Source of the DNA: Bdellovibrionota bacterium
GTDB taxonomy: Bacteria > Bdellovibrionota_C > UBA2361 > OMII01
NCBI GenBank assembly: GCA_040402735.1
Contig: JBBALZ010000004.1
Span: 1-41,972 of the forward strand
Direction of reading: 5' to 3'
DNA: 41,972 nt
Made by a program: the position numbers and the translations under genes. Below are positions 1-41,972 of the stretch, one piece after another. The notes beneath the pieces were generated by a model. It had not been told where the DNA came from. It did no database searches and saw nothing but the letters and a program-made list of their open reading frames with translations. Positions within the stretch are counted from its first letter, which is position 1. The number at the start of each line of letters is the position of its first letter.

Positions 1-56
1 GAAAATGGTGCAGATACTCGAAAGCACAAAGGATTTTGATATTTGCGGAAGCTTAG

Positions 57-75
57 ACCCTGGCACCGTCAGGGT
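57..75. terminator. Hairpin downstream of pilT, possibly a bidirectional terminator
   Basis: ACCCTGGC-ACC-GTCAGGGT, an 8-bp stem with one G-U, 13 bp beyond the pilT stop. No clear U tract. Confidence 0.4.
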
Positions 76-88
76 GAGCACCGCAAAT

Positions 89-1081
89 TCAGAAACTGGC
101 TAGCTCCTGCCTATGCATCTCAAACGTACACATCCCAAAAGCGCGTGACACCTGCATCAACCCCTGCAGCTGATGCGTCTTGGCCTCGCGTATAAGTGTA
201 CGCACCGCTGGTGTGCCGGTTAGGATCTCTACATTTGGAATCCGCGCCCCGTTCGCCGTTGTTAGGAGGGTTTGGCTAATCACTGCCTGCAGACTCTCCG
301 CAAGCATTACGCGCGCTTGCGCCTGTTGGTGCGCCGGATAAACATCGATTATACGATCAATACTCTTGGGCCCCCCAGCAGCATGAAGCGTTGCATACAC
401 CACGTGGCCAGTCTCTGCCGCTGTAAGGGCAAGCTGTATCGTGTCAAGGTCCCGAAGCTCTCCGACCATAATCAGGTCTGGGTCCTCACGTAGCGCTGCG
501 CGAAGAGCAGAGGCAAACGTCTCCGTATGCGCTCCTACCTCTCGCTGTCGCACAACCGAGCGTTTAGATCTGTGCCTAAACTCTATCGGCTGCTCAATCG
601 TGACGATATGCCGAGCCTGATCCTGATTGATAGTGTCAATCAACGCAGCCAACGTTGTTGATTTCCCTGAGCCCGTTGGACCCGTCACAAGAACAAGCCC
701 TCGCTGAAGTTTCGTTAAGCTGGCAATAAATGAGGGTAATCCCAGGGTCTCTAATCGCGGCACGACACTAGGAATAACCCTTAGCGCTGCAGCAACACCG
801 TGAGCGTGCCGATAGATATGAAGTCGGAAGCGTCCGAGCTGTCCGTACTCAAAGCTGCAATCAAGCTCTACGCGAGCATCATCCGAGACCGTAACATAAG
901 TCGGCAATACATCGCGCACCTGTAAGAGCAGGTCATCAGCTTCGATTGCCAGAACATCAGTAAGCCGTATAAGCTCTCCAGCTATGCGCAAAGCGGGTGG
1001 CTCTCCTGAACTCCAGTGCAGATCTGAGGCTCCTCTTGAGACCGCTTCTGCTAATAGGTTTTTGAAATTCATATTTAGCAA
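89..1081 (-). CDS. pilT: Type IV pilus retraction ATPase, PilT/PilU family
   Basis: ASDLH N-terminal motif, Walker A GPTGSGKST, LREDPD..VGELRD, His boxes (TGH..ATLH), AIRNLIRE-like AVRTLIRE. The start may be the ATG at 1072. Confidence 0.93.
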   Translation of the reverse strand: MLNMNFKNLLAEAVSRGASDLHWSSGEPPALRIAGELIRLTDVLAIEADDLLLQVRDVLPTYVTVSDDARVELDCSFEYGQLGRFRLHIYRHAHGVAAALRVIPSVVPRLETLGLPSFIASLTKLQRGLVLVTGPTGSGKSTTLAALIDTINQDQARHIVTIEQPIEFRHRSKRSVVRQREVGAHTETFASALRAALREDPDLIMVGELRDLDTIQLALTAAETGHVVYATLHAAGGPKSIDRIIDVYPAHQQAQARVMLAESLQAVISQTLLTTANGARIPNVEILTGTPAVRTLIREAKTHQLQGLMQVSRAFGMCTFEMHRQELASF

Positions 1082-1155
1082 ACCTTAGCGCTCTGTACTT
1101 TACCCCCTCTCTGCTACGGCGTAGGATACTTTAGAATCTACCTTTAGCGCGTACC

Positions 1156-4100
1156 ATGTCATCGTCCCCCTCCGAGCCTACTCATTTAGCGTTGCCCTCC
1201 TCAGGCACTGCCAGGCACCGCTCTGTTGAGCGTGTTATCGGTGTTCCTGGCTCTAGCGCTGCCTACTATATCGCTACGCTCCTAAGAGACACTCCTAAGG
1301 CTCTTATCGTAACTCCGTCAAGAAAAGTTGCCGAAGAGATAACAGAAGATCTTAGGTTCTTTATCGGCGCTCCACTGGTTACACTCCTGCAGGGCTGGGA
1401 CACCCTACCACTTGAGCCTGTGTCTCCTGGGGTCGAAACATCCGCTGAGCGGATTAGAGCATTGACAACGCTTTACACAACAGAGCAAGGAGTGATCGTC
1501 ACAGCCGCAGAAACCCTTCTCCAACGGGTGATCCCGCCAAAGGATATCCGGGCTTTAACGATATCCTTAAGACGCTCTGAGCAGATTGATCGTCCTGCAT
1601 TAGTATCGCAGCTGATCGATGCCGGCTTTAAGCATACCAAATCTGTTGAAGATGTCGGCGAAATGTCGGTAAAAGGATCGGTGATCGACCTATTCCCCAG
1701 CACAGAGAAGTTCCCGGTGCGCATCGAGCTTCTTGAGGGAAAAATAGTGCGCATGCGCAGCTTTGATCCGGAATCTCAGCGCAGCAGCTCTGACATTGAC
1801 TCGGTTACGATCCTTCCAGTTCGCGAACTCTCACTCTGTCTGACTGATACCTATGATCCGCGGACCACGGTTGAGAAAATCAAGACTCGTGCCACGCAAA
1901 CTGGAGCTCATGCACGCGATGTTGAAAAGATCGCTCTAGCCATTCAACAACGCGAAGGCTACCCAGGAATAGAGCTGATGCAATTTATCGCTGAGCCGAA
2001 TTTGCCAGGCATCCTCGATATTATCCCTCCCGATCTCCCTATTTGCACAATCGACTCCTACCAGTGCCAGCGGGCGATGGATGATTTTTCTGCATCGGCC
2101 AGAGATCGCGCGGCGAGGCTCTTTGAAGATCAACATCTCTTGCCTCTTGCTGAGGAGATCTATCTTGATGTGGATATTGTCGTACGTGAGCTTAGTTACA
2201 AAACGACATCCGAAGTATCTTCTGTTGCAGCTCCTGATTCACCAAAGGCAACGCTTAATCTTCGCGCTGAGAGCATGATTGAACTCGCCACACAGATGCG
2301 AACTAACATAGGTTCAGGCTCAGCGTTTACACCCTTAAAGAGCTTCCTCAATGAATGGCGCCGCAAGGAGTTTTCGATAGCCCTCACCGTTGGATCACTG
2401 TCGCGCGCCCAGCGCTTACAATCGATCCTGCTGGATATAGGTACCGATGCGCCGATCGTTACCTCTACTGGACTAGACTGGATCAATTCACCCCGACGAC
2501 CAGCAGTAGCGATAGTCGTTGGGCACATCTCGGCCGGATTCAGAGTGCCGAGCGACAAGCTCTGTTTTTTAGCAGAGAACGAGGTATTTGGAGAGCGATC
2601 GTACCGCTCTGGAAAGGCTCCGCGTGTTAGTGCTAAGCGGATATTGAGTGCACTATCGCTTCTCAAAGAGAGCGATTTTCTGGTTCATATCGACTACGGA
2701 GTTGGTGTGTACCGGGGGCTTAAGCACTTAACAGTAGATGGCATCCTGGGAGATTTTTTACATATCGAGTATGCCGACAGCACCCTCTACCTGCCTGCAC
2801 ATCAGATAGGTAAAGTTCAAAAATTCGTCGGCACTGAGGGCCAAGCACCGGTTGTCGACAAATTGAGCTCTACGCGCTGGGCGCGCACCAAGCAGAAAGT
2901 TCGCGACTCTATCGTAACACTTGCTGGCGACCTGATTCGGCACTACGCTTCGCGGTCGGTAAGCAAAGGCTGGCGTTTTGAGCCCTACGGCGCTGAGGAC
3001 GAACGTTTCTCTGATTCCTTCCCGTATGACGAAACCCCCGATCAGCGCAAGGCGATCAACGAAACGCTCAATGATATGGCCTTAGACAAGCCCATGGATC
3101 GCCTTGTCTGTGGTGATGTTGGTTTCGGAAAAACCGAGGTCGCCATCCGCGCCGCGTTTAAGTGCACGCAGCACGCTAGACAGGTCGCAGTGCTAGTGCC
3201 GACAACTATTCTTGTTGAACAACACAAGAAAAATTTCATCGAGCGCTTTGCTGGATATCCTGTAAAGATCGCTGCTATCAGTCGCTTTTACTCAAGCGAA
3301 GAGAACCAAAAGACCCTCCAAGCAGTCGCCTCCGGAGAAGTAGATATCGTTATCGGCACCCACAAGCTTTTGCAGCATGACGTGACATTCAAAGATTTGG
3401 GTCTGCTAATTATCGATGAGGAACACCGCTTCGGCGTTAAACAGAAGGAGCGTTTACGCTCGTATCGCGCAAATGTAGACGTACTCACCCTCACAGCAAC
3501 GCCTATTCCAAGAACTCTCCACATGTCGCTGCTCAATATACGCGATATTAGCCTGATTCAAACCGCACCTATGGACCGACGCGTTGTGCAAACGTATGTT
3601 GCAGAACGAGATGACGCCCTAGTGCGCGACGCGATCCTTCGTGAAATCCGCCGTGGCGGCCAGGCGTTCTATATACACAATCGGGTGCAAAACATAGCCG
3701 CTGTTGCAACGCACCTTGCTGAACTTGTGCCAGAAGCGCGCTTTGAGTTCGCTCACGGCCAGATGGCTGAGGCTACCTTAGAGCGGATAATGCGACGTTT
3801 TGTTGCTCGCGAATTTGATGTGCTCATCTCGACTACAATTATTGAATCTGGCTTAGACGTACCGAACGCCAACACGATGATCGTCGATCGCGCCGACCAG
3901 TTTGGACTAGCCCAGCTCTACCAGCTTCGCGGACGGGTTGGGCGTGGTAAGCGTCAAGCATATGCGTACCTAATCGTTCCACATCTGCGTTCGCTAACAG
4001 GGGAAGCCCACGAGAGACTCAAAGTGCTCCAGTCTCTCGATACCCTTGGCGCTGGTTTTAACCTTGCTATACGCGACCTAGAAATTCGAGGTGCTGGTAA

Positions 4101-4710
4101 TCTACTTGGAAAGGAACAGTCGGGTAGTGTTCTCTCGGTAGGTTTTGATATGTACTGCCGAATACTACAGGAAGCAGTTGCTGACTTAAGAGGTAATGAA
4201 CCCCTACTTGAGGATACGATCGACCCAGAGATTCGCATCGTTGGGGTCGATGCCTTTATTCCTGAGAGCTACGTACCTGACATCGGCGAGAGGCTGGTGC
4301 TTTATCAACGACTCTCAAATATCCGGTCCGATGAAGAAGCCTTTGATATCCAGCGTGAACTTGAGGACCGTTTTGGTCCCTATTCCGAGGAAGTTGAGAA
4401 CCTCTTAGTGATCATGCGTTACAGAAGCCTTTTACGTCGCCACGGAATCGTCAAGGCAGATATCACTCCAACCAAGGGCTCGTTTAGTTTTAGCCCGATT
4501 GCGCTTTTGCGAGATGGACATAAACCAACACAAAATACCCGTGTTGATGGGTTGCGAGCCTTAGAGCTTGTGCAACGTGAGCCGCAACGCTATCAATTCG
4601 GGCGGAGCAACACTTTTAGCCTAATATTTGATAAACGAAAGGGTCTTTCACTAGGGGATCTCTACATCCTCACCGAAAACACCTTGCGCACCATCTCGTA
4701 TCGAGATTAA
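1156..4710 (+). CDS. mfd: Transcription-repair coupling factor
   Basis: 1184 aa: UvrB-homology N-terminus, CarD-like VHIDYGVG, CGDVGFGKTEVA, DEEHRFG, TATPIPRT, QLYQLRGRVGR, DLEIRGAGNLLG and TRCF domain. Confidence 0.98.
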   Translation: MSSSPSEPTHLALPSSGTARHRSVERVIGVPGSSAAYYIATLLRDTPKALIVTPSRKVAEEITEDLRFFIGAPLVTLLQGWDTLPLEPVSPGVETSAERIRALTTLYTTEQGVIVTAAETLLQRVIPPKDIRALTISLRRSEQIDRPALVSQLIDAGFKHTKSVEDVGEMSVKGSVIDLFPSTEKFPVRIELLEGKIVRMRSFDPESQRSSSDIDSVTILPVRELSLCLTDTYDPRTTVEKIKTRATQTGAHARDVEKIALAIQQREGYPGIELMQFIAEPNLPGILDIIPPDLPICTIDSYQCQRAMDDFSASARDRAARLFEDQHLLPLAEEIYLDVDIVVRELSYKTTSEVSSVAAPDSPKATLNLRAESMIELATQMRTNIGSGSAFTPLKSFLNEWRRKEFSIALTVGSLSRAQRLQSILLDIGTDAPIVTSTGLDWINSPRRPAVAIVVGHISAGFRVPSDKLCFLAENEVFGERSYRSGKAPRVSAKRILSALSLLKESDFLVHIDYGVGVYRGLKHLTVDGILGDFLHIEYADSTLYLPAHQIGKVQKFVGTEGQAPVVDKLSSTRWARTKQKVRDSIVTLAGDLIRHYASRSVSKGWRFEPYGAEDERFSDSFPYDETPDQRKAINETLNDMALDKPMDRLVCGDVGFGKTEVAIRAAFKCTQHARQVAVLVPTTILVEQHKKNFIERFAGYPVKIAAISRFYSSEENQKTLQAVASGEVDIVIGTHKLLQHDVTFKDLGLLIIDEEHRFGVKQKERLRSYRANVDVLTLTATPIPRTLHMSLLNIRDISLIQTAPMDRRVVQTYVAERDDALVRDAILREIRRGGQAFYIHNRVQNIAAVATHLAELVPEARFEFAHGQMAEATLERIMRRFVAREFDVLISTTIIESGLDVPNANTMIVDRADQFGLAQLYQLRGRVGRGKRQAYAYLIVPHLRSLTGEAHERLKVLQSLDTLGAGFNLAIRDLEIRGAGNLLGKEQSGSVLSVGFDMYCRILQEAVADLRGNEPLLEDTIDPEIRIVGVDAFIPESYVPDIGERLVLYQRLSNIRSDEEAFDIQRELEDRFGPYSEEVENLLVIMRYRSLLRRHGIVKADITPTKGSFSFSPIALLRDGHKPTQNTRVDGLRALELVQREPQRYQFGRSNTFSLIFDKRKGLSLGDLYILTENTLRTISYRD

Positions 4711-4722
4711 GGCACGACCGCC

Positions 4723-6615
4723 ATGTATTCATTCCGATTTTTTCGCTCTGTCCACTCTCAACGTAGCCAGCTCCTTGCTGCCTCAGAGTATGCTGACGTC
4801 CAGCTAAATCCATTGTTGGCCGAAATCCTTAATTCACTTGGTGAGAGACAAAGCCACCAGGCGCAACGATTTACCCGACGCCGGATCTGGCTGGATAGTA
4901 TTTGTTCCGTCAAACCGTTACTTGTCCGCAGCGCCCTGTGGCAATCCGTCTCGACCCTCGGCATGGTCACCTCCCTACTAGCTGCTCGGTACATCCTATC
5001 TCCGGACTCTCCTAATATGTTGATAATCAGCCTGTGCTTTGCATATCTCCTCGCTGAGTGTGCTCGGCACTGCGTGTTTTTCTTTGATATGCAGCGACGG
5101 GCCCAGATAGCGCGCGGAGTGCAGCTCTTTTTATTCGACCGGATTAATAAAAAGCTGCTCACACTCGATCGGCATTCAAATGCTGAGTTCTCAACAGGCA
5201 ACGTTAAAACTCTCCTCTCCGGAGATGTTGAGGCAGTTGAGGATTTTATTACTACTGCATTAGGGAGTTGGATTCCGGCCTTTCTTGTTCTTGCAATTAC
5301 ATCCGGGCCGATTATTGGATTAGCTGGCGTCATGGGCTTAATCGGTGTTGTAGTTGCGCTCCTTCAGGTGCCGATTGCGCTCTCAATCGTTTTTCTCTTG
5401 GAGCGTTACAAGGATTTGCGCCAGACGGAGCAAGACAAATTTACCACGATTATTGGGGAATGGGTCAAAAACGTTCGTCTGGTTCGCTATCTCAACTGGG
5501 AGTCGGCTATTGCTCGACGGGTGGAACAGGCACTACGCCGATTTTCAATCGCTGCCAGCAAATCACATTTCTTAGTTTGTCTGGCGTTTGGTGTTTCGTA
5601 TTCGTGGTGGGCGATGCCTATCCTAGGCATGCTTGTTTATGGCTCATATACAGCTGCACCACTGTCACCGTCCGAATTCTTCCCTGTGGTGTGGCTGCTA
5701 TCGCTCTTGTCTAATCAGATCCAGTTTCTGCCACATTCATTAACGCAGTATGGAGAGGCGGCTGCCGCGGTATCACGCTTAGAGCGTTTCTTTAATCTTC
5801 CAGAGATTAGTCGGCATTTTACCTCCGATCTAGCGCCTCTCGAGGGTGACCTCGGAATGCCGATTCGAGTACACCTACGCAGAGTGACCGTAAGCTACCC
5901 TGCCGGTGATGCAATCTGCAACCTATCTCTGAGTGTCGATCTGACAAGCCGCTTTGCCATCGTAGGCGAGGTTGGTTCTGGAAAGACGACTTTGCTTGAA
6001 CTGCTTCTTGGAGAGCTAGCACCGACATCGGGTGAAATCGAGGTTGAGTTCTCTAGCGGAGTGCGCGCACCCCTTTGGACTCCCGAGGTATACTCGGCAT
6101 ATCGAAGTTCTATCGCATACGCCCCGCAGGAGCCCTTTCTCTCAAATGCCACGTTGCGTGAGAATATTGACCTACTGGCGACAAGAGATATTGAGCAGGT
6201 CAAGAGCGCCGCAGAGCAAGCCTGTCTTACCCCGGATATCGCACTATTTACCCGAGGCCTTGAAGAAGAAGTTGGTGAAACGGGCATTAACCTCAGTGGG
6301 GGCCAGAAGCAGCGCGTCAGCTTGGCGCGAGCATTTGTTTCAGATCGCCCAATTTTCTTTCTTGATGATCCTTTAAGCGCTGTTGATACCGCCACTGAGA
6401 GATCGCTCTTTTCACGTTTCGTCACAGCTGCGCGGGGCTTTGTTCTCGTCTCGCACCGAATCGCCGAACTTGCTGGATGTGATCGAGTGATAGTTCTCCA
6501 AAGAGGGGAGATCGTCGAGGATGGTGCTCCCAATAATCTCCTGGCTCGTCCGACCTCACGATATCGCGAGTTTATTGAAGCCTGTAGGCAACAGGAGGAG
6601 CACGATGTCGCCTAA
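4723..6615 (+). CDS. ABC exporter half (TMD+NBD) resembling ABCC/MRP TMD1-NBD1
   Basis: Hydrophobic TMD; Walker A GEVGSGKTT; signature GINLSGGQKQRVSLARA; degenerate Walker B LDDPLSAVD. Confidence 0.9.
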   Translation: MYSFRFFRSVHSQRSQLLAASEYADVQLNPLLAEILNSLGERQSHQAQRFTRRRIWLDSICSVKPLLVRSALWQSVSTLGMVTSLLAARYILSPDSPNMLIISLCFAYLLAECARHCVFFFDMQRRAQIARGVQLFLFDRINKKLLTLDRHSNAEFSTGNVKTLLSGDVEAVEDFITTALGSWIPAFLVLAITSGPIIGLAGVMGLIGVVVALLQVPIALSIVFLLERYKDLRQTEQDKFTTIIGEWVKNVRLVRYLNWESAIARRVEQALRRFSIAASKSHFLVCLAFGVSYSWWAMPILGMLVYGSYTAAPLSPSEFFPVVWLLSLLSNQIQFLPHSLTQYGEAAAAVSRLERFFNLPEISRHFTSDLAPLEGDLGMPIRVHLRRVTVSYPAGDAICNLSLSVDLTSRFAIVGEVGSGKTTLLELLLGELAPTSGEIEVEFSSGVRAPLWTPEVYSAYRSSIAYAPQEPFLSNATLRENIDLLATRDIEQVKSAAEQACLTPDIALFTRGLEEEVGETGINLSGGQKQRVSLARAFVSDRPIFFLDDPLSAVDTATERSLFSRFVTAARGFVLVSHRIAELAGCDRVIVLQRGEIVEDGAPNNLLARPTSRYREFIEACRQQEEHDVA

Positions 6616-8380
6616 CTCGTTTACCTCACAAGAAACTGTATTCTCCATCGGACGCTCGCTAGCAACGTTGCGTCGCTTTGTAGTCGGAGTTCCGCTTTTA
6701 AGATTCCTGTTTGTGCCAACCATCGTGCTTAGCGTAGTGGCAGTCGCACTTCCTCAGTTCTTTTTGTGGTTTTCGGGATACTTTGTCCAATGTGGATCCC
6801 AGCCTGAGTGTCTGGTGAGGCTGCCAATCTCCGGTTCGGTAATCGATGTTTCTATAGGGTTGTTGGCGGCGATAGCGCTCTTTTCATTTATTATCCGCTT
6901 GATGTCCTGGGTCGTGTTTGAGATCGGTGGCTTGTGGTCTCTACAAGGGTTTCACCGACGCATGATCGCTGGCCTACAGGGGGTTCGAACTACCTATTTT
7001 GACGAGAACCCCTCCGGGCGGCTGATCAATCGAATGGTGAACGACTACGAGAATCTCCGTTCTTCGTGCATCGTTCGAATGGGTGATTCGATGCAGGCGC
7101 TCTTAGAGGTTTTAAGCGTTGCTGCAATGGTTCTCTTTGCGCATCCTCTCGGTGCTATCTTGATCGTACCAGCGGTGTCGTTTTTCCTCTACATCCAGTG
7201 GGGCACTGCTCCGATGCTGCAACGCCTCTCTACCGTGAGATCTATAAGGCTAGGAGAGGTAATCCACCGTGAAACCGATATCATCGAGGGGTCGCGGTCT
7301 TTCATCTTGTATAATTCCGAAGAGGCCCTCTTGGGAAGACTCCGCCGCGCAGTAGTTCGTTACGTGCAGATACACCTTCTGCGGGTGAAGGTCGAAGCCT
7401 GGGGGCGACTGCTCTCTAGTCTGGTTACCGCCGCCTACAGCTTTTTTGCACTCCTGATGGTTGCCTTTGCAGTCCGCAACGGTTCGCTCTCTATAATTAT
7501 GGGAGGAGCAATTATAACGGTTATATTGAGACTTGCCCCAGCGTGTGGATGGCTTGCATGGTCTGTTGGTCTTTTGATCGAATCAGTTGGCGTCGTCAAA
7601 CGAGCGTTTGAAATAATAGATCTGCCACGACAGGAGTGCGAGGAGTTTGCTTCGGCTCATACTCCTCTCCAGATCCAGGATTCCTTACCATCACGAGGCG
7701 AGTTGAAGTTCGTTAATTACTCGATGTCGTACCGCCCTGACTCGCCTGCTATTCTAAATGATGTATCGTTGTCGATACCTGCTGGATGCAAAGTAGGCGT
7801 AGTCGGCCGAACGGGCTCCGGGAAGACCTCGTTAATTCAGAGCCTCTTTCGTATGGTCTATGTGCGGGGAGGTGATATCTTGCTAGATGGAGAGTCGCTT
7901 CTCAGGCGTGATGTTCGAAGTGTCCGCAGCCTATTCGGGGTAGTTCCTCAGGATCCTTACCTCTTTGCAGGCACCTTAAGGAGTAATCTGGATCCCGATA
8001 GCACGATTGCTGACGAGCGTTTGATAGCTGCGCTCAGGACCGTAGGTCTTGAGATGTACCTGGATGATACAGTTTCTGAAGGAGGACGAAATATCTCGGT
8101 TGGTGAGCGGCAGCTTCTCTGTCTTGCGCGGGTTTTAGTACAGGACAAGCCAATTATCTTGCTCGACGAGCCGACCAGCTCTGTTGACAATATAACTGAC
8201 GCCAAGATTCAGAGCGTATTACACGGTGCGTTTGCAGGTCGAACGGTGATAGCGATTGCACATCGACTCGAAACGCTATACAGATATGACATGATCGTCG
8301 AGATTGGCCAGGGAAAAATACTACGAAGCGGCCCAGTAGACGAGCTCGTACAGAGCCTGTCAGGCTTCGATCTGGAGTAG
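6605..8380 (+). CDS. ABC exporter half (TMD+NBD) resembling ABCC/MRP TMD2-NBD2
   Basis: YFDENPSGRLINR, VGRTGSGKTSL, PQDPYLFAGTLRSNLDP, ISVGERQLLCLAR, LLDEPTSSVD. Start moved to ATG 6605, which follows an AGGAGGAG RBS and overlaps the upstream gene by 11 bp. Confidence 0.9.
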   Translation: MSPNSFTSQETVFSIGRSLATLRRFVVGVPLLRFLFVPTIVLSVVAVALPQFFLWFSGYFVQCGSQPECLVRLPISGSVIDVSIGLLAAIALFSFIIRLMSWVVFEIGGLWSLQGFHRRMIAGLQGVRTTYFDENPSGRLINRMVNDYENLRSSCIVRMGDSMQALLEVLSVAAMVLFAHPLGAILIVPAVSFFLYIQWGTAPMLQRLSTVRSIRLGEVIHRETDIIEGSRSFILYNSEEALLGRLRRAVVRYVQIHLLRVKVEAWGRLLSSLVTAAYSFFALLMVAFAVRNGSLSIIMGGAIITVILRLAPACGWLAWSVGLLIESVGVVKRAFEIIDLPRQECEEFASAHTPLQIQDSLPSRGELKFVNYSMSYRPDSPAILNDVSLSIPAGCKVGVVGRTGSGKTSLIQSLFRMVYVRGGDILLDGESLLRRDVRSVRSLFGVVPQDPYLFAGTLRSNLDPDSTIADERLIAALRTVGLEMYLDDTVSEGGRNISVGERQLLCLARVLVQDKPIILLDEPTSSVDNITDAKIQSVLHGAFAGRTVIAIAHRLETLYRYDMIVEIGQGKILRSGPVDELVQSLSGFDLE

Positions 8381-8418
8381 TAAAGGAGAAAATTCGCGGC
8401 CAAGCGTCGTTAAACTAT

Positions 8419-8452
8419 AGGGCTTCGCAATTCTCCCGCTATCTACTTGAAG
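8419..8452 (+). repeat. Truncated left end of the 150-bp MITE-like element (family A)
   Basis: AGGGCTTCGCAATTCTCCCGCTATCTACTTGAAG matches the first ~34 nt of the copies at 23875 and 24036. Confidence 0.8.
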
Positions 8453-8646
8453 CTGTCATCGACAGATCATCAGACAACTAGCAGAGTTCAGATACTTATC
8501 AAAAAGGATTGATCTTCCTAGCTCTAGTGTGGCACTTGCTGGGCTTGCCGCGCGTGACTGGTAGTCCGGAAAATCTTCAGAAAATTTGCGACTTCTGCGA
8601 AAAAGCCTTCTAGTACACCAGCCGCGCGATGTCATGTGACTACTAC

Positions 8647-8794
8647 AGGGCCTCGCAATTCTCGTGCTATCTACTCGAAAGAACTGGCATTCCTGACAGG
8701 GATAAAAATGCGCGGCTAAATCCCGTTAAACTCATTAAATACAGTAGGTTCCGCGCATTTTTGGCCCTATTTAAGAGAAGAGAATTGCAATGCC
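8647..8794 (+). mobile_element. MITE-like element, family A, copy 1
   Basis: Near-identical to 23875-24024. Ends AGGGCCTCGCAATTCTC...GAGAATTGCAATGCC; internal inverted repeat AAAAATGCGCGG/CCGCGCATTTTT. Confidence 0.85.
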
Positions 8795-8814
8795 ATGTGA
8801 CTACTATTTTAGTC

Positions 8815-8843
8815 TGGACAAAAATATTGACCAGTTGTATACT
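8815..8843 (+). promoter_or_regulatory. sigma70-type promoter of the toxin-antitoxin operon, probably leaderless
   Basis: TGGACA-N17-TATACT, ending 6 nt before the antitoxin ATG; no Shine-Dalgarno. Confidence 0.6.
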
Positions 8844-8849
8844 ATAAGC

Positions 8850-9068
8850 ATGAAAAAGATAAATGCGAGTAAATTCAAAGAGCAGTCGCTCTCTATCCTA
8901 GACTCCCTAGAGCCCGAAGGAATAGTGATTACCAAACATGGCAAGCCCGTTGCTAAATTAATTCCGATTCAAGAACAGTCAGCTAATTTAATAGGATCGA
9001 TGAAGGGCAAGATTAAAATTAGGGGAGATGTTTTTTCAACGGGAGTTCGTTGGAATGTTGAATCTTGA
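8850..9068 (+). CDS. Phd/YefM-family antitoxin
   Basis: MKKINASKFK...IVITKHGKPVAKLIP motif. Start moved to ATG 8850 because the upstream ORF extension lies in repeat/promoter DNA. Confidence 0.9.
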   Translation: MKKINASKFKEQSLSILDSLEPEGIVITKHGKPVAKLIPIQEQSANLIGSMKGKIKIRGDVFSTGVRWNVES

Positions 9069-9420
9069 CACTCACATTCTGATTCATGCGCTCTGCGATG
9101 ATCTGAGAAAGAGTGAGCGTAAATTACTGCGTCAGCATGAATGGGCAATATCTCCGATTGTTCTGTGGGAAATGGCGAAACTTGTCTCTTTAGAGCGACT
9201 CACGCTGGATCTTGAATCCGTTGAATTCTCTAGATTGATCGGACAAATGCAAATCCTTCCGATTACCCTAGCTATATCACTCACGAGCACTAAACTTGAC
9301 TTTAGTGGCGATCCTGCTGATGAACTAATCGCCGCGACAAGTATCGTACATAAGATTCCTTTGCTAACACGAGATCGCAAGATTCTTAAGTCACGGTTGG
9401 TCCCACTAGCTAGACCATAG
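9055..9420 (+). CDS. vapC: PIN-domain (VapC) toxin
   Basis: MLNLDTHILI, SPIVLWEM, DPADELIAAT, LLTRD acidic PIN motifs. Overlaps the antitoxin by 14 bp. Confidence 0.9.
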   Translation: MLNLDTHILIHALCDDLRKSERKLLRQHEWAISPIVLWEMAKLVSLERLTLDLESVEFSRLIGQMQILPITLAISLTSTKLDFSGDPADELIAATSIVHKIPLLTRDRKILKSRLVPLARP

Positions 9421-9500
9421 CTTCATCAGTGATTTTGAGTAGATGCGCCATTTTCAGACCCGCAACTGCCGAATTTGGGTTGAAAACTCTTGTTGCTCAC

Positions 9501-9543
9501 GAGTTATCCACAGGGGGCTACGCTGCGGGATTGATTTTGGGAT
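9501..9543 (+). repeat. Dispersed 43-bp repeat (family B), copy 1
   Basis: The reverse complement of GAGTTATCCACAGGGGGCTACGCTGCGGGATTGATTTTGGGAT recurs at 28844-28886 with about 4 differences. Confidence 0.8.
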
Positions 9544-9548
9544 CCCTT

Positions 9549-9580
9549 CGCTTTGTTCTGCAAAGTGCTGAGTAGTTACA
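9549..9580 (-). repeat. End of a GTAACTACTCA-type repeat (family C)
   Basis: The minus strand reads TGTAACTACTCAGC-ACTTTGCAGAACAAAGCG. Compare TGTAACTACTCAGC at 12784 and CTTTGCGGAGCAAAGCG near 12838. Confidence 0.65.
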
Positions 9581-9582
9581 AT

Positions 9583-10176
9583 TTACTTAGCCACAAACCG
9601 CGGCTCCCGCCCTTCGATCAGGCGGATAATGTTCTCGTAGTGGCGATAGACGATTACTAGCGACACAACAACCAGAGCTAGACTGACTGGATCGGGTTGC
9701 GCAGTTACAAGACTGTAAAGTGGCGCCGCAAGTGTCGCCACAATACTGGCAAGCGATACAAGGCGTGTCGCAGCAAATAGTCCCGCAAAGATGATTATAC
9801 TTACCAATGCTGCCCCGGGAACAAGCGCAATAAGCACCCCTAGCCCAGTTGCAACACCCTTGCCACCCTTCAGAACTGGCGGCAGAGAGAAACAGTGACC
9901 ACACACCACCGCTATCGCAGCAGCAGCCGGATACCAGGTTGCAGGGGTGAATGCAGCTGCCAGGTATACTCCGAGCATACCTTTGGCGAGGTCAATAACG
10001 AGTGTAAGAATCCCCGCTCGCTTGCCCAGAGTTCGAGCAACATTGGTAGCACCTACATTGCCACTTCCTTGGCGAGTAATATCGACACCGTGAAGGCGCG
10101 CAAGCATGTACCCCGACGGAAAACTCCCTAGCAGGTAAAACGGTATCAACGCTATAAGGGTCGCCAAACCTAACAT
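9583..10176 (-). CDS. plsY: Glycerol-3-phosphate acyltransferase PlsY
   Basis: YLLGSFPSG, DITRQGSGNVGATNVAR, DLAKG, GH..., KGGKGVAT, RHYENIIRL. Confidence 0.96.
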   Translation of the reverse strand: MLGLATLIALIPFYLLGSFPSGYMLARLHGVDITRQGSGNVGATNVARTLGKRAGILTLVIDLAKGMLGVYLAAAFTPATWYPAAAAIAVVCGHCFSLPPVLKGGKGVATGLGVLIALVPGAALVSIIIFAGLFAATRLVSLASIVATLAAPLYSLVTAQPDPVSLALVVVSLVIVYRHYENIIRLIEGREPRFVAK

Positions 10177-10196
10177 GTAGCCCTTTTTACTCCGCG

Positions 10197-10880
10197 CTAT
10201 CCACGCACTAAACTAATCGCTTGGGCTCGGTCAGCAGCTCCAAAGATATACGAACCGGCAACAAGCACATCCACTCCAGCACTACGACACTGCGCCGCTG
10301 TATCATGGTTTATACCACCATCAACCTCTATAAGCGGTTTCTTTGCTCCCATGTGCTCGTTTATGCGCGACCTAAGCTGTCTAATCTTGCCCAACGAACT
10401 TGGGATAAACGCCTGCCCACCCCAGCCTGGATTGACCGTCATAATCAGCACAAGATCGCAAACATCCAACACATCGAATACAGCTTCCACTGGCGTTCCT
10501 GGATTTAGCGCCACTCCGTTCTGAATACCGAGTGCGCGGATCTCAGAGAGCGATCGATGCAAGTGTGGGCACGTCTCCTGGTGGACTATCAGGCGATCCG
10601 CCCCGGCTTTTTTAAGCGCTTCAAAATGACGCTCTGGCTCTACCACCATCAAGTGCACATCGAGAAATATCTTACTGCGAGCTCTAATCACCTTGACCAT
10701 ATTGTCGCCGAAGGTAATCGGCGGAACAAATGAGCCGTCCATAACATCCACATGCAGCCAATCCGCCCCTGCTGCCGTAATCGAATCGATCTCAGCACCT
10801 AATCGATCTAATTGCGCAGATAAAACTGAGGGCGCAACAATGGTTCTAGCGCTTTGAGTTGAGGGAGTTGTTGTATTCAT
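10197..10880 (-). CDS. rpe: Ribulose-phosphate 3-epimerase
   Basis: APSVLS, HVDVMDG.FVP, DVHLMV, MTVNPGWGGQ, IEVDGGI, VAGS. Confidence 0.97.
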   Translation of the reverse strand: MNTTTPSTQSARTIVAPSVLSAQLDRLGAEIDSITAAGADWLHVDVMDGSFVPPITFGDNMVKVIRARSKIFLDVHLMVVEPERHFEALKKAGADRLIVHQETCPHLHRSLSEIRALGIQNGVALNPGTPVEAVFDVLDVCDLVLIMTVNPGWGGQAFIPSSLGKIRQLRSRINEHMGAKKPLIEVDGGINHDTAAQCRSAGVDVLVAGSYIFGAADRAQAISLVRG

Positions 10881-10994
10881 CGAGTCATGATCCTAAAGAG
10901 AGCAGTCGCGGGTTTGGAAATAGCACATCTGCCCAAAATCACTTCGTCTTTTTCAGATGATTGTACGCGCTATCGCAAAAGATTCAAGACGATA

Positions 10995-12152
10995 TCAGGG
11001 CAAGACTGGTGTAGTTCTTAGAGCCTCAAATGGATCGCGATACGTTCCATCTGCAAGACCACTCTTAATCTCGACTATTCTAGCCAAAAACTTTGGCCAA
11101 TCCTGATTACACCGCAGATACAACTGCTCAAAAAGGCGTAAATCGGTCATATAGATCGTCGATTGAAGAAGATCGGCGTTGTTGAGCTCTCGAAAAGCGC
11201 TGACCTTAGGGTAACGCAGCCGAAATGCTGCCATGACGCCGTTAAACACCCCCTGTCGATCACGTATCTTTTGCTCAGAACTGATATCCCTTCTCTGGTA
11301 AAGCGCATTAAGCTGCTTAAAAGCTTCACTTACACTCTCTGCTAACTCCATAGAGAAGCGATAGTCATCCTCAGCTTGGCTTACTGCTTTGGTAGCATCA
11401 GCAAGGTTTATATCGGCACTATCTAACGCAGCCAACCTCTTCTTGAAGAAGCTCACAGCAGCGCGTGTACCGACAAAGTTAGCGAGGCTCTCATTAAAAT
11501 TTACATGATCGGGGATCCATACGGTCGAGTGCACACTTTCGTGAATGACGGTATTTACGATCCTAATCGGCGCATTCTTCAATGTTGTCGACATCACTGG
11601 ATCGTTAAACCAACCCAGCGTACTAAAAGCCTCCGTGCCGCGAACGCTCGTCTCATACCCCTTATCCTCCAGCCTCTTGGCCTGTTGGCGGGCTCCCTGA
11701 GGATCGAAGAATCCCTTGTAGGGCACCGTTCCAACTATAGGAAACCACCAGGTATGCAAGGTAAAAGAGTCCTTGCGCGAACCCATAACAATCCACGCCA
11801 GAGTATCCTTGCCGACATCTGCATACTGGGTGAACGAGTCGCCGGGATTGAGCCCTATTTCTGATGCAAACGAGCGTGCCTCAAGCACGAGCGTCAACTT
11901 CTGGCTCTCTTCCTTAGTCGTTTCCGGATCTTTAATCACCTCCTCAATAGGCCTGCGTGCGAGCAATATCCGGCTCTGCTCGTAGGCCGCCCGCATTACA
12001 TAGCCGGGTGAGCACGCTGAGGAGGAAAATAGCGCAAAGACGAATAATATAACCCCAATCCTGGTTGCCATAAGCTGCCGCATGCGGGAACCCAGAAATC
12101 TAAATACAAAACGTGGCATCAACATACCCACAAAAATGCCCCGTTCAACCAA
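10995..12152 (-). CDS. Putative zinc aminopeptidase lipoprotein (Aminopep family)
   Basis: Signal with lipobox-like SSAC, WWFPIVGTVPYKGFF, AFSTLGWFNDP, HESVH zinc motif followed by FNESLA. The true start may be the ATG at 12083 or 12071. Confidence 0.85.
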   Translation of the reverse strand: MVERGIFVGMLMPRFVFRFLGSRMRQLMATRIGVILFVFALFSSSACSPGYVMRAAYEQSRILLARRPIEEVIKDPETTKEESQKLTLVLEARSFASEIGLNPGDSFTQYADVGKDTLAWIVMGSRKDSFTLHTWWFPIVGTVPYKGFFDPQGARQQAKRLEDKGYETSVRGTEAFSTLGWFNDPVMSTTLKNAPIRIVNTVIHESVHSTVWIPDHVNFNESLANFVGTRAAVSFFKKRLAALDSADINLADATKAVSQAEDDYRFSMELAESVSEAFKQLNALYQRRDISSEQKIRDRQGVFNGVMAAFRLRYPKVSAFRELNNADLLQSTIYMTDLRLFEQLYLRCNQDWPKFLARIVEIKSGLADGTYRDPFEALRTTPVLP

Positions 12153-12615
12153 GTGCCGCGATAACTAACGCAGTTAATACTCCAGCCACCAGATCATCGG
12201 CCATAATCCCCCAACAACCAGGTAGTGATTCAGCCCAACCAACAGGCCCTACCTTTGTCGCATCAAATATACGGAACAATACAAAGGCACAGATCACCAG
12301 CGGCCACTCAGTTGGCTTAATACCCACCAGAGCTACAAACAATCCAGCCCACTCATCGATAACGATCCAACTCGGATCAAGGTCACCGGAAGAGGAATCA
12401 AGACTAAACGCCACCGAAATAGCGCCCAGAACTACTGTGAACACTAGTATAGCTAAGACACCGATATCCGCGAATAGCTGGCTCTGCAGCAGCAACCACC
12501 AGACTCCTAAAGCTGCAAAGCTGCCGCACGTTCCTGGGGCGATCCGCGCGTATCCACTCCCAAAGCCACTAGCTACAACAACTGAACAAAAACGCAACGA
12601 TCGCACCAAACTCAT
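12145..12615 (-). CDS. pgpA: Phosphatidylglycerophosphatase A
   Basis: GFGSG..IAPGTCGS, DPSWIVIDEWAG, FRIFDATK, GIMADDLVAG. Confidence 0.94.
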   Translation of the reverse strand: MSLVRSLRFCSVVVASGFGSGYARIAPGTCGSFAALGVWWLLLQSQLFADIGVLAILVFTVVLGAISVAFSLDSSSGDLDPSWIVIDEWAGLFVALVGIKPTEWPLVICAFVLFRIFDATKVGPVGWAESLPGCWGIMADDLVAGVLTALVIAALG

Positions 12616-12784
12616 CAGACTTATTCCGAAATCAGCCCGTGTGTTGTTATCAGGATACTTTGGGCCCCAAGCTATTTTCCTACTTCTTGATCAAGTGTAT
12701 TCTGCAGTTGGTGATTCTGGCTATACCGTCTAACCAGGACGGAAACATTAAGGAGTTACACTTCGCTAAAGACTTAGACTTTTT

Positions 12785-12985
12785 GTAACTACTCAGCAAA
12801 TGCTGCTGCAATAACGTTAGCCCCTATTAAGGGGCGGCTTTGCGGAGCAAAGCGGGATAGCGACATTAACTACTCACAAAAAACGGCACCACCGACTTTG
12901 GGAGTGGCAAGAAAAAGATCTGCCAAAATCAGCTTATTTAGCGACGAAATTGCAGCGACGATCTTAAAATCCGGTGAGTAGTTAC
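12785..12985. mobile_element. MITE-like element bounded by GTAACTACTCA/TGAGTAGTTAC inverted repeats (family C)
   Basis: Perfect 11-bp terminal inverted repeat, an extra internal end TAACTACTCAC at 12867-12877, internal hairpins GCCCCT/AGGGGC and GCTTTGC/GCAAAGC. Non-coding. Confidence 0.65.
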
Positions 12986-13014
12986 GACTTTTTTTTATTT
13001 TCAACACTTGTTTG

Positions 13015-13044
13015 TTGACGATGGGATCAAGCCTTTGCTATAAG
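13015..13044 (+). promoter_or_regulatory. sigma70-type promoter of minCDE
   Basis: TTGACG-N18-TATAAG with an extended -10 TG, and a T-rich UP-like tract upstream. Confidence 0.6.
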
Positions 13045-13104
13045 TCGCTTAAAGTAAATCGAAGAGGAAACCCGGGACGCTATACCTTCACAACAATTAT
13101 CTGA

Positions 13105-13136
13105 GTTCTCGAGCTTCTGTGTTCTAGAGCTTCTGT
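13105..13136 (+). repeat. 16-bp tandem direct repeat in the minC leader
   Basis: GTTCTCGAGCTTCTGT followed by GTTCTAGAGCTTCTGT (15/16 identical). Confidence 0.7.
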
Positions 13137-13149
13137 AGTCGATTCAAAT

Positions 13150-14124
13150 ATGAGCAACTCTTTCAACGAAGAAAACGGTGGGCAAGGGACTGACAGTACC
13201 CCGACCATTTTCCCTGATACCGCTACTGTTCAACCAGGTGAAGGTGCAACTGCATCCCGCAAGATTGAAGATCGCAACAACGTAATCACCGCCCGAGGCA
13301 CCTCCGATGGGCTTGTTCTGCGGATCGATGGCCGGGTTGAAGCAGCCGATCTACTAGTCGCCGTGCGTGAGTTTCTCGACTCGAGACGCTCGTTTCTATC
13401 GGGAAATGATGTCGCCTTTGAATGGATCGGCAAACGCCCAGACGAGACCGTTGTTCAAACGGTTACATCGATCTTACACGATGAATTCTCTGTGTCGGTG
13501 AGAGCTTCTAAGCAAAAACCAGCAACCGGCACAAAGGAAGTTAGTACCCAGAAGATAGTATCACCAGAGGTCACTTCAACCGGAGACGAGCGTCCTAGTA
13601 AAGAGGGATTCTTCTCGGTATTAGGCGGGGGTAAAAATTTTACCTCAGGGAGATCTGAATCAAAGCCCGACAAAGGTGTTAGCCTTTTCGATGGAATCGA
13701 ATCATACGACTCTCGGGGTGGAGCGGCTAACCCGATGTCCTGGGACGAGCCAGATGCTCGTATCGTCTATGGCACTCTGCGCTCAGGGCAAAAAATTGAA
13801 ACTGAGCACTCAATCGTTGTTTTTGGCGATGTAAACTCTGGTGCTGAGGTTATCGCAGGTGGTGACGTGGTAATCCTGGGAACGCTACGGGGCATCGCGC
13901 ACGCCGGAGCTTACGACGAGAGTGGCGGAGGGCGTGTAATTTTTAGCTTGAACCTGCGCCCAACTCAGCTACGGATAGGTCTTGTTATCTCGCGTGGATC
14001 TGGGGCTGAGGATGCTGAGAGCACCCCACGAGGCGGTCTTCCAGAGGTTGCTCGTGTTGACGGCAATATGATCGTTGTTGAGCCTTACCAATCTCGAACA
14101 GTTTGGGTACGTAGAAGGGAGTAA
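13150..14124 (+). CDS. minC: Septum site-determining protein MinC
   Basis: TLRSGQKI...GDVNSGAEVIAGGDVVILGTLRGIAHAG...QLRIG...PEVA; lies upstream of minD. Confidence 0.95.
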   Translation: MSNSFNEENGGQGTDSTPTIFPDTATVQPGEGATASRKIEDRNNVITARGTSDGLVLRIDGRVEAADLLVAVREFLDSRRSFLSGNDVAFEWIGKRPDETVVQTVTSILHDEFSVSVRASKQKPATGTKEVSTQKIVSPEVTSTGDERPSKEGFFSVLGGGKNFTSGRSESKPDKGVSLFDGIESYDSRGGAANPMSWDEPDARIVYGTLRSGQKIETEHSIVVFGDVNSGAEVIAGGDVVILGTLRGIAHAGAYDESGGGRVIFSLNLRPTQLRIGLVISRGSGAEDAESTPRGGLPEVARVDGNMIVVEPYQSRTVWVRRRE

Positions 14125-14127
14125 TCG

Positions 14128-14958
14128 ATGAATAGCAAAAGTATCGGCGCAGGTGGAAAAAAGGATCTTGGCGAGGCGATCGTCATTACATCCGGAAAAG
14201 GAGGTGTGGGCAAAACCACCACAACGGCTAGCTTAGGAGCCGCACTAGCCCTTCGCGGTCAGCGTGTGCTGGTAATTGACGCAGATATCGGATTGCGTAA
14301 CCTCGATGTTATTCTGGGACTTGAGAATCGCATCGTTTTTAACATCGTTGATGTGGCAAAAAAGATCTGCAAGCCCTCGCAAGCTATCATAAAGTCAAAG
14401 AAATCAAGTAATTTATATCTATTACCGGCATCTCAGACCGATGACAAGGACGTGATTGATGAGGCTGAGGTGAGATTTGTAATTGAACAGTTCAAGCGCG
14501 AGTTCCACTACATATTGATCGACTCTCCAGCGGGTATAGAGCAGGGATTCCGTAACGCTTGCGCTGGAGCAGATTCAGCGATTGTGGTTACAACCCCTGA
14601 GGTTTCAGCGATCCGCGACGCGGACCGCGTTGTTGGGCTCCTTTCTTCAAAGGGTATCGAGGCTCGCCTTATTATCAACCGGATCGACTTTGAGATGGTT
14701 CGTCGCGGAGATATGCTCTCAGTAAAGGATGTGCAGGATATTCTCGGTATCGAGATACTGGGGGTTATTGAACGCGATGAACAGATTATTGTGGCAGCTA
14801 ACTGCGGTGAGCCGGTCACATATAATCCGAAATCAAAGGCCGGCCAAGCTTTCAATCGGATCGCTGGAAGGGTGTGCGGTGAGCAGATTCCTATACCCAG
14901 CTACGCTGGAGGTTCAATATGGAATCGACTGTCGCGACGACTTGGAGTCGGGCAGTAA
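14128..14958 (+). CDS. minD: Septum site-determining ATPase MinD
   Basis: TSGKGGVGKTT, DADIGLRNLD, DSPAGIEQGF, PEVSAIRDADR and a C-terminal amphipathic helix. Confidence 0.98.
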   Translation: MNSKSIGAGGKKDLGEAIVITSGKGGVGKTTTTASLGAALALRGQRVLVIDADIGLRNLDVILGLENRIVFNIVDVAKKICKPSQAIIKSKKSSNLYLLPASQTDDKDVIDEAEVRFVIEQFKREFHYILIDSPAGIEQGFRNACAGADSAIVVTTPEVSAIRDADRVVGLLSSKGIEARLIINRIDFEMVRRGDMLSVKDVQDILGIEILGVIERDEQIIVAANCGEPVTYNPKSKAGQAFNRIAGRVCGEQIPIPSYAGGSIWNRLSRRLGVGQ

Positions 14959-15039
14959 TTCTTTTTGTATGTACGGATGGACGTATTCTAGGTAAAGTCA
15001 ATCGGTAGTAGGTAAAAAATCGAGACGGGAGTTAAAATA

Positions 15040-15360
15040 GTGTTACGCTTGCTCAAAAAAATGCTCTTTGGAGATAACAACGAAAGCAAAGATGTTGCCA
15101 AGAGCAGACTACATTTCGTGCTCGTTCAAGATAGAACGGGATTAACTAACGATGAGATGGCTGGTTTCCGCGAGGAGATGGTCAAAGTTATTGAGAAATA
15201 CTTTGTCATCGACAAGGAAGGCTTCGATATAAAGTACCACCGCTTGGCCGATACGACGACGTTGCTAATTAACTCGCCTGTCATCGTCAGACGAGCAGGT
15301 TCAATACACAGACAACCAGCAAACTCTGCTGTTGAGGAATCTGTGGCGTCGAATGTCTAG
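15040..15360 (+). CDS. minE: Cell division topological specificity factor MinE
   Basis: SKDVAKSRLHFVLVQDR, EEMVKVIEKY; follows minD. Confidence 0.93.
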   Translation: MLRLLKKMLFGDNNESKDVAKSRLHFVLVQDRTGLTNDEMAGFREEMVKVIEKYFVIDKEGFDIKYHRLADTTTLLINSPVIVRRAGSIHRQPANSAVEESVASNV

Positions 15361-15375
15361 CTGGGCCAGCGAGGA

Positions 15376-15399
15376 AGGGCTGCGAAGCTCTACGCAGGG
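15376..15399 (+). repeat. Collapsed or empty form of the family A element
   Basis: AGGGC-TGCGAAGCTCT-ACGCAGGG: the left end fused to the right end, plus the same ACGCAGGG flank seen at 24025 and 24186. Confidence 0.6.
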
Positions 15400-15516
15400 C
15401 ACGTAATTTTTGACCCTAAATATTGCGGTTTATAGCTTTTGCGCTTCTCCTAAGGCAGGCCTAGGGGTACAATCCTTCTCGTCTGGTTCACACATACTAA
15501 AACGGCGTGCCTGTCT

Positions 15517-16827
15517 ATGTTAAAGCAATTCAACCGATTTCTCCTGCTTGCCATTATCGTCGCTGCGGCTCTTTACATAACGCTCACTAATTCAGATCCG
15601 GCGACCCTACGGCTCGGACCAACCTTGACCCTAAAAACGTATGCTGGGGTGATCTACATAGGCGTATTCGCCGCAGGCTGCATAGCTGCGTCAATCGTTG
15701 CGCTCTTTTTTGGCCTAAAGGGCTACCTAAGGGAACGGAAGCTCTTATCTTTTGAACGCGGGCGTCAGAGCTTCTTTAAGATCCAGGAGAATGCCCGTGG
15801 ATTAATGGCGGCAAACGACTGGCCAGCCGCACGCAGGCTTTGGGAGGATGTAATAATTCGAGACCCAGAGAACATATCAGCGCGAGTTGAACTCTCGCGC
15901 TGCGTGGAAGAGTTGGGAGATATAACAGAGGCGCTACGCGTTTTAGACACCACTAGAGCTAAAAATCATTCAAATATTGAGGTGCTATTTCGCGCTGCAC
16001 ACCTAAATCAGCGACTAGGCAACAACACCGCGGCGCTCGACAACCTGGCGATGATCCTACTTAACGGCTCATCGCGTCGAGCAATAGAGCTGGCTAGAGA
16101 TCTCTCGGAGGATCTTGGAAAATTTGACGAGGCGCTCAAGTTTCAGCTTGAGCTAGAGCGTAAGGGGTTTGAAACTGAGCCTACTGCAACGATCAAGGCG
16201 CGCCTTGAGCACAAACAGATTATCTCTAGTGCCGCTAGTGATGACAGCAAGCAAAACGACCTCGCCGCCCTAGCCAAGCGCCATCCGGAATACGCTCCGG
16301 CCTTAGAGAGCCTAGCCGATCTCGCCTTTTCAAAGGGGAATACTGAACTATGTGCAGAATACTTGGTCAAGGCAGCTAGAGCTGCTCGAAGTGATATCGC
16401 TAAGTGGCGTCGTATAGTGGATCTTTGGTTAAAGGCTAATCAGCTCGATCAGAGACAACGTAGTGACAAAGCTATAGCCGCTGCTCGCAGCGCCACCAAG
16501 GAGACCTCTGGAGAAGCAAGACTTGAAGCCGAGCTGCTGCTGATTGAAACGTTGCTAGCAACAAATCACTTTCAGGACGCGGAACGTGCGATTGAGGCTT
16601 TTGCAACATTGATCCACAAGGAGATCGGAGCTCAAACCGATGAATTAGCGCAGAGATTGACTATTCAGCGTGGATACTGCCTTGCGCAAACAGGAAAGCT
16701 AAATACTACTGGCACCCTATGGCAGCAACTCGCCGTTAGTGGCGAGGCAGCACGAGCTATTCAAAACAATAGCCGTGCGGCGGTTACGGGCCGCGCCGAG
16801 CCTTCACCAGTCCTATCAACCCCGTAA
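15517..16827 (+). CDS. Membrane-anchored TPR protein, LapA-like N-terminus fused to LapB/HemY-like TPRs
   Basis: Two TM helices separated by an N...LRLGP hairpin, then helical TPR-like repeats (DPENISARVELS, HPEYAPALESLA). Confidence 0.65.
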   Translation: MLKQFNRFLLLAIIVAAALYITLTNSDPATLRLGPTLTLKTYAGVIYIGVFAAGCIAASIVALFFGLKGYLRERKLLSFERGRQSFFKIQENARGLMAANDWPAARRLWEDVIIRDPENISARVELSRCVEELGDITEALRVLDTTRAKNHSNIEVLFRAAHLNQRLGNNTAALDNLAMILLNGSSRRAIELARDLSEDLGKFDEALKFQLELERKGFETEPTATIKARLEHKQIISSAASDDSKQNDLAALAKRHPEYAPALESLADLAFSKGNTELCAEYLVKAARAARSDIAKWRRIVDLWLKANQLDQRQRSDKAIAAARSATKETSGEARLEAELLLIETLLATNHFQDAERAIEAFATLIHKEIGAQTDELAQRLTIQRGYCLAQTGKLNTTGTLWQQLAVSGEAARAIQNNSRAAVTGRAEPSPVLSTP

Positions 16828-16852
16828 TTCAACTATTTTTTGGGAGTAATCT

Positions 16853-18382
16853 GTGACTCGCCCAACTCTGCTCTGTATTCTAGATGGTTTTGGACTAAAC
16901 CCAAATCCAATCGGCAATGCTGTTGCTTTAGCTAAAAAGCCAGTAATCGATCGACTCTTAAGGGACTATCCCAACGCCACCCTAACTACTTTTGGCGAAC
17001 GTGTTGGCCTTCCAGCAGGGCAGATGGGTAACTCTGAGGTCGGACATTTAAATATAGGGGCTGGGCGAGAGGTAGAGCAGTGGCTATTAAGAATATCACG
17101 CGCTCTTGCCGGCTCGTTTATGCGTGAGTCACAGACTTACAAGAGTTTTCTTGCAGCTAGCAAAGGACGACGGACTGTGCACGTTGTGGGGCTGTTAAGC
17201 ACTGGTGGTGTCCACTCTCATCAGGATCATCTAAAGCTTCTTCTTTCATTACTAACAAACGATCTTCCCGAAGCACAGATAGCTCTGCACCTGCTTAGCG
17301 ACGGTCGAGATGTCGCTCCTAGCGCGTTCCTTCCTGATCTAAAAGAGCTACAAAAGCTAATTCAGACCATTCCTAATTGTTCAATACGTTCAATATGCGG
17401 TCGATTCTATGCGATGGATCGCGATAAGCGCTGGGAGCGAGTTCAAGCAGCATACCAAGCGATTGCTGCCGGGATTGGCACTTCGATCACCTGTCCAGCT
17501 TCATACATACAGGAGTCCTACGCTAAGGGTGTCACAGATGAATTCCTTGAGCCGGCGGTTTTAGGCTCTTATCCGGCTTCTGCCGACGACGCTTATGTTT
17601 TCTTTAACTTTCGTGAAGATCGTATGCGCGAGATCGTATCTGCGCTCTGCTCTCCAGCATTTGCTGAGTTTGATCGTACTATTCCGCTTCCTGCACGCGA
17701 GCGCGTACTGTGTTTTACCCAGTACGATCACGCGCTACAGCTACCGTTTCTCTTTGAACAGGTTGAGATTAAAAATCACCTCGGCGAGGTAATCGCTCAT
17801 AGCGGTATTAAACAGCTTCGAATCGCAGAGACAGAAAAGTACCCACACGTCACGTATTTCCTAAACGGCGGTATTGAACAGGCGTACACTGGTGAGGATC
17901 GCCAGCTTGTTCCCTCTCCGCGTGATGTTAAAACCTACGATCTCAAGCCTGAGATGAGCGCTCACGGTGTCACTGAACTCGTTGTACAGGGGCTACGTTC
18001 CGGCAAATACGGACTTATTGTCGTCAATTTTGCCAACTGCGATATGGTCGGTCACACAGGCGTAGTAGCCGCCGGGATAAAGGCTGTAGAGACAGTGGAT
18101 CGATCTCTGGGAGAGATCCTGAATGCTCTGCAAGATGTGCACGGACAAGCGCTGATTATTGCCGATCATGGCAACGCTGAACAGATGATTAACTACACAG
18201 ATGGGACTCCGCACACCGCGCATACGACATATCCGGTTCCGGTAATTTTAGTAGATTTCTCGAAGCAAGTTACGCTACGGCCTGATGGTGCTCTGTGCGA
18301 TGTAGCACCGACCGTTCTTGAAATGCTGCAGATAGCTAAACCTGCTGAGATGACGGGCGAGTCACTCATTCAGCGGCGTTAA
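16853..18382 (+). CDS. gpmI: 2,3-bisphosphoglycerate-independent phosphoglycerate mutase
   Basis: ILDGFG, GQMGNSEVGHLNIGAGR, GGVHSH, DGRDV, GRFYAMDRDKRW, AETEKYPHVT, DMVGHTG, ADHGNAE. Confidence 0.98.
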   Translation: MTRPTLLCILDGFGLNPNPIGNAVALAKKPVIDRLLRDYPNATLTTFGERVGLPAGQMGNSEVGHLNIGAGREVEQWLLRISRALAGSFMRESQTYKSFLAASKGRRTVHVVGLLSTGGVHSHQDHLKLLLSLLTNDLPEAQIALHLLSDGRDVAPSAFLPDLKELQKLIQTIPNCSIRSICGRFYAMDRDKRWERVQAAYQAIAAGIGTSITCPASYIQESYAKGVTDEFLEPAVLGSYPASADDAYVFFNFREDRMREIVSALCSPAFAEFDRTIPLPARERVLCFTQYDHALQLPFLFEQVEIKNHLGEVIAHSGIKQLRIAETEKYPHVTYFLNGGIEQAYTGEDRQLVPSPRDVKTYDLKPEMSAHGVTELVVQGLRSGKYGLIVVNFANCDMVGHTGVVAAGIKAVETVDRSLGEILNALQDVHGQALIIADHGNAEQMINYTDGTPHTAHTTYPVPVILVDFSKQVTLRPDGALCDVAPTVLEMLQIAKPAEMTGESLIQRR

Positions 18383-20421
18383 GTGATCACTACCCCCGTA
18401 GGCGGACTCTGGCGAGTACGAATTGTCTTCTTACCATTAGTGGCGGTTACTCTGTAGCGAACCGTATACTTTCCTGGCTCTAATTTACGAACAGTTACCA
18501 CATTTCTCGAACTAACACGGGTAATCCGCTGCTTTGAACCAGCTTTGCGTATCTCGACTTCGTACCGCACTCGAATACCTTTAGAAGCGAGAGCTGCCAG
18601 ATCTTTTTTCTTCAATTTCTCAAACAGTCGCGGATCAACTCGCACGTCAGGTAGGGTGATTATAATAGTAGCGCCCTTTTGTCCCTCATTACGAATAACC
18701 TCTACTGACGGAGGCACCTCGATCCTGGCACCATCCTTTAGATCGATCTCCGGCAGCTCTCCCGGCTCCTCGTCTTGATTGTCATCCTCGCCTCCGCCTG
18801 TAGAGTCCGGCGGTGTGGCGGTTGGTGTGGGTGTGGGTGTGGGTGTGGGTGTGGGTGTCGCGGGCGGGCTATCACCCTTTGATACGAATAGGTAAGGTGA
18901 TTCAGGTAGCGGAGCCCCAATAACAGTCAGATTTGATGCCCAAGAGGAGAATGCTATATAAATTCCCCCCTCTCGATTTACTCCCAGGGCGACCGGCGGT
19001 CTGGAGAGTAATCCAGACTCTGGACTAACCTCGCCACTCCTTCCATCTCCCGCGACGCCGTTGCGCTTACTTGCTAGATACACAGGCAGATCACTACTGC
19101 CATCCTCTGCTTGAAGCCTCTTAAGATATACCTGCGGTACGATCTCTCCGCTTGCTCCATACTGGTAGATATTTTTACCCGTATCTGAGAAGGCCGCATA
19201 CCTACCGGTTGAATCAATCCGACCCGAGCTGACTGAGCCAGTACTAGGAACGCCCTTTGAATCCACGTTCACCTGTTGGCAAATCACCGGATCGCCCACG
19301 TAATCGGGGATACTGCACTTGGCTAATAGCGGTCGCTCGCGATCCGCGCCTACTCCGATCAAATTAGTCGGGCCTGCTTGAGGATAGTGAAGGAATGCTA
19401 TCTCGCGGCCACCAAACGAAATCGAGGGATGCGCGGATCTAGAGTTAGCGGGAATTATCGCCGATTGTGATTCCCTTGAAACGAGACGTGTTTCCTCAGT
19501 CAAAAGATCGCTCGAGTAAATCTGCGCTAATGTTGATACAACACCCGTTAGAACCGTTCCGCTACTTGCAAAAGCTAGCTTATGGCCATCAGGACTGATA
19601 GCCGGTTCACCCATTTCACAATCCGTTGACGCTGTCTGAATTTTTTTAATCTCTTCAATAACTATCGGCCCACTCATCGGCACAGTGATCTCTCTCCAAT
19701 ACACTATGCTGTTATAGCTTGTGGTTTGTTGTATCCCAAGATCGCTGGCTAACGACCTAAAAGCTACGCGGAATACGAGCGCCCCGGCGCTATCCTCACC
19801 AACCAAGGCAACGGTGGGTTGATCACTATGATTGTTCGCGCCCCTTGCCGTCGTATTATCGTATCTACCCGAAACGAGCACCGTTTCATTCCTAGATGGC
19901 AGGTGCAGATAGACCTGCCTTGGATTCGGCTCACTTGTGCTTGGCCTTTGATAATCTACAACCAAATCCTCGGCATCAGAGGTAAAAGCTACCGCGAATT
20001 TACCCTCGATTACCCTACTCACTGAGGGAGTTGTAGCGCCCGTTATCAGATCTATTCCATCACCCAATCTGGTTGGAAATTTGCCATAGATATTTTTACT
20101 TACCAACTCCACAGACTCTCCTTGCCTCATAAAGACATTAGGGGAGCGCGATGAATTCCCTTCAAAATGTAGTCCAGCCACTAAATTGACGGCTCCTGAA
20201 GTAAACACAAGCACTGAGGCGTCAGGCGAAAAGAGCGGTTCTGCGCTACCGGGATGTATACCATCTAGAGCTCGTGGTGCGGCAGGGCGGCCATCTTCGT
20301 TAAATCCTACAGAGATCTGCAGGGCATCGCTCAACTCTAAGTCACCTGCAGAGGAGCTTTGGGGCAGGAAAGCCGCAATTACAACAGCGCAAACCTCGCA
20401 CCAAAAAACGATTCGGCCCAT
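18379..20421 (-). CDS. Secreted TolB/PD40-like beta-propeller protein with PT linker and basic FN3-like C-terminal domain
   Basis: Signal peptide; repeats of P.(V/I)S.DG..(A/V)F.S.A.NL; (PT)n plus acidic linker; K/R-rich C-terminus containing RNVVTVRKLEPGKYTVRYRV. Confidence 0.75.
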   Translation of the reverse strand: MGRIVFWCEVCAVVIAAFLPQSSSAGDLELSDALQISVGFNEDGRPAAPRALDGIHPGSAEPLFSPDASVLVFTSGAVNLVAGLHFEGNSSRSPNVFMRQGESVELVSKNIYGKFPTRLGDGIDLITGATTPSVSRVIEGKFAVAFTSDAEDLVVDYQRPSTSEPNPRQVYLHLPSRNETVLVSGRYDNTTARGANNHSDQPTVALVGEDSAGALVFRVAFRSLASDLGIQQTTSYNSIVYWREITVPMSGPIVIEEIKKIQTASTDCEMGEPAISPDGHKLAFASSGTVLTGVVSTLAQIYSSDLLTEETRLVSRESQSAIIPANSRSAHPSISFGGREIAFLHYPQAGPTNLIGVGADRERPLLAKCSIPDYVGDPVICQQVNVDSKGVPSTGSVSSGRIDSTGRYAAFSDTGKNIYQYGASGEIVPQVYLKRLQAEDGSSDLPVYLASKRNGVAGDGRSGEVSPESGLLSRPPVALGVNREGGIYIAFSSWASNLTVIGAPLPESPYLFVSKGDSPPATPTPTPTPTPTPTATPPDSTGGGEDDNQDEEPGELPEIDLKDGARIEVPPSVEVIRNEGQKGATIIITLPDVRVDPRLFEKLKKKDLAALASKGIRVRYEVEIRKAGSKQRITRVSSRNVVTVRKLEPGKYTVRYRVTATNGKKTIRTRQSPPTGVVIT
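18824..18858. repeat. (GGTGTG)n hexamer tract encoding the Pro-Thr linker
   Basis: Five perfect units plus a partial unit. Confidence 0.9.
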
Positions 20422-20428
20422 GACGAAG

Positions 20429-20455
20429 TAATCGGCAGATATCGTATAAGCGTTA
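20429..20455 (-). promoter_or_regulatory. sigma28 (FliA)-like promoter, leaderless arrangement
   Basis: TAAC-N15-GCCGATTA versus consensus TAAA-N15-GCCGATAA. It ends 7 nt before the ATG at 20421; no Shine-Dalgarno. Confidence 0.6.
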
Positions 20456-20486
20456 GCTCGCAGTAGTAAATTGAGGCTCTATTTAC

Positions 20487-20503
20487 TTGGCACGCTTTCT
20501 GCT
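20487..20503 (+). promoter_or_regulatory. sigma54 (-24/-12) promoter
   Basis: TTGGCACGCTTTCTGCT has correct GG-N10-GC spacing and lies about 100 bp upstream of ORF 20601. Confidence 0.7.
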
Positions 20504-20600
20504 CACCAAATCACCAGGAAGACGCATTAGATGTACTGTCGTACTAGTTAAAGATAACGATTCCAACTGGATGGAATCATAAAACTGAAGCGGAGGCGCA

Positions 20601-21512
20601 ATGGAAGCGGTCCAAGGCATCAATAAGATACTATCTAACATACCGACCACTGGTTTAGTCAAGGCTATGGCCGATACCGGTAAGCCTGAGGGTGATTTTA
20701 ACTCTACCCTCAAGGCATTACTTTCCCCCAATAAATCAAATAAGGTCAGTGAAGAGGAATTATTTTCCGCTCTGGTTTTAGAGCGGATCAAGAAGACCAA
20801 GGGCGACTCTGCGCTCTCTGAATTCAAAACGATCTTCGAATCAACTAAGAAGCAACTGCAGAAGCCTGATGGATTTGTACCGTTGGAAGACGCAACGAAG
20901 CAGGCCCTCAAGGAGTTTAGAAACGCACAGAAGATCTCGAAAGAAGAGGCCGATTCGATCTACTCTCAAGCCTTTGCTGGAGCGCAGCTCGATCAGAATA
21001 AGGATGCCCTGTACGACAACCGAGGTGGTCCAAACGATCCGACGATGGCGGTAGCAGAGATGGAGCAGGCGCTACTGCTCAGCGGGGCCCTGATTGGGAA
21101 ATTCGATACTGGTACGGAGACAGCCCAAGCGCGATCTCTCGATGCGCCTAGCAACACAGCAGCTGGTAGCGGTGCTGGCGGAGGAGCAATCGGAACAGGT
21201 TCTGAGGTGAGTGGATCTGGTTTTCTATTTAAGCCGACATCTGAAAGTGATGGCAAGCTTGTGGTACTTCTCCCTCCAAGACTCGCCGGTCTGGTAAAAG
21301 GCTTATCTTTAGTTGGACCAAACGGAGAGGTGATTGAAGCCGGAAGGTTTACCGGAAACGGTAATGGAGGTCGCGACCACTACCGATTCTCACGACCAGG
21401 TGGACAATACGCCGACGGTCTAACAGTTCAAGCGGCACTAACAACAGGAGAGCTTGTTCGCTATACCATCAGGGAGACCTCGCAAAGAACTGAGAATATA
21501 CAACCAGGGTAG
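20601..21512 (+). CDS. Hypothetical protein with a helical N-domain, Gly/Ala/Ser linker and beta-rich C-domain
   Basis: GGAGG RBS, 303 aa, no Sec signal peptide; C-terminal GFLFKPTSESDGKLVVLLP...GNGGRDHYRF. Confidence 0.8.
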   Translation: MEAVQGINKILSNIPTTGLVKAMADTGKPEGDFNSTLKALLSPNKSNKVSEEELFSALVLERIKKTKGDSALSEFKTIFESTKKQLQKPDGFVPLEDATKQALKEFRNAQKISKEEADSIYSQAFAGAQLDQNKDALYDNRGGPNDPTMAVAEMEQALLLSGALIGKFDTGTETAQARSLDAPSNTAAGSGAGGGAIGTGSEVSGSGFLFKPTSESDGKLVVLLPPRLAGLVKGLSLVGPNGEVIEAGRFTGNGNGGRDHYRFSRPGGQYADGLTVQAALTTGELVRYTIRETSQRTENIQPG

Positions 21513-21568
21513 AAGGGTTGCTTTTAGCCTCGCCTCATTAGGGCAAAACCTGGTTTGATATAAATCTA

Positions 21569-21596
21569 TAAAGATGGCTCAGTTATCTCCCGAATA
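21569..21596 (+). promoter_or_regulatory. Possible sigma28-like promoter for motAB
   Basis: TAAA-N16-CCCGAATA, upstream of an AGGAGG RBS. Confidence 0.4.
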
Positions 21597-21627
21597 TCCC
21601 CTATGAGCTAACAGGAGGGCTATTCCC

Positions 21628-22488
21628 ATGGGAGTTATTCTCGGGATCATCGGAGTACTAGGAAGCGTACTAATTGGATTCATCGGACCTGGTGGTCCGG
21701 TTGAGGTTCTGTTTCAACCATACGAGTTCTTGGTTATCGCTGGTGGTATCGGATTTACTATCTTGATTTCCTCGCCCGGCGTAGTGCTCAAGGCGATTGT
21801 GCCAGGTATCATCGGTGCAATCAAAGGTAGCGGGGTTAACAAGGCCCTTTACAAGGATATCTTGGGTTTGATGGCCTGCGTATTTGATACTATGCGCAGA
21901 GAGGGAGTTTTAGGTATCGAAGGTGATATCTCCAATCCTCACCAAAGTGCCCGCTTTAACCGCTATCCACTTGCGGCACACAATCATCATCTTATGGACA
22001 CGTTGTGTGGTGCGTTACGACTATTCGTCGATGGAGTGGTCAATGCCTTTGAGCTTGATCGGTTACTCGACTCGGAGATAGAGACCCACCACGAAGAGGG
22101 ACTTCTTGCGCCCACTGCGGTGAAGACTATGGCCGACTCTTTCCCGGCGATGGGAATCGTGGCTGCGGTTCTAGGAATTATCATCACCATGCAATTTCTC
22201 GATGGTCCACCAACAGAGATCGGTCACCACGTGGCCGCTGCTCTCGTCGGAACAATGTTAGGAATCTTTCTTTCATACGGACTAATCGGTCCTGTTGGAA
22301 CAAAGATGGAACATAATGTAAGAGAGGTAACCGGCATACTGAAATGTGTTAAAGCAGGGCTCGTATCATTTGCTGGCGGGGCCCCTCCCGGTGTCGCACT
22401 TGAATTCGCACGCAAAACTATACCGAGTGCATTTAGGCCAACATCAGAGGAATTAGAGGCGATTCTTAAAGAGGCTAAGAAAAAATAA
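21628..22488 (+). CDS. motA: Flagellar motor stator MotA
   Basis: LFQPYEFLVIAGG, MRREGVLGIE, PAMGIVAAVLG, AALVGTMLGIFLSYG, EFARKTI. Confidence 0.95.
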   Translation: MGVILGIIGVLGSVLIGFIGPGGPVEVLFQPYEFLVIAGGIGFTILISSPGVVLKAIVPGIIGAIKGSGVNKALYKDILGLMACVFDTMRREGVLGIEGDISNPHQSARFNRYPLAAHNHHLMDTLCGALRLFVDGVVNAFELDRLLDSEIETHHEEGLLAPTAVKTMADSFPAMGIVAAVLGIIITMQFLDGPPTEIGHHVAAALVGTMLGIFLSYGLIGPVGTKMEHNVREVTGILKCVKAGLVSFAGGAPPGVALEFARKTIPSAFRPTSEELEAILKEAKKK

Positions 22489-22509
22489 GGTTTATTTCAA
22501 TTTAAATCC

Positions 22510-23784
22510 ATGGCCGATAGTAAGGACGATAACAAACCGACTATTATCGTAAAAAAAGGGGGGCACGGTGGTCACCATGGCGGCGCTTGGAAGATCGCCT
22601 ACGCCGATTTTACAACGGCTATGATGTGCTTTTTTCTCTGTATGTGGCTGATCAACACAGCATCAATTACTACCCGCCAAGCTATCGCTTCGTATTTTCG
22701 CAAACCTTCTATCTTTCAAGAGGGGTCAGGTCAGCCTCTCTTACTAGGTGGCGAAGGTATCCTGAATGATGCGCTTAAACCTCTTAAAGTAAAGGATCCG
22801 CGGCGCATTACCAAGGTTATAGAAGATGAAAAAACCTTCGGTGAAAGGGATAAAAATCTAGATAAACTCTACGAACAGGAAGGGCGAGTTGACCCCGTCA
22901 AAAATAAGGGACCAACAGAGATCTCAGGTTTAAACTCTGACAAGAAGACAGTTGAGGAATCTAGGAAAGAGATTCGCCTTAGAATTATCGCCGAACAGAC
23001 GAAGGGAGACCTTGAGCGCCTACTCAACTCAGTTCCGCCATCAGCACGCTTACCTGGCTCGGTTGAAGCTCGCGTTGACCCTGATGGGTTAAGCATCGAC
23101 ATTATGGATACAGATACATACTCAATGTTTGACAGCGGTAGCGCCAGGCTCCGTCCTGATGCCGAGGTAGCTTTTAAAGCTGTGGCTGATATCATCAAAA
23201 AATATCCTAATTACCTTGAAATTTATGGACACACTGATGCACAACCTTTTCCTACACATACTGGCGGATATACTAACTGGGAGCTGTCAGCAGACCGCGC
23301 CAACACTGCGCGAAGACTCCTTGAAAGCATGGGCTATCCTAGTGAAAGAATAGTTAGTGTGACCGGCAAGGCCGCAAGCGAACTCAGAAAACCAGCAACT
23401 CCGCTTGACCCGACTAATAGAAGGATTACCCTGAAATTACGTTTTCAAACTGCAACTGATTTCCTCAAAAATAAGGAATCAAAAGAGTACAATGACCCTC
23501 TCAAGGACCTGCTAGAAGAGGAGGCCGCTCGAAATGCCGCTAATAACACCCCACAACCGACACCGACTCCTGAGCAGATAGTATCAGGTGGGGTCTATCC
23601 TCCTCCGCCACCTGAGCCAACACCTTCAACACTAAGCACGGCACCAAAGGTGCAGCTTCCGGACGGCCCTCCTAAAACCCAGAACCCTGATTTTATGCCT
23701 AAAGACAAGATCTTTGAGGATAGTCCGGTGCTTGGGACTAGGAACCTAAATCCAGCCTCATTCATTTTTGAAAAAAATGAATGA
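22510..23784 (+). CDS. motB: Flagellar motor stator MotB with a Pro-rich C-terminal extension
   Basis: HGGAWKIAYADFTTAMM TM segment with the conserved Asp; OmpA-like GHTD, NWELSADRA and NRRI. Confidence 0.95.
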   Translation: MADSKDDNKPTIIVKKGGHGGHHGGAWKIAYADFTTAMMCFFLCMWLINTASITTRQAIASYFRKPSIFQEGSGQPLLLGGEGILNDALKPLKVKDPRRITKVIEDEKTFGERDKNLDKLYEQEGRVDPVKNKGPTEISGLNSDKKTVEESRKEIRLRIIAEQTKGDLERLLNSVPPSARLPGSVEARVDPDGLSIDIMDTDTYSMFDSGSARLRPDAEVAFKAVADIIKKYPNYLEIYGHTDAQPFPTHTGGYTNWELSADRANTARRLLESMGYPSERIVSVTGKAASELRKPATPLDPTNRRITLKLRFQTATDFLKNKESKEYNDPLKDLLEEEAARNAANNTPQPTPTPEQIVSGGVYPPPPPEPTPSTLSTAPKVQLPDGPPKTQNPDFMPKDKIFEDSPVLGTRNLNPASFIFEKNE

Positions 23785-23798
23785 GAATAGCTGGGCGA

Positions 23799-23842
23799 GC
23801 GCAATCTTGGCCCCATGATTAGCGCAAGAAGCCAAGTTGCGC
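23799..23842. other. Inverted repeat/hairpin after motB
   Basis: GCGCAATCTTGGC ... GCCAAGTTGCGC, about 12 bp with one bulge. Confidence 0.5.
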
Positions 23843-23874
23843 CGTAGAAGACAACAAACTCCTAAGTGCTCAAC

Positions 23875-24024
23875 AGGGCCTCGCAATTCTCCCGCTATCT
23901 ACTCGAAAGGACTGGCGTTCTTGCTAGGGATAAAAATGCGCGGCTAAATCCCGTTAAACTCATAAAATACAGTAGGTTCCGCGCATTTTTGGCCCTATTT
24001 AAGAGAAGAGAATTGCGAAGCCCT
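23875..24024 (+). mobile_element. MITE-like element, family A, copy 2
   Basis: 150 bp with 17-bp terminal inverted repeats AGGGCCTCGCAATTCTC/GAGAATTGCGAAGCCCT. Confidence 0.88.
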
Positions 24025-24035
24025 ACGCAGGGTTT

Positions 24036-24185
24036 AGGGCCTCGCAATTCTCCCGCTATCTACTGGAAAGGACTGGCGTTCTTGCTAGGGATAAAAATGC
24101 GCGGCTAAATCCCGTTAAACTCATAAAATACAGTAGGTTCCGCGCATTTTTGGCCCTATTTAAGAGAAGAGAATTGCGAAGCCCT
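24036..24185 (+). mobile_element. MITE-like element, family A, copy 3 (tandem)
   Basis: Direct tandem duplicate of copy 2 with a 161-bp period and about 2 substitutions. Confidence 0.88.
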
Positions 24186-24240
24186 ACGCAGGGTTTAGAT
24201 TAGTTGCCCAGCGGCAGGTGCCTAGTATACCCTACGACGG

Positions 24241-24615
24241 ATGCATCTGTTACCCGCTCTTGCAAGTATCTCTCTAGCTATATCTGTAGCCTGCGGAGCG
24301 TTCGGTGCACACGCGCTGCGGGGTATACTCTCACCATCGGATCTAGCCATCTGGGACAAGGCTGTTCTATACCAGATGCTCCATTCATTAGGGGCTCTGG
24401 TTATTACTCTCAACACTAATCTAGTCGCGTTGCAAGTAAGCATGCGTCGAATTGCCTGGCTTCTACTCGCATCAACTGTTGTCTTTTCGGGCAGTCTGTA
24501 CCTTTTGGTACTACTCCAGACGCGCTGGCTCGGCGCAATTACTCCTTTGGGTGGGTTAGGATTTATTGTTTCTTGGCTCCTGCTTGCGCTGCAACTTATT
24601 AAACACAGGCGCTGA
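24241..24615 (+). CDS. DUF423 (YgdD/TMEM256) membrane protein
   Basis: GAFGAHAL, YQMLHSL, FSGSLY, LGAITPLGG. Confidence 0.92.
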   Translation: MHLLPALASISLAISVACGAFGAHALRGILSPSDLAIWDKAVLYQMLHSLGALVITLNTNLVALQVSMRRIAWLLLASTVVFSGSLYLLVLLQTRWLGAITPLGGLGFIVSWLLLALQLIKHRR

Positions 24616-26607
24616 TCAGGGCATCGTGCTAAAGGTCACCACATCACTAGCCTGCGTAACGCCTAGTCTACTCTTCGGTCTCTTCGTCGATATCTCAACT
24701 GAGTACGATAGCCCAAAGACTGCGCCTGGTCGAAGATTCCTAAGCGTAACCGTATTTAACCGCGTTCTTATCTGCTTAACCTTCCTCGCCCTGCCGGAAC
24801 CATCTTCCGCGTGCGCGCTCTGAATAAAAGCAAACCCTCGCGGAGAAGAGACCTCCCAGTACCGTATCACATAGGTAATAACGAGATTGTCTGAATCATC
24901 CATTAACTGCTTAGCCCTATTTTTAGATATGCGCCGATTTTTCTGCAGCTTCTTGATCATAGCTGTCTGTTGCTGCGTCGATAACTGTGGCCGCACCTGT
25001 GGCAGCTCTACTTCAACCTCACCTGGCCTCACTATAACAACAGGCGTCGGCAAGCCTCCTGAGCCCGGAGATACAACGATAGGCTGATGGCCTCCGATAT
25101 CACCCGGATCACTCGTAGCTGAGGCACTTATCGTAGCTGTTGCTGTCGGTTGAAATGTAGTCTCGCCCGTAACTGTAGGGGTGGGCGTTGGGGTCACCGT
25201 GGTAATTCCTGAGATCCTATCAGGAGCACCTGCCTCGCCAACACTGATTGTCGGAGTGGGTGTGAGACCACCGAGGGTCAAACAGCTATGCGTCGTATCA
25301 AGTATCCCATCCTCAAATGCGATATCGACACGGCCTCTCTGTCCAGACCATCCCGGCGATCCTGAAACCAGGAAGCGTTGTAATTTACCGTTGAAAGATG
25401 CTTGGCACTCAGAGCCACCGGCTAAAGCCACCCCCTGCTCCTGTTCTGGGTCGGCTAGACAGTTGTTAGCTGGTATCAAACCAGCACAACCCAGCGCATT
25501 AATACTCACAAATCCGAGAGCGCCTCCGGTTGAGCCCTCAGCACTACGCAGAGCTACAACCTCCGCGGCCGAAGAGAACATCCCAATAAAACTCCCGCCT
25601 AGATGTTTTAAATTTGAGCCAAACTGCGCTGAATAATCCTCTTGCGGATTGTTTAAAACACATTGCGGCTGGGTATTAACTGCATCGAGTCCGTATACCG
25701 CTACGGACCCACGACCTAAATTAGATCGAGGCGATCCGATAACGTACGTAGACGCCCCAACCTGACCAGACACTACTAGCCCAGAATGCTCAGGAAAAGT
25801 ATTTTGAGAGATGACTAGTTCTTGAGGATCTGACTGCAACCCTATTCTTTGATAGATCATTCCCAGCTCTGCTATACCTGGTGCAGCAACGAGGATTCTT
25901 GCAAGAGCTCCAGTTGATCCAGATCCAACCTGAGAAAGTGACGAGCCCCAACCTGATCCAGCGCTCAAGGTCTCTGAAAAATCACTTGTAGGAATGAACT
26001 GACACGAACCATTCGATTGTGCCGAAACGGCAAAACCATCGATCCGCACCAAGCGAGGATTAGCGATTACAACGTTTGCCGCGCTGCTGCCACCAGATGC
26101 TCGTACAGCTTGCAACTCTTGACCAAACCCTTGTGGTCCCTGGGCCATGCCACAGGATGAATAGCGCAGACCTATCTCAGATATTACGCTCGTAAATAGG
26201 TACACTGCTCCCTCGGAATTGGTCAGAGCGCCAGGAGCACCAATAATTAGATCATCAATTAGATCCGCGTTGATGTCGTCTATAAATTGAATAGCAGATC
26301 CGAATCTCGCCGCTGTTTGCTCAGCAGTCGGACTAAGCACCTGCAGGACAGCCGCTGGCTGAACTGGGTCAAATAGATACACACGGCCCTCGCCCGCCGC
26401 CGCTTGCGGCGCTGCAACTGCTACTACTGAGTCGTGATCTGTTACTGTTCCTGGCCTACTACAAGCAACCTCAGCGCCAAATCTACCACCACTCTCAAAA
26501 CCTTGCATTGAAGAGTCAAAACGCAACCTAGTTTCTGGCTCGGCTTGAGCAGGCATACTTGCCAGTAAAGCGGTAACAAGCAGTGCTTTGCTCATAAACT
26601 GCTTCAT
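24616..26607 (-). CDS. Secreted FG-GAP (integrin-alpha-like) propeller protein with PT linker and basic FN3-like C-terminal domain
   Basis: Signal peptide ending AQA; repeats RFG...IGAPG...G.VYLF; Ca-binding-like DDINADLIDD; T/P linker; NTVTLRNLRPG in the C-terminus. Overlaps the kinase stop (ATGA). Confidence 0.78.
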   Translation of the reverse strand: MKQFMSKALLVTALLASMPAQAEPETRLRFDSSMQGFESGGRFGAEVACSRPGTVTDHDSVVAVAAPQAAAGEGRVYLFDPVQPAAVLQVLSPTAEQTAARFGSAIQFIDDINADLIDDLIIGAPGALTNSEGAVYLFTSVISEIGLRYSSCGMAQGPQGFGQELQAVRASGGSSAANVVIANPRLVRIDGFAVSAQSNGSCQFIPTSDFSETLSAGSGWGSSLSQVGSGSTGALARILVAAPGIAELGMIYQRIGLQSDPQELVISQNTFPEHSGLVVSGQVGASTYVIGSPRSNLGRGSVAVYGLDAVNTQPQCVLNNPQEDYSAQFGSNLKHLGGSFIGMFSSAAEVVALRSAEGSTGGALGFVSINALGCAGLIPANNCLADPEQEQGVALAGGSECQASFNGKLQRFLVSGSPGWSGQRGRVDIAFEDGILDTTHSCLTLGGLTPTPTISVGEAGAPDRISGITTVTPTPTPTVTGETTFQPTATATISASATSDPGDIGGHQPIVVSPGSGGLPTPVVIVRPGEVEVELPQVRPQLSTQQQTAMIKKLQKNRRISKNRAKQLMDDSDNLVITYVIRYWEVSSPRGFAFIQSAHAEDGSGRARKVKQIRTRLNTVTLRNLRPGAVFGLSYSVEISTKRPKSRLGVTQASDVVTFSTMP

Positions 26608-28703
26608 GGCTGGCTCCTATGCAAACGCTTAAAAGGCTGCGCTAGCATCGTTCTCAAGATCAATCCACAACACACTCCCCAGAGAGTCCCAGTAACTACT
26701 GGTATGAACCACCCCACAAGAAATAGCGAGAATTGTATTGCAGCAATGAGCACGAGGGCTCCAATTACCGCAGTGATCAATGCCACACCGCTTAAAGAAC
26801 AGATCAGAAGGGATAGAAGTACAGCGCAGCTATATGCTATCGCCCCGGCGCTAACTGCCGACGGTTGTCGAATCCAATCCTGCTGAAGTAGATTAGACGC
26901 CGCAGTTGCATGAATCTCTGCGCCAAAGGTCTGCTGGTCATACGGAGTAATAAACGCATCTCGCTGAGAGGCTCCAGTGCTGCTGCGTAATCCGAGGCCA
27001 ACAAATACTATCTTACCCTCAAAGACACCCTTGGGCAGTGACGCTTGAGATTCTGAGACCACAAGCTCGTACGGAACGGTCGGAATTGAGCGGCCTGCTC
27101 CGTAAAAATTTAAGAGCGCGTCACTGGGTATCGGTGCTGTATCTTCCCGATCAAGCGCTACTGCCATCTCTGATAGGGTATTAATCGAAGGGAAGACCTC
27201 AGATTTTACACTAGGAAAAGCCCGTACCCTTCCAAACTGCATCGGTAGACCAACAACACCGATACCGACACTCTCTGTCTCAAAGAGCTCAGCCGGCTGG
27301 AGAAGCTCCTCTAGGAGAAACGCTCCATTAATCGTCGCACGCTGGGACAATCCCAACGCAGCCCCTAAAACAGTAGGAACCCTCTTCATAGCTTCTGCCA
27401 GAGCTAGATCATTATCGTCTTCTCGACTGGCATCGGCAAATATTACATCAAAAACAACTCGCTTTGCCCCAGCGTCCGCCAGCACATTTATGAGTTTTGT
27501 GTGTAGCGTTCGCGGCCATGGAGCAGTTAATGGCACCCCAAGCCTCATATAGCTCTGCTCATCCATCGACACCACTACGATTCCGGGATGCGGCGTAGCT
27601 GGCCCACGAAGGCGAAAGAGATTATCGACATAATTAACCTCAATGCTAGAGAATATCTCGGTTTGAGCAATCGGGAAGACAAGTAAGGCGCATACAATTA
27701 CCCACAACGCATTCGCTATTGAAAATCGGAGTCGTACACTGCCCATCCGAGTGCTATCAGTAGCAACACTAGCGACCGCTTTCTCACCTATCGTTGCTGA
27801 AAGCAACTTACTTGCTTTGCCTGATCTATATGATGTCTGCACATCTAATGCATTCGCCAAAAGCTGTGCCGCCTGCATTCGGGCATCTGGATCACGATCC
27901 AAAAGGCCATCTACTCCCTCAAGCAACCACTGCGGAGCATCTCTCCGCAATTCATGTAAGGATCTGGCAGGGGCCTCTATTTTAGCCAAGATCAGCTGCG
28001 CTGGATTATCCTCAATAAATGGCGCGGTTCCAGTAAGGAGTTCAAACAGCACCACACCGAGTGCGTAGAAATCAACCGCATGCGTCGCCATCTCTCCTCG
28101 CAGGACTTCCGGCGCTACATATCTAAGGGTTCCAAAAACATCAGAGGCGAACATCGTCGCTGGGGCAGATGTTGACCGTGCTATTCCAAAATCGGTTATC
28201 TTCAGAGTTCCATCACTACTGACTATAACGTTTGCTGGCTTAAGATCTCTATGAATTATCCCGACTGCATGTACTGCTGATAAGCCGCGCATCAGCTGGC
28301 CAGCCATATCAATAACGGTGCTGCAAGGTAATCCGCCATTGGTAATAGCTACCTGTAGCGATTGCCCTGCCAGATACTCCATCGTGTAAAAGATAGACTC
28401 TCCGTCCTGACCAAAGTCAAAAGTCCTGACAACGTTCTCGTGTTGAATCTTATGGGTTAGGCGCACCTCTCTGAGGAAGCGATTGATGGCTGAATGGGCC
28501 TCCGGGCCGCCCGTATGGAGCACTTTGATCGCTACTCCAGTTACCCCCAGGACCAGATCTTCAGCAAGGTACACCGTACCCATTCCACCGCGTCCTAGGG
28601 GCCGAATAATTCTGTATCGGCCGGCGATAACACAGCCCGGCTCAAATCCGAGACACGCTCCGACAATTGGCTCTGAGAACTGTTTGAAGTCGGCTAACTG
28701 CAT
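26604..28703 (-). CDS. Hanks-type Ser/Thr kinase with C-terminal CHASE2 sensor and TM helices
   Basis: LGRGGMGTVY, VAIK, HRDLKPAN, DFG, YVAPE; then a TM, IVVVSMDEQS..PWPR..A.VVFDVIF, GKIVFVG, GAEIHATAASNLL and 3 TMs. Confidence 0.9.
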   Translation of the reverse strand: MQLADFKQFSEPIVGACLGFEPGCVIAGRYRIIRPLGRGGMGTVYLAEDLVLGVTGVAIKVLHTGGPEAHSAINRFLREVRLTHKIQHENVVRTFDFGQDGESIFYTMEYLAGQSLQVAITNGGLPCSTVIDMAGQLMRGLSAVHAVGIIHRDLKPANVIVSSDGTLKITDFGIARSTSAPATMFASDVFGTLRYVAPEVLRGEMATHAVDFYALGVVLFELLTGTAPFIEDNPAQLILAKIEAPARSLHELRRDAPQWLLEGVDGLLDRDPDARMQAAQLLANALDVQTSYRSGKASKLLSATIGEKAVASVATDSTRMGSVRLRFSIANALWVIVCALLVFPIAQTEIFSSIEVNYVDNLFRLRGPATPHPGIVVVSMDEQSYMRLGVPLTAPWPRTLHTKLINVLADAGAKRVVFDVIFADASREDDNDLALAEAMKRVPTVLGAALGLSQRATINGAFLLEELLQPAELFETESVGIGVVGLPMQFGRVRAFPSVKSEVFPSINTLSEMAVALDREDTAPIPSDALLNFYGAGRSIPTVPYELVVSESQASLPKGVFEGKIVFVGLGLRSSTGASQRDAFITPYDQQTFGAEIHATAASNLLQQDWIRQPSAVSAGAIAYSCAVLLSLLICSLSGVALITAVIGALVLIAAIQFSLFLVGWFIPVVTGTLWGVCCGLILRTMLAQPFKRLHRSQP

Positions 28704-28843
28704 ACCTCAACTAGCAGCTAGGCGTTTACTGCGGCCTACACTGCTCCCCTTAAGATTCGGATGCCGGACCACCCCCATTCGGAGCGATAGGAGCCAAGAT
28801 ACTCGGTTGGGGGAGAGCTATAACTGACTGTTTCTGACAGATT

Positions 28844-28886
28844 ATCCTAAAATCAATCCCGCAGCGTAGCCCCCTAGTGATAACTC
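28844..28886 (-). repeat. Dispersed 43-bp repeat (family B), copy 2
   Basis: ATCCTAAAATCAATCCCGCAGCGTAGCCCCCTAGTGATAACTC, an inverted copy of 9501-9543. Confidence 0.8.
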
Positions 28887-28928
28887 TACTCTTGGCTTTG
28901 CCTTTGGGCTTTGGGACCTTAAGTGAAA

Positions 28929-28972
28929 CGAGCACAGCGAGGCAAAACCTCGCTTACGCGAGTTTTTGCTCG
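28929..28972 (-). terminator. Structured element just after the subtilase stop, terminator-like with alternative folds
   Basis: The minus strand reads GCAAAAACTCGC-GTAA-GCGAGGTTTTGC, a GNRA-capped stem, with an overlapping alternative stem. Confidence 0.45.
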
Positions 28973-28981
28973 GTAACGGCG

Positions 28982-31018
28982 CTACTCCCGCCTCCGAGTA
29001 CTAGCACGTCGCTGTGTTACCATTGTTCTAACTGCCCGCGACACAGCGCTGCACAGCTGCGAGAATGCTGCTTTCGCCTCGCGATAATCTTTCGAAGGTT
29101 TAAAGCCCGAAACCGCGACCTGTCTCTGAAGCGTGCGGTCGTCCACTACCGCAAAGATCTGCATAACATTTATTCGATTAACCGAGGCTGGCAGTTGCAC
29201 TTCAATATCGGCTGCACCTGCCGTCAGCGGTATGTTTACCGGCGAGCACGCATAGGTCCACTTACCATCCCGACCAAACACTCTTAATGGGGCGCTCCTG
29301 CTAGTCGCCACATCTGAGATAGACACTAAAAGCGGTGTGCCGCCACTGACTACACTCGATGAGACTGTAAGTTGTGGCCTCTTAATCCGACCAGGTGCAG
29401 TCTTGGGTGTTGGGGTTGAGGTTGCTGTTGGAGGAATCACTACCGGAGTTGAAGTTGGAGCTGGAGGAGTGAAAGTCGGCGAGGGCGTAGCAGTTGGCGG
29501 AATAGGAGTTGCAGTCGGCGGCACCCAGGTTGCTGTTGGAGGAACTGGCGTTACTGTTTGAGATGGTACAGGAGAGGCAGTCGGATGCGCAGGTGTGCTA
29601 GTAGCACTGGGGGTTACATTTGGGGTGCTGGTAACAGTTGGTGTTGTCGTTGCGGTAGGTGTTACAGCACTTTGACAGTACGCCAGCGCCGACACAACAG
29701 CCCCATAAGCATTGGCAATGGCTGAGGTTAGCACTTTGCCACTAAGACTTGAGTACGGTTGGCCCGAAGAGAGTATAGCGCTTTTAACCTGTTGATGGGT
29801 GAGCATACCACTACAGGCAGACTGCACTAACAGGGCTACACCAGAGACCTGCGGAGCAGCCATAGAAGTGCCACTTAAGTAAGAGTAGCCATTGCTAAGA
29901 TAGGTACTGATGATACTAGATCCGGGGGCTGCGATATCAACGCTTGTAGCTCCATAATTAGAAAAACTTGATAGAGTTCCAGTTGAAGTAGTCGATGCGA
30001 CTGCAACTACATTATCACTCGAGTAGCTACTTGGGTACGAAGGAGTAGTGTCGTTATTTGACGCTGAATTGCCTGCAGCAGCAACAAAGAGGATCCCAAC
30101 ATCGCCACTAGACTTAATTGCAGCGGCTAGTGTGCTGCTGTAGGCGCCACCACCCCAGGAGTTATTACTAACAACGATCTTATGGCCCGCACGTCGCAAT
30201 GCTATGCCGTAATTTATAGCCTTTACAGCATTTGAAAGGCTCCCACTTCCAGAGCTTGAGAGAAACTTAGCAGCTGCAATCTTCGTATTCCAAGCAACGC
30301 CAGCCACTCCTTGCCCGTTGTCTCCACGACCACCAAGGATACCAGCACAGTGCGTGCCGTGCCCATTATCGTCAAGCGGATTACCAGTATTCAGAATAGC
30401 ATTAATTCCATAAACATCATCAACGTATCCATTATTATCGTTGTCTACTCCATCACCAGCTATTTCGCCCGGATTTCTCCACATATTAGCCGCAAGATCC
30501 GGATGCGCGTAGAGCACCCCAGTATCAATCACGAGCGCTATAATATCGCCTGCGCCAGTGCTCTTATCCCATGCTGCCGGCAACGACATATAGCTACTGG
30601 CATACTGTTCACCATAGTAGGTATCGTTAGGCACCGCAGAGCTAAAATATGCGTTGTTCGATTCGCAGCGATACCTGCCAAGAAGCTTCCTCATCCACTT
30701 GCGCTCTTTGGCTCGCTTACACGGATCGAGCTTACGTGTGTAGGGCCTCGGGGTCTCATCTGCCACGCTGCGTGTGGTTAGCTTATTTCTAGGCTTGACT
30801 AGTATGACCCCTGCACCGAGCGTATCCGCAACTCTGTCTTGGGGTATAATTCCGACTAAACCGGAATCAATGGCAGCAAGGGCTTGCGTCCTTCCGCGCG
30901 CCGAAATCACTGCTCCTTCGAATACAAGCCGCTGCTCCTGCGACTGCACCTCCGGCGTATTTAAAATTAATATTAAATTAAGGAGAGACAACAGAGGAAC
31001 AAACAACTTCAACTGCAT
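28982..31018 (-). CDS. Secreted subtilisin-like (S8) serine protease with long Pro/Thr linker and C-terminal domain
   Basis: Catalytic motifs VIDTG, HGTHCAG, AAAGN and GTSMAAP. Start placed at ATG 31018 (MQLKLF signal peptide); the ORF call extends to 31045. Confidence 0.93.
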   Translation of the reverse strand: MQLKLFVPLLSLLNLILILNTPEVQSQEQRLVFEGAVISARGRTQALAAIDSGLVGIIPQDRVADTLGAGVILVKPRNKLTTRSVADETPRPYTRKLDPCKRAKERKWMRKLLGRYRCESNNAYFSSAVPNDTYYGEQYASSYMSLPAAWDKSTGAGDIIALVIDTGVLYAHPDLAANMWRNPGEIAGDGVDNDNNGYVDDVYGINAILNTGNPLDDNGHGTHCAGILGGRGDNGQGVAGVAWNTKIAAAKFLSSSGSGSLSNAVKAINYGIALRRAGHKIVVSNNSWGGGAYSSTLAAAIKSSGDVGILFVAAAGNSASNNDTTPSYPSSYSSDNVVAVASTTSTGTLSSFSNYGATSVDIAAPGSSIISTYLSNGYSYLSGTSMAAPQVSGVALLVQSACSGMLTHQQVKSAILSSGQPYSSLSGKVLTSAIANAYGAVVSALAYCQSAVTPTATTTPTVTSTPNVTPSATSTPAHPTASPVPSQTVTPVPPTATWVPPTATPIPPTATPSPTFTPPAPTSTPVVIPPTATSTPTPKTAPGRIKRPQLTVSSSVVSGGTPLLVSISDVATSRSAPLRVFGRDGKWTYACSPVNIPLTAGAADIEVQLPASVNRINVMQIFAVVDDRTLQRQVAVSGFKPSKDYREAKAAFSQLCSAVSRAVRTMVTQRRASTRRRE

Positions 31019-31026
31019 AACCAGTG

Positions 31027-31071
31027 CCATCGGCGCTCTGAGCACAAAACTTTAGTGTCTTTTGCCGATAG
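31027..31071. promoter_or_regulatory. Overlapping divergent sigma28-like promoters
   Basis: Minus strand: TAAA(GTTT)-N16-GCCGATGG, 8 nt before ATG 31018. Plus strand: CAAA-N15-GCCGATAG, pointing toward alpha-2-macroglobulin. Confidence 0.5.
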
Positions 31072-31195
31072 ATATAAATGCTGTTGTATCAAATAGTTAG
31101 AGCTAGTAGCGCATCACGATTTTGCCCATCTTACAGTAGCATGCGACACTGGGCCCCTACCGCTTAGCGGGTTACTGTTAGCGGGTCTTAATTAA

Positions 31196-34100
31196 GTGGG
31201 TCTGATGATTACTCGTACTATTTCTTGCTTAGTGGCTTTATGCCTCAGCATTATCTCTCTCGGCTTTAATTCAACTCTAGCGGGTGCTCAGAATTCAGCG
31301 GTTAACAGTAACCCTGCTAGGTTACTCCGAGTAACACCAAGCGTACCCGATGCTCAGTCCATATCTGAGATAATCCTACAATTTGACCGGCCCGTGGTAG
31401 CTCTAGGACGAATGGAGCGAAAGTCTAACGAGATAGCGATCTCTATCTCTCCAGCACTAGCGTGCGAGTGGCGTTGGCAGAACTCTTCAGCGCTAGCCTG
31501 CATACTGAGCGCAGCAAACGCAGCGCTTCCAGCAACTACCTACACAGTTACAGTACCAAAACTTTTTGACCTTACAACCTCAGTTACTCTTGAGAGTTCG
31601 CAGCAAATTCTATTCACAACGATGCTGCCAGCGATAACTCTAGCCTGGCTAGACACCTGGCTTACCCCAACGCGCCCTTTAATAAGGCTCTCTACTAATC
31701 AGACAGTAGCGAAGGACTCTTTAGCAAAATCCCTATACTTTGAGGACTCACAGAAAAGGCGCTACGAAGTTATTACGGCGGAGTACACACCAGAGTCCGA
31801 TGAAGAGTTTCAGCCTCACGATGTAGGTAAACAGTGGGTGATCAACCCAGCTAATGAACTTCCCGCTAATAGCTCCATCTCACTGAACGTATCGCCGGGG
31901 CTATCATCAAATCAGGGACCTCAACTTGGAATAGAGCGGCGCAAAATTGCTGCATTTCACACCTTTTCTGAGTTCGCATTTATCGGCATTACCTGTCGCG
32001 ATTTAAGTGGCAAGACCGTAGTTATGCGCGCCGACAGGGAAGCGGAAGCTACTACGAGCCGGTGCGATCCGCTAGGTGCAATACAACTGACTTTCAATGC
32101 CCCGATTAGTAAAGATAAAGTAGCTAGCGCCTTCAGCTCCAAACCGGATTTGCGTGGTGGTCGCACTGATTTCGATCCGTGGGAATCAATCCTATCAAAC
32201 GCGCGAATTAGTGGTACACATTTAAAAGATCAGCACTATTATCTAAGCCTTCCCTACGGCCTTAAAGCCGATACAACATATACATTCTCTGCTAAAGCTA
32301 ACGCCATGCAAGATGAGTTTGGACGCGCGCTCACAAAGGATACCGCTGTTACCTTCACGACCAACCACCGCGCAGCACGCTTCGTGATCGACAATCACCA
32401 TGCAGTGCTCGAACAGGTAGGCGATTCTAAACTCCCAGTTATAGTTAACAACATCGAAACACTCGCACTGGCCTACTCTGCGCAGACTTCACAAGGCACG
32501 CAAAGCAACCTAAGCACTCTACTGCGCCCATACGCGGCACCGAACATAGCCTATCCTTTTCCAATCGATATTCGCGCGATGCTCGGGGGGCGCTCTGGTG
32601 TCATTCACGGCACACTCACTGGCAAGCCCGCTCAAAAGTACGACAACACTCAGCGCTTCTTCGCTCAGGTGACTCCCTATGCAGTGCACGCTAAAATTGG
32701 CCACTATAACTCACTGGTTTGGGTTACCTCCATGGCAACTGGCGAGCCGATTAGCGATGCTCAAATTTCAGTATTTGTAGACACCCTTACCAAGCTGTCG
32801 ACAAATCCTATCTCGCTGGCAGACGGTGCAACCGATCACAACGGAACTGCCACACTTCCAGGTCTCTTATCGCTAGACCCAAAGATGCAGTACACCAACC
32901 AGTGGAATGATAGTGAACCACGCCTTTTTATCCGTGTTACAAAGGGTGAGGAGATGGCGTTGGTGCCGCTATCCTGGGACTACCAAGTATATGACGGAGA
33001 GGTGTATCCCTCATCTCAGGCTCAATACGGCCACATTCACACCTGGGGTACAACGGCACAGGGACTCTATCGACTCGGCGACACCGTTCAATTCGCTCTG
33101 TGGGTTCGTGATCAGAACAACAACAGATTCATAGCTGCTCCACGCCAGGGATATTCTCTAGAAGTTCAAGACCCTACCGATAAGGTCGTTCTGAGGATCC
33201 CATCAGTTTCCCTCTCAGAATTCGGCTCTTTTGCCAGTGAATTTACCACTCGGAGTGACGGCGCAGTGGGCTGGTACACATTCGTGCTCTCACTGCCGTC
33301 TACCGGGCAGAGTTGGCAACCACTGCGGGTGCTAATCAGCGATTTCACTCCTGCCCCCTTCAAGGTTACCACGGATATCCAGCAATCCGAATTTAGAGCA
33401 AACGATCAGGTCACCGTACGCACTGAGGCCAGACTTCATGCAGGTGGGCCGTATGCCGGCGCTAGTGTTCGTATTTCTGCTCGTATAGTGGCGTCAGAAC
33501 TTACTCCTCGAGATCCACAAGCCAAGGGATTCACCTTTTCGACCTCTTTTGATGAGCATACGGTAACCCAGCGTGACGAACACCTCGATGCAAAAGGTGA
33601 TCTAGCTTCTACCTTTGACCTTATTAACGTGCCGCTTGCATACGGGAAACTTATCGTTGAAAGCTCTGTCCGCGATGATCGCGGAAAGTTTGTCTCTTCG
33701 CGCTCTCAAGCGCAGTTTATCGGACGCTCTAGGTTTGTCGGCATCGCGCAGGATGATTGGATCCTTCAATCAGGTAAGATAGCTAAACTGCGAGCTGTTG
33801 TAGTTAACGACCGTGGAGATATTATTCAAGGTGATAAGGTTCGTTTTAAGTTTGAGTACGAGGATATTAAGGTCGCTCGTGTCAAAAGTTCAGGCAACGC
33901 CTATACCAATCGATACGAAAAGACCTGGATTACCGTTCATACCTGCGAGGCTACTGCACAAGCCACAGGCCTATCATGCTCCTTCACCCCTACCAAGCCA
34001 GGCCGTTATCGATTTAACGCACACGTCACTGATACAAACGGACGCGATCACATCAGCACGATTGAACGCTGGGCATCGGGTCGCGGTGATATAGTATGGG

Positions 34101-36946
34101 CCAGTGAAACTAACAATCAGCTTCAAGTAATACCAGAAAAGACATCTTACAAGGTCGGCGATGTCGCTCGCTTTATGATTCAAAACCCGTTTCCCACAGC
34201 GCACGCTCTCTTCACCGTTGAACGCTACGGTGTGCAAAAGTCGTGGAACCAGACGATCACCGATCCATCAGCGGTGATAGAGGTTCCCGTGACCCACGAC
34301 CACATCCCTGGCTTCTTCTTTTCTGCTACCGTTATGTCACCGCGAGTTGACAAGCCGATCGAAGGCCAAGTGGACCTTGGAAAACCAACCTTCCGCATGG
34401 GTTATGCACAGATTACCGTAGATGATCCAGTCAAGCAGATCTCGATTACGGCTACACCTGACAAGACAACCTACAAACCTCGCGAGCGTGTTACGGTCAA
34501 TCTGTCGCTCGCTTCAGGCCCTGGGGTCTCTCCGATTGAATACGCAGTCACTGTAGTTGATGAAGCTGTCTTTGACCTAATCTCAGCCGGGCGCGCGTAC
34601 TTCGATCCCTACCGCGGATTTTATTCGCTCGATGGTCTCGATGTACGTAACTACAATCTGCTGAAGATGCTCCTTGGACGCCAAAACTTCGAGAAGAAGG
34701 GGGCAAATCCTGGAGGGGACGGCGGAAGTAAGATAGATATGCGCTCGATCACCAAGTACGTGAGCTACTGGAACCCATCAATTCGCCCTGGACTCGATGG
34801 AAAAGCCTCAGTTTCATTTGAGGCCCCGGATAATCTTACTGGCTGGAGAGTTTTCGTTATGGCGTTCTCTCCAGAGGACCGCATGGGGTTAGGAGAAACG
34901 CGATTTTCCGTCAACAAGGATACAGAAGTGCGTTCAGCAACCCCGAATCAGGTTCGACGTGGGGATGCATTTACTGCTGTTTTCACGGTCATGAATCGCA
35001 CTGACAAGCCTCGAAACCTCACAGTTGAAGCACATGGAGAGGGCGACAGCGTATCTGTTACACCGCAAAAAATATCGCTGTATGCAGAGCCCTTTAAGCG
35101 CTATCCGATCTCGATTCCAGCGACAGCACTCAAAGAGGGGCAAGCGTTCATCGGAGTAAAGGCATATGATGCATTAGATGGCGATGCTCTGCGCACTGCA
35201 ATCCCGATATTACCAAAGACCGTAACTCAAAGTGTCGCGACGTTCGGGATAACCGATGGTACCAGCATCGAGCAGCCGGTCGATATTCCTGCAACTATCG
35301 ACCCACAGCAGGGAGAGATCGGAGCAGTTATCTCAACCTCGGTCCTCGGATCGCTCAGTGGTGCATTCAGCTACATGCGCGACTATCCATACGAATGTTG
35401 GGAGCAAAAGCTTTCAAAAGCGGTCATGGCTGCCTATTCAATTGAGCTTAGGCGTTTTCTGCCTGCCGAGTTCTCATGGCCTGCAGCCAAGGAGCTTGTA
35501 ATCCAGGCCTTGACGTCAGCCTCACAACACCAGGCCCCAAGTGGAGGCATGTCCTTCTACACACCAGACGACAAACATGTAAGCCCTTACCTGAGCGCCT
35601 TCACCGCACTGGCGTTTACCTGGCTGCGTGAGTTGGGATATTCGGTGCCCGAGGATATCGATGCCAGTCTACGTGCATACCTCCTCACGATGCTGCGCAA
35701 CAACACCTTTGAGCCCTCGTGGTCTAATGAAATGAAGAGTTCCGTCCGGGCCGTAGCGTTGGCTGCGTTGACTCGCACTTCGGGGAAGAGTCCCCCTATA
35801 ACAGAGGCTGACATTCACAGACTCTCTGCGACCCTGCCTAGTATCGGAACGTTTGGAAGGGCACACTACCTACAGGCAGCAACAGCTCTTGGTGCCTCCG
35901 CTAAGCGAACGGCAGATCAGGCCGTGCAGAGCCTCCTATCGTCGGGAGTTGAGGGCACTGCAACATTCTCCTTTAAAGACGCCCGTGAAGGCTCTTCACC
36001 TTGGCTGCTTGAATCACCGATGCGCTCACAGTGCGCAGCTCTGGATGCCTTAATCTCAGTTCGTAGCTTTGGTACTGAAGCCAGCAGAGCCGCAGCCCAG
36101 ACCCGCCTAGCTAAGATTGCTAGGACTATTCTCCTTGACCGCAAACGAAAAGATCGCTGGGAAAACACACAGGAAAACCTCTTCTGCGTGCGTGCTCTTG
36201 CTCGTTATGCTGCGACGTATGAGGCAACTAATCCAAATGGGCGTGTAGATGTATTAGTCGGCTCACAAAACATCAAAACGATCACGCTCACATCTGATTC
36301 TGCAGAGTCCACCGCAGCGTTTCGGCCGCTGGCACCTTCGGATCTCGGCACCTCAACAAATATTACGATACGGCCATCCGGAAATGGGCGCATGTACTAC
36401 TCTACCCGACTCACCTATGCCCCCAGTGAGCCTAAAAGGGAATCAGTCAACGCCGGCATTGCAGTAACACGTGAGTTCGCTGCCTATCGTAACCAGTCGT
36501 GGGTAGAGTTGAAGGCCCCAGTTACTGTTGCGCGTGGAGAGCTTGTTACCGTTAATCTCTTCGTCCGTATACCAAGCGCGCGTTATTTTGTGGTAGTAAA
36601 CGATCCCGTTCCAGGAGGTCTTGAGCCAGTTAACCGAGACCTAGCAACCACCTCGATTTTTGCTGAGGACCAGAACAAGTTTTTTGGCCCGACAACATCG
36701 CTCTGGTTTACCCATCGGAGTTGGATTAATTTCGGAGATTACGACTTTAGCTTCTATCATCGCGAACTCCGTCATACCGCAGTTCGATTTTACTCAGAGT
36801 TTCTTGAGCCAGGGCACTATCACCTCTCCTACGTTGCCCAAGCGATAGCTCCGGGCGAATTTATTATTCCACCGACACACGCTGAAACAATGTACGACCC
36901 AGATGTGTTTGGTGAATCAGGTGCCGAGTTGTTAGTGGTTGAATGA
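31196..36946 (+). CDS. Bacterial alpha-2-macroglobulin
   Basis: 1916 aa; MG domains (LYRLGDTV, YKVGDVA, YKPRERV), VVDEAV, GGDGG, PDNLTGWRV, thioester YPYECWEQ, VNDPVPGGLEPVN, MYDP. Followed by pbpC. The start may be ATG 31205. Confidence 0.95.
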   Translation: MGLMITRTISCLVALCLSIISLGFNSTLAGAQNSAVNSNPARLLRVTPSVPDAQSISEIILQFDRPVVALGRMERKSNEIAISISPALACEWRWQNSSALACILSAANAALPATTYTVTVPKLFDLTTSVTLESSQQILFTTMLPAITLAWLDTWLTPTRPLIRLSTNQTVAKDSLAKSLYFEDSQKRRYEVITAEYTPESDEEFQPHDVGKQWVINPANELPANSSISLNVSPGLSSNQGPQLGIERRKIAAFHTFSEFAFIGITCRDLSGKTVVMRADREAEATTSRCDPLGAIQLTFNAPISKDKVASAFSSKPDLRGGRTDFDPWESILSNARISGTHLKDQHYYLSLPYGLKADTTYTFSAKANAMQDEFGRALTKDTAVTFTTNHRAARFVIDNHHAVLEQVGDSKLPVIVNNIETLALAYSAQTSQGTQSNLSTLLRPYAAPNIAYPFPIDIRAMLGGRSGVIHGTLTGKPAQKYDNTQRFFAQVTPYAVHAKIGHYNSLVWVTSMATGEPISDAQISVFVDTLTKLSTNPISLADGATDHNGTATLPGLLSLDPKMQYTNQWNDSEPRLFIRVTKGEEMALVPLSWDYQVYDGEVYPSSQAQYGHIHTWGTTAQGLYRLGDTVQFALWVRDQNNNRFIAAPRQGYSLEVQDPTDKVVLRIPSVSLSEFGSFASEFTTRSDGAVGWYTFVLSLPSTGQSWQPLRVLISDFTPAPFKVTTDIQQSEFRANDQVTVRTEARLHAGGPYAGASVRISARIVASELTPRDPQAKGFTFSTSFDEHTVTQRDEHLDAKGDLASTFDLINVPLAYGKLIVESSVRDDRGKFVSSRSQAQFIGRSRFVGIAQDDWILQSGKIAKLRAVVVNDRGDIIQGDKVRFKFEYEDIKVARVKSSGNAYTNRYEKTWITVHTCEATAQATGLSCSFTPTKPGRYRFNAHVTDTNGRDHISTIERWASGRGDIVWASETNNQLQVIPEKTSYKVGDVARFMIQNPFPTAHALFTVERYGVQKSWNQTITDPSAVIEVPVTHDHIPGFFFSATVMSPRVDKPIEGQVDLGKPTFRMGYAQITVDDPVKQISITATPDKTTYKPRERVTVNLSLASGPGVSPIEYAVTVVDEAVFDLISAGRAYFDPYRGFYSLDGLDVRNYNLLKMLLGRQNFEKKGANPGGDGGSKIDMRSITKYVSYWNPSIRPGLDGKASVSFEAPDNLTGWRVFVMAFSPEDRMGLGETRFSVNKDTEVRSATPNQVRRGDAFTAVFTVMNRTDKPRNLTVEAHGEGDSVSVTPQKISLYAEPFKRYPISIPATALKEGQAFIGVKAYDALDGDALRTAIPILPKTVTQSVATFGITDGTSIEQPVDIPATIDPQQGEIGAVISTSVLGSLSGAFSYMRDYPYECWEQKLSKAVMAAYSIELRRFLPAEFSWPAAKELVIQALTSASQHQAPSGGMSFYTPDDKHVSPYLSAFTALAFTWLRELGYSVPEDIDASLRAYLLTMLRNNTFEPSWSNEMKSSVRAVALAALTRTSGKSPPITEADIHRLSATLPSIGTFGRAHYLQAATALGASAKRTADQAVQSLLSSGVEGTATFSFKDAREGSSPWLLESPMRSQCAALDALISVRSFGTEASRAAAQTRLAKIARTILLDRKRKDRWENTQENLFCVRALARYAATYEATNPNGRVDVLVGSQNIKTITLTSDSAESTAAFRPLAPSDLGTSTNITIRPSGNGRMYYSTRLTYAPSEPKRESVNAGIAVTREFAAYRNQSWVELKAPVTVARGELVTVNLFVRIPSARYFVVVNDPVPGGLEPVNRDLATTSIFAEDQNKFFGPTTSLWFTHRSWINFGDYDFSFYHRELRHTAVRFYSEFLEPGHYHLSYVAQAIAPGEFIIPPTHAETMYDPDVFGESGAELLVVE

Positions 36947-39186
36947 GACGGATGCTGCTACGGTGCTCTACACGGCTTCTCTGCGTGTTTTTCGGAATGG
37001 CTGCTATCGGCTATGTGGCTCTACAGCGCTCGATAGTGGCGCCGCCCACTACTTTGACCCAAACGGCCACTAGTCCGGTGAAACTACAAGTCCTTGATCG
37101 TGTCGGCACACCGCTCTCCTACACCTTTACAGGTGAGCTGAACACAACAAGCTACATGCCGCTACACGAGATCCCGTCACTCCTCCAGCGAGCTTGCATC
37201 GAGGCTGAGGATCATCGATTCTTTGAACACTCTGGAGTAGATTGGTTCGCCCGAGTTCACGCAGTGTGGCAGAACATCAAGGCCCTACGAGTGGTTCGAG
37301 GTTCCAGCACTATATCCGAGCAGGTAGTGCGGATACTACATCCGCGTCCTCGCTCGCTGTGGGCACGTCTGCTGGAGGGCTTTGAAGCCCAAGAGCTTGA
37401 AGAACGTTTTTCTAAGGCCGATATTCTCGAATTCTACCTCAATCAGGTCCCATTTGCAGGAAATCGGCGCGGCATAGCCCAAGCAGCCCGATATTTCTGG
37501 GACCGCGATATCGACACCCTTACGGAACGCGAGCAGGTTTCGCTCATAGTCATGATCCGCGCCCCTGAGAAACTAAACCTGTATCGAGATCCAACAGGGA
37601 TAAACTCGCGAGTTAGTGGTCTAGCGCAGCGTCTCATAGCTCGCGGGCAACTCGAACCGACAACACTTGAACAGATCGAATCAGAGATCACACCTGTTCG
37701 CCGTGAAACAGTATCTGTTCATGCAGAACACTTCGTGCGCTACGCGCAGTCCTTCGCTATAAACTCCAACTCAGCAGCTCCGATTCTTTCGACACTCGAT
37801 GCAGGTATTCAGAGCTCTGTGCAGGCGATCCTAGAAGCGCGCCTGAACGACCTTAGATCGAAACACGCTACTGATGGTGCCGTGCTCGTGGTGGATAACC
37901 GCTCAGCTGAAATTTTGGCCTGGGTCAACGCAGGTGGTTTCACTCAAACTGATACTAGCCAGATCGATGCGATTATCACTGACCGTCAACCTGGGTCGAC
38001 CCTCAAACCATTTCTTTATGCATTAGCGATCGCTCGCGGTTGGAGCGCTGCTACGATCCTCAGCGACTCGCCCCTCGTTGAGCCGGTGGGAACCGGACTT
38101 CACGTTTATCGCAACTACAGCCGCATGCATTACGGGGATATCGCTCTCAGAGACGCTCTGGGCAATTCACTGAATATCCCAGCTATCCGCACCATCCAGT
38201 TTACCGGAAAGGGTGAATTCCTTGATCTGCTGCACTCGCTTGGATTTGTCTCCCTCACACAACCAGTGGAGTTTTATGGTGAAGGACTAGCGCTCGGGAA
38301 TGGAGAAGTGAGCCTCCTTGAACTCGTGCGTGCTTACCTTACATTAGCTCATCGTGGCGTGTACCGCCCGCTGGTGGCTACTCGGAATCACAGCACCAAT
38401 CGTCCTGCTAAAGCCGTGCGTGTCTTTGACACCGAAACAACGAGTATTATCGGACATATCCTCTCAGATCCGCTTGCCCGCAGGCGCGAATTCGGTAGCG
38501 ATGGTCTCCTCAATTTCCCTATTCAAACTGCTGTAAAGACCGGCACATCGAACGATTATCGGGATGCTTGGGCTATTGGATTTTCTGATAATTTCACCGT
38601 CGGGGTCTGGATGGGCAACCACGACCGCACACCGATGTCAGCGATTAGTGGAGCAAGGGGCCCAGCCCTCGTGCTGCGCTCTGTATTTGCGTCTTTAGAG
38701 CAAACCCGAGAGGATCGCGGATTATACCTTAGCCCGCGGCTGAAATACCTAGCCGTATGCTCAAAGAGCGGCAAGCTCCCTTCTGCGCACTGTCCAGCAG
38801 TTACTGAACTCTTTGCTCCGGGCTCAGAGCCCCTCGAACCGTGTTTGCACTCGCATGATTTAGCTGAGAGTCCAGCGAATGAGACGTATTCTGCGCCTCT
38901 CTCAGCTGCGGCTCACATAGTCATTCCGACTCCTGGGCTGCACCTAGCGATGGATCCTCGCGTTCCAGACTCACAGGAGGCGCTCGGTTTTGAATTGGCC
39001 TCCGACCAACCACTTCAAGAGGTTCAGTGGTTCGTGAACGGGGCTTCCGTGCATCAAGGGGGTCCTGAAGCGGCTCGATACCTCTGGCCTTTAGCTGTCG
39101 GAAAACACCGCGTGAAGGCTCGCATTCGCCTCAAGGGCGCAAGCGACTATGTTGAAGCAGCCGAGGTTGGTTTTGTTGTGCGCTAG
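36943..39186 (+). CDS. pbpC: Penicillin-binding protein 1C
   Basis: Transglycosylase EDHRFFEHSGVD and GSSTISEQ; transpeptidase STLK, SLN and KTG; C-terminal domain. ATGA-coupled to alpha-2-macroglobulin. Confidence 0.93.
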   Translation: MRRMLLRCSTRLLCVFFGMAAIGYVALQRSIVAPPTTLTQTATSPVKLQVLDRVGTPLSYTFTGELNTTSYMPLHEIPSLLQRACIEAEDHRFFEHSGVDWFARVHAVWQNIKALRVVRGSSTISEQVVRILHPRPRSLWARLLEGFEAQELEERFSKADILEFYLNQVPFAGNRRGIAQAARYFWDRDIDTLTEREQVSLIVMIRAPEKLNLYRDPTGINSRVSGLAQRLIARGQLEPTTLEQIESEITPVRRETVSVHAEHFVRYAQSFAINSNSAAPILSTLDAGIQSSVQAILEARLNDLRSKHATDGAVLVVDNRSAEILAWVNAGGFTQTDTSQIDAIITDRQPGSTLKPFLYALAIARGWSAATILSDSPLVEPVGTGLHVYRNYSRMHYGDIALRDALGNSLNIPAIRTIQFTGKGEFLDLLHSLGFVSLTQPVEFYGEGLALGNGEVSLLELVRAYLTLAHRGVYRPLVATRNHSTNRPAKAVRVFDTETTSIIGHILSDPLARRREFGSDGLLNFPIQTAVKTGTSNDYRDAWAIGFSDNFTVGVWMGNHDRTPMSAISGARGPALVLRSVFASLEQTREDRGLYLSPRLKYLAVCSKSGKLPSAHCPAVTELFAPGSEPLEPCLHSHDLAESPANETYSAPLSAAAHIVIPTPGLHLAMDPRVPDSQEALGFELASDQPLQEVQWFVNGASVHQGGPEAARYLWPLAVGKHRVKARIRLKGASDYVEAAEVGFVVR

Positions 39187-39197
39187 CTCTCGTGCGC

Positions 39198-39414
39198 CTA
39201 AAAGCTCTTGATACTGGCAATCTGCCCGTTACGCACTACTCTTATTGAGAGCGGCAGGTCAAAGTGCTTTCCACCGTCAGCGGTCTCTGCATACCCGAAT
39301 TCACCGCTTACACCTCGGCGGCGCTCGATCGCTGCGAATCGCGCAATCAGTTCCGCAGCTGTCAGTCCAGCGCCCTTACCTGCACCGAAAAGATCACCGA
39401 TCATTTCTGAGATC
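39198..39414 (-). pseudogene. 3' remnant of a periplasmic-binding-protein-like gene truncated by IS debris
   Basis: RGVSGEFGY...FDLPLSIRVVRNGQI resembles the C-terminus of type 1 periplasmic binding proteins. The 5' part of the called ORF is out-of-frame IS sequence. Confidence 0.5.
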
Positions 39415-39600
39415 AACTTTGTTTTCAGCTTTGCACTAGGCAGCGATACCATCCCAATGGGCATCGATCATTCGAGCGAACTTTTCGTCGGACTCAAGCC
39501 TCCGCTATTTCAGCTGAGTCTTCCAGTTGTCAAAAGACTTCTGACCACTCGGCTGCACGTAGAGCCAGGAAACTTGTAGGCATCGTAGAGGCTCTTCTTA
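39415..39600 (-). mobile_element. Degenerate, internally deleted ISL3-family transposase remnant
   Basis: A minus frame reads KSFDNWKTQLK*RRLESDEKFARMIDAHWDGIAA*CKAENKV, an ISL3 motif recalled as W...LKW.RL...EKFA.MI..HWDGIA.YC..ENKV. It has two TAG stops, and LYDAYKFPG lies upstream in another frame. Confidence 0.75.
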
Positions 39601-39782
39601 AGTGCTACTTAAGTAGGCGCCTCATAAGTGAAGCTCAATCCGGATATGCGCCGGATTTTTGGCCTCTTCAGAGTGCTGCAAACCGCGGTTTCCCGGATCT
39701 TGTTGACTAGCCACCTTGTTAAGATAACAATCCAATCGAATGGAGCGCTGACGCGCACCCTGATAATCACGTTAACTGATCG

Positions 39783-40697
39783 ATGAAAATTTCTCGCGCG
39801 ACGCTAATTGGATTAATTGCGCCACTTCTTTGGGCGACGAGTCTTCCGCTCATAAAGTTATGTTCAGGGCAAATCGGTGCTTTTTATCTTCCAGCTATTC
39901 AGTATCTCATGAGTGGTACGTTTGGATTGGTATATTTCTGTGCAACATCTAGGCGGCCCTTCGAAGTATACAATCGCCCGAAATTCCTCCCGCGCTTGGT
40001 GCTTTTTACGGCATATTTTGCGCTTCTATACCCGGCTATTTATCTTGTTCAGAAGCCTAACTTCCCTGGTGTGCTACTCTTGAATTATTTGTGGCCTACT
40101 TTTACTCTCCTATTCACTCTCGTGCTTCTGCGGCTACCTTTCGGACCTTTGAAACTTTTGCTAGGGACGATCTTGGTGGTTATCGGCTTGGCGCTCGAAA
40201 TTCTTCCAAGTAAAGTCTTCGGAATAACGGCTTCTGGCGGCTCTGTTGAGCCATTTCCTTTTGCCATGTCATTCTCCGCCGCAATTTGTTGGGGGTTGTA
40301 TTCAGCCTTAAATAGGAAGTGGGGAGACATAGCTGGAGGCGTACAGGCTGTTCCACTACTTATGTTGTGTGCCGGGATTGCTCTTCTTGTTTTAGCTACT
40401 TTCGTTGATCAAGCGCCTACGTTTCCTCCTAAGATAATTGTGCCCCTGATTTACCTGTGCGCAACGCCATTTCTGGCGAATGTCGCATGGGATATCGGCA
40501 CTAGGCACGGCAACTTGCCGCTTCTAAGCTTGGTATGTGATTTCATTCCGTGGATATCCCTAACTCTCACTGCAATCTATCTCGACATACAGTTAGAGGC
40601 GACAACGCTAGTGTCGGCTTTTCTTATTGTAGTTGGTGCGTTAGTGAGCCGGCTGGCGTTGCTTCCAACTCGGTTGAGTTCGAAAATTGACCCGTAG
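39783..40697 (+). CDS. EamA/DMT transporter, YddG-like aromatic amino acid exporter
   Basis: ATLIGLIAPLLW, LNYLWP, AAICWGLYS, WDIG...GN; about 10 TMs. Confidence 0.85.
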   Translation: MKISRATLIGLIAPLLWATSLPLIKLCSGQIGAFYLPAIQYLMSGTFGLVYFCATSRRPFEVYNRPKFLPRLVLFTAYFALLYPAIYLVQKPNFPGVLLLNYLWPTFTLLFTLVLLRLPFGPLKLLLGTILVVIGLALEILPSKVFGITASGGSVEPFPFAMSFSAAICWGLYSALNRKWGDIAGGVQAVPLLMLCAGIALLVLATFVDQAPTFPPKIIVPLIYLCATPFLANVAWDIGTRHGNLPLLSLVCDFIPWISLTLTAIYLDIQLEATTLVSAFLIVVGALVSRLALLPTRLSSKIDP

Positions 40698-40847
40698 AGG
40701 GCATCGCAATTCTCTTCTCTAAAATAGGGCCAAAAATGCGCGGAACCTAATGTATTTAATGAGTTTAACGGGATTTAGCCGCGCATTTTTATCCCTGTCA
40801 GGAATGCCAGTCCTTTCGAGTAGATAGCGGTAGAGTTGCGAGGCCCT
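40698..40847 (-). mobile_element. MITE-like element, family A, copy 4 (inverted)
   Basis: Reverse complement of the 150-bp element, starting immediately after the TAG stop of the DMT gene. Confidence 0.88.
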
Positions 40848-40932
40848 GGGGGGTGGAGCTATGGTTTGGCTAGTGGCACCAAAAGCAATAGAATTAACCA
40901 CCTACAGCGTTAATCAATCATTCGAGGGCCAG

Positions 40933-41799
40933 CTAAAGATACCGAACCGATAGCCCGATCCCGCTGAATATCTCCTCGCCAAAACGGCCCTGAAGCCTCG
41001 TCCCTAGCCTCACATCGAGCTGTATGTCCTTGGAGAAGAGATAAGTGATGCCGCCGTTTATATAGTGCGCGTCGTCTCCACCCCGCTCTGAATCAGAAAA
41101 GAGAGCAAACCATTCTGCATAAGAGCCCCATGTACTAGTCCACCGTGTGCCGGTAACCAACGCCTGCGCAAAAGATGTGTAGACATCACCTCCTTCATCC
41201 TCTTCACGTTGGTTAAACTGTGTGCTCGCACCGATATAGCTCTCCAAGAAAACGGCCCACGAATAGAGAAAATTCACACCATAGAGAGCCCTATCAGCTC
41301 GCTGTTCCGTCGAGCCGCTAGGTACTGTGAACTGCGGTACGATCGAGAGCTCAGGAAGCATCCCCCGCTGAGGTACTATGCCGAGCTTCGCTCCAAGATA
41401 CATATCGGCGAATCCTGTTGAACTATCACCTGGATTGTCTAGAGTAACAAGGGTCTGACCAACTCTCAGCTCAAGCCAATCCGCCAGTACTCCACTCCGA
41501 AGCAATAACTCAGGGTACACATGCGACGCATCATCTGGCGAAGATGCCGCGTCATAATAGTAAGTGTAGCCCATCTCTGCTTGCACCACTCCCTTACCTA
41601 CGGGACTGCTCGCCTCGGTAAAGTCAGGTCTATCAGTAACAATCGGGTCATCAAGATTAAGCCTTGCATCAGAGTCAGACTGCCCAGGCCAAAGAAAAAT
41701 AAAGGCGGGTCCGGTGTATCGTGAGTTGGAGCCTTCTTGGCTTAAACTGGGTAGTGGGAGAGCCACTAAGCAGCAGAAGAATAATAGTACACGGACCAT
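40933..41799 (-). CDS. Outer-membrane beta-barrel, MetA-pathway/SphA-like 'transporter' family
   Basis: Signal peptide from ATG 41799, IVTDRPDFTE motif, amphipathic strands, GFADMYLGAK, terminal GIGLSVRYL. Confidence 0.82.
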   Translation of the reverse strand: MVRVLLFFCCLVALPLPSLSQEGSNSRYTGPAFIFLWPGQSDSDARLNLDDPIVTDRPDFTEASSPVGKGVVQAEMGYTYYYDAASSPDDASHVYPELLLRSGVLADWLELRVGQTLVTLDNPGDSSTGFADMYLGAKLGIVPQRGMLPELSIVPQFTVPSGSTEQRADRALYGVNFLYSWAVFLESYIGASTQFNQREEDEGGDVYTSFAQALVTGTRWTSTWGSYAEWFALFSDSERGGDDAHYINGGITYLFSKDIQLDVRLGTRLQGRFGEEIFSGIGLSVRYL

Positions 41800-41879
41800 C
41801 TGACACCGTCTTAATTGGAGTATCTGCTCCATTTTTATCCTTAACAGCCGAATCTAGCTTCACATGACTCGCCACAAGT

Positions 41880-41917
41880 AAAAAAAAAAGCCCCACAAAG
41901 CTTTCGCTCTGCGGGGC
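41880..41917 (-). terminator. Rho-independent terminator of the rRNA operon
   Basis: The minus strand reads GCCCCGCAGAGC-GAAA-GCTTTGTGGGGC followed by T10. Confidence 0.92.
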
Positions 41918-41922
41918 ATAAA

Positions 41923-41972
41923 TCTGGCAACGACCTACTTTCCCGGGAGATCCCAGTATCATCGGCCTTTGA
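41923..41972 (-). rRNA. rrf: 5S rRNA, 3' half (runs off the window)
   Basis: The minus strand reads GCCGATGATACTGGGATCTCCCGGGAAAGTAGGTCGTTGCCAG, the conserved 5S 3' end, followed by a terminator. Confidence 0.93.

Follow-up and report, generated by a model that had tools for sequence, protein, structure and literature searches.

Two genes in the window, the 41,972-nucleotide stretch of Bdellovibrionota DNA analysed here, encode exported proteins with different beta-propellers and an apparently common basic C-terminal domain (CTD), which raises the question of what one tail does on unlike passengers. A preliminary description of this DNA had read the domain as an export or surface-attachment tag that might define an undescribed secretion or display pathway. 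The features concerned are the following.

18379..20421, minus strand: P0001, an exported PD40-type beta-propeller with a basic C-terminal FN3-like domain, 680 aa (ORF and translation)
20347..20421, minus strand: P0001 signal-peptide-like N-terminus, residues 1-25, ending in SSA before GD (heuristic sequence reading)
18808..18870, minus strand: P0001 Pro/Thr linker SPPATPTPTPTPTPTPTATPP, residues 518-538 (sequence reading)
18754-18807, minus strand: P0001 acidic spacer, following the Pro/Thr linker (sequence reading)
18382..18753, minus strand: P0001 CTD, residues 557-680, predicted cationic FN3-like beta-sandwich with one inserted helix (AF2 model)
24616..26607, minus strand: P0002, an exported FG-GAP-type beta-propeller with the same C-terminal domain as P0001, 663 aa (ORF and translation)
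26542..26607, minus strand: P0002 signal-peptide-like N-terminus, residues 1-22, ending in AQA before EP (heuristic sequence reading)
25090..25266, minus strand: P0002 Thr/Pro-rich linker, residues 448-506 (sequence reading)
24619..25089, minus strand: P0002 CTD, residues 507-663, predicted P0001-like FN3-like sandwich with a two-helix insertion (AF2 model, hhalign)
26604..28703, minus strand: Ser/Thr kinase-CHASE2 receptor gene (Pkinase E 1.7e-52, CHASE2 E 5e-36)
26859..27662, minus strand: predicted periplasmic CHASE2 domain of this receptor, residues 348-615, pI 4.8 (domain limits)

Both reading frames have the layout given in the preliminary description (signal peptide, differing propeller passengers, Pro/Thr linker and K/R-rich CTD), as judged from ORFs, Pfam and pI, and the domain positions proposed there, 18379-18714 and 24616-25053, fall within the CTD limits set here. 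The P0001 passenger matches PD40 repeats (Pfam, E 5.3e-6) and has a pI of 4.7, and its CTD has a pI of 10.7 and a net charge of +15. In case of P0002, an FG-GAP passenger (Pfam, E 9.1e-5) of pI 4.4 is joined to a CTD of pI 10.9 and net charge +13. AF2 models of the two CTDs reached pLDDT values of 86.1 (P0001, pTM 0.76) and 90.6 (P0002, pTM 0.82). A lack of transmembrane anchors had also been claimed, and no hydrophobic C-terminal segment could be read in the sequence of either protein.

Direct BLASTP between the P0001 and P0002 CTDs was not significant (best segment 11/34 identities, E 0.055), and jackhmmer seeded with the P0002 domain alone retrieved only that domain from the source genome, which encodes six CTD proteins, three of PD40 type and three of FG-GAP type. 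Using profiles built from 26 PD40-type and 29 FG-GAP-type domains, hhalign aligned the two types over 106 columns with a probability of 98.2% (E 4.5e-14), and this alignment tracks the motifs by which the domains had initially been matched. At the level of profiles, homology of the P0001 and P0002 CTDs is secure.

The predicted CTD fold is FN3 in a divergent form, with one or two helices inserted between strands. In a fold comparison against 48,161 chains, the best 50 were all FN3 (Z 9.4-10.7) at an rmsd of mostly 1.9-2.8 A and up to 3.7 A; FN3 domains of extracellular proteins aligned over about 90 residues at 2.1-2.6 A. Foldseek yielded 62 matches at E<=0.001 with cytokine-receptor FN3 domains on top, and the CTD profile matched fibronectin 1fnf (E 4.7e-7) with the FN3 core motifs aligned. 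Shared features are the seven-strand sandwich of about 90-100 residues, the C-strand tyrosine, the N-x-x-T-L motif and the E-F L-x-P-G-x-Y tyrosine corner; in 80 CTD sequences, conservation was 94% for Y64, 91% for L91, 81% for P93, 99% for G94 and 91% for Y100. Pfam fn3 (PF00041) recorded no match in P0001 or P0002 and its gathering threshold was not reached by any CTD (6 of 80 at E<=0.01, best 0.0019). Further, no confident match to the CTD was obtained in Pfam or NCBIfam. Unlike FN3 domains, the CTD has a helix insertion, a net charge of +8 to +40 (median +17), a single copy per protein and a position at the extreme C-terminus.

Among representatives, the median pI was 11.1 for CTDs compared with 4.6 for passengers. 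The second half of the CTD, over 55 positions, has hardly any acidic residues, and positions 83, 101 and 114 show conservation of a basic residue. In the full-length alignment, the nearly invariant columns all lie within the CTD, which is the best-conserved part of these proteins.

A search of 1.84 billion proteins yielded 351 clusters of the CTD family. In the genomes searched, it was found in one order only, occurring in 50 of the 97 genomes of this small phylum and in 0 of 23 from other orders, with one to seven genes per genome. For 132 of 147 representatives, and likewise for 64 of 69 ORFs of relatives, the protein extended no more than 3 aa beyond the CTD. Metagenomes added 10 CTD-bearing ORFs in 8 loci, and the 9 metagenome ORFs matching the full-length profile had no tail at all. 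Among representatives, the CTD was never repeated within a protein and no further domain followed it; 95 of 98 carried signal-peptide-like N-termini, and Pro/Thr linkers were seen in only 41 of 128. Passengers were nearly all beta-propellers from at least six different families. Assignments among 83 full-length representatives included FG-GAP (20), PD40 (15), Ldl_recept_b (10), DUF5050 (7) and SGL (3), and RCC1 propellers take this place in one related family of genomes. These data support a real, uncatalogued and lineage-restricted family. Outer-membrane genes of the source organism include OEP/TolC, secretins and one with an O-antigen ligase domain.

The stop codon of the kinase-CHASE2 gene overlaps the P0002 start codon (ATGA), and this pairing of a kinase-CHASE2 gene with an FG-GAP-CTD gene was found again in relatives. 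Among the matches listed, a CHASE2 gene occurs no further than 6 kb from 42 of the 136 CTD genes, in 41 cases on the same strand, compared with a chance expectation of about 1 by hand estimate, the related genomes being non-independent samples. The linkage spans 33 of the 50 CTD-positive genomes, eight taxonomic families and two gene orders. Kinase-CHASE2 genes are paired with FG-GAP-CTD genes at 6 loci, mostly with overlapping stop and start, and CHASE2-cyclase genes with PD40- or YWTD-CTD genes at 11 loci. Recurrent neighbours in the flanks of relatives were CHASE2 genes and a small lipoprotein. By adjacency and co-orientation across lineages, CTD genes are therefore CHASE2-associated, which holds for P0002 and not for P0001: among the matches listed, 94 of the 136 CTD genes, including that of P0001, have no adjoining CHASE2 gene, and only one of six CTD genes and one of three CHASE2 genes are paired in the source genome. 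Three small genomes of one family (G031, G065 and G066) carry the CTD on large RCC1 proteins and have no CHASE2, so CHASE2 cannot be the sole context of the CTD. Conversely, CHASE2 is present in 30 of 47 CTD-negative genomes and therefore does not need the CTD family.

CHASE2 genes are known to adjoin genes of secreted partners, namely FecR-domain proteins, NsrA and MtxA (PMC5192318, PMC9239204, PMC13001267, PMC4439547). According to one of these papers, it is not known which environmental signals CHASE2 domains respond to (PMC5192318). In the best-studied case, Sinorhizobium CHASE2 cyclases sense a plant protein via the outer-membrane partner NsrA (PMC13001267). The partners in the Burkholderia BiofilmReg operon, the Campylobacterota cAMP cluster and Sinorhizobium resemble the CTD proteins in being extracytoplasmic and encoded beside CHASE2 receptors, and the published accounts present FecR-domain partners as thought, and NsrA as shown, to feed signals to these receptors (PMC5192318, PMC9239204, PMC13001267). 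Compared with them, propeller-CTD proteins would be an additional CHASE2 partner, found in one order only. A giant FecR+TPR protein also adjoins CHASE2 genes in the same class. The CTD itself is not a FecR domain (PF04773) by our comparisons, with an hhalign probability of 0.08% against four FecR domains of the class and no Pfam FecR match in 80 CTDs.

MtxA of Magnetospirillum (PDB 4Z29) is a secreted protein of unknown function whose gene directly precedes that of a CHASE2 adenylate cyclase (PMC4439547). It shares with CTD proteins a signal peptide, an FN3-like Ig domain with the L-x-P-G motif and the CHASE2-cyclase gene alongside, but differs in that TPR helices come after its FN3-like domain, which is internal, a propeller is lacking and the C-terminal part is acidic (PMC4439547). 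The Pfam model MtxA_IG-like (PF22433) matched 2 of 80 CTDs weakly at E<=0.01 (best E 0.0031), and 4Z29 was absent among the fold matches listed, an absence that excludes nothing.

T9SS CTDs (TIGR04183 type A), which are known sorting signals, follow the same layout: signal-peptide proteins whose passengers differ end in a beta-sandwich of about 100 residues. They are Ig-like sandwiches too. Models of these domains (TIGR04183 and related NCBIfam entries) gave no match in 80 CTDs at E<=0.01 and none in the whole source genome, which is 82% complete; the model SprA_N, for the SprA translocon of the T9SS machinery, gave no match there, but it was equally silent in all 14 control genomes. In contrast to T9SS CTDs, the present domain occurs on few genes per genome and on propeller passengers, and its recurrent neighbour is a sensor, not a secretion gene. 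PEP-CTERM, MYXO-CTERM, GlyGly-CTERM and LPXTG tails consist of a short motif, a hydrophobic helix and a basic C-terminal tail. The last 60 residues of P0001 and P0002 form charged beta-strands, lack any hydrophobic stretch and have no NCBIfam match. The mismatch to T9SS, PEP-CTERM and MYXO-CTERM signals noted initially was thus borne out, and no other sorting-domain model matched either.

A weak recurrent Pfam match was CopC (PF04234), seen in 20 of 80 CTDs (best E 1.1e-4). The isolated P0001 domain scored 23.5 bits against a cut-off of 23.3 and whole P0001 fell below it with 20.1 bits. The two families share an L-x-P-G-x-Y-T-V-x-Y-R-V strand pair, and a genome-contig search with the CTD matched only CopC-like proteins of Methylocucumis. 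We nevertheless rejected an assignment as CopC, as the match is partial (profile positions 35-84 of 92) and the CTD lacks histidines where the Methylocucumis CopC-like protein has them, presumably for copper binding. The CTD also cannot supply the amino-terminal histidine of CopC because it is not N-terminal. GW modules and SLAP-type regions are terminal and strongly basic, and they keep acidic passengers attached to anionic polymers of the envelope; they occur in monoderm bacteria and bind teichoic acids. Non-covalent anchoring of this type is the mechanism we consider most likely for the CTD. Unlike those monoderm hosts, the source organism carries outer-membrane genes, and the CTD fold is FN3.

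With the homology, FN3 fold, terminal position, charge, propeller restriction and CHASE2 gene linkage of the CTD established, we tentatively favour, at a probability of about 0.4, a reading in which P0001, P0002 and their relatives are exported propellers that assist CHASE2 receptors and in which the CTD is a cationic tether that stays uncleaved. The propeller proteins would be exported by Sec, and the CTD, judging from its charge and position, may attach to a polyanionic component of the cell envelope and thereby retain the variable, acidic propeller head there. The tethered propellers would then sit beside the membrane receptors they serve, probably in the periplasm or on the cell surface. 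In keeping with this reading, periplasmic CHASE2 domains are acidic to neutral (pI 4.8-7.0), and other secreted partners are encoded beside CHASE2 genes. About one third of the CTD genes likely share a transcript with a CHASE2 receptor gene, of either the Ser/Thr kinase-CHASE2 or the CHASE2-nucleotide cyclase type; the family is therefore read not as cargo of a new pathway but as CHASE2 accessories, which may assist in CHASE2 signalling, or sense jointly with the receptor, outside the cytoplasm. Alternatively, the shared CTD could be a plug that fits interchangeable propeller antennae directly onto CHASE2 kinases and cyclases by way of their periplasmic CHASE2 domain, so that these receptors would be gated by partner proteins and not by small ligands. 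Output (kinase or cyclase) and propeller (FG-GAP versus PD40/YWTD) indeed vary between operon types while CHASE2 and CTD stay constant, their linkage is kept across the eight families and both gene orders, CTDs have a pI of about 11 compared with 4.8-7.0 for the acidic to neutral periplasmic CHASE2 domains, and MtxA offers a precedent of a secreted protein with an FN3-like domain whose gene directly precedes one for a CHASE2 adenylate cyclase (PMC4439547). We consider such docking unlikely, however, given the three CTD-bearing genomes that lack CHASE2, the majority of CTD genes that are unlinked to it and the 30 CTD-negative genomes in which CHASE2 does without the family. Nor does charge mark out CHASE2 as the partner, since the passengers are equally acidic.

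The CTD might instead be an ordinary FN3 module, a stalk, spacer or oligomerisation domain inherited and shuffled among the propeller proteins of the lineage with no specific binding, its charge merely balancing the acidic passengers. This agrees with the FN3 fold and its usual tyrosine and L-x-P-G-x-Y core motifs and with the fact that propeller-plus-FN3/Ig architectures are common, ROS1 and Sevenless FN3 domains being among the fold matches. An ordinary FN3 match had been named at the outset as speaking against a sorting tag, and the predicted fold is plainly FN3, though below the Pfam fn3 threshold. Spacer FN3 domains are usually tandem and internal, however, and the CTD is always single and always last; it is also the best-conserved part of the proteins, and the conservation of arginines on its surface, together with the scarcity of acidic residues, indicates that a surface able to bind polyanions has been selected for. 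We thus regard the simple module as unlikely. We find it very unlikely that the CTD is a signal read by dedicated, undescribed machinery that exports its passengers or fixes them to the surface by T9SS CTD logic. A strictly terminal Ig-like sandwich that closes signal-peptide proteins of several families, often behind a flexible Pro/Thr linker, would suit such a role; no known sorting family matches the CTD, which leaves room for a new one, and two secretins in all 31 genomes searched of the genus provide a route across the outer membrane. Yet the profile search that had been suggested as a check returned C-terminal domains on signal-peptide proteins of several passenger families together with low copy numbers and linkers in a minority. 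The passengers are almost exclusively propellers, no conserved machinery gene lies beside the six CTD genes of the source genome or in the flanks of relatives, where the one recurrent receptor neighbour is CHASE2, and no conserved cleavage motif is apparent by eye at the linker-CTD junction. A new secretion system does not follow from this evidence; an anchoring role remains plausible.

If the CTD family is merely a lineage-specific FN3 spacer, the finding is ordinary. As it stands, the CTD is a clean uncatalogued family and a candidate for domain databases, as well as a further case in which secreted proteins from uncultured bacteria end in a highly basic module. Under the tether reading, exported propellers of several families sharing one tail would be a second kind of CHASE2 partner offered by this lineage. 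Through translational coupling to CHASE2 kinases and close linkage with CHASE2 cyclases, propeller-CTD genes provide defined pairs with which to ask whether CHASE2 receptors read partner proteins. Should direct docking hold true, CHASE2 would be a receptor gated by partner proteins in which the propeller determines what is sensed.

The two exported propeller proteins of the window, P0001 (PD40 type) and P0002 (FG-GAP type), share a basic FN3-like C-terminal domain (CTD), and P0002 is encoded together with a CHASE2 receptor.

Propeller-CTD genes and the CHASE2 gene of the window
18379-20421, minus strand: P0001, ORF of 680 aa, signal-peptide-like N-terminus, one PD40 repeat match (E 5.3e-6)
24616-26607, minus strand: P0002, ORF of 663 aa, predicted signal peptide, FG-GAP match (E 9.1e-5)
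26604-28703, minus strand: kinase-CHASE2 gene, stop codon overlapping the P0002 start in ATGA

The layout given for both proteins in the preliminary description (signal peptide, propeller passenger, Pro/Thr linker, basic end domain) was confirmed, as was the lack of a C-terminal transmembrane anchor, neither protein having a hydrophobic end segment. Judged from sequence, the linker before the CTD is pure Pro/Thr in P0001 and Thr/Pro-rich in P0002. The CTDs have pI values of 10.7 (net charge +15, P0001) and 10.9 (+13, P0002), the passengers values of 4.7 and 4.4, respectively. Directly upstream of the kinase-CHASE2/P0002 pair and on the same strand lies a secreted S8 subtilase gene (28982-31045, minus). 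An alpha-2-macroglobulin gene (1916 aa) and a PBP1C-type transglycosylase/transpeptidase gene with overlapping start (31196-39186, plus) form the usual A2M-PbpC pair. Divergent from P0001 and upstream of motA/motB is a 303-aa ORF without Pfam match (20601-21512, plus), which has a 320-aa counterpart at the equivalent position in metagenome locus L092. The order of the P0001 locus (DUF423, MotB, MotA, 303-320-aa ORF, CTD gene) is syntenic in one metagenome contig. MotB (22510-23784, plus) carries a long Pro/Thr-rich C-terminal extension beyond its OmpA domain and thus Pro/Thr linkers of this organism are not confined to surface proteins.

Pairwise comparison alone does not prove that the two CTDs are related. 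BLASTP gave an E-value of 0.055 over 34 residues, and phmmer and jackhmmer searches seeded with the P0002 CTD alone returned no further protein of this genome at E < 1e-3, so that profiles were needed to link the PD40 and FG-GAP types. Using hhalign, profiles of 26 PD40-type and 29 FG-GAP-type CTDs, including homologues from related genomes, matched with 98.2% probability over 106 columns. Because the subfamily profiles match at E 4.5e-14, the CTDs of P0001 and P0002 are homologous at the profile level. The motif-by-motif alignment proposed earlier is essentially the one obtained by hhalign.

At 2.7 Mb on 173 contigs (82% complete), this genome encodes six CTD proteins, three of each type, with the CTD as the last module in all. 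Searched against 1.84 billion representatives, a profile of these six domains matched 351 clusters (50% identity; E<=1e-3); position and charge counts were taken from the best 150 of the 351 clusters. One full CTD was found in 147 of the 150 clusters listed, the remaining three being giant repeat proteins that match the FN3 core motif only. Among the matches listed, the CTD ended at most 3 residues before the C-terminus in 132/147 and more than 10 residues before it in 9/147 (maximum 31), 95 of 98 full-length proteins had a signal-peptide-like N-terminus, and the median pI was 11.1 for the CTD and 4.6 for the passenger. The profile search therefore upheld the terminal position and the signal peptides of the preliminary description, but not the high copy number and regular linkers it had named as support for a sorting tag: genomes hold 1-7 copies and, among the matches listed, only 41/128 CTD proteins have a Pro/Thr-rich linker. 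Passengers of the 83 full-length proteins included FG-GAP (20), PD40 (15), Ldl_recept_b (10), DUF5050 (7), FG-GAP_2 (4) and SGL (3) matches; a few are beta-helices and the rest almost all beta-propellers.

Among 97 genomes examined in the phylum (>=85% complete), 50 carry the CTD. It occurs in this genome, in 23/29 others of its family and in 26/44 genomes of the same order's other families, with none in 23 genomes from other orders of the class. In ORFs from relatives, the CTD ends at most 3 residues before the stop codon in 64/69 cases. Metagenome contigs, searched with a 9-row alignment of close relatives' CTDs, yielded 10 CTD-bearing ORFs in 8 loci, and the nine matching the full-length profile end exactly at the stop. 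In three small genomes of one family, RCC1-propeller proteins of 1,231-1,687 aa end in a CTD after long Thr/Pro repeats. Some CTD proteins (at L070, L074 and L075, the last on G037:C2) carry a CGCG-x-x-D-x-D-x-N-x-N-G-x-x-D-C-L-D-P motif just ahead of the CTD, thrombospondin-type-3-like or MopE-like, and Cu-binding_MopE matches were seen in L126 and L127. One in-frame stop (…NIYR*APTT…) interrupts P0003, the genome's third PD40-CTD gene (L001:5997-8099, minus; G000:C15:13996-16098), which is either a pseudogene or affected by a sequencing error; its upstream piece (ORF L001:7596-8099) encodes the signal peptide and shares 65% identity with the N-terminus of protein P0004. At metagenome locus L099 (4698-6399), a PD40 gene behind a CHASE2 cyclase loses frame before the CTD (ORF end 6254), with the CTD still found by tblastn at 6001-6399, reflecting a frameshift or an assembly error.

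Confident AlphaFold2 models of the CTDs (pLDDT 86.1 for P0001, 90.6 for P0002) are beta-sandwiches with one and two inserted helices, respectively. Their best 50 matches among 48,161 representative PDB chains were all FN3 (Z 9.4-10.7, ca. 90 residues aligned), Foldseek concurred, and the sequence profile matched fibronectin 1fnf (E 4.7e-7) via an N-x-x-T-L-x-x-L-x-P-G-x-Y motif. When 80 domains were scanned against Pfam and NCBIfam, no curated model covered the CTD; the commonest Pfam match was a partial CopC (20/80, best E 1.1e-4), fn3 was matched at E<=0.01 in 6/80, and sorting-domain families were absent from the NCBIfam matches. A search of genome contigs with the P0001 CTD recovered no member of the family, just two CopC-like ORFs of Methylocucumis. 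One of these proteins (L076:2724-3119) has the exact P0001 strand pair KLEPGKYTVRYRV, and this common strand pair explains the weak CopC matches of the family. In the ESM Atlas, the CTD had only sub-threshold look-alikes (<=0.86) for Ig_J, Y_Y_Y, PPC and fn3. An assignment as FecR domain was rejected by hhalign against FecR domains. Net charge ranges from +8 to +40 (median +17), the second half has almost no acidic residues, and positions 83, 101 and 114 (P0001-domain numbering) are conserved as basic. The CTD is a new, uncatalogued and lineage-restricted FN3 variant.

When the neighbours of relatives' CTD genes were clustered, CHASE2-domain proteins emerged as the one dominant family. The CTD gene directly follows a same-strand CHASE2 gene in 17 loci, the two being separated by -72 to 149 nt. 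A Pkinase-CHASE2 gene (ca. 699 aa) is followed by an FG-GAP-CTD gene in 6 loci, with stop/start overlap in 4, and the window is of this type. In 11 loci, one or two PD40-CTD genes come after a CHASE2-Guanylate_cyc gene (ca. 657 aa), with one exception where a short gene of different passenger type is found downstream instead. Across the 97 genomes, at least 42 of 136 CTD matches lay within 6 kb of a CHASE2 match, based on the 150 CHASE2 matches listed of 177 found. Of these pairs, 41 were same-strand: CHASE2 precedes the CTD gene in 34 and follows it in 7. The pairs are spread over 8 taxonomic families and 33 of the 50 genomes that have the CTD, while a hand estimate that takes a 3-Mb genome to hold about two CHASE2 genes predicts about one pair by chance. 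The cyclase-PD40-CTD pair is also found on two metagenome contigs, and the genome of L091 was scored CTD-negative, yet has a CHASE2-CTD pair cut by the contig end. This linkage shows that much of the CTD family operates together with CHASE2 receptors. P0001 has no CHASE2 gene next to it, only one of the three CHASE2 genes in this genome is followed by a CTD gene, and 94/136 CTD matches have no nearby CHASE2 among the 150 of 177 listed. CHASE2 is absent from the three small genomes with RCC1-propeller CTD proteins and present in 30/47 CTD-negative genomes. A small lipoprotein gene (ca. 130-138 aa, without Pfam match) lies convergent and just downstream of PD40-CTD genes in 8 loci of relatives (L021, L023, L024, L030, L034, L035, L037, L039) and in 5 metagenome loci (L096-L100), in many cases accompanied by 1-2 paralogous lipoprotein genes.

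In CTD-negative genomes and in this genus, the constant CHASE2 neighbour is a FecR+TPR protein of ca. 1,150-1,230 aa.

FecR+TPR proteins beside CHASE2 genes (Pfam on three)
Elsewhere in the class: L078, L080, L081, L083, L085, L089, L091
In this genome: G000:C91:7314-10688
In this genome: G000:C21:20126-23656

The gene is directly upstream of the cyclase gene in other orders and divergent from it in this genus. The proteins end in ...YNF, ...YSF or similar, resembling the C-terminal signature of a putative outer-membrane beta-barrel. They are similar to published CHASE2-cyclase partners of the NsrA/FecR kind. Published work reports secreted FecR-domain proteins encoded beside CHASE2 genes in Burkholderia and Campylobacterota (PMC5192318, PMC9239204), Sinorhizobium CHASE2 cyclases that sense a plant protein through NsrA, encoded alongside (PMC13001267), and MtxA, a secreted FN3-like protein whose gene is upstream of a CHASE2 cyclase (PMC4439547). 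Among the papers searched, none connects CHASE2 with FG-GAP, PD40 or an FN3 CTD, and supplementary gene-cluster tables (e.g. in PMC9239204) may list such neighbours.

Around the six CTD genes of this genome, neighbours include genes for iPGM, MotAB, DUF423, lipoate ligase, an RND efflux operon, a PP2C-cNMP protein and a Wzy_C protein. No neighbour other than CHASE2 is shared, and none of the common features looks like machinery for secretion or sorting. Por_Secre_tail (T9SS) was not found in this 82% complete genome; SprA_N had no match either, a model equally silent in 14 control genomes. Two secretins are present in 31/31 genomes of the genus, and the T2SS-specific GspL (T2SSL) was matched below cut-off, in 4/31. 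The idea that the CTD is the tag of an undescribed secretion or display pathway was thus not substantiated, since no machinery is shared near CTD genes and the recurrent neighbour is a CHASE2 sensor; we consider such a pathway very improbable.

The role of the CTD is independent of propeller type and persists where CHASE2 is absent. The terminal position, the frequent flexible linker, the extreme positive charge and the conserved arginines would best fit an uncleaved tether that binds a polyanionic envelope component. A plain structural FN3 would agree with the fold and, beside this charge and position, seems quite unlikely. Direct docking of the CTD on the CHASE2 domain would be in line with the acidity of the latter (pI 4.8-7.0) and with CHASE2 and CTD being what the two operon types have in common, but is weakened by CTD-bearing genomes without CHASE2, which leaves it doubtful. 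Based on the CHASE2 gene linkage and the published secreted partners encoded beside CHASE2 genes, propeller-CTD proteins may be CHASE2 accessory or co-sensor proteins on a common cationic tether. We tentatively assign a probability of about 0.4 to their forming such an order-specific class. The linkage to CHASE2 receptors is our main result and supplies concrete protein pairs for experiment.
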